Source: an uncultured delta proteobacterium (GTDB taxonomy: Bacteria; Desulfobacterota; Binatia; UBA9968). Taken from it: a DNA stretch of 64,000 nucleotides. The stretch is from the NCBI GenBank assembly GCA_963847445.1, contig CAWJZV010000034.1, forward strand, positions 64,001 to 128,000, written 5' to 3'. Both the position numbers and the translations under genes were made by a program. Below are positions 1 to 64,000 of the stretch, in pieces (within the stretch, counting starts at the first letter, position 1; each line of letters starts with the position of its first letter). Under the pieces are notes generated by a model. That model made no database searches. It saw nothing but the letters and a program-made list of their open reading frames with translations, and was not told where the DNA came from.

Positions 1-645
1 ATCAAGGATTTTTCCCCCAATGCGCGGATTATAATCATGCTGCGCAATCCTCTCGACATGATGTATTCGTTCCATAGCCAGCGTCTTTATAACGGCAACG
101 AGGATATCGAAAATTTTTCAGCGGCATTGGATGCCGAGGCCGAGCGGAGACGAGGATCGCGCCTGCCCAAGGGCGCGTCGGATGTTTTCGGTTGGTGTTA
201 CCGCGAGGTGGCGACCTATACCAAACAGGTCCAAAGATATTTTAACGCCTTCGGCAAGGAAGATGTCCGCGTCATTATTTACGACGATTTCGCCAAGGAT
301 GCCGGTCTCGCGTATCGAGAAACCTGCCAATTCCTCGACATAGACTCGGACTTTCAACCGGATCTCCGGATGATCAACACCAGGAAGCAGGTACGTAGTA
401 AGGCGTTGCGAGAATTCCTGCGACGCCCACACCCTGCTTCGGGCTGGCTTTTTCGAGCCATAGGACTCCGCCCGGACCGCAACGGGGGATACAAGGGCTG
501 GCTCAGGCGGTTAAACAGTAGTGACAATTCTCTCCGCCCAATGAATCCGGTATTGAGAAAACAACTGCAACGGGAGTTTGCTCCTGAAGTGCGGCAGCTG
601 AGCGCATTACTCGAACGTGACCTAACCCATTGGTGCAAGTCATGA
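1..645 (+). CDS. PAPS-dependent sulfotransferase (5'-truncated by window edge)
   Basis: Frame is open from base 1 (IKDFSPNARIIIMLRNPLDMMYS = 3'-PB motif LRNP..S); close paralog of 25809-26702. Confidence 0.9.
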   Translation: MKDFSPNARIIIMLRNPLDMMYSFHSQRLYNGNEDIENFSAALDAEAERRRGSRLPKGASDVFGWCYREVATYTKQVQRYFNAFGKEDVRVIIYDDFAKDAGLAYRETCQFLDIDSDFQPDLRMINTRKQVRSKALREFLRRPHPASGWLFRAIGLRPDRNGGYKGWLRRLNSSDNSLRPMNPVLRKQLQREFAPEVRQLSALLERDLTHWCKS

Positions 646-1504
646 AACGACTCATTGATCCGAAGCCGCTGCCGCCTTTTCTGAAGCGCTTAGTCAAGGC
701 TCCTCGGGCGCTGACGGCCAGAGTTCGACTCCTGCCGGATTTTCTCATCATCGGGGCGCAGCGGTGCGGCACCACTTCGCTGCAAAGGTATTTGATACAA
801 CATCCCTCGATAGCGCCTGCTTTCAGGAAAGAGGTGCATTATTTCGACAAGAATCTGAAGAAGGGGGTTACCTGGTACCGAACGCATTTCCCATCGGCGC
901 CCTACAAGCACTTCGTAACCAAAGTCCTCCGCCGTCAGTTTTTGACCGGTGAAGCGAGCGCCGCGTACCTGTTCTATCCGCATGCGCCGAAAAAGGTCCT
1001 TGAAACGGTGCCCCGCGCCAAGCTGATCGTTCTGTTACGGAACCCGGTGGATAGGGCGTACTCTCATTACCAGCACGAAGTAAGCTTAAAGCATGAAACT
1101 TTGCCGTTTGACGAGGCGATCGAGCAGGAGCCGGAACGGCTTCGTGGCGAGAGAGAAAAATGCTCGCCGATCAAAGCTATGACAGTTACAAGTACCGACA
1201 CTATTCTTACCTCTCGAGGGGCGCATATGCCGACCAGCTGGCACTCTGGATGAAATTCTTTCCCAAAGATCAGATGCTCATTTTGCGGAGCGAGGATTTC
1301 TTTGCCGAACCACCGAAGATCTTTCAGAAGGTCCTACGGTTCCTTGATCTGCCGCTATGCGAGCTCGGCGAATACAAGCAATACAACGCGCGGGACTACT
1401 CAACCATGGATGGCGCAACCAGGGCACGGTTAATTAAGTACTTCGAACCGCATAATCGCCGCTTACGGCAACTGGTCGGCCGCAATTTCGCTTGGAACCG
1501 ATAA
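642..1504 (+). CDS. Sulfotransferase (Sulfotransfer_1/3, heparan-sulfate ST-like), frameshift at ~1158
   Basis: PDFLIIGAQRCGTTSL 5'-PSB loop, KEVHYFD, LRNPVDRAYSHY; ATGA overlap with upstream gene; continues in ORF 1160-1504 after an A-run. Confidence 0.88.
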
Positions 1505-1516
1505 GCGCCACGCGCT

Positions 1517-2341
1517 ATGAAGTTTGCCATTCGCGACGATGACACATCGTTCTTCACCCGACCCGAGCAATTGCTGCGCGTGTATGAGGGTATCTGGGAT
1601 AGGGCGCCGGTCTCTCTGTCCGTCGTGCCTTTTCATGGCCGCACTCACACCGAGGGCATCCCGGTTGAGTATTGGTCTGGCGGCAATGAATTATACCCGG
1701 TGGCCGATAACAGTGATTTGATCGCATTCTTACGCGAGCAAACCGCGAAGAAGCGAGTATCGATCATGATGCACGGTTACAGCCACGTCGATGAGCCGGA
1801 TGGCTACGAGTTTGAAACCGCAACTGATTTGGAGCGCAAGGCGCGCGAGGGTAAGCGCTATTTGGAAGAGGTGTTTGGAGTACCAATCCATGCCTTCGTC
1901 CCGCCCCATAACGCGCTCTCGGCCGCCGGGTACCGGGCGGTGATCCGCGCCGGTTTGGATATCGTCCAGATCGTTCGTTTCGGGCATGGCGTTCGACCAA
2001 TGGCGCTGCGCTATTTTTCCCAGCTGGCCCGTTTGGTCTGGTCGAAGTTCATGTGGAAGCATCCGTATCCTTACTATCCTCAAGTGCTCGATTTTGGCGA
2101 GCATCGCGAAGTTGCGTACCACTCGCTCACGCCATCGGTTTTTTTCAAGCAGCGCCTCGCGGAGCTGGAGTTCTGCCACCGCCGCCGCGGCGTGTTCGTC
2201 CTCGCGACCCATTATTGGGAGCTTGAGCGGAAAACCAAGGACGGCCTTACTTTGCGCGATGCCCTGGAGCGCCTGGTGAACCGCGCCACGCAACTGGGTG
2301 CTGAGTTCTGCTCGGTGAATCAAGTATTGGGGCGGCAATAG
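1517..2341 (+). CDS. Polysaccharide deacetylase-like protein (DUF2334/CE4-like)
   Basis: FAIRDDD, MHGYSH and FVPPHN motifs typical of NodB-fold metal deacetylases. Confidence 0.8.
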   Translation: MKFAIRDDDTSFFTRPEQLLRVYEGIWDRAPVSLSVVPFHGRTHTEGIPVEYWSGGNELYPVADNSDLIAFLREQTAKKRVSIMMHGYSHVDEPDGYEFETATDLERKAREGKRYLEEVFGVPIHAFVPPHNALSAAGYRAVIRAGLDIVQIVRFGHGVRPMALRYFSQLARLVWSKFMWKHPYPYYPQVLDFGEHREVAYHSLTPSVFFKQRLAELEFCHRRRGVFVLATHYWELERKTKDGLTLRDALERLVNRATQLGAEFCSVNQVLGRQ

Positions 2342-2627
2342 GATGCCCGATTAAGGGCTGGGGGTCGCGTTGCCTAGCCGGTTCCCTCGACTTAGGCAGC
2401 ATAGCGGTTGACAAGTAGTCTGCGGACAAGATCGTCGCAATGAATAACGACAGGACGCCAAATCTCACTATCGGTGCGATCACCCCTGGGGGGCGCCAAC
2501 GCGAATCAGTTTGTTAAGGTTTCGGGTAGCTGCTCTAAGATAACCTTGGCGATAAATGCGTCATGCACGATGCGTGCAAAGAGGATTGCGCTAAGGTGCA
2601 GTAAGGGGAGAGAATCGTAGTGGAATG

Positions 2628-3795
2628 TCACGGGCATACCGGCAGCGAGATTGCGGAGAGATATTTCTGGTCGATCGCGTCGAGCGGCCGCACGCCCGCG
2701 CCCGCCAGTAGCGCACGGGCCGCCGTGCAGGCGTCCTGGGTATCGACCGGGGGTGCCGGGAAAGGACTCTTTTCGTTGCCGACTTTATTGATGTCCTGTT
2801 CCAGCTTGTCGGCGCTGTAATTCCCACTTGTATAGACTCTGGCCACAGCGGCAAATTTTTTCCCCGCTACCCTGGATTGCGCCGACGACCAGCGCCTGTT
2901 TTTGGTTCTTGGGGAAACTTCGGGGAGAGGAATAAAAGTTGTTTACGACATTGGCCCTTGAGCCGGACCAGATCAACGTCCCGTACCCGCCGGCCCAGTC
3001 CCACACCAGGTTGTTTCTCATATCGAGAGTGGTGTCGGTGGCGGCCGTCCCGGTGTTGTCGATGGCGACTTGCGGGTTTCTCTGCTGCGCGTGCACGAAG
3101 ATGTTGTGATGCAGGCTGATCCGCGAGGGATTATATTTGATCAGCATATTTTTCTGAGTCGCGCGAGGTTCCGCGAAGATACTCCAGGATACGGTCACGT
3201 CGCGTGAATCGGTCCCGATGTCCATATTGCCGTCTTCCGAGCCGTGAATCGAAACGTGATCGATCACCACATTGTATGCGCCTTTGACAACGTTCATGCC
3301 GTCGCTTTGTTCTTTGTCGCCTTTGATCCCAGCATCGCGCACCCGTATGCCGCGCACGATAATATCGTGGGCTCCGCGGTTTCCACTAATGCTGAGGCCA
3401 TAGTTCTTGAGCGTGATGCCGGGACCTGGCGCAGTAAAGCCATCAACGGTTATGAAGGCACCCCTGATGTAGACGGTCTTGGTGAGAATAATCTCCCCCG
3501 CTACATCGAAGACGACCGTTCGATTTCCCTGAGACACGGCATCACGAAAGCTGCCCGGCCCTGAGTCATTGAGGTTGGCAACACGGACGATGGCCTTAGC
3601 AGATCCTCCTGGCGTCTTCGCGCCAAAACCCTGATACGCCGGATCGGCATCTTTCGCACCGGCCGACGATGAAGGAATCGGGTCGGTTCCCTGGGTTTCC
3701 ACGCCGACAGAAGTCGCCAGCACAATGGCGCAACTCGCAAGCAGAAAAAATGTCGATCCAGCCCATTTTGGGCTGCTGAATTTGAAAATTTGCAT
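2628..3795 (-). CDS. Secreted pectate lyase-like (PL1-like) beta-helix protein, frameshift at ~2850
   Basis: Hydrophobic N-terminus, GFGAKTPGG...NLNDSGPGSFRDA, NVVIDHVS, DGNMDI, QRNPQ; C-terminus continues in ORF 2628-2846, matching paralogs. Confidence 0.85.
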
Positions 3796-3840
3796 CTTGA
3801 ACCTCTAGTTATCTATAAGTCTACCACGGGAGATTTTGCA

Positions 3841-5334
3841 ATGAGTTCGAAGAGTCAGGTGAAAATTATCGCTACGATCGGACCGGGCACCAACACAGCG
3901 GCGGCACTCAAGGCCCTGCTCGAGGCCGGAGCCAGCGTGGCGCGCCTCAACGGCTCGCATGCCGATTTGGCATGGCACGCCGCCACGATCAAATTGCTGC
4001 GCGAGGTGGTGCCGCAGATGCCGATCCTGCTCGATATTCCGGGGCGCAAGATCCGCACCGGCGCTTTGGAGCACGAGCCCTGCTTCCAAGCAGGCGATTT
4101 TCTAGTGCTGACCACGTCCCCTGATCACAACGGCCAATTTAAGGTGCCGGTGTCCTATCCCAACCTGCATGAAGACCTCTCGCCGGGAGACACGATCCTG
4201 GCTGACGATGGCCAGTTGCGTTTCACCGTCGAATCGGTGATGGATCGCGATATCGTTTGCAGAGCCGAGGCGGCTGGAACGCTGCGCAGCAGAAAGGGCA
4301 TCAACTGCCCCGGGGTCACGCTGCGGACGGCGATGGTGACGGAACATGACCGGGGCATGCTGGCCTTCGCCAAAGAACACGGCGTCGACTTTGTCGGCAT
4401 CAGTTTCGTCGAAAGCCCCGAGCACGTGCATGCGATTCGCGCCGAGATCGGTGATGCGAGCCCGCGAATCGTCGCCAAGATCGAAACCCCGGACGCGTTG
4501 GAACACTTGGCAGATATCATCGCCGTATCCGACGCGATCATGATCGATCGCGGCGACCTGGCAGTGGAAACTAATCTGTATGGTATCGCGCTGCTGCAGA
4601 AGCGGATTTTGACCGCCGCCCGCCAGGCAAACAAGCCGGCTATCGTAGCCACTGAGATGCTGCATTCCATGATCACGAGCCCGGTGCCGACAAAAGCCGA
4701 AGTCACCGACATCACCAATGCGGTCCTCGATGGCGCCGCGGCGGTGATGCTTTCAGGCGAAACCGCTGTCGGGCAGTTCCCGGCTGCAGCGGTGGCGACC
4801 ATGCGTCAGATAGCCGACCGAGCTTCGGCCCATTTCCAATCGATGTTGGACCAGAATGGCAGCCGCGAAGAGTTCAGCGTGCCGCAAGCGGTCGGCGATG
4901 CGATCGCTCTCATATGCCGCCGGCTGCCCGTGACCAAGATCGTCGCCATTACGATCGCCGGCTACGCCGCGCGCACGGTGGCCATGCACATGCCGCGTCA
5001 ACCTATCCTCGCCGTCAGCAATGATCCCATCGCAGCTCGCAGTTTTCACATGCTGCCCGGCACGGAAGGCATCTACGTGGATATTCCGTTCGTGCGCACC
5101 AGCACCGACCATATTCCCAAATGCTTGGAGGAATTGTGGCGCAGCGGAAAATTACTGGACGAGGATCTCGTGCTGGTGACGTCGGTCGGCTACCCCAGGT
5201 CGGGCAATCGCATGAACCTGATTCAAACGCATAACATTGCCGATCTGCGCGAGAGCCTGGGATGGCTATCGATGCCGCACGGCTCGGTCGGGCCGGACCT
5301 CACCATGATGGCGGCGCCTGCGGACCCGGTATGA
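3841..5334 (+). CDS. pyk: Pyruvate kinase-family protein (atypical motifs)
   Basis: KIIATIGP, AKIE, RGDL, PTKAEVTDITNAVLDGAAAVMLSGETAVG. Confidence 0.88.
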   Translation: MSSKSQVKIIATIGPGTNTAAALKALLEAGASVARLNGSHADLAWHAATIKLLREVVPQMPILLDIPGRKIRTGALEHEPCFQAGDFLVLTTSPDHNGQFKVPVSYPNLHEDLSPGDTILADDGQLRFTVESVMDRDIVCRAEAAGTLRSRKGINCPGVTLRTAMVTEHDRGMLAFAKEHGVDFVGISFVESPEHVHAIRAEIGDASPRIVAKIETPDALEHLADIIAVSDAIMIDRGDLAVETNLYGIALLQKRILTAARQANKPAIVATEMLHSMITSPVPTKAEVTDITNAVLDGAAAVMLSGETAVGQFPAAAVATMRQIADRASAHFQSMLDQNGSREEFSVPQAVGDAIALICRRLPVTKIVAITIAGYAARTVAMHMPRQPILAVSNDPIAARSFHMLPGTEGIYVDIPFVRTSTDHIPKCLEELWRSGKLLDEDLVLVTSVGYPRSGNRMNLIQTHNIADLRESLGWLSMPHGSVGPDLTMMAAPADPV

Positions 5335-5438
5335 CCGCCGGCTATGGGCTGATAACTTCGGGTCGTCGGCAATTATGATCAATAGCGAAATTTACGACAT
5401 CGATTTCACACAGTGATGAAAAACATTTGGCTGGAACC

Positions 5439-6758
5439 ATGAGAATATTAACCGCTATCAAGACGGGGACGAGTAAATTAGCGCTGGTGGTCCTTTCCAT
5501 CGCCATTACCGTCGTGCTGCTGGAGTTTGCTGTCCGCCTGTTTTTCCCACAGCCGCTCAACCATTACAATTTCACGCTCATTCAGGCAGAGGGTGGCGGC
5601 GCAATGGTCCTGGGGTCGAACATGTCGGCGGTCGAGCAAAGAACGAGGGGTTTAGGCCCCTACGTTCCCAAACTGTCGACGAATTTTGGCGGCGTCCCGG
5701 TGACTATCAATTCACACGGCTGGAGAGACGACGAGTATTCTCTGAAAAAGCCCGAGGGCGTTAGCAGAATTATGGTCGTCGGAGATTCGGTCACCTTTGG
5801 TTACGGAGTCAAGCTTGAGGAAATGTTCGCGAAAGTGCTCGAACGAGGATTGAACAGCCGGGGGCCGGGACGTTACGAGGTCATCAGCATGGGCGGCGCT
5901 GGCGGCAATACTTATTCTCAAAGTCGGATTATTAAAGAGAATGTCGCGATCTATAATCCGGACCTGGTAATTCTCGTTTTCAATTTAAACGACATATTGC
6001 CGAAGATCTTCGGGACAAAAACGGCGCGTTCAGCTGATGGCGACCGGTCGATCTCGCGGTCAATCTCGCGGACTAGCCTCGATCTACGGAAGAAGCTGGA
6101 CACAGGGTTCCGCAGCCGTTCGCACCTATATTTTCTCTTTAGGGAGAGAATGAAAGTCGTGCTGCGGCAATTCGGAATCGCTTCCCCCACTATGGTTCCG
6201 CTAGCGGCGTTTGACATGGAAAGCGATTCTGGCCGCGCCGCTTGGCGGGACACGAGCCTGGCGTTGCTTGAAATCGCCGATCAATTGGATCGCGACAAGG
6301 TCAAGTTTTTGCTCGCCGTCTTGCCGGTGGATATGCAGTTGAGTCCCGAGATCGCGGATATCTACCGGCGTGAATACGGATTTGTTTTCGACGATAGCCT
6401 GGTCAACGGCCTGCCGCAGAAAATAATCGCCGATTTTGCCCGGGGCCACGGCATCGCTTGCGTCGACTTGCTTCCGTCGTTTCGAAAGGATCCGCACGAG
6501 CAGACATTTTTTCGAATTTACGGTGGATCGATCGATTGGAACCACCCAAATCGTTTGGGCCACAAGATCATCGGCGAGCAATTGAACAAGGCCGTTAACA
6601 CTCTCGGTGCCGATACCGGACTCAATGGTAAAGCCGGTCGAAAATCCTATCCGGCCCGACAAAAAGCAGGAGAGCGTGCCGTAACGGTACCGATCTTGGA
6701 GTATGACGACGGGTTTTCGATGGATAGTATTCCTAAGTCGCCAAATCGGGGCCTGTGA
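5439..6758 (+). CDS. Membrane-anchored SGNH/GDSL hydrolase (AlgX/AlgJ-like acyl modification protein)
   Basis: N-terminal TM helix, GDSVTFG block I, NLND block III, DWNHPN block V. Confidence 0.82.
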   Translation: MRILTAIKTGTSKLALVVLSIAITVVLLEFAVRLFFPQPLNHYNFTLIQAEGGGAMVLGSNMSAVEQRTRGLGPYVPKLSTNFGGVPVTINSHGWRDDEYSLKKPEGVSRIMVVGDSVTFGYGVKLEEMFAKVLERGLNSRGPGRYEVISMGGAGGNTYSQSRIIKENVAIYNPDLVILVFNLNDILPKIFGTKTARSADGDRSISRSISRTSLDLRKKLDTGFRSRSHLYFLFRERMKVVLRQFGIASPTMVPLAAFDMESDSGRAAWRDTSLALLEIADQLDRDKVKFLLAVLPVDMQLSPEIADIYRREYGFVFDDSLVNGLPQKIIADFARGHGIACVDLLPSFRKDPHEQTFFRIYGGSIDWNHPNRLGHKIIGEQLNKAVNTLGADTGLNGKAGRKSYPARQKAGERAVTVPILEYDDGFSMDSIPKSPNRGL

Positions 6759-7012
6759 TGGTTGAACGCTTAACGAGCAGGACACATTTGAATATCGCTG
6801 TTGTGGGAACGGGTAATGTGGTCTTGTCACCGGGAGTGTGTTTCGCCGAGTTCGGCATGAATGTCATCTGTGCGGACAAGGCAAAACAGAGGATCGCGCA
6901 GTTACCCGAAGGGGAAAGTCCGATTGATGAGCCGCGATTGGCCCGAGCTGCTCCAGCGCAATCTTCAACAAGGACGGGTTCACTTCACGACCGACACGGA
7001 ACATGCCGTTAA
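6758..7012 (+). pseudogene. ugd: N-terminal remnant of UDP-glucose/GDP-mannose dehydrogenase
   Basis: NIAVVGTGNVVLSPGVCFAEFGMNVICADK...GESPIDEP resembles the Ugd Rossmann N-terminus; truncated after ~60 aa with degraded GxGYVG. Confidence 0.75.
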
Positions 7013-7068
7013 ACAATCACTCTAAGCTCGCGGCTTCGAATACTACGGCGTCGGTCGGGGCTGATACC

Positions 7069-8259
7069 ATGGCCAAGAGACAAAATAGGATTCTCCACGT
7101 CATCACCGAGTCCGGACCCTACGGCGGTGCCCAGCGCAACACCTTTCTCACGGTGAGGGGGCTGATCGAGGATGGCTATGACACTGAGCTGATCTGCGGA
7201 CCGGGAGGACCGCTGATTCAAGAGGCGAGGGCGGCCGGTGTTCCGGTTTACGTGATGGCGGACCTGGTTCGTCCGGTGCATCCAGTCAAGGATTGCCGCG
7301 CCCTTGTCCAATTGTATCGGCTGTTGCGATCCAGGCGCTATCACATCGTCCACACCCATTCGGTCAAGGCCGGACTGCTTGGCCGACTGGCTGCTTGGTG
7401 CGCGCGGGTTCCTGTGATTATTCACACGCTCCATGGCGTGCCCTTCCGGATTAGCGGCGACTTCAAATCGCGGTTTTACATCGTTTACGAACGGCTCCTG
7501 GGGCTCATCACGCGCTGTTTTGTTTGTGTCGGCGAAGTTCTTCGCCAAGAAATATCGGCCTGGAAGATAGCGCCGGAGAAAAAGCTGACGACGATATACA
7601 GCGGCATTGATTTTACCTCTTATGTGCCGCAGCACACGGCTTTGGAGACGAAGCAAAAGCTCGGCGCGGAAGGGGCCTGGCCGATCGTCGGCTGCATCGG
7701 CCGCCTCTCTGAACAGAAAGCGCAACACTACCTGGTCGAAGCCGTGGCGCTTTTGACGGACAAATATCCGCAGATCAAATTGCTGCTGGTGGGCGAAGGC
7801 GGGCTGCGGTCTTTCTTGGAAAAACAAATCCAAGACCTCGGCCTCTCGTCCAATGTTGCGCTGCTCGGGGAGCGCGACGATATCGCCGATCTCCTCAACG
7901 TCTTCGACGTTTACGCGATGTCCTCCAGTTGGGAAGGCGTCGGGCGGGCTTTGACGGAAGCGATGCATATGGGCCTTCCGGTCGTAGCGACCTCGGTCGA
8001 CGGGGTTACAGAACTCATCTCTGATGAAAAAACCGGTCTGCTCGTTCCGCCGCAGAATCCTCGGTCATTGGCTGCCGCCATCGATCGGCTGTCTGTGGAT
8101 CGTGAGCTGGCAAAAAGCTTGGGCTCAAGCGCACGCCAGAGAGTGAAAGATCTCATGGACGGCCAGCAGATGGTCCGTGCCATCGAGGAACTCTACGAGA
8201 AACTAAGCGAGCGGCCGGCGTCGCCTCTAAGCAACTTTTCGCAAGTCAAAATCCCCTGA
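7069..8259 (+). CDS. Glycosyltransferase family 4
   Basis: GGAQ, HTHSVKAG, GRLSEQKA, SSWEGVGRALTEAM (Ex7E). Confidence 0.93.
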   Translation: MAKRQNRILHVITESGPYGGAQRNTFLTVRGLIEDGYDTELICGPGGPLIQEARAAGVPVYVMADLVRPVHPVKDCRALVQLYRLLRSRRYHIVHTHSVKAGLLGRLAAWCARVPVIIHTLHGVPFRISGDFKSRFYIVYERLLGLITRCFVCVGEVLRQEISAWKIAPEKKLTTIYSGIDFTSYVPQHTALETKQKLGAEGAWPIVGCIGRLSEQKAQHYLVEAVALLTDKYPQIKLLLVGEGGLRSFLEKQIQDLGLSSNVALLGERDDIADLLNVFDVYAMSSSWEGVGRALTEAMHMGLPVVATSVDGVTELISDEKTGLLVPPQNPRSLAAAIDRLSVDRELAKSLGSSARQRVKDLMDGQQMVRAIEELYEKLSERPASPLSNFSQVKIP

Positions 8260-8340
8260 CCTCGGGCGTCGGGCAAATTTCAAAACGAGATCGTAAGATC
8301 GATAGCCGCTCCGCTCGGCTTTCGCCATTCGACAAAATAA

Positions 8341-8774
8341 ATGTCTTCTCCAACAACGAGCCGATGGGATTGGTGGTGGACGCGGTTGCTGCCCCTGCTG
8401 CTATGGATCGGGGTGATTCTGTGGATCGCTTCTCAACCCAAGACGAGCTTTTTCCCATCGGATGTGAAGACTTTTCTGGGCATGCCGCGAGAGTGGCTCC
8501 AGTATCCTTATCATTTCGGAGTTTTCTTTATTTTGGCGCTTCTTTTCCGCCGATTCCTCTCGGGGATCGGCCAACCGTCCGGGTGGTTATAAGCTCGCAA
8601 TCTTCGCATTTCTCGGGTGCTGTCTCGTTTCCCTCGGTTCCGAATTCATCCAGTTCTTTGTGCCGACGCGGACTCCCGCGGTGCGCGATTTAGTCGTTCG
8701 ATCAGTTCGGCGCCATGATAGGGCTCACTCTGATGCGGCATTTTTCCGATAAGCCCGGCCTCGTCGGGCAATAA
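8341..8774 (+). CDS. VanZ-family membrane protein (frameshifted)
   Basis: LLWIGVILWIASQP...YHFGVF in first frame; EFIQFFVPTRTPAVRDL VanZ motif in a downstream frame ending TAA at 8774. Confidence 0.65.
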
Positions 8775-8794
8775 CAAAAGAAAGTTTATACTTT

Positions 8795-10717
8795 ATGTGC
8801 GGTATCGCCGGTAAAATCAATTTTCAAAACGCTCGTCCCGTCATGCACGCCACTATTGCGCGGATGTGCGCGGTGATGCGGCACCGAGGTCCCGACGACG
8901 AGGGGATCTACCTGGACAGGTATTTCGGCATGGGCATGAGGCGGCTCAGTATTATCGATCTAGCTACCGGCAAACAGCCGATCAGCAACGAGGACGGGTC
9001 GATCTGGACGGTATTGAACGGGGAAATCTACAACTTTTTGGAGCTGCGCGAACTTCTCGAGCAGAAAGGCCACAAGTTTTATACCCATACCGACACCGAG
9101 GTGATCGTTCATTCCTACGAGGAATACGGAGAAAAGTTCGCCGAACATCTGACTGGCATGTTTGCCGTCGCGGTCTGGGACAAGCGCCAAGAGAAGTTGA
9201 TCCTGGCGCGGGACCGGCTAGGGATCAAGCCGCTTTACTACTCGGAAGGCCCGAACGGATTGCTTTTCGGATCGGAAACCAAGGCTATTTTACAGGACGG
9301 CATAGAGAGAGACGTCGACTTGCAGGCGCTCCACGATTATCTCTCGTTCAACTATGTGCCGGGGCCGCGTTCGATCTTCAAGCATGTCCGCTCGCTTCCC
9401 CCGGGACATGTCTTGACGTGCTCGGGAAAGAGTGTGGCGATTGCGCCTTATTGGCAGATTCAATACCCGCTGGGCTCGGCTAACGGCAACCGCCGCTCCG
9501 CAGAAAGCTACTGCGAAGAACTGTACGAACTCCTGTGCAGCACCGTCAAACAGCACCTGATCAGCGACGTTCCGCTCGGGGTTTTTTTGAGCGGGGGGGT
9601 GGATTCCAGCGCTTTGGTTGCGCTGATGAGCAAAGTTTCCTCGCAAACGATCCGGACTTTTTCCATTGGTTTTGAAGAGAAGTCTTACAATGAGCTCGAC
9701 TATGCCAGGATTGTGGCGCGAGAGTTTGGCACGGAGCACCACGAGCTGGTTGTCAGTCCCAACATCGTGGATCTGTTACCCGAGCTGGTGCGTTACTTCG
9801 ATGAGCCTTTTGCGGACAGCTCGGCGATCCCGGTTTATTGTGTCGCAAAGCTCGCCAGGCAACACGTCAAAGTCGCTCTGAGCGGCGAGGGAGGCGACGA
9901 GGTGTTCGCTGGGTATCACACCTACGCCGCATATAAAATTGCCGAACTGTACAAACGCCTGCCGCGCAAGCTTGCAGCCGAAGTTATTCCGGCGATTGTC
10001 AGGCGACTGCCGGTTTCTCACAAAAAGGTCAGTTTCGATTATAAGGCGAAACGATTTATCGAGGGAGCGCTATTGCCGCCGGCGCAGGGCCACTATTCGT
10101 GGAAGGTGATTTTTACCGAGGAGGCCAAAGCCGCGCTTTACGCAAGTAACCGGGAGAAGTTTGAAGATCCCCTCCGACTCTATCATAGCGTCTATGACGA
10201 CTGCGCCACCGCCGACGTACTGACCAGGCTTCAGCACATCGACCTCAAGGTCTACCTGCCGGACGATATTCTCGTCAAGGCCGATCGAATGAGCATGGCT
10301 AATTCTTTAGAGGCTCGGGTGCCGTTCCTCGATCACCGTGTCGTCGAATTCGCCGCCGCGCTGCCGGCGCGGCTCAAACTTCGAGGCTTAACTAAAAAAT
10401 ATATTCTCAAGCGGACGATGTCGCGTGACCTTCCGGCCAAGGTCCTGAACGGAAAAAAGCGCGGCTTTAACGTTCCCATGCCAAGCTGGCTGCGCCACGA
10501 GTTGCGCGACGTGGTGCACGAAGTTCTCGGTCCACGGCGGCTTAAAGAGGCCGGGTTTTTCCGCTCTGAGGCTGTTGCCGCGATGATCCGCGATCATGAG
10601 AGCATGCGCATCGATTATAGCCGCAATATTTGGTGCCTCTTGGTCTTCATGCTCTGGCATGACGAGTACGTACGGCATCCACAGGTTGCCGCGTGCCAAG
10701 AACAAATGGCTCTATAG
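8795..10717 (+). CDS. asnB: Asparagine synthase (glutamine-hydrolysing)-family amidotransferase
   Basis: MCGIAG N-terminal Cys, RHRGPD, LSGGVDSS, SGEGGDE, EARVPFLD, KKRGF. Confidence 0.95.
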   Translation: MCGIAGKINFQNARPVMHATIARMCAVMRHRGPDDEGIYLDRYFGMGMRRLSIIDLATGKQPISNEDGSIWTVLNGEIYNFLELRELLEQKGHKFYTHTDTEVIVHSYEEYGEKFAEHLTGMFAVAVWDKRQEKLILARDRLGIKPLYYSEGPNGLLFGSETKAILQDGIERDVDLQALHDYLSFNYVPGPRSIFKHVRSLPPGHVLTCSGKSVAIAPYWQIQYPLGSANGNRRSAESYCEELYELLCSTVKQHLISDVPLGVFLSGGVDSSALVALMSKVSSQTIRTFSIGFEEKSYNELDYARIVAREFGTEHHELVVSPNIVDLLPELVRYFDEPFADSSAIPVYCVAKLARQHVKVALSGEGGDEVFAGYHTYAAYKIAELYKRLPRKLAAEVIPAIVRRLPVSHKKVSFDYKAKRFIEGALLPPAQGHYSWKVIFTEEAKAALYASNREKFEDPLRLYHSVYDDCATADVLTRLQHIDLKVYLPDDILVKADRMSMANSLEARVPFLDHRVVEFAAALPARLKLRGLTKKYILKRTMSRDLPAKVLNGKKRGFNVPMPSWLRHELRDVVHEVLGPRRLKEAGFFRSEAVAAMIRDHESMRIDYSRNIWCLLVFMLWHDEYVRHPQVAACQEQMAL

Positions 10718-10754
10718 GTTGGTAATATTAAAATTTGCGCCCTGAGGAGTGGTC

Positions 10755-11850
10755 ATGAAAAAACGCGTACTGGATTTTCTTTGTTGCCCTGACTGTCGGC
10801 GGGAAAAACTCGATCTCAGCGTCTTTGCGGGACCGGGAGAACGGCACGCAGGAAATTGTCGAGGGAGAGGTTCGCTGTCTTGGCTGTGGGAGCCGATTCC
10901 CTGTGGTCAATGGCATTCCCCGGATGCTGCCGGCGGCGCTGCGACGGTCGCTTGTCCCGTTTCACCGTGATTTCTTCGAGCGGCATCCCGACCTTATTCC
11001 GCAAAATGCCGCCACGGCACCCGATGAGCGGGTGGCGCGGACCCTGGATGGCTACAGCTATCAGCACGTGAAATTGGATGATCACGGCAAAGAATTCCCG
11101 CGCTGGAGACAAATTTTTTACGATTCTATTCCTGTGGAATGGAGAAAAAGAGATTTTTTCAAGGGCAAAGTGGGCGCCGACATCGGTTGTGGCGAGGGGC
11201 GATTTCTTTACTGTGCGCAAGAGTCTGGGGCAGAAATGGTGGGTCTCGACCTCAGCGAGGGGATCGAGGTAGCGAGAAGCAACACGATCAAATCTAAATC
11301 TTGCCACGTCGTCCAGGGCGATATTCATCACCTGCCGTTCAAGCCGGGTGTCTTTGACTTCGCTTTTAGCATTGGTGTACTGCACCACCTGCCCAACCCT
11401 CAGAATGGCTTCCGGCGCATCCTGCCGGCGGTCAAACAAGGCGGCAAAGTCTCCATCTGGGTGTATGGGCTGCAGGGGATGCGCTGGTGGTACCGGTTAT
11501 CTCATATGACGTGGCTGCGGGGTATTGCCCCTCGCCTTCCCAGGTGGGGACAATACCTGGTCAGCTTTTTAGTGGCGAGCGCTTTGGAACTTGGGATCTG
11601 GCTGCCTTGTCGTATACTGTCGCTTTTCCCTGGCGGGCATTCTTTGGTCAGCCGGGTTCCCTTCGGTGATGCTTGCCGAAGATCCTTCAGAGCAAAGATC
11701 AGAAGCGTCTTCGATCGGGTCCAACCGCCGGTGACCCATTATCCCACAGCAGAAGAGCTAGGTGGCTGGTTCAAGGAGGCGGGGCTGAGAAATGTCATGG
11801 TTCTCAGCAAAAACGGCGCAGGATGGATAGCCGCTGGGGAGAAGGCGTAG
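10755..11850 (+). CDS. Trm112-like zinc ribbon fused to class I SAM methyltransferase (frameshift at ~10828)
   Basis: LDFLCCPDC...CLGCGSRFPVVNGIPRML, then DIGCGEGRF and SIGVLHHLP. Confidence 0.82.
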
Positions 11851-11865
11851 GGCGCGGACTGCACT

Positions 11866-13079
11866 ATGAAAATCACCCACGTGATCAGCGGACTCACCGC
11901 GGGCGGCGCGCAGACGATGCTCTATAAGCTGCTCTCGCAGATGGACCAGGCGGCCTTTGCGTCTGAGGTCATTTCGCTAGCGGATGTCGGTCCCCTTGAT
12001 AAAAAGATTCGCGCCTTGGGGGTGCCGGTTCGGGTACTGGGAATGCGCGCGGGAGTACCGAATCCACTGCGGAGTGCACAGACTCGCCCGCTGGCTGCGA
12101 CGCGATCCACCCGATATGGTTCAAACCTGGATGTACCACGCCGACCTCATTGGCGGCCTCGCGGCCAAGTTAGCCGGCGGCATCCCGGTGGCGTGGAACA
12201 TTCGTAACAGTAATCTCGACGCCAAAGGCAAAAAGCGAAGTACCTTTTTGGACCGTTAGGACCTGTGCCAGGTTGTCCGGCTGGCTACCAACCCGGATTG
12301 TCTGTTGCGCGGAACTCGCTCGCCGAGTGCATACCGAATTCGGCTACATAGGGGAGAAAATTGTCGTCATTCCCAACGGTTTTGACCTGACGGACTTCAG
12401 ACCGGACCCTGCGGCGCGGCTGTCCGTGCGCCAGGAGCTGGGCATCCCGCAGGAGGCATTAATCATTGGACTCGTGGGTCGCTTTCACCCACAAAAGGAT
12501 CACCGAAACTTCATTGATGCCGCTGCCCGGCTCCACAGCGAATATCCGAAGATCCACTTCTTACTCTGCGGCGACGATGTGACGCCTGAAAACACGGAGC
12601 TCGGCCAATGGATTGCAGCGCGCGGCATCGGCGAGCGCTGTCATCTTTTAGGGCCACGAGATGATATTCCGAGAATCACCGCCGCGCTCGACATCGCGTG
12701 CTCTTCTTCTTACACGGAAGGGTTTTCCAATGTCATCGGCGAAGCAATGGCCTGTGGTGTGCCTTGTGCCGTGACGGATGTCGGGGATTCGGCGTTGATC
12801 GTGGGCGACACGGGCAGGGTTGTACCACCCAGAAATCCGCGAGCTTTGGCCGATGCGTGGTGCGAATTAATCAAGATGTGTCCGGAAAAAAGATCTCTAC
12901 TAGGCGCAGCAGCACGCCGCCGCATTGGAGAGCGGTTCAGCTTACAGGCAATTGCTCAGCGCTATGAGGAATTATACGAAGCGATTGCGGCCGATGCGCC
13001 CAAGGTCATTAGCCACAACCTGTCACCGAATAAAGCCGGGCGGAACGGGTGCATCGATGAAAGCAATAATGGCCGCTAA
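11866..13079 (+). CDS. Glycosyltransferase family 4 (two frameshifts, ~12070 and ~12250)
   Basis: [38 protein letters not shown] spread over three frames. Confidence 0.88.
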
Positions 13080-13851
13080 ATACCTAATTCGTTTTGATGA
13101 CATCTGTCCCACGATGAACTGGGATATATGGAAAGAAATTGAGCAAATCCTGATTCATCAGAAGGTAGATCCAATCTTGGCCGTTGTGCCGGATAACAAG
13201 GACAAAAATCTGATGGTCGGGGAAGCTGAGTTGAGATTTTGGGATGTGGTCCGCTCATGGCAGGCTCGCGGGTGGGCAATCGGCATTCATGGCTATCAAC
13301 ATACCTACGTGACCGATCGAGCGGGACTTGTCGGCCTCAACAACCGAAGCGAGTTTGCCGGTCTTGGCGAGCATGAGCAGGAATCCAAGCTGATCAAAGC
13401 ACTGAACCTATTCCAACGGGAAGAGATCATTCCCGCGGTTTGGATCGCGCCTGGACATTCTTTCGATGCCATAACGCTTCGCGTTCTGAAAAAACTGAAA
13501 ATAGAGGTGGTCAGCGATGGGTTTTATCTTTCGCCGAACACCGATTCTCTTGGGATCATCCATATACCGCAACAGCTTTGGAGACTTAGGCCCATGTCCT
13601 TTGGACTCTGGACTGTTTGTTACCATCACAACAACTGGACCAGCAGCGATGTCGAACGATTCCGATCGGATATTGAACACTATAAGCACCAAATCACGGG
13701 ATTGCGTCGTGTTCTCACATTATATCGCACCCGCAAGCGCAACCTTTCTGATGCGCTGTTCTCGCGCGGCTGCCTGTTGGCTCTCCAGGCCCGAAGTTCT
13801 GTACGAAAACTGCTCGCTTCCAATCAACAGTCGGTTACCCTCGCGAGCTAG
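13057..13851 (+). CDS. Polysaccharide deacetylase-like protein (DUF2334)
   Basis: YLIRFDDICP, IHGYQH, SEFAGL, IAPGHSFD. Confidence 0.82.
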   Translation: MKAIMAAKYLIRFDDICPTMNWDIWKEIEQILIHQKVDPILAVVPDNKDKNLMVGEAELRFWDVVRSWQARGWAIGIHGYQHTYVTDRAGLVGLNNRSEFAGLGEHEQESKLIKALNLFQREEIIPAVWIAPGHSFDAITLRVLKKLKIEVVSDGFYLSPNTDSLGIIHIPQQLWRLRPMSFGLWTVCYHHNNWTSSDVERFRSDIEHYKHQITGLRRVLTLYRTRKRNLSDALFSRGCLLALQARSSVRKLLASNQQSVTLAS

Positions 13852-13919
13852 TTCTCAGAGGTAAGCGGGATTCAGGCCTTTGAATCTCTGCAAAAATAAA
13901 TTGATCGAGATTTGACTTT

Positions 13920-14771
13920 ATGAGCTTGCCAAATTTTTTGGGTATTGGGGCTATGCGATCAGGCACTTCCTGGCTTTATGTGCAGTTACGAAGCCATAAG
14001 GATGTCTACATGTCGGAGCAAAAGGAACTCAACTTCTTCAATGATTTCTATAGCAACGGCATAGAGTGGTACCGTGGACATTTTCCGTCAGAAAAAGAAG
14101 CCACGAACTACAAAGCAGTCGGAGAAATCACCCCGACGTATATAACGGATCCGGATGCTCCATCGAGAATCCATTCTCACATACCCGATTGTCGGTTTAT
14201 CGCGATTCTTAGAAATCCGGTCCATCGGGCGTACTCCGAATACACCAAGAGGCTCCGGGATTTCAATTTTAACGGAACGTTCGATGAGTTCGTCGAGCGG
14301 TTCCACGAAGTGCTTGCTCGAGGCTACTACACGAAGCAACTTGAAAACTATTTTCAACTCTTTTCGCGGGATAGATTTCTCATCCTCATTTTTGAGGAAA
14401 CAGTCGGCAATCATCAAGCGACGACGCAAAAATTATCAACGTTTTTGCAGATCGATCCGAATGGGTTTGATCTGCGCCGAATGCAGCAAAAAGTTAATCC
14501 CTCTTATCTTCCTAGAATGCCGAGCCTCTACTCATCAGCGGTAAAGATGCGGCAATCTCTGGTGAAGAAAAACCTGGGACGAGTTCTTACGGCTGCCGAA
14601 AAGCTCGGAGTGATTCATGCTGCGCGACAGATCGTTCGATTTCGCGGACCCAGATCTGAGCTCCCCAAGATGGATGAAAAAACTCGAAAGCGACTGAACG
14701 GCGTCTATTTGCAAGAAATTCACACTCTCGAAGAACTCCTAGAACACGACTTATCAACGTGGAAAAACTAG
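13920..14771 (+). CDS. Sulfotransferase
   Basis: LPNFLGIGAMRSGTSWL, KELNFF, GEITPTY, LRNPVHRAYS. Confidence 0.92.
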   Translation: MSLPNFLGIGAMRSGTSWLYVQLRSHKDVYMSEQKELNFFNDFYSNGIEWYRGHFPSEKEATNYKAVGEITPTYITDPDAPSRIHSHIPDCRFIAILRNPVHRAYSEYTKRLRDFNFNGTFDEFVERFHEVLARGYYTKQLENYFQLFSRDRFLILIFEETVGNHQATTQKLSTFLQIDPNGFDLRRMQQKVNPSYLPRMPSLYSSAVKMRQSLVKKNLGRVLTAAEKLGVIHAARQIVRFRGPRSELPKMDEKTRKRLNGVYLQEIHTLEELLEHDLSTWKN

Positions 14772-14993
14772 CGCCGAGCTTGCTCTCATGAGGTAACCGT
14801 TCCTGCCCACTCGGATTGTCCGCTTCTCTGAATACTTCCGATAAGTTCGGTCTAAAGGAAGGTTATGGCAAGGGTCAGACAGTAGGCGCATGCAACGTTT
14901 ACCGATTGGTCCGCGGCCCTTGGTGAAAACTTCGCGGCTAGTGGTCAGCGGATTTTGTCAACATGCATTACAATCTGTCAAAGGAGAATGGTT

Positions 14994-15401
14994 ATGAAAA
15001 CAACGATACACGCAGTGATGTTCGCCGCGAGCCTGGTCTTCGGGATAGCATCCGCTGACGCGGGCTCGCGAACGATTGAAGGCACACTTGTGCAGGAGCC
15101 CAAGGCAAGCGACAAGTTTGCTTTGAGAAGCAGCCAGACTGGAGATATCTGCGTCCAAATCTGCAATGCCGGTCCGATTTTCGACACCTCCTTCGGCGTC
15201 ACGATCAAAAGCAAAACCGGCGCTAAGGCCTCGGTATTCGCCCCTGTAGGAGGCTGCGCGACCGCTTGTGTGTCGAACTCCCAGAGAGCCACTGTCTTCA
15301 TTTTCTGTGACGAGAGCGTGTCCGACTGTGATGACGTCTACTCCGCCGAGTTCACCTGCCCAGGCGAGCTCGTCAAACTGACTCAGGAAGGGAACGAATA
15401 G
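14994..15401 (+). CDS. Small secreted Cys-rich hypothetical protein
   Basis: AAGGAG SD at 14981; signal peptide MKTTIHAVMFAASLVFGIASADA; 7 Cys in the mature part. Confidence 0.75.
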   Translation: MKTTIHAVMFAASLVFGIASADAGSRTIEGTLVQEPKASDKFALRSSQTGDICVQICNAGPIFDTSFGVTIKSKTGAKASVFAPVGGCATACVSNSQRATVFIFCDESVSDCDDVYSAEFTCPGELVKLTQEGNE

Positions 15402-15551
15402 ACCGCAGGCATTAACCCAGCGCGTTCAGGTGGCGAGACGGGATTAGGATTTCTGCGCCGCAGCCGTTCCGATCGCTCATATCCCTCTAACGATGTGGCA
15501 ACGCTCTCTGCGCGGCTCCCGCGCCACTGAGTGGTTAAAAAGTTTTCGTCA

Positions 15552-15576
15552 GCCGGCTAAATACTATTTGGCCGGC
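15552..15576. promoter_or_regulatory. Near-perfect 25-bp palindrome upstream of the sugar-transferase fusion gene
   Basis: GCCGGCTAAATA-C-TATTTGGCCGGC, one mismatch. Confidence 0.35.
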
Positions 15577-15808
15577 ATTCTTAAATGTTGCTCCGAGCAG
15601 CGAGGAGAACGCACAGCCACTGCCAAGCGCGCGATTCGTTGGGATAGTTTTGCTCTCCTTTGCCCGTTCTACGAGGCTTGCTCCTCGTCGACGCGCTCTC
15701 GTGTGTTTTCCTCGGCACTGAATCAGCAGGCTTCGGCCCGCTGTGCAGTTCTGTCTTTCGAGTATTTCCACTGACTTCACCATTTCTATTTCTTATAGGG
15801 GCGATCGT

Positions 15809-17749
15809 ATGAAACAGCGCAGTTTTTCAACGGCTGACACGGTGGTTAGCGAGGGAGTTTATCCAAGCGGCGTCGGATCTCGTCATGGTAAAATCTATGA
15901 GTCTGAATGGCTCATTTGGGCAGTCCAAGCGTGTATCGGCGTTCTGGGGCTAATTGTTTTCAGCCCGCTTCTGCTTCTGATTGCTTTTACAATCAAGCTT
16001 ACTGATGGCGGGGCTATATTTTACCGCGGCGAACGGGTCGGCCAGGGAAAGCGTATCTTCAAGATCTACAAATTCCGGACGCTCGTCGAGGGTGCGGAAA
16101 AAAAGATCGGCGCCCGGCTATTGCGCACCGAAGACCAGGGCATCTATTACACCAGAATCGGGAGATTTCTAAAGCGAAGCAAGCTTGATGAATTACCCCA
16201 GCTCCTGAACGTTATTCGAGGTGAGATGCGGCTTACCGGTCCTCGACCGGTGCGTCCAATTTTCCTCGATCAGTTCGAGCGCAGCATCGCAAATTACCCT
16301 GATCGTTTCTTGGTGCCCCCGGGTATCACAGGGATTGCCCAACTTCGCGGCGGGTACTACACTTCACCACGGAACAAACTTCGTTACGATCTCATCTACA
16401 TCAAGCGGCGGTCCCTGCTTCTCGATTTTGCAGTCGTCTTTTTCACATTCGCTAAAATACTCAATCGATGGTTCAACAGAGGGTTTTTCGTTCTTTTCCT
16501 ATTTCTCTTTGTGTCCTTTCTTCCGGCGGGCCTGCAACCTTCTTTATACGTAACGTTCTTCGGCACCAGGGTCAGTCTCCTTTACCTATTCATTATCGTT
16601 GTGGCGGCCGGGCTTTTCTTTAAGAAGGGGCCGACTCAGGTTTGCCTGCATCGTGGCCCGCTGAACTTTCCGCTGGTTTTGTTTTTCGCCCTCAGCGCCG
16701 TCTCGGCGCTTTTCGCCGAGGATTTGCATCAGGCCCTTTTGCGGGCCGGTTACTATATCGTCACAGGGTTCATGGTTGCCTTTCTGATTGTGAACAGCCT
16801 CGCCACCAAGGGGTTTATTATTTTGACGGCCCGGGTCATCGCGCTGACCTCGGTGGTGATGTCGGTGTTTGGGCTTTTCCAGATCTTTCTCTTCAATTAT
16901 ACCGTCGCCATGGCCGCGCCTTTTTCCGGCGAACAACTGGCCGGTTATATCCGGGCCTCGTCCTTTCTTGGCAATCCGGTGGTTCTGGCGGTATACCTCG
17001 TTTTGGGACTGCCTCTCTTGCTGTCGGAGGTGACCCGCGCTTCGCGGCAGAGGGAGCGGGACTTCTGGCTCGTCTGCGCCACCCTTTCTTTTGTCGGCAT
17101 CTTTTTCACTCAGACACGGATCGGACTCTTAGCTCTCCTCGTGACCGGAACCGCCTTTCTATCGCGACGCCGGAGCCACGCGATTTTCTTTGTCACGATC
17201 TGTTTAGTCTGGTTGCTGTCTCTGATCGCGCTTGGCGGCGCTCGCTTCTCAGCCGCTGGGATACGGGGCGAGGTGACCGCTTGGGTGGCAAAACAATTGT
17301 ACATTCTCCGGGAGATCCCGGTTAAGACCTGGGTCATCGGCGGCGGAGTGGTCACACCCTACCCGCTCGTCACGGAACCCATAGCGGAGACCGCTCAGTC
17401 CCCTGAAGAAGAGGAGGCCCGCGAGATTCCGAACATGCATGTCACATTAGCTCTCGAGCATGGAATAGTCGGGTGGTGTGTTATCGTCTGGCTCATCCTG
17501 ACTGCTGTGCGGACTATGACTCAGGCTCATCGAAGTACAAGAGACCACGAGCTCAAGTCTATTTTATGGGCGATCGTATCGTCTCTGGTCGGTTTTCTGG
17601 TTTCCATGAATGCCATGAACGTTTTTCACAATCTCCCGCTGCAGATCTTTTTCTGGAGTTTGATCGGTATTGGGCTCGGCACCGTGGTGCATCTTAATGG
17701 ATACCGGCGCTCCAATCTGATCTGGCGGTTCGGCGATGCCGGTGATTGA
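15809..17749 (+). CDS. Priming phosphoglycosyltransferase (Bac_transf) fused to O-antigen ligase/polymerase-like (Wzy_C) membrane domain
   Basis: IYKFRTL, SKLDELPQLLNVIRGEMRLTGPRP, PPGITGIAQ; then multiple TM helices with RASSFLGNP, TQTRIG, NMHVTLALEHGIVG. Confidence 0.85.
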   Translation: MKQRSFSTADTVVSEGVYPSGVGSRHGKIYESEWLIWAVQACIGVLGLIVFSPLLLLIAFTIKLTDGGAIFYRGERVGQGKRIFKIYKFRTLVEGAEKKIGARLLRTEDQGIYYTRIGRFLKRSKLDELPQLLNVIRGEMRLTGPRPVRPIFLDQFERSIANYPDRFLVPPGITGIAQLRGGYYTSPRNKLRYDLIYIKRRSLLLDFAVVFFTFAKILNRWFNRGFFVLFLFLFVSFLPAGLQPSLYVTFFGTRVSLLYLFIIVVAAGLFFKKGPTQVCLHRGPLNFPLVLFFALSAVSALFAEDLHQALLRAGYYIVTGFMVAFLIVNSLATKGFIILTARVIALTSVVMSVFGLFQIFLFNYTVAMAAPFSGEQLAGYIRASSFLGNPVVLAVYLVLGLPLLLSEVTRASRQRERDFWLVCATLSFVGIFFTQTRIGLLALLVTGTAFLSRRRSHAIFFVTICLVWLLSLIALGGARFSAAGIRGEVTAWVAKQLYILREIPVKTWVIGGGVVTPYPLVTEPIAETAQSPEEEEAREIPNMHVTLALEHGIVGWCVIVWLILTAVRTMTQAHRSTRDHELKSILWAIVSSLVGFLVSMNAMNVFHNLPLQIFFWSLIGIGLGTVVHLNGYRRSNLIWRFGDAGD

Positions 17750-17958
17750 TGCAATGGAGTAGATTCCACCTTCCTGGAATGTTTCTCGTCGCGACCTGCG
17801 TTCCGTCGCTTCACTCGATAGAGGCGGGCAAGCGGATACCGCGGGCGGATGGGCCGGTATACGACGAGAAAACAGTGGTATAAGAGCTCCAGCGCAGAAG
17901 AACCGTATAGGAAAATTAGCAAGGTCTAGGAAAAGAATTCACAAGGAGAAGAGTTTTC

Positions 17959-18937
17959 ATGAATATCCTTAAACGCATACTACCACAGCGCCGGTCCGAG
18001 ACCGCGGTCCAGGCCGTTCAATCTGCTCCTCAATCCACAAGCGCCGTCCAGAAGGATCAGGTCGAGGCAGCACGACCCTCACCGCAGGCGTCAAACAATT
18101 ACATCATGGTGGTTCTGGATAGCTGTCGCTACGATAGCTTCATGGCCGCGGCGCCTTCCACCTTGAGCCGGCTCGGTGCAATCGAGCGACGTTGGAGCTA
18201 TGCGTCGTGGACCGCTCCATCGCATTTTAATCTGCTGATGGGGTTGCTCCCACACTCGAGCCCGCCTCATGTCTATGCCTCGGAGTATTACAAACACGAC
18301 TTCCTCAAGTATCGAGAACGGTTGGGCGCCGAGCAGGTCGAGTTTAAGAGCCTGGTGCCGCACCTCTTTTTGCCCACGTTTCTTAAACAAAAGTTGGGCT
18401 ATCAAACGCACGCGCTGGTGTCGTTGCCGGTGCTCAATCCCGCGACCCTTATTAACAAGGACTTTGATAGTTTTACGCTAATGCCCAAGCACAACGACAT
18501 GGCGGCGATGATCGATCGCATGACGTTCTCCCCCGACCGGCCGTCTTTTTATATTTTGAACGTGGGCGAGACTCACTACCCTTATGCGTTGCCGGATGAG
18601 CCCGAGGACTGCTGGCCGAAAATTCATGGAGTGCACGGCGTTTTTAAACACTTGGACGACCTGGTAGTGGGCGGAAAGCTGATCGAGGACGAAGGAGCAC
18701 AGGACAAGTTCTTCGACCAGGAGAAACTGGATGACCTGCGTGCCCGGCAGATTGGCACAGTGCGCTATCTGGACGGGATCTTTGCCCGCCTTTTTGACAT
18801 CGGTGCCGCCCAACACCTATATCACGGTGACCGCCGATCATGGCGAGTTGTTCGGCGAGCAAGGGTATTTTGGCCACGGTCCCATTTATCATGAAAAGGC
18901 CTACGAGGTGCCGTTCGTCGAGGGCAAGATCCGCTAG
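17959..18937 (+). CDS. Alkaline phosphatase/sulfatase-superfamily protein (frameshift at ~18800)
   Basis: VVLDSCRYD, SWTAPSH, ETHYPY, TADHGELFGE..GHG; AAGGAG SD. Confidence 0.8.
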
Positions 18938-19036
18938 ACTTTGTTCTGGTGCGAACCAGGATTCGCAGTTCATCAAACCTGACGCTATCCACAATAACTA
19001 TCGTGCAAATCAATGAAACATCCGAAGGAGGATTCT

Positions 19037-20060
19037 ATGAAAAATATCCATTTACCCATTAACGCCTTTGTCGGTTTCGCTATCTTCTGGGCGCTCACTG
19101 GTGCCGCCTGGTCAGCCGATTGCGGAGGTGCTGGAACCGCGAAGGTTCCCTGTTTGTGCGGAGATACGTTGGTGGCGAGCACTACGTTAGACCCCGTCGT
19201 GGACGCTGTAGTTTCGACAAATGACAATGATATCTGCCCTGGCGACGGGCTCATTATTAATACCGCCAACGTCAACCTGAACCTTGGCGGTCAAATAATC
19301 CGGGGTTCGGGCCTTGTTGGTGTCGGTGTGGGTATTAAAATTGACGGCATTGACGTTGACAAGGTCCAAGTCAGGAACGGTGGAATTAAAGCCTTCGAGA
19401 CAGGAATCGCTACCACCCCCGGCAGCAGTACCAATAGGTCCACGATTCGCAAGGTCGCGGTCAGCGACAACTTACTTTTGGGGATAAGCCTGGTGGGCGA
19501 TACCAACACGCTGGATACCGTCGACTCACTGACAAACGGCGACACCGGGGTAATGGTGCAGGGCAATGGCACCACGTTGCTTATCGTCCGATCGAGCCAG
19601 AACGGCAACCACGGAATAGAGGTGATTGGCGATGGCACGGTGCTCCGCTCAGGTCAAGTCAATAGAAATGTCGGAAACGGGATGCAACTGACCGGCAATG
19701 GCAGCCTCTTGGATCACAATCTGGCAACGCGAAATTTCGATGGGATAGTGGTAGTCGGAGACGGTGACGGAAACTCGGCCACCCTTGAGTTATGGAAGAA
19801 CAAAGCTGCGGAAAATGACGGCCACGGGATAATCGTGACCGGTCGATAATCACGTCATCCAGGAAAACCAGGCGACTCTGAATGGCGAGGATGGCATTGC
19901 GGTTACCGGCACGGGAAACCGTCTAATCACAAACAAGGCTATCGACAACGGCGATGATGGGCTCATCGTCACGGGTGGGGGTAATATCAACGGTGGTGGA
20001 AATTCCGGAAAGAAAAACGACGGTGCGGTCCAATGTCAGATCGACGGGTTAAATTGTTAG
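19037..20060 (+). CDS. Secreted right-handed parallel beta-helix protein (frameshift at ~19845)
   Basis: AAGGAGG SD, signal peptide, C..CGDT N-cap, repeated N-x-x-x-G-I-x-V-x-G coils continuing in a second frame to TAG 20060. Confidence 0.8.
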
Positions 20061-20193
20061 CTGATCGAGAAAAATTAGCTTGGTTCTCCGCCCCGATAAA
20101 GAACCCGACCCGAAAACTGATCTTTGTCAATTCAATGCGTAGCTCGTTAGATAATCTTCTCGGGTTGTTTATTCCACTCATAGAGGTCCGTTA

Positions 20194-21558
20194 ATGTCCA
20201 GCAATGAGATGGGTTCACTGGTGCTGGCGCTCGGTATACTGATCGCTTTCACCCACGTGCTGGGATACCTATTCGAGCGCCTGCGCCAGCCTCGTCTGGT
20301 AGGCGAGATTCTCGCGGGCATCCTGCTGGGTCCATTCGTGCTTGGGCATGTTGCGCCATCTCTTTCGACGAAGATTTTCGGCGACCTTGCACTCGGCACC
20401 GGTAAAACCGAAGTTGTTTTGAATTTCATTTACTGGATCGGTTTGTTCTTGTTGATGTTCATCTCCGGCAGCGAGACCCGCCGCTTGATGGCAAGGGAGA
20501 ATCAGCGTGAAACGGCATGGCTCCTAGGGATTGGCAAGGCAGTGCCTCTCCTATTAGTTTTAGGTTTAGGGTTTGCTTCGTTTCTTCCGCTGGATCGGAT
20601 CACCGGAGATTCGGGTCACGCCACACCCGCGCTGCTGGTGCTGGCTATCGCGGTGGTGGTGACCTCGATCCCGGTTATCTCTCGGATCTTCTACGACTTG
20701 AAGATTCTCCATACGCGTTTTGCCAGTCTTATCCTTGGTTTTGCGGTTGTCGAAGATATTGTTCTTTGGGGCATGCTGGCGATCGCGACCAACGGTCCCA
20801 AGGGCGCGTCGCTAGCGAACGGGTATGTGATTAACGATATCGCTGCAGAAATTGTTGCGACTCTAATATACCTGACCGTCGGTCTCGTAGTAGCTCCACG
20901 GGCGCTCAAGTTTGTGAATAGTGCGCGTTGGAATATATTGGTGCGAGCATCTTCTGTAGGCTATTTGTTTGTCATCCTGTTTTTCTACGCTGCCTTGGCT
21001 TCCCTGTTTGGAGTCAACCTAGTATTTGCTTCTTTTTTAGCTGGGTTTGCTATCGTCAACGGCGCTAGTGGCGCTGAAAGGGCGCGCTTCTCTGAATCGC
21101 TTGATTCTATCGGAAAAGTCGCGTTCGCCGTATTTATTCCAATCTACTTTGCGATCGTCGGGTACAAATTGGTGTTAGGCAGAGGCTTTTCGCTTGCGAT
21201 GGTTGTGGTCTTTTTGATCGGTTCGTCTTTGATATCCATGCTCTCAACTAGCTTTGCCGCCAAACTGGCCGGATTTCGTAAGCTAGACATCATGAATCTA
21301 GCTATCACCACCAATGCTCGCGGCGGCCCTGGCATTATCCTAGCGAGCGTGGCCTTCGATGCGGGCATCATCAACGCGCAATTTTATACAACGCTGGTTT
21401 TGACGGCTGTGGTGACGTCGCAGGCAGCGGGAGCATGGCTGCGCTTCGTGTTAGGCAGAGGATGGCCGCTGCTGTCGACCAACCCAACGGAAATCTGGTC
21501 CGGCGCGGACATCGACCGACAGGTGGAATTGGAACCGGCACGTAAGACTACAGCGTAA
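20194..21558 (+). CDS. Cation:proton antiporter (CPA2 / Na+/H+ exchanger family)
   Basis: RLRQPRLVGEILAGILLGP, TSIPV, AVVED, NARG; many TM helices. Confidence 0.88.
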   Translation: MSSNEMGSLVLALGILIAFTHVLGYLFERLRQPRLVGEILAGILLGPFVLGHVAPSLSTKIFGDLALGTGKTEVVLNFIYWIGLFLLMFISGSETRRLMARENQRETAWLLGIGKAVPLLLVLGLGFASFLPLDRITGDSGHATPALLVLAIAVVVTSIPVISRIFYDLKILHTRFASLILGFAVVEDIVLWGMLAIATNGPKGASLANGYVINDIAAEIVATLIYLTVGLVVAPRALKFVNSARWNILVRASSVGYLFVILFFYAALASLFGVNLVFASFLAGFAIVNGASGAERARFSESLDSIGKVAFAVFIPIYFAIVGYKLVLGRGFSLAMVVVFLIGSSLISMLSTSFAAKLAGFRKLDIMNLAITTNARGGPGIILASVAFDAGIINAQFYTTLVLTAVVTSQAAGAWLRFVLGRGWPLLSTNPTEIWSGADIDRQVELEPARKTTA

Positions 21559-21708
21559 CCGTCCTGGACCCAGATTCGCAGTCAAGACCAATACCGGGTG
21601 CTCCGGGCTGTGGGCGGCTTGCTTGAATATTGCCCGTCCCTTATTTCCCACTTCAGATCTTCCCGCTCAGCCCTACGCCAACTCATTGGTTCGCGCTGAT
21701 GAAGCGCC

Positions 21709-21951
21709 GCTAGCGTGGCTTTCGATGCAGACAGCATCAACGACGCGCAATTTTTATAACGCTTGTTTTGTCTGCCGAGCCAACGTCGCCGGCAGCCGGT
21801 GCATGGCAGCGCTTCGAACCAGGTAGCGGATGTCCGGCAATGTCGACCTACCCAACAGAAATCTGGTCCGGTGCAGTTGTCGAACAACCAGTGGAGTTGG
21901 AACAAGCACAAAAGACTTTGCCGTGATCGCGCCGGTTTCAAGCCCGCAGTC
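21709..21951 (+). repeat. Degenerate direct copy of the antiporter 3' end (~21343-21583)
   Basis: AGCGTGGCtTTCGATGC..., GCATGGC.GCGCTTCG, TGTCGACC.ACCCAAC.GAAATCTGGTCCGG.GC and GTGGA.TTGGAAC are shared in the same order. Confidence 0.8.
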
Positions 21952-22068
21952 CCGTATTAATACTAAGGAAGGAGTGAAAGGGTGGTCGCAGACCATGAGT
22001 TTTCCGCTTTCTAGGGCATTCACACATCGAGCTGAACTTCAGGTTGTCTTTCAAAGGAGGAAAAAACA

Positions 22069-23253
22069 ATGCAACAAACGTCACTCTCCGCATGCTTCGC
22101 TGTCGCAGCGGCGTTTATCGGGCTGCTGATCGGTATACCATTACACGCGCGCGCCGGCTCTTTTAACTTCGAGAAAATCGCCGATTTTAACACTGTCATT
22201 CCTGGTGGAAAGAAGACTTTTACCGGCCTTCACGATCCTTCTATCAATGATCAGGGGCAAATGCTGTTCAGGGCAAGAGGAAAGTCCGGTCAGCGTGGCA
22301 TTTATGTCTATCAGGGCGGTATTCTGGCGGTGGTCGCAGACGCCAATACTGTTCTCCCTGGTGAGGCAGGGGTTTTAACAGGCGTTCGCGATCTATCAAT
22401 GAATAACAGCGGCCAAGTAGTGTTTGAGGCAACAGGCAGTTCCGGCCAGCAGGGCATTTATCTCAAAGCGGGCGGAAGTCTCGCGGTTGTGGCAGACCGC
22501 AAAACGCCCATTCCCGGCGGAAGCGGAAATTTCACCAGTCTCAGCGCTCCTTTTATCAGTGACCAGGGGGAGGTTCTTTTTAAGGGAGACGGCGAGAACG
22601 ATCAGCATGGTATCTACAGTTATAGAGGAGGCATACTGGCAATTGTCGCCGACACTAAAACTGCTATTCCGGCCGGAAAAAAATTCTTCGTTAATTTCCG
22701 TCATCTTTCGATAAATAGGGCGGGGCAGGTGGTGTTTAACGGCAAGGGCCACTCTGAGCAGCGCGGCATTTATATCCACATGGGCGACCGTCTGGTGGTT
22801 GTAGCAGACCGCAACACGCCCCTTCCTGATGGAAGTAAAACTTTTAAAGCGTTCCGCAAAGCTTCCATTGACGCTGAGGCGGAGATCGCGTTTAAGGCAA
22901 AAGGAAAATCCGATCAGCGCGGTATTTATATCGACATCGGGGGTAATCTCGCTGTCGTGGCGGATCACAATACGGCTATTCCGGACGGAGCGGGAAATTT
23001 TGATTTATTCGGGATCCCTTCTATCGATAGCGGGCACGTGGCCTTTACAGCCAACAGCGATAACCAAGGAGGTCTATACACGACCCTCGGTGGCTCGCTT
23101 ACGAAGGTCCTCTCATTGGGCGATCCGCTTGCTGGAAAGACAGTGACGGAAATAATTTTTCGACCGGACGGCCTTAGCGGTAACAACATTATCTTCAAAG
23201 TTATTTTCGACGATTCTTCGAGAGCCATCTACCGGGCCGTTCTGGCTGCCTAA
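22069..23253 (+). CDS. Secreted NxxGxxAF-type tandem repeat protein (probable 7-bladed beta-propeller)
   Basis: AAGGAGG SD, signal peptide, seven ~55-aa repeats (SINDQGQMLF, SMNNSGQVVF, FISDQGEVLF, SINRAGQVVF, SIDAEAEIAF, SIDSGHVAF, GLSGNNIIF). Confidence 0.82.
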   Translation: MQQTSLSACFAVAAAFIGLLIGIPLHARAGSFNFEKIADFNTVIPGGKKTFTGLHDPSINDQGQMLFRARGKSGQRGIYVYQGGILAVVADANTVLPGEAGVLTGVRDLSMNNSGQVVFEATGSSGQQGIYLKAGGSLAVVADRKTPIPGGSGNFTSLSAPFISDQGEVLFKGDGENDQHGIYSYRGGILAIVADTKTAIPAGKKFFVNFRHLSINRAGQVVFNGKGHSEQRGIYIHMGDRLVVVADRNTPLPDGSKTFKAFRKASIDAEAEIAFKAKGKSDQRGIYIDIGGNLAVVADHNTAIPDGAGNFDLFGIPSIDSGHVAFTANSDNQGGLYTTLGGSLTKVLSLGDPLAGKTVTEIIFRPDGLSGNNIIFKVIFDDSSRAIYRAVLAA

Positions 23254-23297
23254 GCTTCGAGTTCCTGAACCGTAATTTGTTGAGCTCTTTTTCCTGG

Positions 23298-24548
23298 ATG
23301 ATCATGGGTCTTCATTCGCCTCGCGTGACTCTCGCTGCCTACACCCATTTCGGTGCTAGGGGGCTCAAGGGCGTTGGTATGTACCACATTGTGAAAGAAG
23401 CGTGGAGGAGAGGGTGGGTAGAGAAAGTAATTGCAGTGTCAAAGAGCCGTTGCCAATATGACTTCGATCTTCGTCTGGTGGATACACTTCCCGGTGGATC
23501 ACGCCTGATCCACGGTCTCGGCCAGGTTAAAGAAAAGCTATGGCGGGGGTTTCCATCCCGCTGGCTGAATGAGACGATCTTTGATCAGTACGCTGCGTCC
23601 CGGCTGAGCGGCTCAGGCGGGATATTTATCGCGACTCCGGGGCTGGTTCGGACTGCGCGCAAAGCCAAGAATCTTGGCTATACGACTCTCCTTTACGGCG
23701 GCCATTCTGACCCTGCGTTTCTGTTGCAACAAATACAGATCGAGCGGAGCGCCTTCGGCCTAAAAACCACTAATCAGAACAAAGGTCGCTCTTGGGAAAT
23801 GGCACGCTTCGCGGCGCACATCGATACCTCAGATTACATCCTTGCTATTTCGGAGTTTGCCGCCAACACTTACGTGCAGCAGGGATTTCCACCGGAAAGA
23901 ATCTTTATCGTCCCGCTCGGGGTGGATCTCGCCAAGTTTTCCGCCACGCCGCCGCCTTCCGGCAACGACTTCACGTATCTGTTCATGGCTCATGCGAGCG
24001 GCAGTACGGGTATATTGAAGGGCCTTCCGTACCTTTTACAGGCATGGGATGAGATGAGCCTGCAGCACGCTCGGCTTCTAATATGTGGGCATATCGGCCA
24101 GGAGGTTCAAGACTTGGTTGCCAGATATAGAAATAAATTCACCAATGTGGAGTTTACCGGTAGCGTCAGTGATCCTGTGCAGTATTATCAAAGAGCATCC
24201 GTCTTTGTATTCCCCTCACTTGCGGAGGGATTCGGGAAGGTCGTTCTTGAAGCCATGGCCAGCGGCCGCCCTGTTATCACTACCTCGATCCCAAAACCGG
24301 TGGTCCGGGATGGCATCGACGGATTTTATATCTCTCCCCGCGACGTAGCGGATTTGAAAGAAAAGATGCGGTACTTTTACAATCGTCCGGAGGAAGTTGG
24401 TCGAATGGGGATGCACGCCAGCGAACAAGCCCGCAGGTTCAGTTGGGACAGATTCAGCGTACAGGTGGCCGACATAGTGGCAAGGGCTGCTGCGGGAAGT
24501 CCACCTGCGAGGTCCAAATTTTCGGTCCAGCCGGCTGACGGGCAGTAA
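23298..24548 (+). CDS. Glycosyltransferase family 4 (start uncertain)
   Basis: PLGVD, KGLPYLL, PSLAEGFGKVVLEAMASG. Confidence 0.9.
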   Translation: MIMGLHSPRVTLAAYTHFGARGLKGVGMYHIVKEAWRRGWVEKVIAVSKSRCQYDFDLRLVDTLPGGSRLIHGLGQVKEKLWRGFPSRWLNETIFDQYAASRLSGSGGIFIATPGLVRTARKAKNLGYTTLLYGGHSDPAFLLQQIQIERSAFGLKTTNQNKGRSWEMARFAAHIDTSDYILAISEFAANTYVQQGFPPERIFIVPLGVDLAKFSATPPPSGNDFTYLFMAHASGSTGILKGLPYLLQAWDEMSLQHARLLICGHIGQEVQDLVARYRNKFTNVEFTGSVSDPVQYYQRASVFVFPSLAEGFGKVVLEAMASGRPVITTSIPKPVVRDGIDGFYISPRDVADLKEKMRYFYNRPEEVGRMGMHASEQARRFSWDRFSVQVADIVARAAAGSPPARSKFSVQPADGQ

Positions 24549-24740
24549 TCGCTGGGGGTTGCTGGCTAGCGATCTCTGGAATGCTATTGGTTTCCCGCTA
24601 GGTACGATGAGGGATAAGCGGTAAATCAGCGCACGTTCGCAAAAATCTTGCCTGGCCTACGCCCCATTTGATTTTGGAGCTACGTTCGCGCGCGAATTTC
24701 ACTTTTAGGAATTGAGATATTTCTGGGAAGGCAAAAGCAC

Positions 24741-25635
24741 ATGAAGAATGTGACGATCTATTTTGTCGCGCTATTCGTGATACTGCTGGCGGCGCCAGCA
24801 TCACCCAATACCGATGCTGTAAACCCTTTGGTCAAATTTTTCGAGGGACGGTTAAGCATCCGTGCTGTGAATATCCCTCTCAAGGAATTGGTCCAGGAAA
24901 TTCGCAAGAAAAGCGGCATTGTTGTCGAGATCAGAGATCTCAAAGCTGCGGAGAAGCGGATTACCGTCGATCTTGTCAATCTCTCACCCGCACTCGCACT
25001 CGAAGAGATTCTCAGAGGCTTCAGTTTTGCCTTGCTCTATAACAATAGGGCCCATCTTTCCGAAGCCGTGGTCTTGGCGCCCGTAGTTCCTCCTCCGCAG
25101 GTCGCTCAATCCAAGCCCCCACCACCCCGGCCGCTGCAGCCTGTGAGAATACCTTCAGTCCCCGGCCCGGATTTCGAAGCGCTGCTAAAGCGCAACCGGG
25201 ACGAAGGCATGCAAGCTATTTCGCTAGCTCTGAAGGGAAGTAACCGGAGAGATAAGCTTGAGGCTGTGGATGCGCTTGAGAGCTTCGGATCCGCTGACGA
25301 CCCGGAAATCATCCGGCTTCTCGGAGAAGCGCTGGCCGATTCCGACAAGGCGGTAAAGAAATCCGCGCTTGAGGCTTTGGTGGATAAAGGAAGGGGTAGC
25401 GGTGATTCCCCTTCTCGCCGCCGGACTCAAAGATCCAGACCCTTCAATCCGTGTAGAAGTTCTCGACGCCCTAAGTGATAAAGGGGAACTCCAGTTGGTG
25501 AGAAACGCGCTCTCGGATCCAGACAAAGAGGTCAGAGAAAAAGCGCAGGAGCTTTTAGAGACCGAACGCAAAGCGACTGATTTCAAAGCTAACAGCCAAC
25601 GGAATACTGGTCGGCCCGCCTTGCAACGAAGGTGA
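24741..25635 (+). CDS. Secreted protein: secretin/STN-like N-domain, Pro-rich linker, HEAT repeats (frameshift at ~25390)
   Basis: Signal peptide, LSIRAVNIPLKELVQEI...LEEILRG, then LADSDKAVK, LKDPDPSIR, LSDPDKEVR HEAT motifs. Confidence 0.7.
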
Positions 25636-25657
25636 GAAGTCTTGACGCGTTAAAGAA

Positions 25658-25678
25658 GATCTTTCCTGAGGAAAGATC
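25658..25678. promoter_or_regulatory. Perfect inverted repeat (hairpin or operator) between the HEAT gene and the sulfotransferase
   Basis: GATCTTTCC-TGA-GGAAAGATC; no U-tract. Confidence 0.35.
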
Positions 25679-25808
25679 GAGAGGCTACTCGTGAACTGTC
25701 CGCCGCTAGAGTCTATGCCTTTTCTTTGAGTATACTCTTCAGCTTACTAGAGAAGTCCGAACCTGCCGCGAGAATTCGCCGGACCCATTGGGATTATACG
25801 ACCGGACG

Positions 25809-26702
25809 ATGAGATCGCCTGATTTTTTTATCGTCGGAGCGCCGAAATGCGGCACCACCGCGATGAATTTCTATCTCAAGCAACATCCGGACATCTTCAT
25901 GTCTGAGAAAGAAATTCATTTTTTCGGCGAGGATCTGCGCTTCGCCGTCCCCAGAGTGACGAGGCAGCAATATCTCTCCGCTTTCTCCGCCGCGACTGAG
26001 GTCAAAAGAGCTGGTGAGGCCGCGGTGTGGTACCTGTACTCGCGGCAGGCTGCGCACGAAATAAAGGAATTCTCTCCTTCGGCGCGGATCATTATTATGC
26101 TTCGCAACCCCGTCGACGTCATGTATTCGCTCTACCGGCAACGTCTGTATAACGGCAACGAAGATATCGAAGACTTCGAAGCGGCGTTGGATGCCGAGGA
26201 GAGTCGAGAGTTGGGGAAACGGATGCCGAGACGGCCGTCGAATCTCATGGGGTGCTTTTACCGGGCGAGCGTGAAATTCACGAGTCAAGTCCGGCGCTAT
26301 TTCGATCGGTTCGATCGGCAGAATGTGCATGTCATTATTTTTGACGATTTCCAGAAAGATGCAGCTCTGGTCTACAGCCAATGCTGTGATTTCCTCGATG
26401 TAGATAATCGTTTTCGGCCAAGCTTCCCCGTCATAAATGCTAGGCAACGTGCCCGGAGCGAGTTTATACGGGATCTATTGCACGATCCTCCCCGATCCTT
26501 TCACTGGTTTGCCAAGGCGTTGATGCTTCGGCGGAACCGCCAGGGAGGATACAAAGGCTGGCTTAAGCGTTTAAACACCACTCACGCGAACATACCGCCG
26601 ATGCAACCAGAATTGAGGCGGGCACTGAAGGAAGAGTTCCGGCCAGAAGTGGAGCAGTTAAGCGAGTTGCTCGGCCGCGATCTAACTACCTGGTGCAACT
26701 GA
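25809..26702 (+). CDS. Sulfotransferase
   Basis: PDFFIVGAPKCGTTAM, KEIHFF, MLRNPVDVMYS. Confidence 0.93.
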   Translation: MRSPDFFIVGAPKCGTTAMNFYLKQHPDIFMSEKEIHFFGEDLRFAVPRVTRQQYLSAFSAATEVKRAGEAAVWYLYSRQAAHEIKEFSPSARIIIMLRNPVDVMYSLYRQRLYNGNEDIEDFEAALDAEESRELGKRMPRRPSNLMGCFYRASVKFTSQVRRYFDRFDRQNVHVIIFDDFQKDAALVYSQCCDFLDVDNRFRPSFPVINARQRARSEFIRDLLHDPPRSFHWFAKALMLRRNRQGGYKGWLKRLNTTHANIPPMQPELRRALKEEFRPEVEQLSELLGRDLTTWCN

Positions 26703-28372
26703 TGAGAACTAATACTGATTCGGCGCCGCTCCCTCTCGTTGGAGGAATCTCGCAGACCGTTGCCCGCACATGGTTTGCCTGGGCCGGCCGATTTTTGTTG
26801 TGGTCGTTCGCTTTTGGTATCTCCTATACTCAATCGCCCCTTTATACCTCGAATCAAAATACCAAATTCATTCATGGCCTGGCAGACGCCGGGTTGGGTT
26901 TCCTGACCGAAGATTGGTTGGCCAAGACGACAGACGTACTTCCAGTTTTTAGCTATTTGGTTTATCTGACGTACAAGTACCTGCATGAATCCATGTTCTA
27001 CTTCTACAATATTCTAATCTTTGGTGTTTATCTCTACAGTGTGTCGGGCATCGTTTCGACCGTCTACAATATCAATAGCGACCGACTCAGACACCTTACA
27101 TTCCTGACCGTCATTACCGCGATACATTCCTATGCCTTCGACTCGCTCTCATTGAGGCTCTTGGGGTTCGAACTGGGACAATTCCTCCACTACGGAGTTG
27201 CCGAACAACACGCGATCGGACGGATCTTTCAGCCCAGTGTCTTTGGCGTCCTTATTGTTTTATCGATTTATGCTTTTCTCCGCCGAAAGACGGTTGCCGC
27301 CGTTTTTCTTCTAGCCTTCTCGGCGACCATTCATCCGGCTTATTTCCTGACTGCGGCGGTTTACACCTGCGCCTATATGTGGATCGTATATAGGGAGAAG
27401 AACAGCATAAAAAAATCTTTGGCTGTCGGATTCTTCGTTCTCATTTTGACTTTGCCCTACTTGGCGTATTTCTATGTTCAGTTTAGTCCGACGTCGCCAG
27501 AAATCTGGAGTAGGGCGCAAGATATTCTGGTCAATTTCCGGAGCCCGCATCACATGAATGCGGACGTCTGGTTGAACGCGTCTGCCTATGGGAAAGTCCT
27601 CCTCGTGACCACGGCTTTGTACCTGGTCAGAAAAACGCAGCTTCTGCCGTTCATGCTCTTGCCGTTTTTGGTCTTTTTACTTTCCATCGTCGCACAGTTG
27701 CTGACCGGCAATAACACGTTAGCGGCCGCTACTCCGTGGCGTATTTCCGTCTTCTTAGTTCCGCTCTCGGTCGGGATCATCGTTGCTCATTTGGTGTCTT
27801 ATGTATTTGAAAAATTTCGTGAGCCAATTTCTAAGAATCACAAAACCATCACCGTCTTAAGCTTCGCAGCGGTTTTGATGCTCGTACTCTATGGGGTGAT
27901 GACCCAGGTGAAACGCCACGTCAAGTACTACCGTGGCGACAGCATTCCGATGATGAACTTCGTGAGGGAAACGAAATCTTCGGGCGAAACTTATCTTGTA
28001 CCTGTCGAGTTGGAAGATTTTCGGTTGTACACGGGAGCTCCCACATTTATAACGTTCAAGTCGGGGGCGTTTAAAGATGCGGAATATTTAGAGTGGTATA
28101 AACGGCTTGTCGCCGCAAGCGAGTTCTATCTAGCTAAGGACGCCGGGGCCTGCAAGATGCTGAAAACGTTCGAGGACGATTACAAAATCACGCATGTCGT
28201 CGTACCGGGCCATGCGCCGGACAGGCCTTGCGAAAATGCCTACGAGCTATATAAGGATGACCATTATCGCGTCTACAGAATCGACACAAATCGCTCCGTT
28301 GCTCGATTATTAAAGAGGCCCCGACCTGACATTTTTGAGCTTCATGGGTGTAATGAATTTCATTCACCGTAA
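26702..28372 (+). CDS. Polytopic membrane protein (DUF6798-like, possible GT-C fold)
   Basis: TGATG coupling to the sulfotransferase; QSPLYTSNQNT, FQPSVFGV, RSPHH, FRLYTG motifs; ~12 hydrophobic segments. Confidence 0.7.
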   Translation: MRTNTDSAPLPLVGGISQTVARTWFAWAGRFLLWSFAFGISYTQSPLYTSNQNTKFIHGLADAGLGFLTEDWLAKTTDVLPVFSYLVYLTYKYLHESMFYFYNILIFGVYLYSVSGIVSTVYNINSDRLRHLTFLTVITAIHSYAFDSLSLRLLGFELGQFLHYGVAEQHAIGRIFQPSVFGVLIVLSIYAFLRRKTVAAVFLLAFSATIHPAYFLTAAVYTCAYMWIVYREKNSIKKSLAVGFFVLILTLPYLAYFYVQFSPTSPEIWSRAQDILVNFRSPHHMNADVWLNASAYGKVLLVTTALYLVRKTQLLPFMLLPFLVFLLSIVAQLLTGNNTLAAATPWRISVFLVPLSVGIIVAHLVSYVFEKFREPISKNHKTITVLSFAAVLMLVLYGVMTQVKRHVKYYRGDSIPMMNFVRETKSSGETYLVPVELEDFRLYTGAPTFITFKSGAFKDAEYLEWYKRLVAASEFYLAKDAGACKMLKTFEDDYKITHVVVPGHAPDRPCENAYELYKDDHYRVYRIDTNRSVARLLKRPRPDIFELHGCNEFHSP

Positions 28373-28408
28373 CTGTTTATTGTGTATGAAATGTCAGTCA
28401 ACCCATCG

Positions 28409-28488
28409 GCAGCGCTGGTTATGTCAGGGCGAGTCTCGTCATTTCTTTTCATCACCCAATGACTCTGGGAGCACAACCTAGAATCGTC
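28409..28488 (+). repeat. Conserved ~80-bp non-coding element, copy 1
   Basis: Aligns nearly gap-free with 30157-30238. Confidence 0.7.
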
Positions 28489-28592
28489 CCAATTTGTGCA
28501 AAGGCCGCGGCAGAGGACGGCTTTGATAAAATGATCTGGCGCGCAGATCGATTCAGTCCCGGTTTCTCAATGGTTTACATGCCAGGCTTGAC

Positions 28593-28608
28593 TGGCATTG
28601 CCCTTGCA
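28593..28608 (+). promoter_or_regulatory. Candidate sigma-54 (-24/-12) promoter
   Basis: TGGCATTGCCCTTGCA with exact GG-N10-GC spacing. Confidence 0.45.
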
Positions 28609-28624
28609 CTGGGCGTTGGGAACT

Positions 28625-30064
28625 ATGAAATTCCCAATATTCATTGTCATGTTTGCTGTGGCCAATCTATTTTTGAGTTTACCTGCTTTGCGAAAGTACA
28701 AACCCCCGACCAAACCCGTAGTGATCGACGACGGGGCCTACACTAGCTCTTTTGTAAAGCTACATGCGAAGTGGACTAGCCCTAGTCCCGAATCGGGAAT
28801 CGTCAAATTTAGATATCAAATCCGCGAGGGGTCAACTTCAGGCCCTATCATAGTTGGCTGGCAGTCGGTTGGTCTGGCAACCGAAATCACCCATCTTGGG
28901 TTAAGTCTTTTCAACGGGAAGACCTATTATATTGGGGTGAAGGCGATAAATAGCGAAGGCAAGACGTCCGACGTGGGTTACTCGGACGGGATCACAGTAC
29001 AAAATAGTTCCGCACCGCCACCACCACCGCCACCACCACCGCCGCCGCCACCACCACCGCCGCCGGCGAGCGGGGTACTGGAAGGATTTGGCTCTCAAAC
29101 ATCGGGTGGTGCGGGGAAGCCTATTGTCTTTGTTAGCAATCTGAACGATTCCGGTCCGGGCTCTCTCCGGGCTGCGCTGTCTGGTGGAGATAGGACGATT
29201 CAATTCTTGGTGGGTGGTTTGATCCCGCTTGCCAGTACTCTGCGCGTTAATGGAGCAAATATCACGCTTGACGGTTGCAGTGCCCCTGCACCAGGAATTA
29301 CTCTTGTTGGTCGTCCGGTAGATATTCGCGGCAACTACGGTGCGCACGATGTTATCGTTCAGTGTATTCGTAGCCGAGATTCTATTGATGATGGTTTCAC
29401 TATTAGCGAAGGAGCTTTTAACATTGTCCTGGATCGGGTAAGCGTTGCTAATGCTGCTGACGGAGCTATCGACATTGGTAGTTGGAACGGAAAGCATACG
29501 CACGATATAACTGTCCAGCGTTCGTTAATGACTCAGCCACGTAAGATCATGTTGGTGAAATATTTTGATGTTAAACGGGTTAGTTTACATCACAATTTAT
29601 TTGCTGATTCGACTGATCGGAGCCCGCGCATTGCCTATAACCAGAGCGGCGGGTTGCCAGCGAATGAAATTACCGTCGACTTGCGCAACAACGTGATCGC
29701 CAATTGGAGGGGAGGAATCGGCACGGATGCATCCTGCGGCGCTAAAGCCAATATAGTAGGAAATTACTTTTCCAATTCTGGTGCATCGGTGACCGATCAG
29801 AAGCAGGGAATCGTCGTGTCCAGTGCATCCGAAACTTGCCTCCAAGGTTTTGCATACGTGGAGGGCAACGAGAGTGCAGATGTCCCGGATATAGACAACA
29901 CGCCTTATATTCGCGTGCCCAAAGAAACCATCCCGTTTGCCGCACCGCCGATCACAGAGCAGAACGCATGTGGCGCTGCGCAAATCGTTCTAGCCACGGC
30001 TGGCCATCCTATTCGCGACGACATTGATCAAGCTGCGGTCGGCAGAGTGAGAATCAATTGCTAA
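28625..30064 (+). CDS. Secreted FN3/Ig-like domain + 17-Pro linker + PL1-like lyase domain
   Basis: W...ESGI..Y...YYIGVKAIN FN3-like; poly-Pro; NLNDSGPGSLRAAL, DGAIDI, HHNLF, RSPRI. Confidence 0.85.
   Translation: MKFPIFIVMFAVANLFLSLPALRKYKPPTKPVVIDDGAYTSSFVKLHAKWTSPSPESGIVKFRYQIREGSTSGPIIVGWQSVGLATEITHLGLSLFNGKTYYIGVKAINSEGKTSDVGYSDGITVQNSSAPPPPPPPPPPPPPPPPPASGVLEGFGSQTSGGAGKPIVFVSNLNDSGPGSLRAALSGGDRTIQFLVGGLIPLASTLRVNGANITLDGCSAPAPGITLVGRPVDIRGNYGAHDVIVQCIRSRDSIDDGFTISEGAFNIVLDRVSVANAADGAIDIGSWNGKHTHDITVQRSLMTQPRKIMLVKYFDVKRVSLHHNLFADSTDRSPRIAYNQSGGLPANEITVDLRNNVIANWRGGIGTDASCGAKANIVGNYFSNSGASVTDQKQGIVVSSASETCLQGFAYVEGNESADVPDIDNTPYIRVPKETIPFAAPPITEQNACGAAQIVLATAGHPIRDDIDQAAVGRVRINC
29015..29065 (+). 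repeat. CCR triplet run encoding 17 consecutive prolines
   Basis: Mixed CCG/CCA codons, 51 nt. Confidence 0.95.
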
Positions 30065-30156
30065 ATGGCGTGGCATTTCATCTACACATTCCCGATATCG
30101 GCGAGACGGAACTAACGCATCAGTCGATCGCTTGGCGCGGCTTTGCTCCGGTGAAC

Positions 30157-30238
30157 GCAGCGCCGGTTACATAAACGCGAGTGTCGTGACTCTTTTTCAG
30201 CACCCAAATGACTACGGCTGCTCAGCCTAGTTAGCGTC
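30157..30238 (+). repeat. Conserved ~80-bp non-coding element, copy 2
   Basis: Aligns with 28409-28488. Confidence 0.7.
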
Positions 30239-30689
30239 GGCAAACAAATTGCCATCGGCAACAAGATTTTGTTATTTGCCGCATTGAACACGGAATCATC
30301 ATGCCGTCGTTTCAGAAGGGTTTGACTGCGGCCTTAGCGGATCTGCGGGTAACAGGGGCGATCGGCGACCCTCGTTTATTGCGAGCTTGCCGGACGATAT
30401 TGGTTCCTCACGCTCCGGTAACAATCTTTACCTGACTGGCTCAGGGAAGTTGCAGTTGCGGATCTGCTAAATTAGCATTTTCTATTTCAGGATCGCGCGC
30501 CGTAATCCGGCGCTCTCGCATAATGGATTCAATATAAACTATCCCGTCGGGCTCATTATCATTATTAAAGTTGCAACGGGCTTTACCGACCCGTCGGCTC
30601 AATTGACTAAGTTTCGCTCTCTGATGTAAAAGTCGGGCAGCGTCGTGGCGTCCGCGAGAACGTCCGTCCCGGCCTGAAAGGGCACAATT

Positions 30690-32354
30690 ATGGCGATTCT
30701 AGAAACGGTGAATAAAGGCTTTAAGAGAATCGGCGCAGCGAGGCTCGGTCTTGCTGTGACAATTCTCTTCGCGCTCTATCCAGCTATTCCATGCCTGGCG
30801 CAACCGTATCAAGGATTTGGAGCGAATACGCCAGGTGGGTCGGGGCAGCCAATTTACCATGTGACAAACCTCAACGATTCCGGACCTGGAAGCCTGCGTG
30901 ACGCCGTATCTCAGGGCGATCGGACCGTCGTGTTCGATGTGGCCGGGGAGATTGTGCTTTCAAGTGAGATCTACGTGAAAGGCGCTTTCATCACCATTGA
31001 TGGCTTTAGCGCACCCTCGCCCATAACCCTGGTTAACGATGGCCTGAGAATCGTCGGGAATATCGGCGCGCATGACATCATCGTCCGGGGCATACGGGTG
31101 CGGAATGCTATAGGGGATAGCATCACGATCCGTGACGGGGCGTATAACGTTCTCATCGACCATATCTCCTCCCAGGGGGCGACCGATGGAGCCATCGACA
31201 TCACCAGGGGCGCGCATGACGTGACTGTCCAGTGGAGTATCCTCGCTGAGAACGGGCCGGAGCATAACTTCTTGGCATTGGTCGAGTTTCAAGCCCTGCG
31301 TGTCACCTTTCATCACAACCTGTTTGTGAAAGGGCAGAGTCGAAACCCGCAGTCCGGCTGGGATACTACTTTAGCCACAACCGCGCCCGAGATTGTCACT
31401 GATATCCGCAACAACCTGATTTGGGATTTCTCTGCTTACGGGACCGTGGCTACTAAGAAGACGAAAGCTAATGTAGTGAACAACTTTTACTATTCCTCGC
31501 TTAATCCGAAAGCTAAAAGAGCACTCTATGTGACTGATGGTAGCCAGGTCTATGCCGCAGGCAACTACAGTCATAACGGTGCGAACGTTGATGGGGAGGG
31601 AAACCAGCAGGCTCCTTTCCCTGCAGTTGCGGTGGACATCACCGACGCCTGCACCGCTGCTCACCAGGTACTTGCCGAGGCGGGAGTAAGTCCGCGGGAT
31701 GTTGTCGATCAGCAGAATCTGTCGGCCGTGTCGCTACCGTCATGTAGCGCGCCTAACCCGACTATCGCGGTTAGCCCGAATGGGCTTGATTTTTCTGCCA
31801 CTATCGGGGCACCAAACCCATCCCCGAAGCCACTGACGATCACCGACTCGAGTAATGGCGTGTCTTGGAATGCGACTACCAGTGCGGCGTGGCTCGCAGT
31901 TTCCCCTATGGGCGGGACAACTCCATCGAACGTGACTGTCACCGCAAACTCGTTTGGTTTGCCGGTAGGCTCCCATCTAACGACGATTAGCATTATCGCT
32001 CCGGGCGCAGAAAATTCTCCGTTGTCGATCCCGGTGACTCTGACAGTGTCCCCCACTGTTACGACGTTACCCCAGATCACTACTCCGATACCGGGTTCAG
32101 CACTTCCGGGTTCAAGCGTCACCTTCGGCTGGGCCACCAACGGGGCGAATGTAGACAAGTGGCAACTGTATGTCGGGTCCAGTCAAGGCGCGAAGGACCT
32201 TCACGACAGTGGCAAGTTTGGCGGAAGTTCCACCACCTCTAAAACTGTATCCGGGTTGCCGGTCGATGGACGCACAATCTGGGTGCAACTTCGTTTCAAG
32301 ATCGACGCGAATTGGCAGTTCGCCGATTTTCAGTACAGCGCCGCTCCGAAGTAA
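30690..32354 (+). CDS. Secreted PL1-like lyase + BACON-like domain + C-terminal Ig-like domain
   Basis: Signal peptide, NLNDSGPGSLRDA, NVLIDHIS, DGAIDI, SRNPQ; then SWNATTSAAWLAVSP..GTTPS BACON motif. Confidence 0.87.
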   Translation: MAILETVNKGFKRIGAARLGLAVTILFALYPAIPCLAQPYQGFGANTPGGSGQPIYHVTNLNDSGPGSLRDAVSQGDRTVVFDVAGEIVLSSEIYVKGAFITIDGFSAPSPITLVNDGLRIVGNIGAHDIIVRGIRVRNAIGDSITIRDGAYNVLIDHISSQGATDGAIDITRGAHDVTVQWSILAENGPEHNFLALVEFQALRVTFHHNLFVKGQSRNPQSGWDTTLATTAPEIVTDIRNNLIWDFSAYGTVATKKTKANVVNNFYYSSLNPKAKRALYVTDGSQVYAAGNYSHNGANVDGEGNQQAPFPAVAVDITDACTAAHQVLAEAGVSPRDVVDQQNLSAVSLPSCSAPNPTIAVSPNGLDFSATIGAPNPSPKPLTITDSSNGVSWNATTSAAWLAVSPMGGTTPSNVTVTANSFGLPVGSHLTTISIIAPGAENSPLSIPVTLTVSPTVTTLPQITTPIPGSALPGSSVTFGWATNGANVDKWQLYVGSSQGAKDLHDSGKFGGSSTTSKTVSGLPVDGRTIWVQLRFKIDANWQFADFQYSAAPK

Positions 32355-32552
32355 TTCTTTGAGAGCCATGGGAAGACTTGGCGTGATCCGCTCTGCAACT
32401 GTGGTGGCGGACTGAGTTCCTTGCACCGAAACTCACGATTGCCATGAACGGTTGGAGCAGATCATAATCCGAATCCCACCCTTCAGGCCATCCACTGCAA
32501 CCCCGGCGACGACAAAAATTCGCCAAACCAAGCGTTATCATACGACCGGACG

Positions 32553-33447
32553 ATGAGATCTCCTGATTTTTAAAAGGCGGAGCGCCAAAGTGTCGCATGA
32601 CGGCGATGCATCATTATCTCAACGAGCATCCAGAGATCTTCATGTCCGAAAAGGAGCTGCAGTTCTTCGGCAGTGACCTGGTTTTTGCCGCGCCTCGCCT
32701 TCAAAGAGAGAACTATTTGCTTGCTTTCTTGTCGGCGACCGCAGAAAAGAACGCGGCGAAGGCGCTGTGTGGTATCTCTATTCGAAGCGGGCTTCCGCAG
32801 AAATAAGAGATTTCTGTCTCTCCGCGCGCGTCATCATCATGTTACGCAACCCCGTCGACGCGATGTACTCCCTCTTTATTGTCACCGCGTGTACAGCGGC
32901 AATGAAGTCTCCAGAATTTCGAAATGGCGTTGGCTGCCGAGCATAACTGCAGCGCGCAAGTCTCTGCCGCCGAACCCGTCGAATCTCGTGGGATGCTTCT
33001 ATCGAGAGTCGGTCAAATTTACGCGCCATATACGGCGAAATTTTATGACCTTCGGTCGGGAGAATGTGAGCACGTCATTATTTTGGAGGATTTGCAGAAA
33101 GATGTCGCCGGCGTTTACAAACATCGCTGCGAGTTTTTTGGCGTCGATCACCGTTTTCTACCCGACTTCCCCATCATCAATCCCAGGCAACGTGCGCGAA
33201 GCGCATTGATCAGGAATCTGCTTTATAATCCTCCCCCGCTCTTTTTCGTTGGCTAGCCAGAGCCTTGGGGCTTCGGCGGAATAGACACGGCGGGTACCAA
33301 GGCTGGCTGAAGCGCTTGAATACTAACCACGCGAAACTACTACCAAAAACCCGGAACTGAGACGTGGCCTGCAGAAATAGTTTTTCCCCGCAGTCGAGCA
33401 GAATCAGTAGTTAGCTCCGCCGTGACCTAATACACTCGGTGCAACCG
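32553..33447 (+). pseudogene. Heavily disrupted copy of sulfotransferase 25809-26702
   Basis: DNA collinear with 25795-26700 (TACGACCGGACGATGAGATC start); many frameshifts and an internal TAG; pseudogene or low-quality consensus. Confidence 0.75.
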
Positions 33448-35057
33448 ATGAAAGAATATACGAGCCTGCGCGTCTCTCCCTATGCGGCGAACGCGTTGCG
33501 CATGCCCTTGGCGCCCTAGGATTTGCATCGGTCGGAAAATTCTTGTTCTGGTGGCGAGGATTCGGTGTTGCCTACACGCAAGCACCGCTTTACACGTCAA
33601 ATCAAAACACCAAATTTCTTATTGGTTTGGCAGACGGTGGTTTGGGATTTCTGAACGAGGACTGGCTGGCCAATACCTTGGACCCTTTTCCGCTCTTTAG
33701 CTTCTTAGTCCATGCGACTTACCGCTACCTTCACGCCAACGCGTTCTACTTCTACAATATTGTTATCTTCGGAGTTTATCTTTATAGCGTGTCGGGGATC
33801 GTGGCGAAGATCTGCAACATCAAGGAACCACGACCTAAATACCTTACGTTCCTGGTCGCTACTATTGCACTTCATTCTTACGCTTTAGACTCTCTCTCTC
33901 TGAGAATCTTTGGTTTTGAATTGGCACAGCTCCACTATGGATTGGCCGAATATCATATCATCGGGCGAATATTTCAGCCTAGCGTATTTGGCGTTTTCAT
34001 ACTCTTGTCAATCTACGCGTTTCTTAATAAACGGTTCTTTTCGGCTGCTTTCCTGTTGGTTTTCGCGGCAATAGTTCATCCCACTTACCTTTTAATTTCT
34101 GCGGTACTGACAGTCTCATATATGTTAGTTGTTTACGCGAGAGGAAAAAACGCAAAAAAGTCGCTCTCTCTAGGGCTTTTCAATCTCACGTTGATACTGC
34201 CGGTCTTGGGCTATCTCTTCATCTACTTTAGCCCAACGTCGCCTGAGTTATGGAGCAAATCGAAAGCGGTGTTGATCAATATCAGGAGCCCGCATCACTT
34301 CAACCCGGAAGTTTGGCTTGGCGGGCTGTGTGTATGAAACTAGGCATTACGGCAGTGGCTATTTATCTGGTCAGAAACACGCGGCTTTTCCCGATCATGT
34401 TATTACCTTTTGCGATTGCCGTGATTCTGAGCATTACACAGGTAATATGGGGAAATAACGGCCTTGCGGCTCTTACGCCCTGGCGTATGTTCATTGTCTT
34501 AGTGCCGGTGGCGCTCGCGATTATTGTCGGACATCTCGTTTCGCGATTTTTCGAGAAAGTTCTTCAATCCGACCGGAGAACGATATGCCGTAGCGACTCT
34601 GGTAAATTTTACGGTACTGCTGGTGCTGGTTCTCTATGGCGCGAATACGCAGATGAAACGATTTGCGAATTACTACGGCGGCGAAGCGATGCCGATGATG
34701 AACTATGTAAGGGAAGCGAAATCTTTCGGTGACAACTTTCTCATACCCGTCGAATTGGAAGACTTTCGACTTTATACAGGCGCGCCTATCTTGGTAAATT
34801 TCAAGTCAGGGCCGTACAAGGATACTGAATACATGGAGTGGTATCAGCGCTTCATCGGAGCTAGCGATTTTTACAATGCCCGGGACGAGGCCGCTTGCGA
34901 CATTCTTCAACGGTTGCTCGATAGGTACAAGCTAACGCACGTTGTCGTCAAAGGCGCCCATCCCGGCGCACAGTGCGGGAATTTGGCGAAATTATATAAA
35001 GATGATCACTATAGCGTTTATAGAATACAGAAAGAGAAGTCATCAATAGGTAGCTAG
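33448..35057 (+). CDS. DUF6798-like membrane protein, paralog of 26702-28372 (frameshifted)
   Basis: YTQAPLYTSNQNTKF, FQPSVFGV, RSPHH, ELEDFRLYTGAP across three ORFs. Confidence 0.8.
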
Positions 35058-35533
35058 CGGCTACTTCCGGGGAAAATGACCACAGCCCGCCGGCTAAAAG
35101 ACTGGCCACTACAATTATTAAGATCTCCACGGGCTTGGTCAAACCCAGTCAAGTTAAGGGTTTCAAGGGATGTCGGGCGGCTGCCGACCGACGGTCGCAC
35201 TATAGGGCTAGAGCTACGGTTCTAAGGCGCTCGGATTTCAGTCAAAGCGCGAGAAAGCCCGTGTAGACCACCGCAATGTCTCGCGGCGGGAACCGCGCAG
35301 CTCGCTACTTGAACTCATAAAAAGGCTCGTAGCCAATAAAAGCGAGCAGTGAGAATCGTGAGAAGCCGCGAGTCGCGCGCGGTACCCCGTGTTAGCGCTT
35401 ATTAATCGAGCGACCCCTTTCGTATCGCTGGTTTGGTCCGGCAGGCCGGTACGAATGACAGGCGTGACATGCCTCATCGCGTCAGCTCGCGGTCCTAATC
35501 CATCTCCTTCCGTTGTTCGAACACAGCGCAGAC

Positions 35534-37214
35534 ATGAAAAGAGATCCTTCTCGATTGGCTGATCGGATTTTCGATATTGCTGTCGTCGGCGGCGGAATCT
35601 ATGGGATTAGCGTGGCGAGGGATGCCGCTTTACGAGGATTGACGGTAGGCTTAGTCGAGCAAGGCGACTTCGGCAACGCCGCTTCCTCGAATCATCACAA
35701 GATCATCCATGGCGGTTTTCGGTATCTGCAACACGCGGACTTTTCAAGGATGCGCGAATCAATTAGGGAGCGCAACGTTCTTATGCGAATCGCTCCGCAT
35801 CTCGTCCACCCATTGCCGTGTGTCATACCGACTTACGGTCACCGTCTAAAAGAAAAACTCATGCTCGCGGTGGCGCTGAAGATAAATGATTTGATCAGCT
35901 TTGATCGGAATCGAAAGCTGCGAGAGGAGCCAAAAAATCCCCGCTGGCCGCATTTTATCAACGGCGCAGTGTCTACAGCTTTGCCCCAATATCGATCAAC
36001 GCGGGTTGAACGGAGGCGCACTTTTTTTCGACGCCCAGGTCGACAACCCGGACCGTCTCAACTTATCGGTTTTGTTTTCCGCCGCAGAAGCCGGGGCGGA
36101 CTTCGCAAATTACGTGGAGATGACTGAATTCCTGCGAGACGGTCCTGCGGTTTCAGGCGTACGCGTTAGGGATACGCTTTCGGGAGCGGAGTTTGCGATT
36201 CGCGCTCGGGTTGTTGTCAATTGCACCGGTCCTAGGCCGGATCAGATTCTCCACTTGCTCGGACGGCCGCCGATCGAAATACCTACTAAGCTGTTGAAAG
36301 CGATAGTGCTGGTAACGCGGCCTGTAGTGGGCAACACAGCCGTTGGCATACGCAGTAGAGCGCCGTATACCGATCGAGACGCCGTTGTTCAAAAGGGGTA
36401 CAGGTTCTTTTTTATCACACCCTGGCGACATACGTCGCTGGTCGGCACGTTTGAAACCCCGTACAAAGCGGATCGCGACGGCCGGGATGTAAGTGAAAAC
36501 GAGATTACGGATTTCCTCCGACAAATCAACGATGCTTTCTCGGGTGCCCGCCTTCAACGGGAGGATGTGGTTGGGGTTTTGAGCGGCCTTTTGCCCGCTG
36601 CGGACGCGAGCGGGCCAAATGGTCACGTGCAACGCCAGAATCACTGGATCATACGAGATCACGGAGCCGAAGACGGTATATCAGGGCTGCTATCTGTTGT
36701 CGGAGTGAAATATACGACGGCGAGAGGCATTGCCGAGAGAACCGTCAACCTGGTTTTAACGAAACTTGGCCGCAAGTTTGTACGATCTCGAACTGCGGAA
36801 ACTCCAGTAGCCGGGGCCGTCATCAATGGCTGGGACGAATTTGCCGATCAAGCGGCGAAAGAACGCACTCGGCAGATCAGCACCGAGACGCTAAGGCATT
36901 TGTTGCAGTGCTACGGATCTGAATACCGCACAATTCTGCGCTATTGCGACGAAGATTCAAGCTGGAGCCGGTCAATCAGCGGTGACGCGCCGACGATACG
37001 GGCTGAAGTGCTCCATGGCATACGGTCCGAGATGGCCCGCAAGCTGAGCGACGTCATTTTCCGACGCACGGAATTAGGGACTGCGGGACATCCAGGAGAC
37101 GCTTGCCTTCACGCCTGCGCGGAAATCATGCGCGCGGAATTGGACTGGAACAAAGCGACGATGTTTCGAGAGTTGGACGACGTTCAGCAGGCGTTTTCGT
37201 ACGAACGACAATAA
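35534..37214 (+). CDS. glpD: FAD-dependent glycerol-3-phosphate dehydrogenase/oxidase-like protein (frameshift at ~35935)
   Basis: DIAVVGGGIYG, KIIHGGFRYL, GVKYTTAR, DVIFRRTELG. Confidence 0.82.
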
Positions 37215-37218
37215 GCCC

Positions 37219-38445
37219 GTGCAAGCTGATAATCTGAAAATTCTGATGATCGCACCGACGCCGTTTTTTGCGGACCGTGGATGCCACATCCGTATTCTAG
37301 GCGAAGCCAAGGCGCTGATTAACTTAGGCCACGAATTGATCCTATGTACGTATTTTCTCGGCCGGGATATCGAAGGTGTCCCGGTTGTGCGTACCTTGTC
37401 CGTTCCGTGGTACAACAAGCTGTCTGCCGGACCATCGTGGCACAAGTTCTACATCGATCTGTTACTGTTGGGGAAAGTCGTCTCGGTGTGCCGTACATTT
37501 CGGCCCGATGTCATTCACGCGCATCTACATGAGGGAGTCGTTATCGGCAAGATCGCGAGTCGGCTTTTTGGGATTCCGCTGGTCGCGGATCTTCAGGGCA
37601 GTCTTACCGATGAACTCCTGGCTCACAGGTTTATCCCGGAGGTTCGCATCTTGGTAAAACTCGTCCGCTGGATTGAGAAAAAGATCAACCAGATGCCAAT
37701 ACACCTGATCGTCAGCTCCAAGCAGACTGCCCAGAGTTGCGTCGACACTTATGGTATCTCTGGAAACCGGGTCAGTTCGGTGACCGACGGCGTCGATCTC
37801 GATATTTTTTCACCGCGCGAAAAAGATTTGGTTCTGCAGGCGGCTTTAGGCATTCACAAAGGCGGTGGGAACGATGAATGATAGGGTGGTCATTTTCGTT
37901 GGCGTGCTCTCTGAGTATCAGGGAATTGACTTGCTGCTGGAAGCCATTCCTCTGGTCGTTCGAGAAGTGCCTGAGGTGAAGTTTTTAATTGTCGGATATC
38001 CCGGGGAACAAGTTTATCGGGAAGGGCGCGCGCGCTGGGTGTGGAGAGATGGACCCACTTCACCGGCAGGATTCCTTACGAAGAGGTGCCGCGTTATCTC
38101 TCGTTGGCCGACATTGCGGTTTCTCCGAAAATTTCCGCCACGCGAGGCAAATTTAAAACTGTTTACGTACATGGCTATGGGACTTCCGACCGTGGTTTTT
38201 GACAACCCTATCAACCGTGAAATTCTCGACGATCTCGGAGTGTATGCCAAAAATGGGGATGTAGAATCGCTGGCAGCCGCATTGATCCAGTGTTCTTCAA
38301 GACAGAGCATGGGCTCAACAGCTTGGCAAGCTAAGTCATCAAAAGGCCGCCGCACTTCATTCGTGGCTGCAAGTGGGCAAGCGATTGGGAGACATCTACA
38401 ATTCGATAGCCCCTTACACGGGCTCGGGTTCAAAGGAGCAAGCCG
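37219..38445 (+). CDS. Glycosyltransferase family 4 (frameshifted; end approximate)
   Basis: PTPFFADRGCHIRI, HAHLHEG, DGVD, YQGIDLL, KLFTYMAMGLP. Confidence 0.82.
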
Positions 38446-39477
38446 ATGGCCAACGAAAAGGTGCTGGTTACTGGGGGAGCCGGTTTCGTCGGTTCCCATT
38501 TAGCAAACGAATTAGTTAGGCGCGGCTACCGTGTCACGGTCTTAGATGATCTCAGCGGCGGATTTGCGGAGAATGTCCAGCAGAAAGCCCGGTTGATCCA
38601 AGGTAGCGTATCCGACGAAAATCTAATCAAAGTTATCTTCTCAAGGGAAAAGTTCGATTATGTCTTTCACCTGGCTGCATATGCTGCGGAGGGGCTCAGT
38701 CATTTTATTAAGAAGTTCAACTATGAAAATAATCTTATCGGGAGCATTAATCTCATCAATGCGTCGATCAACCACGAGGTGGAGTGCTTTGTCTTTACTT
38801 CTTCCATCGCGGTTTACGGGAAAAACCAGCTTCCGATGACCGAAGAAATGGTTCCGGTGCCGGAGGACCCATACGGCATTGCCAAACTGGCTGTGGAGCG
38901 CGAGCTGCAGGTGAGCCATGAGATGTTCGGGCTTGATTACATCATCTTCAGGCCGCACAACGTGTACGGCGAGCAGCAGAATATCGGCGATCGTTATCGC
39001 AACGTCGTGGGAATCTTCATGAACCAGATCATGCGGGGCGAGCCGATGACGATTTTCGGCGACGGTGAGCAGACTCGGGCTTTCACATACGTTCGAGATG
39101 TTGTACCGGTGATGGCCGATGCTCCTCTCAATCGCCTGGCCCGCAACCAAATATTTAACCTCGGGGCGGAAACGCCCTACACGGTGAATGAGCTCGCCAA
39201 ACAGGTGGCCAAGGCCATGGGCGTTCCCCCGAAAGTGAAGTATCTGGACGCGCGGAGCGAACTCAAGCACGCCTTTAGCAGCCACAAGCGGGTAGAGGAG
39301 GTTTTCGGTCACAAGCCTAACTTCACGCTGGAAGCCGGCTTGGCGAACATGGCTAGTTGGGCCCGGCAGGTCGGGTCCCGGGAAAGCAAATTTTTTGGCG
39401 AGATCGAGATTGCCAAAAACATGCCGGCCAGCTGGCAACAATCACTATCGCGGCCACGCGCGAAGGTGGGAACATGA
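38446..39477 (+). CDS. NAD-dependent sugar epimerase/dehydratase
   Basis: [14 protein letters not shown] (YxxxK), RPHNVYG. Confidence 0.93.
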
Positions 39478-40466
39478 GAGTCTTAGTCACCGGTGGCACA
39501 GGATTCACCGGCAGCCACCTGGTTAAGCGGCTGCTGGACAAGGGTCACGAAGTCTCCGTCCTCGATAATCAGAAGGGCCTATTTTACGAGGAGCTCAGGG
39601 ATGCAGGAGCAAAGATTGAACTGGCAACGATTACGGACAAGAGCCTGGTGGACAGAATGGTGAAAGGACAAGAAGTGATACACCACCTCGCCGCAGCCTT
39701 TCGACAGCTTAACGTGCCTCAGCGTTACTACTGGAGTGTGAACGTTGACGGCACTCGGCTCTTGCTCGATGCGGCTCATCGCTTTCAGGTGCGCAGATTC
39801 GTCTACTGCAGCACGCCAGGGCGTTCATGGCCATATCAAGAACCCACCGGGTAATGAACGGTCACCGATCGCCCCCGAGGATTACTATCAGTCGACCAAG
39901 TACGAAGGGGAAAAGGTCGTGCAGGAATATTTCAACAAGGGGCTCGATGCAGTGACGCTTCGTCCTACCGCCATTTATGGTCCCGGCGATCCGGAACGCT
40001 TTCTGTATGCTGTTCCGCATGGTGAAACGGCAGTCGTTTCTTGATGTTCGGTGATGGTGAAACCTTCTATCATCCGGTGTACATCGACAACTTGGTCGAT
40101 GCATTTGAGCACGCCGCCGCGCAAGGATAGGCATTCGCGGCAAACGTATATTATTGGCGGATGAGCACTATTACTCTTTGAACGACCTAGTTCAGCATGT
40201 TGCTGACGCCTTAGGAGTCTCGGTCCAAATCCGGCATCTTCCATTTCTGCCACTGTGGACTGCCGCCGTGGTTATGCGAGATGGCCTGTAAACCCCTCCG
40301 CCTTAGACCGCCGCTTTTCCGCCGCCGTGTCGACTGGTTTCGGCAGGTCCGTGCCTTTAGCATCGACAAGGCCAAGCGCGAGCTGGGATACGAGCCGAAG
40401 TTGGGCTTAAGAGAAGGTTTGGCCTTAACGGCTCGCTGGTACGAGACGCAAGGTTACTTGGCCTGA
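39474..40466 (+). CDS. NAD-dependent sugar epimerase/dehydratase (frameshifted)
   Basis: [28 protein letters not shown]; ATGA overlap with upstream gene. Confidence 0.85.
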
Positions 40467-40476
40467 GAAGCAGCCA

Positions 40477-42255
40477 ATGATGGTATTAGGCATTACCGAC
40501 GGCGACGATAGTGGAGCGTGTATTATATGCGACGGAGTTGTACTTGCCGCGGTGAATGAGGAACGCTTGAACCGTAAGAAGCAGGTGATTGGCTTTCCAT
40601 CGCTTTCGATTGGAGAAGTCATTCGACTGAGTGGCATACAAGCCGCGGACGTAGAAACCGTGGGTGTGGCCGCAATAAGCGAAAAGTTCAATCCGCAACC
40701 CTTAGAAAACAACGGATGGTTTAGAACGAAGGAGGGTTTCGCAAAGCGCTTTCGCGACGACGTCTCCTCAGCTCTAGCTCCATATGTGGGAGACTACGGG
40801 TTGGCCAAAAAGATCTATCATCAGATGCGGGTCAGAATTAGCCACGAACGGCGAGCAGGTATTCCTAGGCTGCTGCGGGACCTCGGCGTTCAGGCTCCGA
40901 TTCGTTATTACAATCATCACCTGTGCCATGCGCTTTCCGCTTATCACACGAGCGGCTTCGATTCGGCGCTCACTTTGACACTGGACGGCGGGGGAGACGG
41001 CTCATGCTCCCATACGTATCTAGCCGACGGGCGGTCATTTCGGCGCCTGTCGACTCTGGACAGTTTTCATTCCATCGGAAACTTCTACGCTTATGTTACT
41101 TATCTGTGCGGGTTCAAGCCTGCCATTCATGAAGGGAAAATTACCGGACTGGCCGCCTACGGGCGGCCTGAATATGAGGACCTCTTCAGCCGCTTAATAG
41201 GCTACCGCGATGGACAGATCATCAATACCGGAAATGTTTATCGTTGGAGCGCCATTCGTGAGATTAAACGGACGCTGCCGGCATCTTTCAAATTGGAAGA
41301 TCTTGCCGCGAGTATTCAGACGGTTCTCGAAAAGACTACCCTGGACTATGTCCGGCATTGGATCGGACGATCCGGAGCGAGGAATGTCGCGCTCGCGGGA
41401 GGAGTATTCTCCAATGTCAAGTTGAATCAGATGATCGCCGAGCTCCCTGAGGTCGACGCGCTCCATGTATTTCCTCAAATGGGAGACGGAGGGTTGGCCG
41501 TCGGCGCGGCTTATGCTTTCCCAGCGCCGAACGGGCGCGGCGAAATGTTCACCCGCCGCCTCGAAAACGTGTATCTTGGGCCGGCTTATACTGACACGGA
41601 AATGCGCGGCGAATTGGATGCGGCTGGTCTCCTCTATGCGCACCACCATGACGTGGAAAGGCAAATCGCCAAACTTCTTGCGGCGGGAAAGGTTGTAGCT
41701 AGGTTCGAAGGCAAGATGGAGTTTGGCCCGAGGGCTTTAGGAAATCGCTCGATTTTATACGGGCCGACGGATCCGACGATCAACGACTGGTTGAATAAGC
41801 AACTGAAGCGAACAGAGTTCATGCCCTTTGCGCCTTCTGTTCTGGCGGAGTATGCCGACCAGTGTTTCAATACCAGCAAAACGGGATCTCACGCTACTCG
41901 ATTCATGACGATGACTCTTAATTGCACTGATTGGATGAAACGAAATTGCCCCGCGGTTGTCCATGTCGACGGCACCGCTAGGCCGCAAATGGTAGATCAA
42001 CAGACCAGCCCGAGTTTTTACACAATCATCGACGAATTTCGGAAACTTACGTCTTTACCCTGCGTTATCAATACCAGCTTCAACATGCATGAAGAGCCTA
42101 TCGTCTGTAGTCCACGCGATGCCATCCGCGCATTCAAGCTCGGCCAGCTGGATTATTTGGCGATGGGCAACTTTGTAGTCAGGAATTCGGCTCTATCGCT
42201 AGATTCTTTGATCCCAGACAGGCGATCCGTGGGCGGCCTTCAACCCACTTACTAG
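40477..42255 (+). CDS. Carbamoyltransferase (NodU/CmcH family)
   Basis: EERLNRKK, HHLCHA, DGGGD, EGKITGLA, EFGPRALGNRSI, HVDGTARPQ, NTSFN. Confidence 0.95.
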   Translation: MMVLGITDGDDSGACIICDGVVLAAVNEERLNRKKQVIGFPSLSIGEVIRLSGIQAADVETVGVAAISEKFNPQPLENNGWFRTKEGFAKRFRDDVSSALAPYVGDYGLAKKIYHQMRVRISHERRAGIPRLLRDLGVQAPIRYYNHHLCHALSAYHTSGFDSALTLTLDGGGDGSCSHTYLADGRSFRRLSTLDSFHSIGNFYAYVTYLCGFKPAIHEGKITGLAAYGRPEYEDLFSRLIGYRDGQIINTGNVYRWSAIREIKRTLPASFKLEDLAASIQTVLEKTTLDYVRHWIGRSGARNVALAGGVFSNVKLNQMIAELPEVDALHVFPQMGDGGLAVGAAYAFPAPNGRGEMFTRRLENVYLGPAYTDTEMRGELDAAGLLYAHHHDVERQIAKLLAAGKVVARFEGKMEFGPRALGNRSILYGPTDPTINDWLNKQLKRTEFMPFAPSVLAEYADQCFNTSKTGSHATRFMTMTLNCTDWMKRNCPAVVHVDGTARPQMVDQQTSPSFYTIIDEFRKLTSLPCVINTSFNMHEEPIVCSPRDAIRAFKLGQLDYLAMGNFVVRNSALSLDSLIPDRRSVGGLQPTY

Positions 42256-42285
42256 CCGAGCGGTTAGCAATCACCGGTTAATCGA

Positions 42286-44112
42286 ATGGGAGCCATATAT
42301 GGCATTGTCGGGGAGACGAGTCGCTCCGCGGTTCGTTCCATGGGCGAACGCCTCACGCATCGCGGCGCGGCAGCAGCGGAGTGGACGCTCTCGCCAACGG
42401 TTCATCTGGGGCAGCGGTTCGAGGACGATCAGATAGTTTCATTGAAGCACCACTGCATAGTTTTCGACGGCTTTATCAATAACCTTAACGAGCTTATCAA
42501 GCTTCTGGGTCGAGACCCATCCCGCTGTGGAGGCGGATCCCGTACGAGATTGTCTTTGATATCGTTTGCAAGTTTGGGGTCAAGGGGTTTCAGCTCCTAC
42601 AAGGGCATTTTGCAGTGGCGCTATGGGACGAAAAAAATCACTGCCTCATTCTGGCGCGCGACCGGGTGGGAGAAGCGCCGCTGGTTTATGCGCAACTGCC
42701 GCATTGCTTTCTATTCGCAAGCGAGGTTACAAGGCGCTGTTGGCTATCGATGAATTGCCCGCGCGCGCCAACCGGGATGCCATTCAATATGTGCAATGTA
42801 CGAAGACTGCGCATGTCCACACGTGCTGTCTGGAAGGAGTCTATCAAGTTCCCCCCGGACATTGGCTGAAAGTCGATGGTAGCCGTTTAGAACGCAGCAG
42901 ATATTGGGATATCGCCCTGCCGGTGGCGAAAGCATCGGAACGCATGCAGGTAGTGGCTTTCCGGAAAGCTTTTGACCAGGGCCGTTCCAGAAACAAACCA
43001 CAGGCTATGATGAGATCGGTGTTGCGCTTAGTGGCCTCGATTCCGCAGCGACCCTTGCAGGGTTGCGGCAAACCGCACCATCGCGAGTTGTCCATACCTT
43101 TACGGCAGGTTTCGGGACGGACGATATGGACTTGGTCCTCTGCGCAGAGTTGGCGCGTCATTTCAGAACCATTCATCACGAAATTGTGCTCCGGCCCGAC
43201 GATCTTGGAGGAGATCTTACCTTATTTGGTTTGGCTCATCGGGAGATCCGGTCGGGAAGGGAAGACAAGCCCTTTATCTTTTCGTCACTAATCGTGAGGC
43301 GGCAAAGTATGTCAAACTGTTACTGACCGGATATTATTCCGATTATCTCTTTGGTGGCATGCCCCGTCACAAACTTGTAAAAGCCGCCGCGATGCCGTTG
43401 TTATCGCATCCGATTGAGGAGCTTTTACCGGTTTTTACTCAAACCGGAGAGATGCCCGATTCATTGCTCGGCCGCTCCCTGGTGAGACTGTATTTCCGCG
43501 GCAAGGACTATCCTCCCCCGACTGTCATCGGCGCGAACGGCTTTCCTGCGCTGGATCCCCTGCGTTGCAGCAATGGGCAGCCCTTAAACACGCACCTGCG
43601 GAGTCAGATTTTTTCGAATCCGGGCTTTTCCTCGGGAGAATCTCTATACGCTGCATTTGGCCTTTCCTACAATTCCCCGTTTATGGATCCCTCTGTCATC
43701 CGAGCCGCGTTCGAAATTCCCGATTGCCTGAAGATGCCCGCTTTTAACGGCAAGTACATCCTTCGCAAGGCATTTTCCGGACTGCTTCCGGAATCTATTT
43801 TAAGGCAGAGAAAAACGCTTTCTACGACTAAAGCACGATGAGCGTTTTTCTCGCATTCTGGATTCCTTGGCAGAACGTTTTCTCTCGCTCGACGTCGTGT
43901 CCTCCAGGGGGCTTTTTGAGCGCAGCTACATCGAGCAACTGCGCCGAAAAAGACGCCACCCCTACTCCACCGAGCAGGGATACCGTCTATGGTCGATAAT
44001 CCTAACCGAGATATGGTGTCGCATATATCTGGACCATCGGGGCGTTTCGGCTGAGATGACGGTCAGCTGCAAGTTTGCCGGTTGTTCTTCAGTAGAGGGC
44101 CTGGCAATGTAG
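42286..44112 (+). CDS. Second asparagine synthase-like amide ligase lacking N-terminal Cys (multiple frameshifts)
   Basis: THRG, FDGFINN, ARDRVGEAPL, PPGH, SPFMD, KYILRKA, WCRIY in successive frames. Confidence 0.72.
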
Positions 44113-45297
44113 AGCAGACATAGATCCGGCCGATCCAACCAAGCCCGACGCCATAGATCACTCCGGTAAGTCCCCAGGTGGCGCCAAAAATGGCGCCGGC
44201 GGCGCCCACAAGCACCGATATCCACATTGGTCAGATTTAGGTACATTAATTCGCGTTCACCGCCGAGCGCTGTAGCCGTCGCTTTGCCGATACCGCCGAG
44301 TACCTTTAAGACTCCTGTAACAATCCCGGCCATGGCACTGTCGGAAGAAAGTTCGTACTGTTCAGAAAGAAATGCATGAACAACAAGCGGCGCGAAGGTA
44401 AAGAATCGCAGCCACTTACAAGCAAAATGAGTAAGAGTGCAGCTCATCAGCTCTTGGGTGACGAGCCGGCGCCGCTCGCTTGCTAACATTGTCGTGCAAA
44501 GCTTCGGAAAAAGCGTGTACCCAACGCCCAATTGGAGAACTCGAAATGGTCCGATGACCACCGCGGCTAAAATTCCGAATACGGCCAAGTCTTCGAGCGG
44601 AAGAAGTTTCGGGATGAGGAGCCTTTCCAACTGCAATAGGAGCAACGCTGATGCATTGATTCCCGCATACGGCAAACCCTCGTCCCAGGAAAAACGGAGC
44701 ACACGAATTGTCAGCGAAAGCGCTCTGCTTGAACAGCCCGCCACCAGCCCAAGCTTGCCGCCAGCCGTAACCTACAACCATGAGGCCGATGGGCAATTGG
44801 GGGCTTTGATGACGAAGAAACGCCACAGTTAGCGAGGCAAGCAACAAAAAGGCATTGCAGATATGTGCAATTGACAGCGACCACATGAAACGTTGGGCGT
44901 TTTGAAACTTTGCAGCCGCAACAGTCGTGGCACCTCCGGCGATGGTGCCTGTAAGAAGCCACAGCACAATCGCCGCACTCAGGTCATAAATGAGAGCAGC
45001 GAAAATTACCATGCCCAACCCGACCGCGGCCGATGTAACAAGGGTCCGGGTTAAAAGCCATGGTCCGGAAACGACGGACTTGCGGTTGACCACTCCATCT
45101 ATGCCTGCCGGGGCAACTTCGCGCCCAAGTTCAATAAGGTGATCGCGGAGTGGGCCCGCGCATACTCGAGGATCGGCGGAGTAACGCGCTAACAAAAGAT
45201 TTGCGAATGCGACTGCCAAACTAGAGAAAGCAAAGAATACAGAGTTATAAAAAGTGCTTGATGAAAGAATCGATCTCCATGGAGAGTCCTGATTCAT
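44063..45297 (-). CDS. Polysaccharide flippase-like (Wzx/MOP) membrane protein (frameshifted)
   Basis: Two overlapping hydrophobic ORFs; ANLLLARY near the N-terminus, LERLLIPKLL; context. Confidence 0.6.
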
Positions 45298-45444
45298 CGT
45301 CCTTACCAATGCTAGAAAAACTTTGCTTTAAGTATCAAGAAAGCTAAAGCCGATTCTCAGGGCACTTTTGTTTATTTCTTTGCCTAGCCTAATTCGAGCC
45401 GGTGAAACTCACACTGCCCAAGTCCACGCACGACCGCAGTCGCA

Positions 45445-46560
45445 TATGCGCTGATGTTGTCGATCCTGTTATTGTGGCCGTTTGACTTCCATATGCCTTT
45501 TTCAAAGAATGACGTCAGATGGATCGAGGGAATGAACGGCATAGAGTTCGTCGGACCTGGATCCATTCAGTTTTCGTCATTCGCCAACGCTCTGCACAGC
45601 GCCATTGCTTTCAGGCAATGGCCTGACTGTTGAGGTCTGGGCGGCTACCATGACCAATGACCAAGAGGGTCCCGCGAGGATCGTGTCTTATTCCAAGAAT
45701 ACGCGGTTAAGAAATTTCAGCCTTGGCCAGGCGCACGGTGATCTTGTCATGCGCATGCGAACATCCGAGAGCGACGTAAACGGAACAGATCGCGTTCTAA
45801 TCGGCAAAGGCTTGTTCCGACCAAACGAGCCTCAGCATGTCACGGTCACCTATGATTTCTCTCAACAACAAGTCTATGTCGATGGCGACATGCGCTTGCG
45901 CACGACGATGCCGTCGGGGCAGATTCACAACATGGGATCCGTCGTATTCTTTCGTAGTCGGCAATGAAGCTACCGGGAACCGTCCTTCGTTGGTAGAGCT
46001 ACTTTACTGGCAGTCTACAATAGGGCCTTATCGGATGACGAGATCCGGAGAAATTATGCAGCCGGCAGACTGTTTGCACCGCAATCGAACGGCGCCGGTC
46101 AACGCGTTGAGCGCGGACTGCTTGCGCATTACATATTCACCGAGGGAAAGGGAAAGCAAGTATTTAACCGCGGCGGGCAACTGCCGTCAGCTGATCTCGA
46201 CATCCCCGCACTAATTGAAACTAGCGGCCGATCATATTTGACGAGTCCTTACGCCGAATTTCGCTCGGAATCTCTAACATCACCGGGCCATCGACATTAT
46301 CGGGAACATACTTGTTTTCATCCCGTTGGGACTACTTCCTATATGAGGCGCTAAGAGGGTGCCGCCGGTCACCGCGTCAAGGAATACCGTCAGCTATCGC
46401 AGCCGAATTCTGTTCACGATCGTCATGGAATCATTGCAGTATTTTTCCCAGACTAGATATTCTTCAATGACCGACGTCATCGCCAACGCAATTGGCACGA
46501 TTTTGGGCGTGAGCATCGATACGCGCGCGGCCTGCGGCGACAATAACAGCAACATGAACG
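45445..46560 (+). CDS. LamG-like domain + VanZ membrane protein (multiple frameshifts; ends approximate)
   Basis: LLWPFDF, TVEVW..QEGPARIVSYS..RNFSLGQ..L.MR.RT, HVTVTYD; DIIGNILVFIPLG and ESLQYF..R.SS..DVIANAIG. Confidence 0.65.
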
Positions 46561-46669
46561 GCAATATCTGGGGCTTTGTCTTTGACGCTAAAGTTTCACA
46601 AGAGTTCACTTTAGGCTGCTTTACGTCAGTGTAGCGACTGCGGATATTGCTCTTTTCGCCGCCTACTTC

Positions 46670-47955
46670 TTGCTTCGAACCCAGTCGTTTAGGCCTCTCG
46701 ATTTCATTCGGGTGCAGCTGGACCTCAGACATGAGAATGTTGCAGCCGTATGGTACTCAGGCGTAATTTTATTTTTAACCAGTATCGCCTCGCTTCTCTG
46801 TTTTCATGTAGATTCTAGAAGCGGGTCGTCCCTGAAATTCGGAAACATGTTGCGTTACGGTTGGCTTGTCATCGCGCTCACGTTCGCGGGATTCTCATTT
46901 GACGAGATCGGTTCGATACATGAGCGCTCGGACTTGATAGTGTCTGGAGCATCGTACACTCTGGGACTAGCCGGATGGGTTGGTGTGCTGTGGCCACTCA
47001 TGGCGCTCGTTTTTTCCTATTATGTCCTATTCTTTTATTTTTATCTTTCTCGTTCAAGGATTTCTCAGGTTATGGCCCTAATAGGCGGTGGGCTTCTAAT
47101 ATCCGTTCCAGTTCAGGAGTTTTTGGAATCAAAAATGCGATTGGGAGGGCAAACGCGGGGAACTCTTCTGGGTGTGTTAGAAGAAGGGTCAGAGATCATT
47201 GGTACTACACTTATTCTTATATCCTTCTTGGAGTTCGCCATTATGAGCAGCCGCCTGGCATCCGCGAAAGGATCTGTTTCTCCGGTTCCAGGTAACTTGA
47301 TTCAGATTAGAATCAGCGATCAATTCGTTAAACTGACATATTCCTTAGTTATGTTGTCGGCTATAACATCTCTAGCCATGGCATGGTTTTTAGTTCCGCA
47401 TTTAAGAGATTTACATCACCGAGGCAATCCAAGTGTATGGCACCCCAGCCTAGCCTTATTTGTTGCCGGCGTTGTAGCCTTCATCAATTTTTCGTTGGAA
47501 TGTAGGAACAAAAACAGGCTGCGTGGGTACTCGTTCAAATGGACGTGGGTGCTTGTGGGCGTAGTTTGTTTATGGTTCTCGGTCGACTTTGAATCTGGCA
47601 TTAACACCAGGATCTATACCGCTATAAAATCTATTTCAGATCTTTTTTTGTCTCGGCTCGAGGCGGAGAGACATTACTTTCGGTAACTATCGTTGCTATG
47701 GGTTTAGCTGCTTTTCTTGCTGTTGCCGGCATCAGGGTCAATCGTTCAAGTCGATGGTTATTTTGCCTCGGTGTCTTATCGTGGGCTGGAGTTTTTGCTA
47801 CTAGCTCATGGGAGATCAAAGAGGCGCTAAAGATTTTGAGTCCTTCATTATTTCTAGTATCCTTCATCGAGTCCATGAAAAATCTTTGCGGTCCGGTTTC
47901 TAATAAAAGTTCTTGCGCGGTTTTAAAGTCGAATTTGCTTCGCACCTCGAGTTGA
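46670..47955 (+). CDS. Hypothetical polytopic membrane protein (frameshifted; start uncertain)
   Basis: ENVAAVWYSG, SFDEIGSIHE, EEGSEIIG motifs; many TM segments; visibly AT-richer DNA. Confidence 0.6.
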
Positions 47956-47960
47956 CGCAA

Positions 47961-48563
47961 ATGGCTACTTCATTGGGGCATTACCTGTTGGGCCTTTCGA
48001 TCACGCAGGGTTCGGCTTCTGACAATGCGGAAAAAAGCAGGGGGCCGTGGTTGGCCTTGATTGCTTGCGTGCCTGATCTCGATGTCATTCCGGGCCTCTT
48101 TGTCGGCAAACTGGGCCAGTTCCATCATGGCATCACCCACAGCTTCGCTGCCGCGGTGATATTTTCGGTGTTCACATGGCTCTTGTTCAGGCCTCGCGGC
48201 GAAAGGTCTCTGAAGCTAGGTATTCTCGTCTTTTTTCTTTACGCGTCCCATGTCGTCCTGGACTATTTCACTGTGGATAAGGGGGCTCCGTATGGAATTC
48301 CACTCTACTGGCCGGTATCTCACGAGACCTACCAGTCGCCCTGGCCTTTGCTGCCGCATGTGCAACACACGCGCGCCCCTCTTTTCAGCGCGCACAACCT
48401 TTTGCTGATGGTCCGAGAGGGTATAATCTTTCTTCCTCTAATTGGATTCATCCGCGCATTGAAGCATTCTCAAGCCGCTTGGCCAGGACGACGAGCGTGG
48501 CTCTACGGCGGGTGGTTTGTCTTTGCGGTCTGGGCTTCAGTTTTCTCTCTTCATGAGGGGTAG
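47961..48563 (+). CDS. Membrane-bound metal-dependent hydrolase (YdjM/DUF457-like)
   Basis: GH, PDLD, HHGITHS, SHVVLD, GIPLYWP. Confidence 0.8.
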   Translation: MATSLGHYLLGLSITQGSASDNAEKSRGPWLALIACVPDLDVIPGLFVGKLGQFHHGITHSFAAAVIFSVFTWLLFRPRGERSLKLGILVFFLYASHVVLDYFTVDKGAPYGIPLYWPVSHETYQSPWPLLPHVQHTRAPLFSAHNLLLMVREGIIFLPLIGFIRALKHSQAAWPGRRAWLYGGWFVFAVWASVFSLHEG

Positions 48564-48659
48564 CTCCAATCGGCCTGAGGTTTTATTTGAAGGGGCATCG
48601 TTAGAACTGTTGGCTATCTCCTGGAAGAATGCCAGCCGGCTCAGAAATGTATCGCTTAA

Positions 48660-50471
<1,812 letters not shown>

Positions 50472-50895
50472 ACTAGGCCGGATTAGGATGCTACGAGGAA
50501 ACCTGACGACACTCTGTTGATCGAGGTGTGGCCCCATAGAACTAAAACGTCGAACGAAGGCACCGGCGCAAATGTTTCATTTTGTACGCGGCGCTCGGCG
50601 CGATGTTTGACCTTTTCGCTGGTGATCTCGTCAGCAACCCGTCCCGATTACATCTTCAAGGCGGAACTGTTTTGCCTTCGTTCCGGAAGGTTGGTAGCTC
50701 TATCCCAATCTTACCGCGAATAATCCGGGCCACCAAGATGGTTGGGACCCGGTGCTCGTCCTCTCAAAACTTCTTAGCCTCTCCTACCGCTTTGCGAGCC
50801 AAGGTGACCGGCCATTCGATTGGCTAAGCATTCTTTCATCGGCGCCGGCGGCGATTCAATCTGTTACGATTCATTAAGGACGTAGGAAAAGTATC

Positions 50896-51687
50896 ATGGA
50901 AGAAGCAGGGCTTCTTTTTATTGTTCTTCTTGTCGGCGCAGGGGGACAACTTCTCGACGGCACGCTGGGAATGGGATTCGGAGTTTTCTCCGCCTCCGCA
51001 CTGCTCGCGGCCGGGTACCCGCCGGTTACGGTGGTCGCCACAGTAAACGCAGCGAAGCTTTTGACCGGCATCTTTTCCGGCATCGCCCACTGGAAGGCCG
51101 GCAACGTCCGCCGGGATTGGCTGCTGCCTCTTATCATACCTGGAGTCGTGGGAGGGGTGTTAGGTGCGTATCTGCTGGGTTCTTTGCCGCAGGAGAAATT
51201 TCGTTTCTGGATGGCTGTGGTGTTGTTGGGTATGGGCATTCTCATTCTATGCCGGACTCTTTTCCCCGCCATCTTTTCGGTCGGATCCGCTTCGGCTGGT
51301 GAGTCTCCCAGACGCTTATCCCGCCGCTTTTATCTCGGTCTAGTAGGTTTCGCCGCAGGGGCGCTCAATGCCATCAGCGGCGCTTATGGCCCCTTCGCCA
51401 CTTCGGGCGTGATGCTGATCGGCAAAGCAAAGCCCGCACGCGCCATTGGCACAGCCAACATGGCGGAGATATTTGTGGCAGGAGCCGTGATTTCCAGCTT
51501 TCTTTCCGCGCGAGGGCTGCAAACCGTATCCTGGGATTTGGCCATTGCCTTGGATTTGGGCGGGGCGTTGACCGCCCCACTGGCAGCTTATGCTTGCACG
51601 CGGCTTCCTTCCAGGGCGCTGCAGGTCGGAGTTGGGCTAGCTTTGATCAGTCTTAACGTGAAAGTGGTCATCGCCCAGTTCGGATGA
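50896..51687 (+). CDS. TauE/SafE-family (sulfite/anion) transporter
   Basis: DGTLGMGFG, PGVVGGVLGAYL, AIGT, APLAA; ~8 TM. Confidence 0.85.
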   Translation: MEEAGLLFIVLLVGAGGQLLDGTLGMGFGVFSASALLAAGYPPVTVVATVNAAKLLTGIFSGIAHWKAGNVRRDWLLPLIIPGVVGGVLGAYLLGSLPQEKFRFWMAVVLLGMGILILCRTLFPAIFSVGSASAGESPRRLSRRFYLGLVGFAAGALNAISGAYGPFATSGVMLIGKAKPARAIGTANMAEIFVAGAVISSFLSARGLQTVSWDLAIALDLGGALTAPLAAYACTRLPSRALQVGVGLALISLNVKVVIAQFG

Positions 51688-51736
51688 TGCTCTTCCGGCT
51701 CCGCGAAATTTAATTTACCGACACGAGGTGCGAATT

Positions 51737-51768
51737 TTGCGAATCTTTGTAAGTGTAAAGATGCGCAA
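51737..51768. promoter_or_regulatory. Inverted repeat downstream of tauE (terminator or operator)
   Basis: TTGCG-A-ATCTTT-N8-AAAGAT-G-CGCAA. Confidence 0.3.
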
Positions 51769-51861
51769 TGCCAGCGCGCGTCGATCGCCGGCTGGCCTGC
51801 CACTCGACCGCCTCTGCTCCATTGTTCTCTTTTATGTTTTCAAACGATAGGAGTTGCTATC

Positions 51862-52182
51862 ATGCTCAAGAAAAGGACCGATACCGGGAGCTTAACCAAC
51901 ACAAATCCTCGCGATCCCAATGTCCGGCTCATGGAACCTTCACTCAGGCCACCAGCCACGGCTGCAGAGCGCTTGGCCGTGGCGGCGCTGAGGCAAGGAA
52001 GCACGACTTCTTTGAGTTCACTTGTAAACCATGTTGCCCGTGAGCTCTATAATCAAGAGGTAGCCAACGGCGCCTGGGCCCTGGATATCGGTATCTTTGG
52101 GCCTGATCTCTTTGCCCCAGACGTTGCCTTAGAACTTAGGGCCGGGAATCGCATACTGTGGGATATCGAAAATTCAGTGTGA
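51862..52182 (+). CDS. Hypothetical protein
   Basis: AGGAG SD at ~51849, ATG start, 106 aa with protein-like composition. Confidence 0.55.
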   Translation: MLKKRTDTGSLTNTNPRDPNVRLMEPSLRPPATAAERLAVAALRQGSTTSLSSLVNHVARELYNQEVANGAWALDIGIFGPDLFAPDVALELRAGNRILWDIENSV

Positions 52183-52992
52183 TAGTCGTCGGCGGATCTC
52201 TCCTTGCGGCCAAATCGGTCTCTTTTTTACCAAAGCATATAAATTTTCCGGCAATGAGATTGGCGTGTTTCTCTTTACAGCCGGTGCAATACTTGGCCAC
52301 ATAAATATGCATTGGTTTTACCACAACCTCCACTGTCAGTTGGCACGCGTCTTTGCAAATCCGTAGGTTGTCCAACGCTGCGATCCGACCAATAGATATC
52401 TGGGTCGACGGCTCTCGGGCCATCCGGGCAAGCCCGTAAACGTATAAGTTCTCCTACTCAGCTAAGGGATTTTTATTTTGTGAATGTCAATCGGAACCAA
52501 ATAGTCGCATTAGCGAAAGGCTGAAAGTAGTTGTTAGATGAGTCGGCCCTTGTCCCACTCGGCAGATCAAGCTGGTGATTTTCATATGATTTCTAGTAGG
52601 AGGTTAAACATGGAAGCGTTCATTTGAAGTTGCCCAATAAATTGCATTCGCGCCGTCGCTGCATATTGTCGTGCTTTTTTTTCCAATCCCACTTGCTCTA
52701 TTTCTCTCGTCCCCGCCACCCCTCCCCCAGATACGATCGGCCAGTCCGTGTCGGTTGTTGACAACCGATCGTCATTCGAATACGTAATTTCCCAGATCCA
52801 GTACTAAGTGCCTAGTATCGCATAACTGGCATACGTTTTTGTTTTTTGATTGAGTTTCTACGGTTTTAAGTTAAATCTTCACAAGCGGAGCTGCGTTGCT
52901 TCGAAGGATAGTCAGGATTTAACGGTGTCGACAATATTTGATCATTTTGAACTTTCAGCGCATATGCGTCGCTATCATGATTCCACCCATCA

Positions 52993-54503
52993 ATGACTAA
53001 ATTGACTCAACAAAACACTACGCAAATGCCCCTCGATGAGCCGTGCTCGCCGCGAATTCTACTCATCAATTCTGACACAATGGTTTGTGCAGCAACTACA
53101 GCGCCTTTTATTCTCAATGCGCGTATTCGGTATCTGTGATGCAGTCGGGTCAAGACGCGCTCGAGAAAATAGCCGATGGCTCAACGGATCTTGTGGTGAC
53201 GGACCTTCATGTGCCAGACCTCGATGGAATGAAATTCGTCGAGCGGATACGAAGGTTGCACGCTGACGTTCCAGTAATCGTGCTTACCCGGGAGAAAGAT
53301 ATTGAATTGGCGGTCAAGGCACTAAAGCTCGGCGTCAGCGATTACATCAGCATGCCGTTTAGCGCTGATGCGGTGCAAGAGTCTACGCGTTCAGCATTGG
53401 AGAAAGCTCATGTATTCACTGAGCTCAGACATATGCGGCGCGGTTTCGCAGAAAGCTTCGAATTCGTCGGTATGCTCAGCAAAACTCCTGAAATGTACCG
53501 TGTCTTTGAAACCATCCGGATGGTTTCAAACATGGATGTGACGGTGCTCGTGGAGGGTGAAACCGGAACTGGAAAGGAGCTTGTCGCAAAGGCGATTCAT
53601 GATCGAAGCGCGCGGCGCGAGGGGAAATTCGTGACGATCAATTGTGCGGGTGTGCCCGACGCGCTTCTCGAGAGCGAACTTTTCGGGTTCGAGAGAGGAG
53701 CCTTCACCGGCGCAGACCACTCGAGGGAGGGAATGATCGAGTTGGCCCATGGGGGCACTCTTTTCCTGGATGAAATAGAAAGCATGTCGCTATCGATGCA
53801 GGCAAAGCTTCTCCACGTCCTCGAGGATCGGAAGGTCCAACGGCTGGGTGGGAATCGGAAGTATGATATCGATATGCGGGTGATTGCCGCAACCAATGTT
53901 CCAGCCAAGGAGCTTGTTGCCGAACGAAAGATGCGGAATGATTTTTATTATCGCATCAATGTGGTTTCGATTCAGCTCATGCCGCTGCGACAGCGGCGAG
54001 CCGACATCCCGTTGCTGGTGCAGAATTTCCTACGAAAGCACCCCTTTGCGGCGCAAAAAGGAATTACGGAAATCTCTCGGCAAGCAATGAGCCAGCTCAT
54101 GCATCATTCGTGGCCCGGCAATGTTCGCGAACTGCAGAACGTGCTCGAGAAAGCCGTGGTCCTGGCTGTTTTACCGGTAATAGACAAGGTTGATATTTTG
54201 GATGAGCCTCCACCGCCTGGGATAAATCGAGCAAGCAAATCAACCGGCATAACCTTCGCGCAGTGGATCAGAGAACAAGAAAAGGCATACTTAGTCAAAC
54301 AACTCGAGGCTTTTCACGGGAGCATTGATCGGGCGGCGGCTAACTCCGGCATTTGTGTGAGAACGCTTTTTCGCAAAATGCGTCTTTACGGTCTTGATAA
54401 AAAACAGTTTCGACCCCAGGCGCCGGAAATTTCCTTGCCGCCGGAGGTGAGTTCTGTGATTGAAAACAAGGTCAGCGCAACAAACCCCCATTTCCGCCAT
54501 TAG
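52993..54503 (+). CDS. Sigma-54-dependent NtrC-family activator (receiver-AAA+-HTH); N-terminal frameshifts, start approximate
   Basis: DLVVTD receiver, GETGTGKE, ESELFG..GAFTGA, LFLDEI, WPGNVREL, C-terminal Fis-like HTH. Confidence 0.92.
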
Positions 54504-54910
54504 CTCACGACTAAATGGCCGGCTAGTTCTCAACGATTCCGGCACTCCCACCTGTCATCATCGGTTTCACTTGTGATACAGCGATTGGGTCAGCGCATGC
54601 CTCGCCAAGCCTTCTTTGATCGTCGTTTACCGCTGGATATCTTTGTAACATTTCAACTTTCTGCCCCCAGGTGAAGAACCCGCCACACTTTCCCCTCCTG
54701 CAGGCTCGCGCGCAGAACGCGTTTAATGACCGGGGTGTCTGATCATTTGTGCGCGTCTTGCGGTGTGTGTGCGCATTTTATAAGCGGCTCGATCAGCTAA
54801 CCGCGGACGCAAGGATTCGTTGCACGCGAGGGTCACGCAGGCAAGGAACATGCAGCCTGATGATTTTAGACCGCCTGGAGGTTTTAAGAGATTGTCTTTA
54901 TCAATCAGCG

Positions 54911-54985
54911 TGGTGCGCCCGACAGGAATTGAACCTGTACTTAGGGTTTCGGAGACCCTCGTGATATCCATTTCACTACGGGCGC
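54911..54985 (-). tRNA. tRNA-Arg (CCG)
   Basis: GCGCCCG acceptor stem, AGGGT-CTCCGAA-ACCCT anticodon arm, GGTTCAATTCC T-arm, encoded CCA. Confidence 0.95.
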
Positions 54986-55015
54986 GTGGCAAATTTTCTA
55001 TCACCGGGTTGGCGA

Positions 55016-55325
55016 TCAGTCAACGTGCTTGGTCTCTATGGCCGCGGTGATGGGATGCATTGGCTCATCAATCAGCGGATTGCCCGCTAAAGTTCCTCGG
55101 CCTCTGATGTCGAATGGCTCGCTGCGAAAGTCGCTGAGTTCGCCGCCCGCCTCGGCGACGATCAAACTTGCCGCCGCAACCTCCCAGGGTTTCAGTTTCA
55201 GCTCCCCATAGCCGTCGATGCGGCGACATGCGACGTAGCATAGGTCCAGGGCGGCTGCGCCATTGCGCCTGATGCCCTGGCTGCAGGTCAAGAAAGCTTC
55301 GAGGCAGCTTAGATAATGGTTCGCA
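55016..55325 (-). pseudogene. suhB: C-terminal remnant of inositol monophosphatase
   Basis: GIRRNGAAALDLCYVACRRIDGY..LKPWEVAAASLIVAEAGG; no room for the N-terminal half before ispE; conserved W-D changed to W-E. Confidence 0.8.
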
Positions 55326-55402
55326 TGAGAAATGCGCTGGGTCTTGCGTCATGGGTTGCTGGACTTTCGCAATTATCCAGCGGCTATGTTAGCTAATGGC
55401 GC

Positions 55403-56266
55403 GTGAAGATTCGCGCGCCGGCAAAAATCAATTTGTGCTTGCGGGTGGTCGGCAAACGCGCCGATGGCTATCACCTGCTCGATACGGTCATGGTGCCGGT
55501 GTCGCTCTATGATGAGATCGACATTCAGCAGCGCACCGGCGCGCGCCGCGCGGCGCCGCGTGCGCCGGTAGAAATTCGCTGCAACCATCCGCAAGTACCG
55601 TTGGGTCGGGACAATGTCGCCTATCGCGCCGCAGAATTATTGATGCAAAAAACCAAGATTAATCGACCTGTTTGCATTCGCATTCGAAAAAATATTCCCA
55701 TCGGTGCCGGGCTGGGCGGCGGTAGTACCGACGCTGCCGCGGTGTTGGTCGGTCTTAACCGCATGTGGAAACTGCGCTTGTCGGTGCGCCAATTGGAGCG
55801 GCTGGCGCTGCAACTTGGCGCTGACGTGCCGTTCTTTATTCGCGCCAAGCCGGCGCGGGCGCGTGGGATCGGCGAAAAACTCCGCTTGCTGCCGAAGCTG
55901 CGGCGCCGCTGGCTGGTACTGGCCTACCCAGGATTCCCGGTAGCGACTGCGTGGGTGTACGGAAATTTTACTCTAAAGTTGACAAAAGTTAGGGTAAATA
56001 CTAGCATTGCGACGCCGCTGGAGAGCCTGGATACGCTCGAAAAACTGCTCGTCAACGATCTCGAGCAGGTCACCATAAGGAGATATCCTGAAATCGGTCG
56101 AGTGAAAACGAAACTGTCTCTGGCAGGTGCCGTGGCGGTTCTGATGTCGGGAAGCGGCTCTTCGGTATTTGGCGTTTTCAAGTCGAAACGATTGGCTGAG
56201 CGAGGCTTTCGTCGGATGCGGCATGAGGAGGGGATCCAAGCGTTCCTGGTGCATGTTTTGAATTAA
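55403..56266 (+). CDS. ispE: 4-diphosphocytidyl-2-C-methyl-D-erythritol kinase
   Basis: APAKINL, IPIGAGLGGGSTDAA, LGADVPFF, NDLE, MSGSGS. Confidence 0.96.
   Translation: MKIRAPAKINLCLRVVGKRADGYHLLDTVMVPVSLYDEIDIQQRTGARRAAPRAPVEIRCNHPQVPLGRDNVAYRAAELLMQKTKINRPVCIRIRKNIPIGAGLGGGSTDAAAVLVGLNRMWKLRLSVRQLERLALQLGADVPFFIRAKPARARGIGEKLRLLPKLRRRWLVLAYPGFPVATAWVYGNFTLKLTKVRVNTSIATPLESLDTLEKLLVNDLEQVTIRRYPEIGRVKTKLSLAGAVAVLMSGSGSSVFGVFKSKRLAERGFRRMRHEEGIQAFLVHVLN
55979..56007 (+). promoter_or_regulatory. Internal sigma-70 promoter inside ispE (likely for spoVG/tRNA/prs)
   Basis: TTGACA-N17-TAGCAT. Confidence 0.6.
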
Positions 56267-56334
56267 AGTTAGTCAAAAGCCCATAAAAAGAACTCTACCG
56301 GCGCAACATCTGGCTCGTCCAGAAGGGGGTCCCT

Positions 56335-56622
56335 ATGCAAGTTACCGAGGTTAGGGTCTTTCCTGTCGAGGAAGATAAGCTCAGGGCTTATGTCACTATC
56401 ACACTCGATCACTGCTTTGTGATCCGGGACTTAAAAATCATACATGGCGCCACCGGGCTGTTTGTCTCGATGCCCAGCAAGAAGCGCAAGGACGGAACCT
56501 ATAAAGATATCGCGCATCCGATCAATAATGAGACGCGCCGGATGATCGAGGAAAAGATAATCGCGGAATATCAAAAAGTGCTCGCCGACGGCGGGGCGCC
56601 GACACCGGTCCATGACGATTGA
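56335..56622 (+). CDS. spoVG: SpoVG nucleic-acid-binding regulator
   Basis: MQVTEVRV, FVIRDLKII, LFVSMPSKKRKDG.YKDIAHPI. Confidence 0.95.
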   Translation: MQVTEVRVFPVEEDKLRAYVTITLDHCFVIRDLKIIHGATGLFVSMPSKKRKDGTYKDIAHPINNETRRMIEEKIIAEYQKVLADGGAPTPVHDD

Positions 56623-56670
56623 TCGGCTCTCCGGCGCGACCGGATGAGCTTCCCGGAGGAAGTTCACGGA

Positions 56671-56745
56671 TGGGCGGTCGCCAAGTGGTAAGGCCCCGGC
56701 CTTTGGAGCCGGTATTCGAAGGTTCGAATCCTTCCCGCCCAGCCA
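56671..56745 (+). tRNA. tRNA-Gln (TTG)
   Basis: TGGGCGG...CCGCCCA-G-CCA, CCGGC-CTTTGGA-GCCGG anticodon arm, GGTTCGAATCC. Confidence 0.95.
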
Positions 56746-56903
56746 GTTTCTCCTGCGAAGATTGCCCGGCTGGCCTTTGCGACATAGATTTAGTAGAACT
56801 TGAGTGGCGCCGTTCACAGAGGGACGGCGCTGCTGTTTTTTGGTGGCAGAGGTGATCGGGCTACGAATTGACGGATTTGCCTGGCACGGGTAGTGAGAAA
56901 ACG

Positions 56904-57856
56904 ATGGGTCGCACAGCCGATTTGAAAATATTCGCGGGAAACTCCAATCCGCCGCTGGCCGCAGAGATCAGCCAGTATCTCAAAGTGCCGTTGGGCAAGG
57001 CGATGGTGGACAAATTTAGCGACGGCGAGAGCAAGGTCGAAATCAAGGAGAACGTCCGCGGCGCGGATGTGTTTGTTTTGCAATCTACCTCGACGCCCGG
57101 CAATGACAACTTGATGGAGCTTTTGCTGATGCTCGACGCCTTCAAGCGCGCTTCAGCTCAACGCATCACTGCGGTCATGCCCTACTACGGCTATGCGCGC
57201 CAGGACCGTAAAGTCATGCCGCGGGTGCCGATCAGCGCTAAGTTAGTCGCCGATTTGATTACTCGAGCCGGCGCGTCGCGCATGTTGACCGATTGACCTT
57301 CACTCGGGGCAGATTCAAGGTTTCTTTGACATTCCCGTCGATAACGTTTACGCCACGCCGGTGCTGTTGGATTTTCTGCGCAAGCAAGTCGATCATACCG
57401 AGGTTACTATCGTTTCGCCGGACGCTGGCGGCGTGGAACGGGCGCGCGCGATCGCCACGCGCTTGGATGCATCGTTGGCGATTATCGATAAACGCCGGAT
57501 CGGTCCCAATGTCGTTGCCGAGATGAATATTATCGGTGAGGTCAAGGATCGGATTGCGATATTGATCGACGATATGGTCGATACCGCCGGGACATTGACC
57601 ATGGCTGCCGAAGCGCTTAAGAAAGCGGGCGCGCAAGAAAATCATCGGTTGCTGCTCGCACGCGATATTGTCCGGGCCGGCGATCAAGCGCATCGAAGAA
57701 TGCCCGATCGAACAACTGATTGTCACCAACACGATTCCCCTTGGGCCGCAGGCCCAGGGATGCGGCAAGATTAAGACATTGTCGGTCGCTCACTTGATCG
57801 GTGAGGCGATTCGCCGCACCCATGAAGAGGAATCGATCAGCTCTCTATTCGTTTAG
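56904..57856 (+). CDS. prs: Ribose-phosphate pyrophosphokinase (two apparent frameshifts, probably sequence errors)
   Basis: [44 protein letters not shown]. Confidence 0.95.
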
Positions 57857-57874
57857 TCAGAGGAGGTAGTTCCC

Positions 57875-58517
57875 TTGGATACTCTGGAAATACAGGTTGA
57901 AGCACGCGATAAGCAGCGTAAACGTGACGCCAGACGGTTGCTCCGCGACGGTAAGATTCCGGCGATTCTGTACGGTCCGAAAACTGACGGCGGTCACCTT
58001 GGCGCTCGACAAGAAACAATTCTCTCGGCGCGTCGCGGGCCTGCAAGGTTCCCACCTGGTCCGGTTGAAATCGGCGTCGGCGACGCTCGCCGAAAAGGTT
58101 GCCCTGGTGAAGGACATGCAATTTCATCCGATCAGCGGCGACGTGATCCATGCCGATTTCTACGAAGTCGATCTTTCCGCGAAGATTCAGGTGCATGTGC
58201 CGCTCCACTTTGTCGGCAAGGCGGTTGGTATCGTAAACGGCGGTATTCTTCAGCCGATCTTGCGCGAGATCGAAGTCGAGTGTTTGCCGCTCGATATTCC
58301 GGAATTTTTCAACGTTGACGTAACCGCTCTGGACATCGGCGATTCGGTTCATATTGAAGATTTGCAGATGCCTGACGGGGTCGTGTCGGTTGCCGAAGAC
58401 AACCTGGCGCTGGTGGCAGTCGTGCCGCCGACTGTTGAAGCCGTTGCAACGACGACGGCTGAACCCGTGGAAGGCGCCGCTGTTGCGCCGGTGGACGCTA
58501 AAGCGGACGCCAAATAA
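57875..58517 (+). CDS. rplY: 50S ribosomal protein L25/Ctc (frameshift at ~57987)
   Basis: GGAGG SD, ARRLLRDGKIPAILYG, QFHPI..HADFY, LDIGDSVH. Confidence 0.93.
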
Positions 58518-58565
58518 GGATAACCCCTAGGCGGCAGGTCTTGCGCTTTCATCGAGATTGGCAGT

Positions 58566-59150
58566 GTGAAAATCGTCGTTGGTCTAGGGAATCCAGGAAG
58601 CAAGTACGACGGCACGCGGCATAATATCGGTTTCCTGGTTATCGACAACTTGGCGCGGCAGCACAATATCGCTCTGGATCAGCATCGATGCGATGCTCTG
58701 ATTGGACTGGGGATAAGTCACGAAGAGCCTTTGTTATTGGCCAAGCCGGAGACTTTCATGAACCGCAGCGGCGTGGCGGTGGCGGCGCTGCTCCATCAGT
58801 ATGGAGTAACGGCGGCGGATTTGGTGGTCATCTACGATGACCTGGATTTGCCGCTGGGCCGGATCAGGATTCGCACCAAGGGTAGCGCCGGCGGCCATCG
58901 CGGTGTCAGTTCGATTATCGAGCATTTAGGCGGCGTGCCGTTTAACCGCATCCGCATCGGTATTGGCCGTCCGCCCGAAGGGACAGTTGCCATCGACTAT
59001 GTGCTCGCGCCCTTCGGTGCAGCTGAAATGGCTGATTTGTCCACGGCCGTCGAACGCTCCGCGGCCGCGCTTGGCTGTCTGATCCATCAGGGCGCGGCGG
59101 CGGCCATGGGTGTTTATAATCGCGCGCTTGACGAAAACGACACATTGTAA
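58566..59150 (+). CDS. pth: Peptidyl-tRNA hydrolase
   Basis: VGLGNPG..Y..TRHNIGF, KPETFMN, DDLDL, GGHRG. Confidence 0.96.
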   Translation: MKIVVGLGNPGSKYDGTRHNIGFLVIDNLARQHNIALDQHRCDALIGLGISHEEPLLLAKPETFMNRSGVAVAALLHQYGVTAADLVVIYDDLDLPLGRIRIRTKGSAGGHRGVSSIIEHLGGVPFNRIRIGIGRPPEGTVAIDYVLAPFGAAEMADLSTAVERSAAALGCLIHQGAAAAMGVYNRALDENDTL

Positions 59151-59203
59151 ACGCCAAGTGTGTATGTTAGAAAGACAATTTTCCTGTGGAGGGTAGTAAC
59201 ACG

Positions 59204-59632
59204 GTAACATTATACGAAACTCTTTTTGTTGTTCATCCGGAAAAAGGGCCGAGAAATAAAGAATTTATCGAACGATTCAACAAGGTCGTCGAAGCTCAAG
59301 AGGGCACCATCGTGCAGGTCGAAGAATGGGGACTGCGCGATCTCGCCTATCGCATCGAGAAACAAGCCAAGGGTTTCTATACCTTGATGCGCTACAAGGC
59401 CACCGGCAAGGCGGTTGCCGAGCTCGAGCGTAATCTTAAGCTCACCGACGGCATTCTGCGCTACCTGACAACGCGAGCGGTAGAGGATAGCCCGATGACC
59501 AGTCCGTCGGCGCCACGGGTGTATAGTGATGAACCGCCGCGGCGAAACTACGACGACAGAAGAAACTACGACGACAGACGGAACTACGACGATAATAGGT
59601 CGCGTGGGGGCGACCGCGAACCTTCTGCCTAG
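59204..59632 (+). CDS. rpsF: 30S ribosomal protein S6 (start uncertain)
   Basis: YETLFVVHP, EEWGLRDLAYRIEK, ELERNLK..ILRYL. Confidence 0.92.
   Translation, partial: VTLYETLFVVHPEKGPRNKEFIERFNKVVEAQEGTIVQVEEWGLRDLAYRIEKQAKGFYTLMRYKATGKAVAELERNLKLTDGILRYLTTRAVEDSPMTSPSAPRVYSDEPPRRNYDDRRNYDDRRNYDDNRSRGGDREPSA
59543..59596 (+). repeat. 18-bp tandem repeat x3 encoding (R)RNYDD in the S6 tail
   Basis: CGAAACTACGACGACAGA AGAAACTACGACGACAGA CGGAACTACGACGATAAT. Confidence 0.9.
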
Positions 59633-59791
59633 ATCGGCGTGGTATCCTTCGGGTCGCGTGAGGTTGGCTTTGATTTGCCGATCACTCGAGTTCCGGATAA
59701 TCGCCCGGTTCCCCAAAATGGTTGTACTTCCAGTCGCACGAATAGATCCACGGCTAGGAAGAGCAAGACGAAACAAGAGGTAGCGTAATTT

Positions 59792-60085
59792 ATGGCACAG
59801 TACGAACGGAGCCCGAGACCTAGCCGCGAGCGGTCCGATGAAGACAAGGGCGGCCAGCGTCGCCGGCCGATGTTCCGGCGCAAGGTTTGTCGTTTTTGCG
59901 CCGATAAGAGCCTGCGGATCGATTATAAGGATCTGCGGACGATTTCTTCCTTCGTCAGCGAGCGCGGCAAGATGACGCCGAGCCGGATCACCGGCAATTG
60001 CGCGCGCCATCAGCGGCTGCTGACGACCGCGGTCAAGCGCGCGCGCAGCATTGCCTTGCTGCCGTTTACTACCGCCAACACCTAA
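59792..60085 (+). CDS. rpsR: 30S ribosomal protein S18 (Zn-binding type)
   Basis: [29 protein letters not shown]. Confidence 0.97.
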
Positions 60086-60108
60086 ATTCGTTTCTCTGGC
60101 CAACATCC

Positions 60109-61062
60109 ATGCAGCGGCTAGAAGTCATTACCCGGTTTCTATTGGCTCTAGCCTTGAGCGTGTTTTTGTTCATGAGCGGGATCAGTTTGCCGCCCATCGG
60201 CGCGCTACTGCTGCCGTTTGTCGCCCAGCCGGTGCTGTTGTTTGGCGTCAAATACGGTATTGGCCATGGCCTCGGCGTGGTACTCGTCGCGCTCTTGCTG
60301 TTGGCGATCTTTGGCGGCACCGAACTGAGCTTGCTGTACGGCGTATTCGCCGTCCTGGCGGGAGCGCTGTTGGCGCTGGTCGGCCGGCTGCGCAGGGTTG
60401 AGTATCTTGTTGTCGCCGCGGCCACGGCGATGTTTGCTTGGGCGCTCGGTGTGGCCCGCTACTTTTTCGGCTCTTGGGCGGCGCTGGCGGGAGACTTCCG
60501 CGCCGGTGTGTCCCAACAGTTCGCGGCAGCGACGCGCATGCAGGAACAGCTAGGTTTCTCCAAGGAAAGCTTGGAACTGGTAAAAGAAAGAATGCCACAG
60601 CTGATCGATATGACTTTACAGCTCCTCCCGGGTTTGCTGTTTTTGACCTTTGCGATTGTCGCCTTGATCAATCTTCTTTCGCTGCGGCGCCGTTTCCCCG
60701 AGCGCCGAAGCGCATGGTTCGCGATCGAAAATTTCCGCAACTGGAAAGCGCCGGAACCGCTGGTCTGGGGGCTGATCGCGAGCGGCTTTAGCTTGTTTTT
60801 CCCGCTTGCCGACCTCGCGCGTCTGATCGCCATGAATCTGTTGCTGATCGTCGGTGCTTTTTACTTTGCCCAGGGGTTGGCGGTGATCGCGTTTTTTTTT
60901 CACAAAAACAACGTGCCGCGGTTCCTGCGCGGCATTACCTATATCTTGATCGTGTTTCAACAAATCTTTACGCTGATGGTTGTTGGGCTGGGGCTGTTCG
61001 ACCTATGGGGCGATTTTCGCCGCTTGGGTAAAGACAACCTGACTCCGAGCCAAGCGTCCTAG
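60109..61062 (+). CDS. DUF2232/YybS membrane protein
   Basis: Position between rpsR and rplI; QGLAV, GLFDLWGDFRR. Confidence 0.88.
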   Translation: MQRLEVITRFLLALALSVFLFMSGISLPPIGALLLPFVAQPVLLFGVKYGIGHGLGVVLVALLLLAIFGGTELSLLYGVFAVLAGALLALVGRLRRVEYLVVAAATAMFAWALGVARYFFGSWAALAGDFRAGVSQQFAAATRMQEQLGFSKESLELVKERMPQLIDMTLQLLPGLLFLTFAIVALINLLSLRRRFPERRSAWFAIENFRNWKAPEPLVWGLIASGFSLFFPLADLARLIAMNLLLIVGAFYFAQGLAVIAFFFHKNNVPRFLRGITYILIVFQQIFTLMVVGLGLFDLWGDFRRLGKDNLTPSQAS

Positions 61063-61072
61063 TGGAGGAACC

Positions 61073-61519
61073 ATGGAAGTTATTCTCAAAGAAGATATCG
61101 CCAATGTCGGCAAGATCGGCGAAGTCGTGCGCGTGCGCGACGGTTATGCGCGGAATTTCTTACTGCCGCGCGGGCTGGTGCTGGAGGCCAACAAGAAAAA
61201 TTTGAAGACCTTCGAGCATTCAAAAAAAATCATCGCCGATCAGAAAACCAAGGTGCTGCGCCAAGCTCAAGCCGTGGGCGATCAATTGGCCGGCGTGTCA
61301 TTGATCATTCCGATGAAGGTCGGCGAAGAAGGCAAGCTGTTCGGTTCGGTGACTAACATGCAGATCGAAAAGGCGCTCAAGGCCAAAGGACTCGTCGTCG
61401 ACCGGCGCAAGATTCATTTGAACGAAACGATCAAGGTCGTCGGCGACTACGACGTGCCGGTCAGGTTGTCGGCGGATCTGACGGTAACGCTCAAAGTGTC
61501 GGTGGTGGCGGACAGCTAA
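61073..61519 (+). CDS. rplI: 50S ribosomal protein L9
   Basis: MEVILKEDI..G..GEVVRVRDGYARNFLLP, GKLFGSVT. Confidence 0.97.
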   Translation: MEVILKEDIANVGKIGEVVRVRDGYARNFLLPRGLVLEANKKNLKTFEHSKKIIADQKTKVLRQAQAVGDQLAGVSLIIPMKVGEEGKLFGSVTNMQIEKALKAKGLVVDRRKIHLNETIKVVGDYDVPVRLSADLTVTLKVSVVADS

Positions 61520-61681
61520 AGCTAGGCGTATTCATAGAGTCCAATCATCGGTCCGATCACGATGGGGTGGGCGCGTCAGTGTCCCATCCCATTTTTATTT
61601 GTGGCGGTTCCCTGGTGCGCCGGTGGCAATCGAATTGCGGTAACCTCGCCGGGTGAAGCCTGCGCAGACGAAGTATTACCA

Positions 61682-62575
61682 ATGAGATCCACAGCAGCCA
61701 CCTCGCCTGCGCTATTTGGCATCGAGCGCGGCCGGCTACTTATCCTGGCGGCCGCGATTCTCTGGAGTCTCGCCGGCGTGTTTATCAAATTCCTCGATAT
61801 CCATGCGCTGGCTATCGTATTTTACCGCAGTTTGTTCGCTGCGCTGGTATTCATGCCGTTTTTGAAGCGGCGTGATTTTCGCTGCAGTGGCACGATTGTG
61901 GTTTCGGTCTTGAGTTACACCGCGGCGATCAGCGCGTTCGTCTCCGCCAATAAACTGACCAGTGCCGCTAATGCCATCGTGCTCCAGTATACGGCGCCGA
62001 TCTTCGTGTTTTTGTTTTCGTGGCTGGTTATGCGGGAAAAAATCGCCAAGGCCAATCTATTTGCCCTGGCGGTGGCGATGCTCGGTATCGGCATCATTTC
62101 ACTCGACAGCGCCGGTGAGCCCGAGATGGCGGGGGTCGCGCTTGCGCTGGTGAGCGGCGTGCTGTTCGCGGCTTATATGATCAACCTGCAACGCACGAAA
62201 GGTATCGCTCCGGTGTATTTGACCTGGGTCAACAATCTCTTCTGCGCGTTGTTGCTCTTCTGGTTTGTTCAAGCCCAGCTGGCGTTGACGGTGAATCAGG
62301 CGATGATTCTCGCCGTCATGGGGGCGGTGCAACTCGGTGCGCCTTATTATCTCTTTTCCAAGGGACTGCAGACGGTGTCGTTGCCGGAAGCATCGCTGAT
62401 CGCGTTGATCGAGCCAGTGCTCAATCCGCTGTGGGTCGCATTGATCGTCGGCGAGTTGCCGTCAACCGCCACCGTTCGGGGCGGCGCGTTGATCTTGTTC
62501 GGTCTCGGCGTGCGCTATGTTTGGCCGTTGGTCATAACGCACACCGAAGACGAGCGCTACGAATCAGAGAAGTGA
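61682..62575 (+). CDS. EamA/DMT-family transporter
   Basis: Two EamA repeats, LQYTAP, IEPVLNP. Confidence 0.88.
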   Translation: MRSTAATSPALFGIERGRLLILAAAILWSLAGVFIKFLDIHALAIVFYRSLFAALVFMPFLKRRDFRCSGTIVVSVLSYTAAISAFVSANKLTSAANAIVLQYTAPIFVFLFSWLVMREKIAKANLFALAVAMLGIGIISLDSAGEPEMAGVALALVSGVLFAAYMINLQRTKGIAPVYLTWVNNLFCALLLFWFVQAQLALTVNQAMILAVMGAVQLGAPYYLFSKGLQTVSLPEASLIALIEPVLNPLWVALIVGELPSTATVRGGALILFGLGVRYVWPLVITHTEDERYESEK

Positions 62576-62585
62576 TTTCGTTTCC

Positions 62586-63005
62586 TCATCCGGCAACGCG
62601 CACGTTGCCGGGATGACGGATCTTGTCCATTTCCTCTTTAGGTAGCGTCTTGATGTCCTTGCGCAGCTCGTAATTGATATGCTGGATCGCTTCCGACGGC
62701 CCGGAGCGGTTGCCCATGAGCACCATCGGACCGCTGCCGGTATTCTCTAACTGATAGAACGAGCCGCCGGTGATGGTTGCCACCTTGCCGGGTGTCATGA
62801 CCACCTTGCCGCCGTCGGGAAAGTGCATGGTGCATTCACCGTCGATGACGTAGAACGTTTGATCGGCGTTGTGGCAGTGCATGTCGTCGGCGTCGCCGGG
62901 CTTGGGGTAAACATGCACCCAGGCGTGAAACTTATTGGTGTTGAAGATGACTTGGCGTTTGCCTTCGCCCGCCTTCTTAACCATATCCACGATTTCGATG
63001 GGCAT
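62586..63005 (-). CDS. Cupin-domain protein
   Basis: GAGGAGG SD; MHCHNADQTFYVIDG cupin motif 1; LENTG. Confidence 0.85.
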   Translation of the reverse strand: MPIEIVDMVKKAGEGKRQVIFNTNKFHAWVHVYPKPGDADDMHCHNADQTFYVIDGECTMHFPDGGKVVMTPGKVATITGGSFYQLENTGSGPMVLMGNRSGPSEAIQHINYELRKDIKTLPKEEMDKIRHPGNVRVAG

Positions 63006-63143
63006 AATTCCTCCTCGGTAATTGTTCCTGTCAAATTATCGCTCTCCGGCTATGCTGTCAAATTCCGCATAGGCCAGGATTCACATTCAAAATCGATTTG
63101 TGATAGTTTTTGGCCATTCAATTTCAGAGCTTAGGAGGCAAGT

Positions 63144-64000
63144 ATGTCGATGAACTGGGGAATGGCGAATCGTTTGGCGCGAATTATCAAATCGGACGGC
63201 CGGGCGGTGATGCTCGCCGTCGACCACGGCTACTTTCTCGGACCGACGAGCGGTTTGGAAGAGCCGCGCAAAACCATCGAACCGTTGATGCCGCATGCCG
63301 ACTCGATCATGCTGACGCGCGGCGTGTTGCGTACCTCGGTGGACGCCAAAGCCGACAAGCCGATCGTGCTTCGCGTCTCGGGCGGCACGAGCATTCTGAA
63401 AGAATTGTCCAACGAAGATATTACCGTGTCGATCGAAGAGTGCATTCGGCTCAATGTCTCGGCGATCGCGTTGTCGATTTTCGTCGGCTCGGAGTTCGAG
63501 AAAGAGACTTTGGTCAGCTTGGCCAAGCTGGTCGACGAAGGCGAGAAGTACGGCATCCCCGTGCTCGCCGTTACCGCAGTGGGCAAGGACATGGCGCGCG
63601 ACGTGCGCTATCTCGGCCTGTCCTGCCGCATCGCCGCCGAGATGGGCGCGCACATCGTCAAAACCTACCACTGCGACAACTTCGAAGAGCTGATCGGCAG
63701 CTGCCCGATCCCGGTCATCGTCGCCGGCGGCAAGAAGACGCCGGAGATGGAAGCCTTAGAGCTAACTTACAACGCCGTCAAAGGCGGCGCGGTCGGCGTC
63801 GACATGGGCCGCAATATCTTCCAGTCCGATTCGCCCGTCGGAATGATCAAAGCCGTGCGCGCGATTGTCCATGAGAATGTTTCGGTCAAAGAGGCGTTCA
63901 AGATTTATGAGAGTGAGAAGACAGTAAGGCGCGAAAGGCTGCGTAAGAGCGAGCTGACGTCAGAGGAAGGGGACTGTCGCGACCATCTCCTACGTTCGCG
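63144..64000 (+). CDS. lsrF: LsrF-like class I aldolase/thiolase (runs off window end; absent from ORF track)
   Basis: AGGAGG SD; MSMNWGMANRLARII..GRAVMLAVDHGYFLGPTSGLE, AEMGAHIVKTY, AGGKK, GVDMGRNIFQS. Confidence 0.88.
   Translation, partial: MSMNWGMANRLARIIKSDGRAVMLAVDHGYFLGPTSGLEEPRKTIEPLMPHADSIMLTRGVLRTSVDAKADKPIVLRVSGGTSILKELSNEDITVSIEECIRLNVSAIALSIFVGSEFEKETLVSLAKLVDEGEKYGIPVLAVTAVGKDMARDVRYLGLSCRIAAEMGAHIVKTYHCDNFEELIGSCPIPVIVAGGKKTPEMEALELTYNAVKGGAVGVDMGRNIFQSDSPVGMIKAVRAIVHENVSVKEAFKIYESEKTVRRERLRKSELTSEEGDCRDHLLRS

Follow-up and report, generated by a model that had tools for sequence, protein, structure and literature searches.

The window (the whole stretch of DNA that was analysed, 64,000 nucleotides) carries a gene that encodes, in one open frame, a phosphoglycosyl transferase (PGT) followed by a polytopic domain of the WaaL fold. 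The gene sits in a ~70-kb Wzx/Wzy-type sulfated exopolysaccharide (EPS) locus, with genes for OPX, a chain-length determinant, a Tyr kinase, a MurJ/Wzx-type flippase, GT4s, sulfotransferases and PAPS synthesis. The fused gene, its N-terminal features and two nearby genes are as follows.

8795-10717, forward strand: AsnB-like amidotransferase of XrtA/PEP-CTERM-type EPS loci (TIGR03108, E 1.5e-189).
15809-17749, forward strand: fused PGT/WaaL-fold gene, 646 aa plus stop, one open frame.
15905-16006, forward strand: re-entrant membrane helix of the PGT, residues 33-66 including S52-P53 (AF2 helix, predicted).
15926-16462, forward strand: Bac_transf catalytic domain, predicted cytoplasmic, residues 40-218 (Pfam PF02397).
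16187-16192, forward strand: D127-E128 dyad, within the Bac_transf domain.
16415-16519, forward strand: junction, one long helix of residues 203-237 that joins the last PGT helix to TM1 of the C-terminal domain (AF2).
16469-17746, forward strand: 12-TM WaaL-fold (GT-C1/Wzy_C superfamily) domain, residues 221-646.
17959-18894, forward strand: downstream gene, weakly alkaline-phosphatase/sulfatase-like (BLASTP E 2e-7).

The frame from 15809 to 17749 is open throughout, as the sequence-only reading had described it, and the motifs quoted there are present: LDELPQ (residues 126-131), N134, GEM (138-140) and GPRP (144-147) in the PGT half, and LGNP (387-390), TQTR (434-437) and NMHVTLALEHGIVG (542-555) in the C-terminal half. 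An alternative GTG start lies upstream at 15743, in the same frame to 17749 on the forward strand; the ATG at 15809 agrees with the N-termini of homologues in the alignment of the fused family (A1).

Residues 40-218 matched PF02397 with an E-value of 2.2e-51 (174.4 bits, cut-off 27), which bears out the intact PGT motif claimed earlier. The fold of this half matched those of PglC (8e37; Foldseek E 9.2e-10, TM(target) 0.78, Z 18.4) and WbaP (8t53; Z 21.4), and we firmly conclude that it is a small monotopic PGT with the PglC/WbaP fold. PglC has a re-entrant helix that is broken at Ser-Pro, and an Asp-Glu pair is the catalytic dyad of monotopic PGTs. The helix predicted for residues 33-66 has a mean hydropathy of 1.71, and P53 is kept in 127 of the 130 aligned family members. 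As D127, E128 and R146 are kept in all 130 and the fold matches PglC and WbaP, the PGT half looks active. All NCBIfam matches of this half fell under their cut-offs, and its sugar specificity is unreadable from them. Pfam family, fold, Ser-Pro re-entrant helix and Asp-Glu dyad are thus shared with the small monotopic PGTs (Campylobacter PglC and the WbaP/WcaJ core), but PglC is free-standing, whereas in the fusion a 426-aa polytopic domain comes after the core. WbaP and other large PGTs carry a four-helix bundle plus DUF before the core (PMC10942596), and these are absent in the fusion.

The fusion of the PGT and the WaaL-fold domain is genuine, and the two form a single polypeptide. Full-length homologues numbered 113 among the 120 matches listed (589-726 aa, at least 90% coverage, 42-99% identity); three short matches that were inspected were fragments starting mid-sequence. 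A full-length copy in genome G004 is 93% identical, and the same fused frame is present in G005, G405 and G183. Positions 195-239, around the junction, are free of gaps in every one of the 130 aligned members. The region that the sequence-only reading had marked for verification (~16440-16520) was crossed with no indels by contigs of all four soil metagenome runs, which come from four studies, and neither these independent contigs nor the homologues contained a stop or an indel there. An indel in an error-prone assembly could in principle have joined two neighbouring genes, and several other genes of the window are split by frameshifts, among them a GT4 gene at 11866-13079 (intact in G004) and a glycerol-3-phosphate dehydrogenase gene at 35513-37214, with a further frameshift at the 3' end of 17959-18894. 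Given the conserved, gap-free junction in homologues, genomes and independent contigs, such an origin of the fused frame is extremely improbable and is refuted for practical purposes. In G183, a 1121-aa ORF (1277-aa open frame) was considered as an extra N-terminal domain and rejected; it overlaps the AsnB-like ORF, Pfam found no match in it, and it is therefore probably a stop-free stretch in high-GC DNA.

The best structural match of the C-terminal domain is WaaL of C. metallidurans (7TPG; CAZy GT121, clan GT-C1), with a Z-score of 22.9 against 7tpg_B, 340 of 403 residues aligned at an rmsd of 4.9 and a Foldseek E-value of 1.7e-7; against SEDS proteins the Z-scores were 12-13.6. A profile of the fused family together with standalone relatives (A2) had WaaL 7TPG as its sole PDB match at E ≤ 10 (E 1.6e-15), while with a profile built solely from the fused family (A1) the PDB matches were PglC and WbaP, WaaL being absent at E ≤ 1. 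Pfam Wzy_C (PF04932) gave no match to the whole protein at E ≤ 1 or to the C-terminal 426 aa alone at E ≤ 0.01, and the same region in G405 and G183 gave sub-cut-off matches only. Precomputed PF04932 assignments are found on 12 of the 120 homologues listed, and 30 of the 35 more distant relatives tested have PF04932. The NCBIfam model TIGR03097, named 'putative O-glycosylation ligase, exosortase A system-associated', matched the domain with an E-value of 2e-6, far below the model cut-off, and 29 of 30 ESM Atlas matches were Wzy_C clusters. The 12-TM fold is retained down to 26-28% identity. From these analyses we conclude that the C-terminal domain belongs to the Wzy_C superfamily and has the WaaL fold, and that it is too divergent for Pfam Wzy_C. 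The Wzy_C-like domain of the sequence-only reading therefore holds at the level of superfamily and fold, through TIGR03097, the WaaL structure, profile A2 and the Wzy_C-bearing relatives, but not at that of the Pfam family, which is silent. Pfam mostly misses this branch of the superfamily, so that the genes are labelled only 'sugar transferase' and half of the protein is overlooked.

Within the C-terminal domain the following features were located.

17057-17068, forward strand: RDFW motif, residues 417-420, at the cytoplasmic end of TM7 as inferred from the AF2 helices and the positive-inside pattern.
17108-17119, forward strand: TQTR, residues 434-437, on the predicted periplasmic face.
17231-17434, forward strand: predicted large periplasmic loop TM9-TM10, residues 475-542 (AF2), including the conserved R479 and a low-confidence acidic stretch.
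17432-17473, forward strand: NMHVTLALEHGIVG, residues 542-555, in which N542 aligns with WaaL N314.
17693-17746, forward strand: conserved C-terminal tail, predicted cytoplasmic, ending IWRFGDAGD (AF2 strand at 637-640).

The AF2 model (mean pLDDT 75) and simple hydropathy predict 12 TM helices, N-in/C-in, with positive-inside loops. This predicted topology agrees with a cytoplasmic PGT followed by a membrane domain of WaaL-like topology, and it places the two conserved sites on opposite membrane faces. In the HMM alignment to 7TPG, R437 occupies the column of WaaL Arg-191 and is kept in 109 of 130 members. The WaaL source reports that Arg-191 binds the Und-PP phosphate and that His-313 is suggested to activate the acceptor (PMC10920833). 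Q435 is kept in 118 members and R479 (17243-17245), which aligns with WaaL R242, in 111; after the large loop the two proteins share the N...G..G spacing, with N542 kept in 123 members, H544 in 115, E550 in 119 and G552 in 129. Judging by this conservation, the polar residues predicted to face the periplasm are under constraint.

Identity to WaaL is ~15%, and of the three key residues named for that enzyme the fusion matches only the column of Arg-191. Where WaaL has His-313 the fusion has P541, a position that varies between family members (P 37, S 20, A 18, N 12, others), H544 lying three residues past it, and the Arg-265 column (about residue 493) is occupied by V, L or I. The triad R437/R479/H544 is complete in 99 of the 130 members and incomplete in 31. 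The strongest family-specific conservation is found on the predicted cytoplasmic side, in RDFW (R417 128/130, D418 121/130, W420 128/130), a Y/H-R-x-P loop and the IWRFGD tail (W639 116/130, R640 114/130, F641 121/130).

Because the catalytic His column of WaaL is not conserved, a non-catalytic role of the C-terminal domain is a serious rival to a second transferase. The domain would then be a membrane anchor, an oligomerisation module or a sensor, standing in for the four-helix bundle found at the N-terminus of large PGTs. Und-PP-glycan or partner proteins might be its ligands, and it might adjust the PGT from the cytoplasmic side, while a separate Wzy_C protein polymerises. Such a role would suit the poor conservation of the His-313 and Arg-265 columns and the predicted cytoplasmic position of the best kept motifs, as well as the 17 of 130 members that have no Arg at either 437 or 479 but are still fused and have the catalytic residues of the PGT. 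A mere anchor, however, would have no need of the strongly kept, predicted periplasm-facing N542, H544, E550, Q435, R437 and R479, one of which occupies the Und-PP-binding Arg-191 column, and the full 12-TM fold is retained at such low identity. The gene surroundings speak for the anchor or sensor: a canonical Wzy_C gene with the HN motif accompanies the fusion in five of five loci, and most genomes of the genus have ordinary large PGTs of ~470 aa in place of the fusion. Taken together, we consider a non-catalytic role unlikely, though it carries appreciable weight.

The separate Wzy_C gene lies upstream of the fusion in all five genomes that carry the fusion; in G000, G183 and G405 it immediately follows the kinase gene. 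Its 482-aa product matched TIGR03097 with an E-value of 2.4e-14, compared with 2e-6 for the fusion, both far below the cut-off. With the flippase, chain-length determinant and kinase of the locus, this protein is as good a polymerase candidate as the fusion's C-terminal domain. The two Wzy_C-type proteins as recent paralogues were ruled out (BLASTP E 0.12). A block of genes for export, the chain-length determinant, the kinase and the PEP_O_lig_1-like Wzy_C protein is common to the three lineages G000, G183 and G405, in which the AsnB-like gene and the fusion come further on; in G405 and G183 the AsnB-like gene is directly upstream of the fusion. The BLASTP target of the downstream gene at 17959-18894 is the sulfatase-domain gene that follows the fusion in G183, and the G004 orthologue is 94% identical up to residue 281, after which the 3' end diverges. 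XrtA/PEP-CTERM-type EPS loci share with the fusion locus the export protein, ATPase, chain-length determinant and Tyr kinase, and also the deacetylase, amidotransferase and stp2-type GT4s. They have the usual large PGT (TIGR03013), which the fusion replaces here; in the genome, 91.8% complete, neither an exosortase nor a PEP-CTERM signal turned up.

This context bears on the earlier proposal that the fusion may be a compact device for protein O-glycosylation, whose targets would be secreted proteins encoded nearby that carry Pro/Ser/Thr-rich linkers. The C-terminal domain would be a PglL/PilO-type O-oligosaccharyltransferase, and the same protein would start a glycan and attach it to those neighbours. 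O-oligosaccharyltransferases are members of the Wzy_C superfamily, to which the domain belongs, and the NCBIfam model nearest to it carries the O-glycosylation ligase name given above, at a score far below cut-off; no feature separates the domain from polymerases or ligases. Pro/Thr-rich stretches were found in only two ORFs of at least 120 aa, both pectate-lyase-like (28598-30064 and 30690-32354), which have a poly-Pro run and a Pro/Thr-rich stretch and lie 11-13 kb from the fusion, while the small secreted ORFs adjoining it are without such linkers. Because the surroundings form a full EPS export locus (OPX, chain-length determinant, Tyr kinase and flippase), the linkers are distant and an exosortase/PEP-CTERM signal was not found, the O-glycosylation proposal fails to find support, and we regard it as improbable.

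We lean, by a little, towards the fusion being a bifunctional inner-membrane enzyme of the EPS pathway, which would combine cytoplasmic priming of the carrier with periplasmic use of the Und-PP-glycan as a polymerase or a ligase. On the cytoplasmic leaflet the PGT would take a sugar-1-phosphate from a UDP-sugar and load it onto undecaprenyl phosphate; as the fused gene is the only Bac_transf gene found in the genome, this half should prime the sulfated polysaccharide of the surrounding Wzx/Wzy-type locus. A continuous helix would lead from the PGT into the 12-TM domain, in which the conserved polar R437, R479, N542, H544 and E550 are predicted to face the periplasm. The domain would most likely bind Und-PP-linked glycan and transfer it, either as a repeat-unit polymerase or as a ligase to some acceptor, alongside the canonical Wzy_C protein that the locus encodes separately. 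WadA, a glycosyltransferase fused to an O-antigen ligase, is an earlier case, with catalytic sites proposed for each side of the membrane (PMC9938171). The fusion may fix a 1:1 ratio and the co-location of the loader and the unloader of a scarce carrier, and this coupling could limit dead-end carrier-bound intermediates. The sequence-only reading had placed the first and last steps of glycan synthesis in one protein; a PGT and a WaaL/Wzy_C-superfamily domain are indeed fused, but the 'last step' is called into question by the second canonical Wzy_C gene in five of five loci, with which a second transferase is not obviously needed. A bolder version, which we rate as a long shot, makes the two halves one carrier machine: the WaaL-fold domain would strip the glycan from Und-PP and keep the carrier, which would return through or along the protein to the PGT for re-priming, with RDFW, the Y/H-R-x-P loop and the IWRFGD tail as the coupling interface. 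If this were true, the protein would hold a private carrier-recycling loop inside one polypeptide; the carrier recycling raised in the sequence-only reading is likewise speculative.

PGTs with a further domain have been described before. The literature describes a Bi-PGT class in which a monoPGT core has a catalytic-type domain at one end (PMC11257628, PMC10186338, PMC10942596). The fusion is built likewise, but the partners named there in the parts available are acetyltransferases and glycosyltransferases, which are soluble and cytoplasmic, whereas that of the fusion is an integral-membrane domain predicted to face the periplasm. The Bi-PGT class is reportedly that of O'Toole, Imperiali and Allen (2021). 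In the full-text literature we found no PGT described as fused to a Wzy_C or ligase domain, although subscription papers, or the 2021 paper and its supplements, may contain one. WadA of Brucella is a GT25 + GT121 bimodular O-antigen ligase, for which sites on both membrane faces are proposed (PMC9938171, PMC10920833). Like the fusion, it has, according to the same sources, an N-terminal cytoplasmic sugar-transferring domain and a C-terminal 12-TM domain of the O-antigen-ligase type. Its N-terminal domain, however, is a glycosyltransferase of the core, with lipid A-core as its substrate, while that of the fusion, of Bac_transf rather than GT25 type, would be an initiating PGT for Und-P; its C-terminal domain keeps the His and Arg of the periplasmic loop, whereas the His column is variable in the fusion family; and its context is LPS instead of EPS. 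The fusion differs from WaaL itself in the missing Pfam Wzy_C match and the attached PGT, in addition to the unmatched columns.

Of the studied proteins, WadA was the only one for which we found a description of glycan-handling catalytic sites at both faces, and the fusion family would be a second, of a different class. An open problem is how bacteria balance the loading and unloading of undecaprenyl when several glycan pathways compete for it, and a natural fusion of loader and user would provide a test case. The family is well conserved, its full-length members numbering more than 100, and it offers a good alignment for structural work and for point mutants on each membrane face. The fused protein is a conserved membrane protein of uncultured soil bacteria. 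Of the sequence words sampled, an RNA run (X20) contained a fraction of only 0.05. A scan of genome contigs with patterns derived from the PGT motifs returned 80 loci, which were ordinary PGTs matching only residues ~12-245.

The fused gene, which joins a PGT core to a C-terminal membrane domain with the WaaL fold (the C-domain), is a single plus-strand open frame starting at 15743 (GTG) or 15809 (ATG) and ending with the stop codon at 17747–17749. Homologue N-termini coincide with the ATG at 15809, and one homologue has the identical first nine residues. We therefore take the gene as:

15809–17749, plus strand, fused PGT and C-domain protein of 646 amino acids

Every motif cited in the sequence-only reading was found in this protein, and the central claim of that reading, a single uninterrupted polypeptide, is borne out by full-length homologues, a gap-free junction and independent contigs without indels. 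Among the best 120 of 499 homologues at E ≤ 1e-3 (8000 scored), 113 were 589–726 amino acids long, with at least 90% query coverage and 42–99% identity. The remaining seven were shorter (399–556 amino acids); the three inspected begin inside the sequence and two lack a starting Met, which marks them as fragments. None of the 130 aligned full-length members has a gap in the junction (positions 195–239), which carries one two-column insertion after position 230 and ranks among the best conserved regions of the protein. Four soil-metagenome runs, each from a different study, yielded contigs across the junction that were approximately 97–98% identical to the window, differing by substitutions only, with zero inserted or deleted letters:

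15703–17308, covered by a contig of run X1, 0 gaps
15784–17288, covered by a contig of run X2, 0 gaps
16265–16636, covered by a contig of run X4, 0 gaps
16102–16662, covered by a contig of run X8, 0 gaps

The reality of the fusion was worth asking about because several genes of the window carry frameshift breaks. These genes (11866–13079, 35513–37214, 37219–38503, 42286–43841, 33543–35057, 37–1253 and 18800–18894) are each broken into two or three ORFs lying in different frames. Among them are a GT4 and another GT, a glycerol-3-P dehydrogenase, a sulfotransferase, an AsnB-like gene and a membrane protein with DUF6798:

11866–13079, split GT4, an intact single 372-aa ORF in G004, another genome of the genus
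35513–37214, split glycerol-3-P dehydrogenase

The gene at 17959–18894 diverges from its G004 orthologue past residue 281. The splits reflect either assembly indel errors or else widespread decay; the fused gene has been spared, and the fusion is genuine despite these frameshifted genes. In G183, a genome from another family of the class, the fused frame (locus L102, 4719–8084) stays open for about 500 codons upstream of Bac_transf, overlapping an AsnB-like ORF; this extension is probably a stop-free high-GC stretch and not an extra domain.

From sequence and model comparisons, the N-terminal half is a small monoPGT core whose features all suggest that it is active. Pfam Bac_transf matched residues 40–218 (E 2.2e-51, 174.4 bits, cut-off 27). 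The NCBIfam models of EPS-type PGTs matched the same stretch, as in TIGR03025 (E 3.4e-61, model positions 258–440 of 445), but none reached its full-length cut-off, since the protein has just the catalytic C-terminal portion of these models of about 445 residues. AlphaFold2, run on an alignment of 33 sequences, gave a full-length model (mean pLDDT 75.3, pTM 0.68) in which this half resembled PglC of C. concisus (Foldseek E 9.2e-10, VIA Z 18.4) and, with Z 21.4, the WbaP catalytic domain of S. enterica. A PDB search with the fused-family profile returned PglC and WbaP only, as 7 distinct sequences with E values from 1e-40 to 1.8e-35. D127, E128 and R146 are invariant among the 130 members, and in 127 the re-entrant helix keeps its P53.

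The description of the C-terminal half as Wzy_C-like held for its fold, its profile match to WaaL and its Wzy_C-bearing relatives, but Pfam Wzy_C is silent on the protein itself: the whole protein gave only Bac_transf and one chance DUF at E ≤ 1, and residues 221–646 alone gave no family at E ≤ 0.01. Two NCBIfam models of the O-antigen-ligase superfamily matched weakly and far under cut-off (TIGR00947, E 1.3e-12; TIGR03097, E 2e-6, residues 213–608). The C-domain model matched the WaaL cryo-EM structure 7TPG (Foldseek E 1.7e-7; VIA Z 22.9 over 340 residues, rmsd 4.9 Å, model residues 256–632), and the SEDS polymerases FtsW/RodA followed well behind as the second group (Z 11.6–13.6). When the C-domain by itself was searched exhaustively with phmmer, 266 representative clusters came up at E ≤ 1e-3; the close matches were fused proteins of about 600–660 amino acids or N-terminally cut pieces, and standalone relatives of about 400–490 amino acids appeared from E 9e-18 downward. 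Pfam found Wzy_C in 30 of 35 relatives scanned, including all 18 tested in the P0166–P0204 range and six of ten distant Bac_transf carriers of about 620–650 amino acids. A wider profile (A2), built from the standalone relatives together with pieces of the C-domain from fused members, matched 7TPG (E 1.6e-15) as the sole PDB sequence at E ≤ 10, and 29 of 30 ESM Atlas matches were Wzy_C clusters. Distant relatives of the C-domain also occur within other fusions (P0183, P0192, P0200, P0216, P0250 and P0261), among them one 981-aa MurJ flippase with Wzy_C and several Wzy_C proteins with TPR repeats; P0252 and P0268 (625–638 aa) have about 240 residues without a Pfam match, followed by Wzy_C.

The fused gene is the sole Bac_transf match in the source genome (7.19 Mb in 48 contigs, 91.8% complete, 6.9% contamination). 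Its surroundings on the same contig are as follows:

Upstream of the fused gene: RfaH-like antiterminator, OPX export protein, XrtA-type ATPase, chain-length determinant, Tyr autokinase
Then, upstream: separate 482-aa Wzy_C protein (Pfam E 1.6e-10; TIGR03097 E 2.4e-14)
After this protein: XrtA-type deacetylase (over cut-off), GT4s, sulfatases, MurJ-type flippase, CysQ
Within the window: at least five sulfotransferase ORFs, more GT4s, XrtA-type amidotransferase, methyltransferases, DUF2334 deacetylase-like genes, pectate-lyase-like proteins, sigma-54 response regulator
40477–42255, carbamoyltransferase
48702–50471, bifunctional sulfate adenylyltransferase/APS kinase
50896–51687, TauE exporter

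The gene content marks a very large locus of the Wzx/Wzy type, dedicated to a sulfated polysaccharide and akin to XrtA/PEP-CTERM EPS loci; its product is probably a heavily sulfated, carbamoylated exopolysaccharide. Exosortase (PF09721, TIGR02602) was not found in this genome at 91.8% completeness. The PEP-CTERM signal was not found either, which is weak evidence because the model's controls also gave no match. The locus is unusually large, about 70 kb (approximately 41700–115700 of the contig, comprising the upstream stretches L001 and L002 and window positions 1–51700), and genes of sulfur chemistry abound in it: at least six ORFs for sulfotransferases, CysQ, and sulfatases numbering two or three. 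The export protein, ATPase, chain-length determinant, kinase and deacetylase (L001, 6321–13998), with the amidotransferase elsewhere in the locus, form a set typical of XrtA/PEP-CTERM systems. One pectate-lyase-like ORF (28598–30064) contains an unbroken stretch of 17 or more prolines starting near residue 140, and another (30690–32354) combines a BACON_2 domain with a region rich in Pro and Thr. Two polytopic DUF6798 membrane ORFs (26693–28372 and 33543–35057, one frameshifted) could be further lipid-linked-glycan enzymes.

Three of 25 searched genomes of the genus carry the full-length fusion: the source genome, G004 (93% identity) and G005 (84%, unpublished). Large PGTs of about 470 amino acids stand in its place across most of the genus, and none of 16 searched genomes elsewhere in the order has it. 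In an even sample of the phylum, 3 of 401 genomes carry it, namely the source genome and G405 and G183, which belong to two other families of the class, with C-domain identities of 35–36%. Named homologues are labelled Candidatus Binatia, Rokubacteria and Pyrinomonadaceae; in the cluster of P0005, a homologue with 83% identity to the fused protein of the window, one member bears the name 'sugar transferase [Candidatus Binatia bacterium]'. A canonical Wzy_C gene lies 7 to 33 kb upstream on the same contig in all five carrier genomes, and the source genome, G183 and G405 share the order export protein, chain-length determinant, kinase, separate Wzy_C gene. The fusion in G183 and G405 is directly flanked by an AsnB-like amidotransferase and a sulfatase-domain gene, to which the window gene downstream of the fusion is weakly related (E 2e-7). 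BLASTP detected no similarity between the fused C-domain and the locus's separate Wzy_C protein (E 0.12); the latter carries the canonical H-N motif. The fusion is an old, conserved component of a particular type of EPS locus, where it replaces the usual large PGT and always has a second Wzy_C-type protein nearby.

AF2 helices, hydropathy and Lys/Arg distribution suggest a re-entrant helix (33–66) followed by a cytoplasmic catalytic domain, a long helix (203–237) continuing into TM1, twelve TM helices in total with N-in and C-in orientation, a large periplasmic loop (475–542) between TM9 and TM10, and a cytoplasmic C-terminal tail. This would be the WaaL arrangement, the sole one compatible with an upstream cytoplasmic PGT. 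A CAZy survey (PMC10920833) describes Arg-191 and Arg-265 of WaaL as binders of the Und-PP phosphates and His-313 as the proposed acceptor activator; the related polymerase families of the clan it treats keep one or two Arg and have Asp/Glu in the His column. HMM alignment to 7TPG gave the following correspondences, counted over the 130 members:

WaaL R191: R437 in the fused protein, R in 109/130
WaaL R242: R479, R in 111/130
WaaL R265: position about 493, V/L/I
WaaL H313: P541, variable (P 37, S 20, A 18, others)
WaaL N314: N542, N in 123/130

The register is anchored by the WaaL glycines ten and thirteen residues past N314, which align with G552 (129/130) and G555. The C-domain failed the residue test for a WaaL-type ligase, as the His-313 and Arg-265 columns are not kept among the 130 members. 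H544 (115/130) and E550 (119/130), on the same helix, are conserved instead, and 99 members have the complete R437/R479/H544 triad. This pattern makes the C-domain look like a member of the WaaL clan that is under constraint and probably binds a ligand.

As the most likely overall mechanism, the fused protein would be a two-faced enzyme, its PGT half priming Und-P at the inside face and its C-domain using the Und-PP-glycan outside, and the fusion would keep the loading and the unloading of the carrier in one place and at a set ratio. Either Wzy_C-type protein may be the polymerase, while the other may ligate the polymer to something. In the main rival explanation, the C-domain would have lost catalysis and would act for the PGT as an anchor, a sensor or a module that binds partners. 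This is favoured by the loss of the His-313 and Arg-265 columns and by 17 members that lack both Arg 437 and Arg 479, yet remain fused and retain the catalytic residues of the PGT (P0103–P0119, P0127, P0131 and others, some labelled Rokubacteria or Binatia). Conservation on the predicted cytoplasmic side points the same way: R417 and W420 (128/130 each), in a loop placed in the cytoplasm, are among the most invariant C-domain residues, and W-R-F-G of the C-terminal tail is kept in 112–121 members. The tail I-W-R-F-G-D-x-G-D (17693–17746) and the R-D-F-W loop (17057–17068), both strongly conserved and predicted to be cytoplasmic, are unusual for Wzy_C-type proteins and hint at an interface with the PGT domain. 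The suggestion of a protein O-glycosylation device found no specific support.

Bifunctional monoPGTs are a recognised class; among the fusion partners named for it are acetyltransferases and glycosyltransferases (PMC11257628, PMC10186338, PMC10942596). Brucella WadA, a GT fused to an O-antigen ligase, is presented by its authors as the first bifunctional enzyme to span the membrane and carry sites on either side of it (PMC9938171) and is classified as GT25+GT121 in CAZy (PMC10920833). Full-text literature searches returned no fusion of a PGT to a ligase- or polymerase-type domain, though the primary monoPGT SSN study may list one. We rate the fused family as a variant on the known bifunctional PGT and WadA-like architectures.
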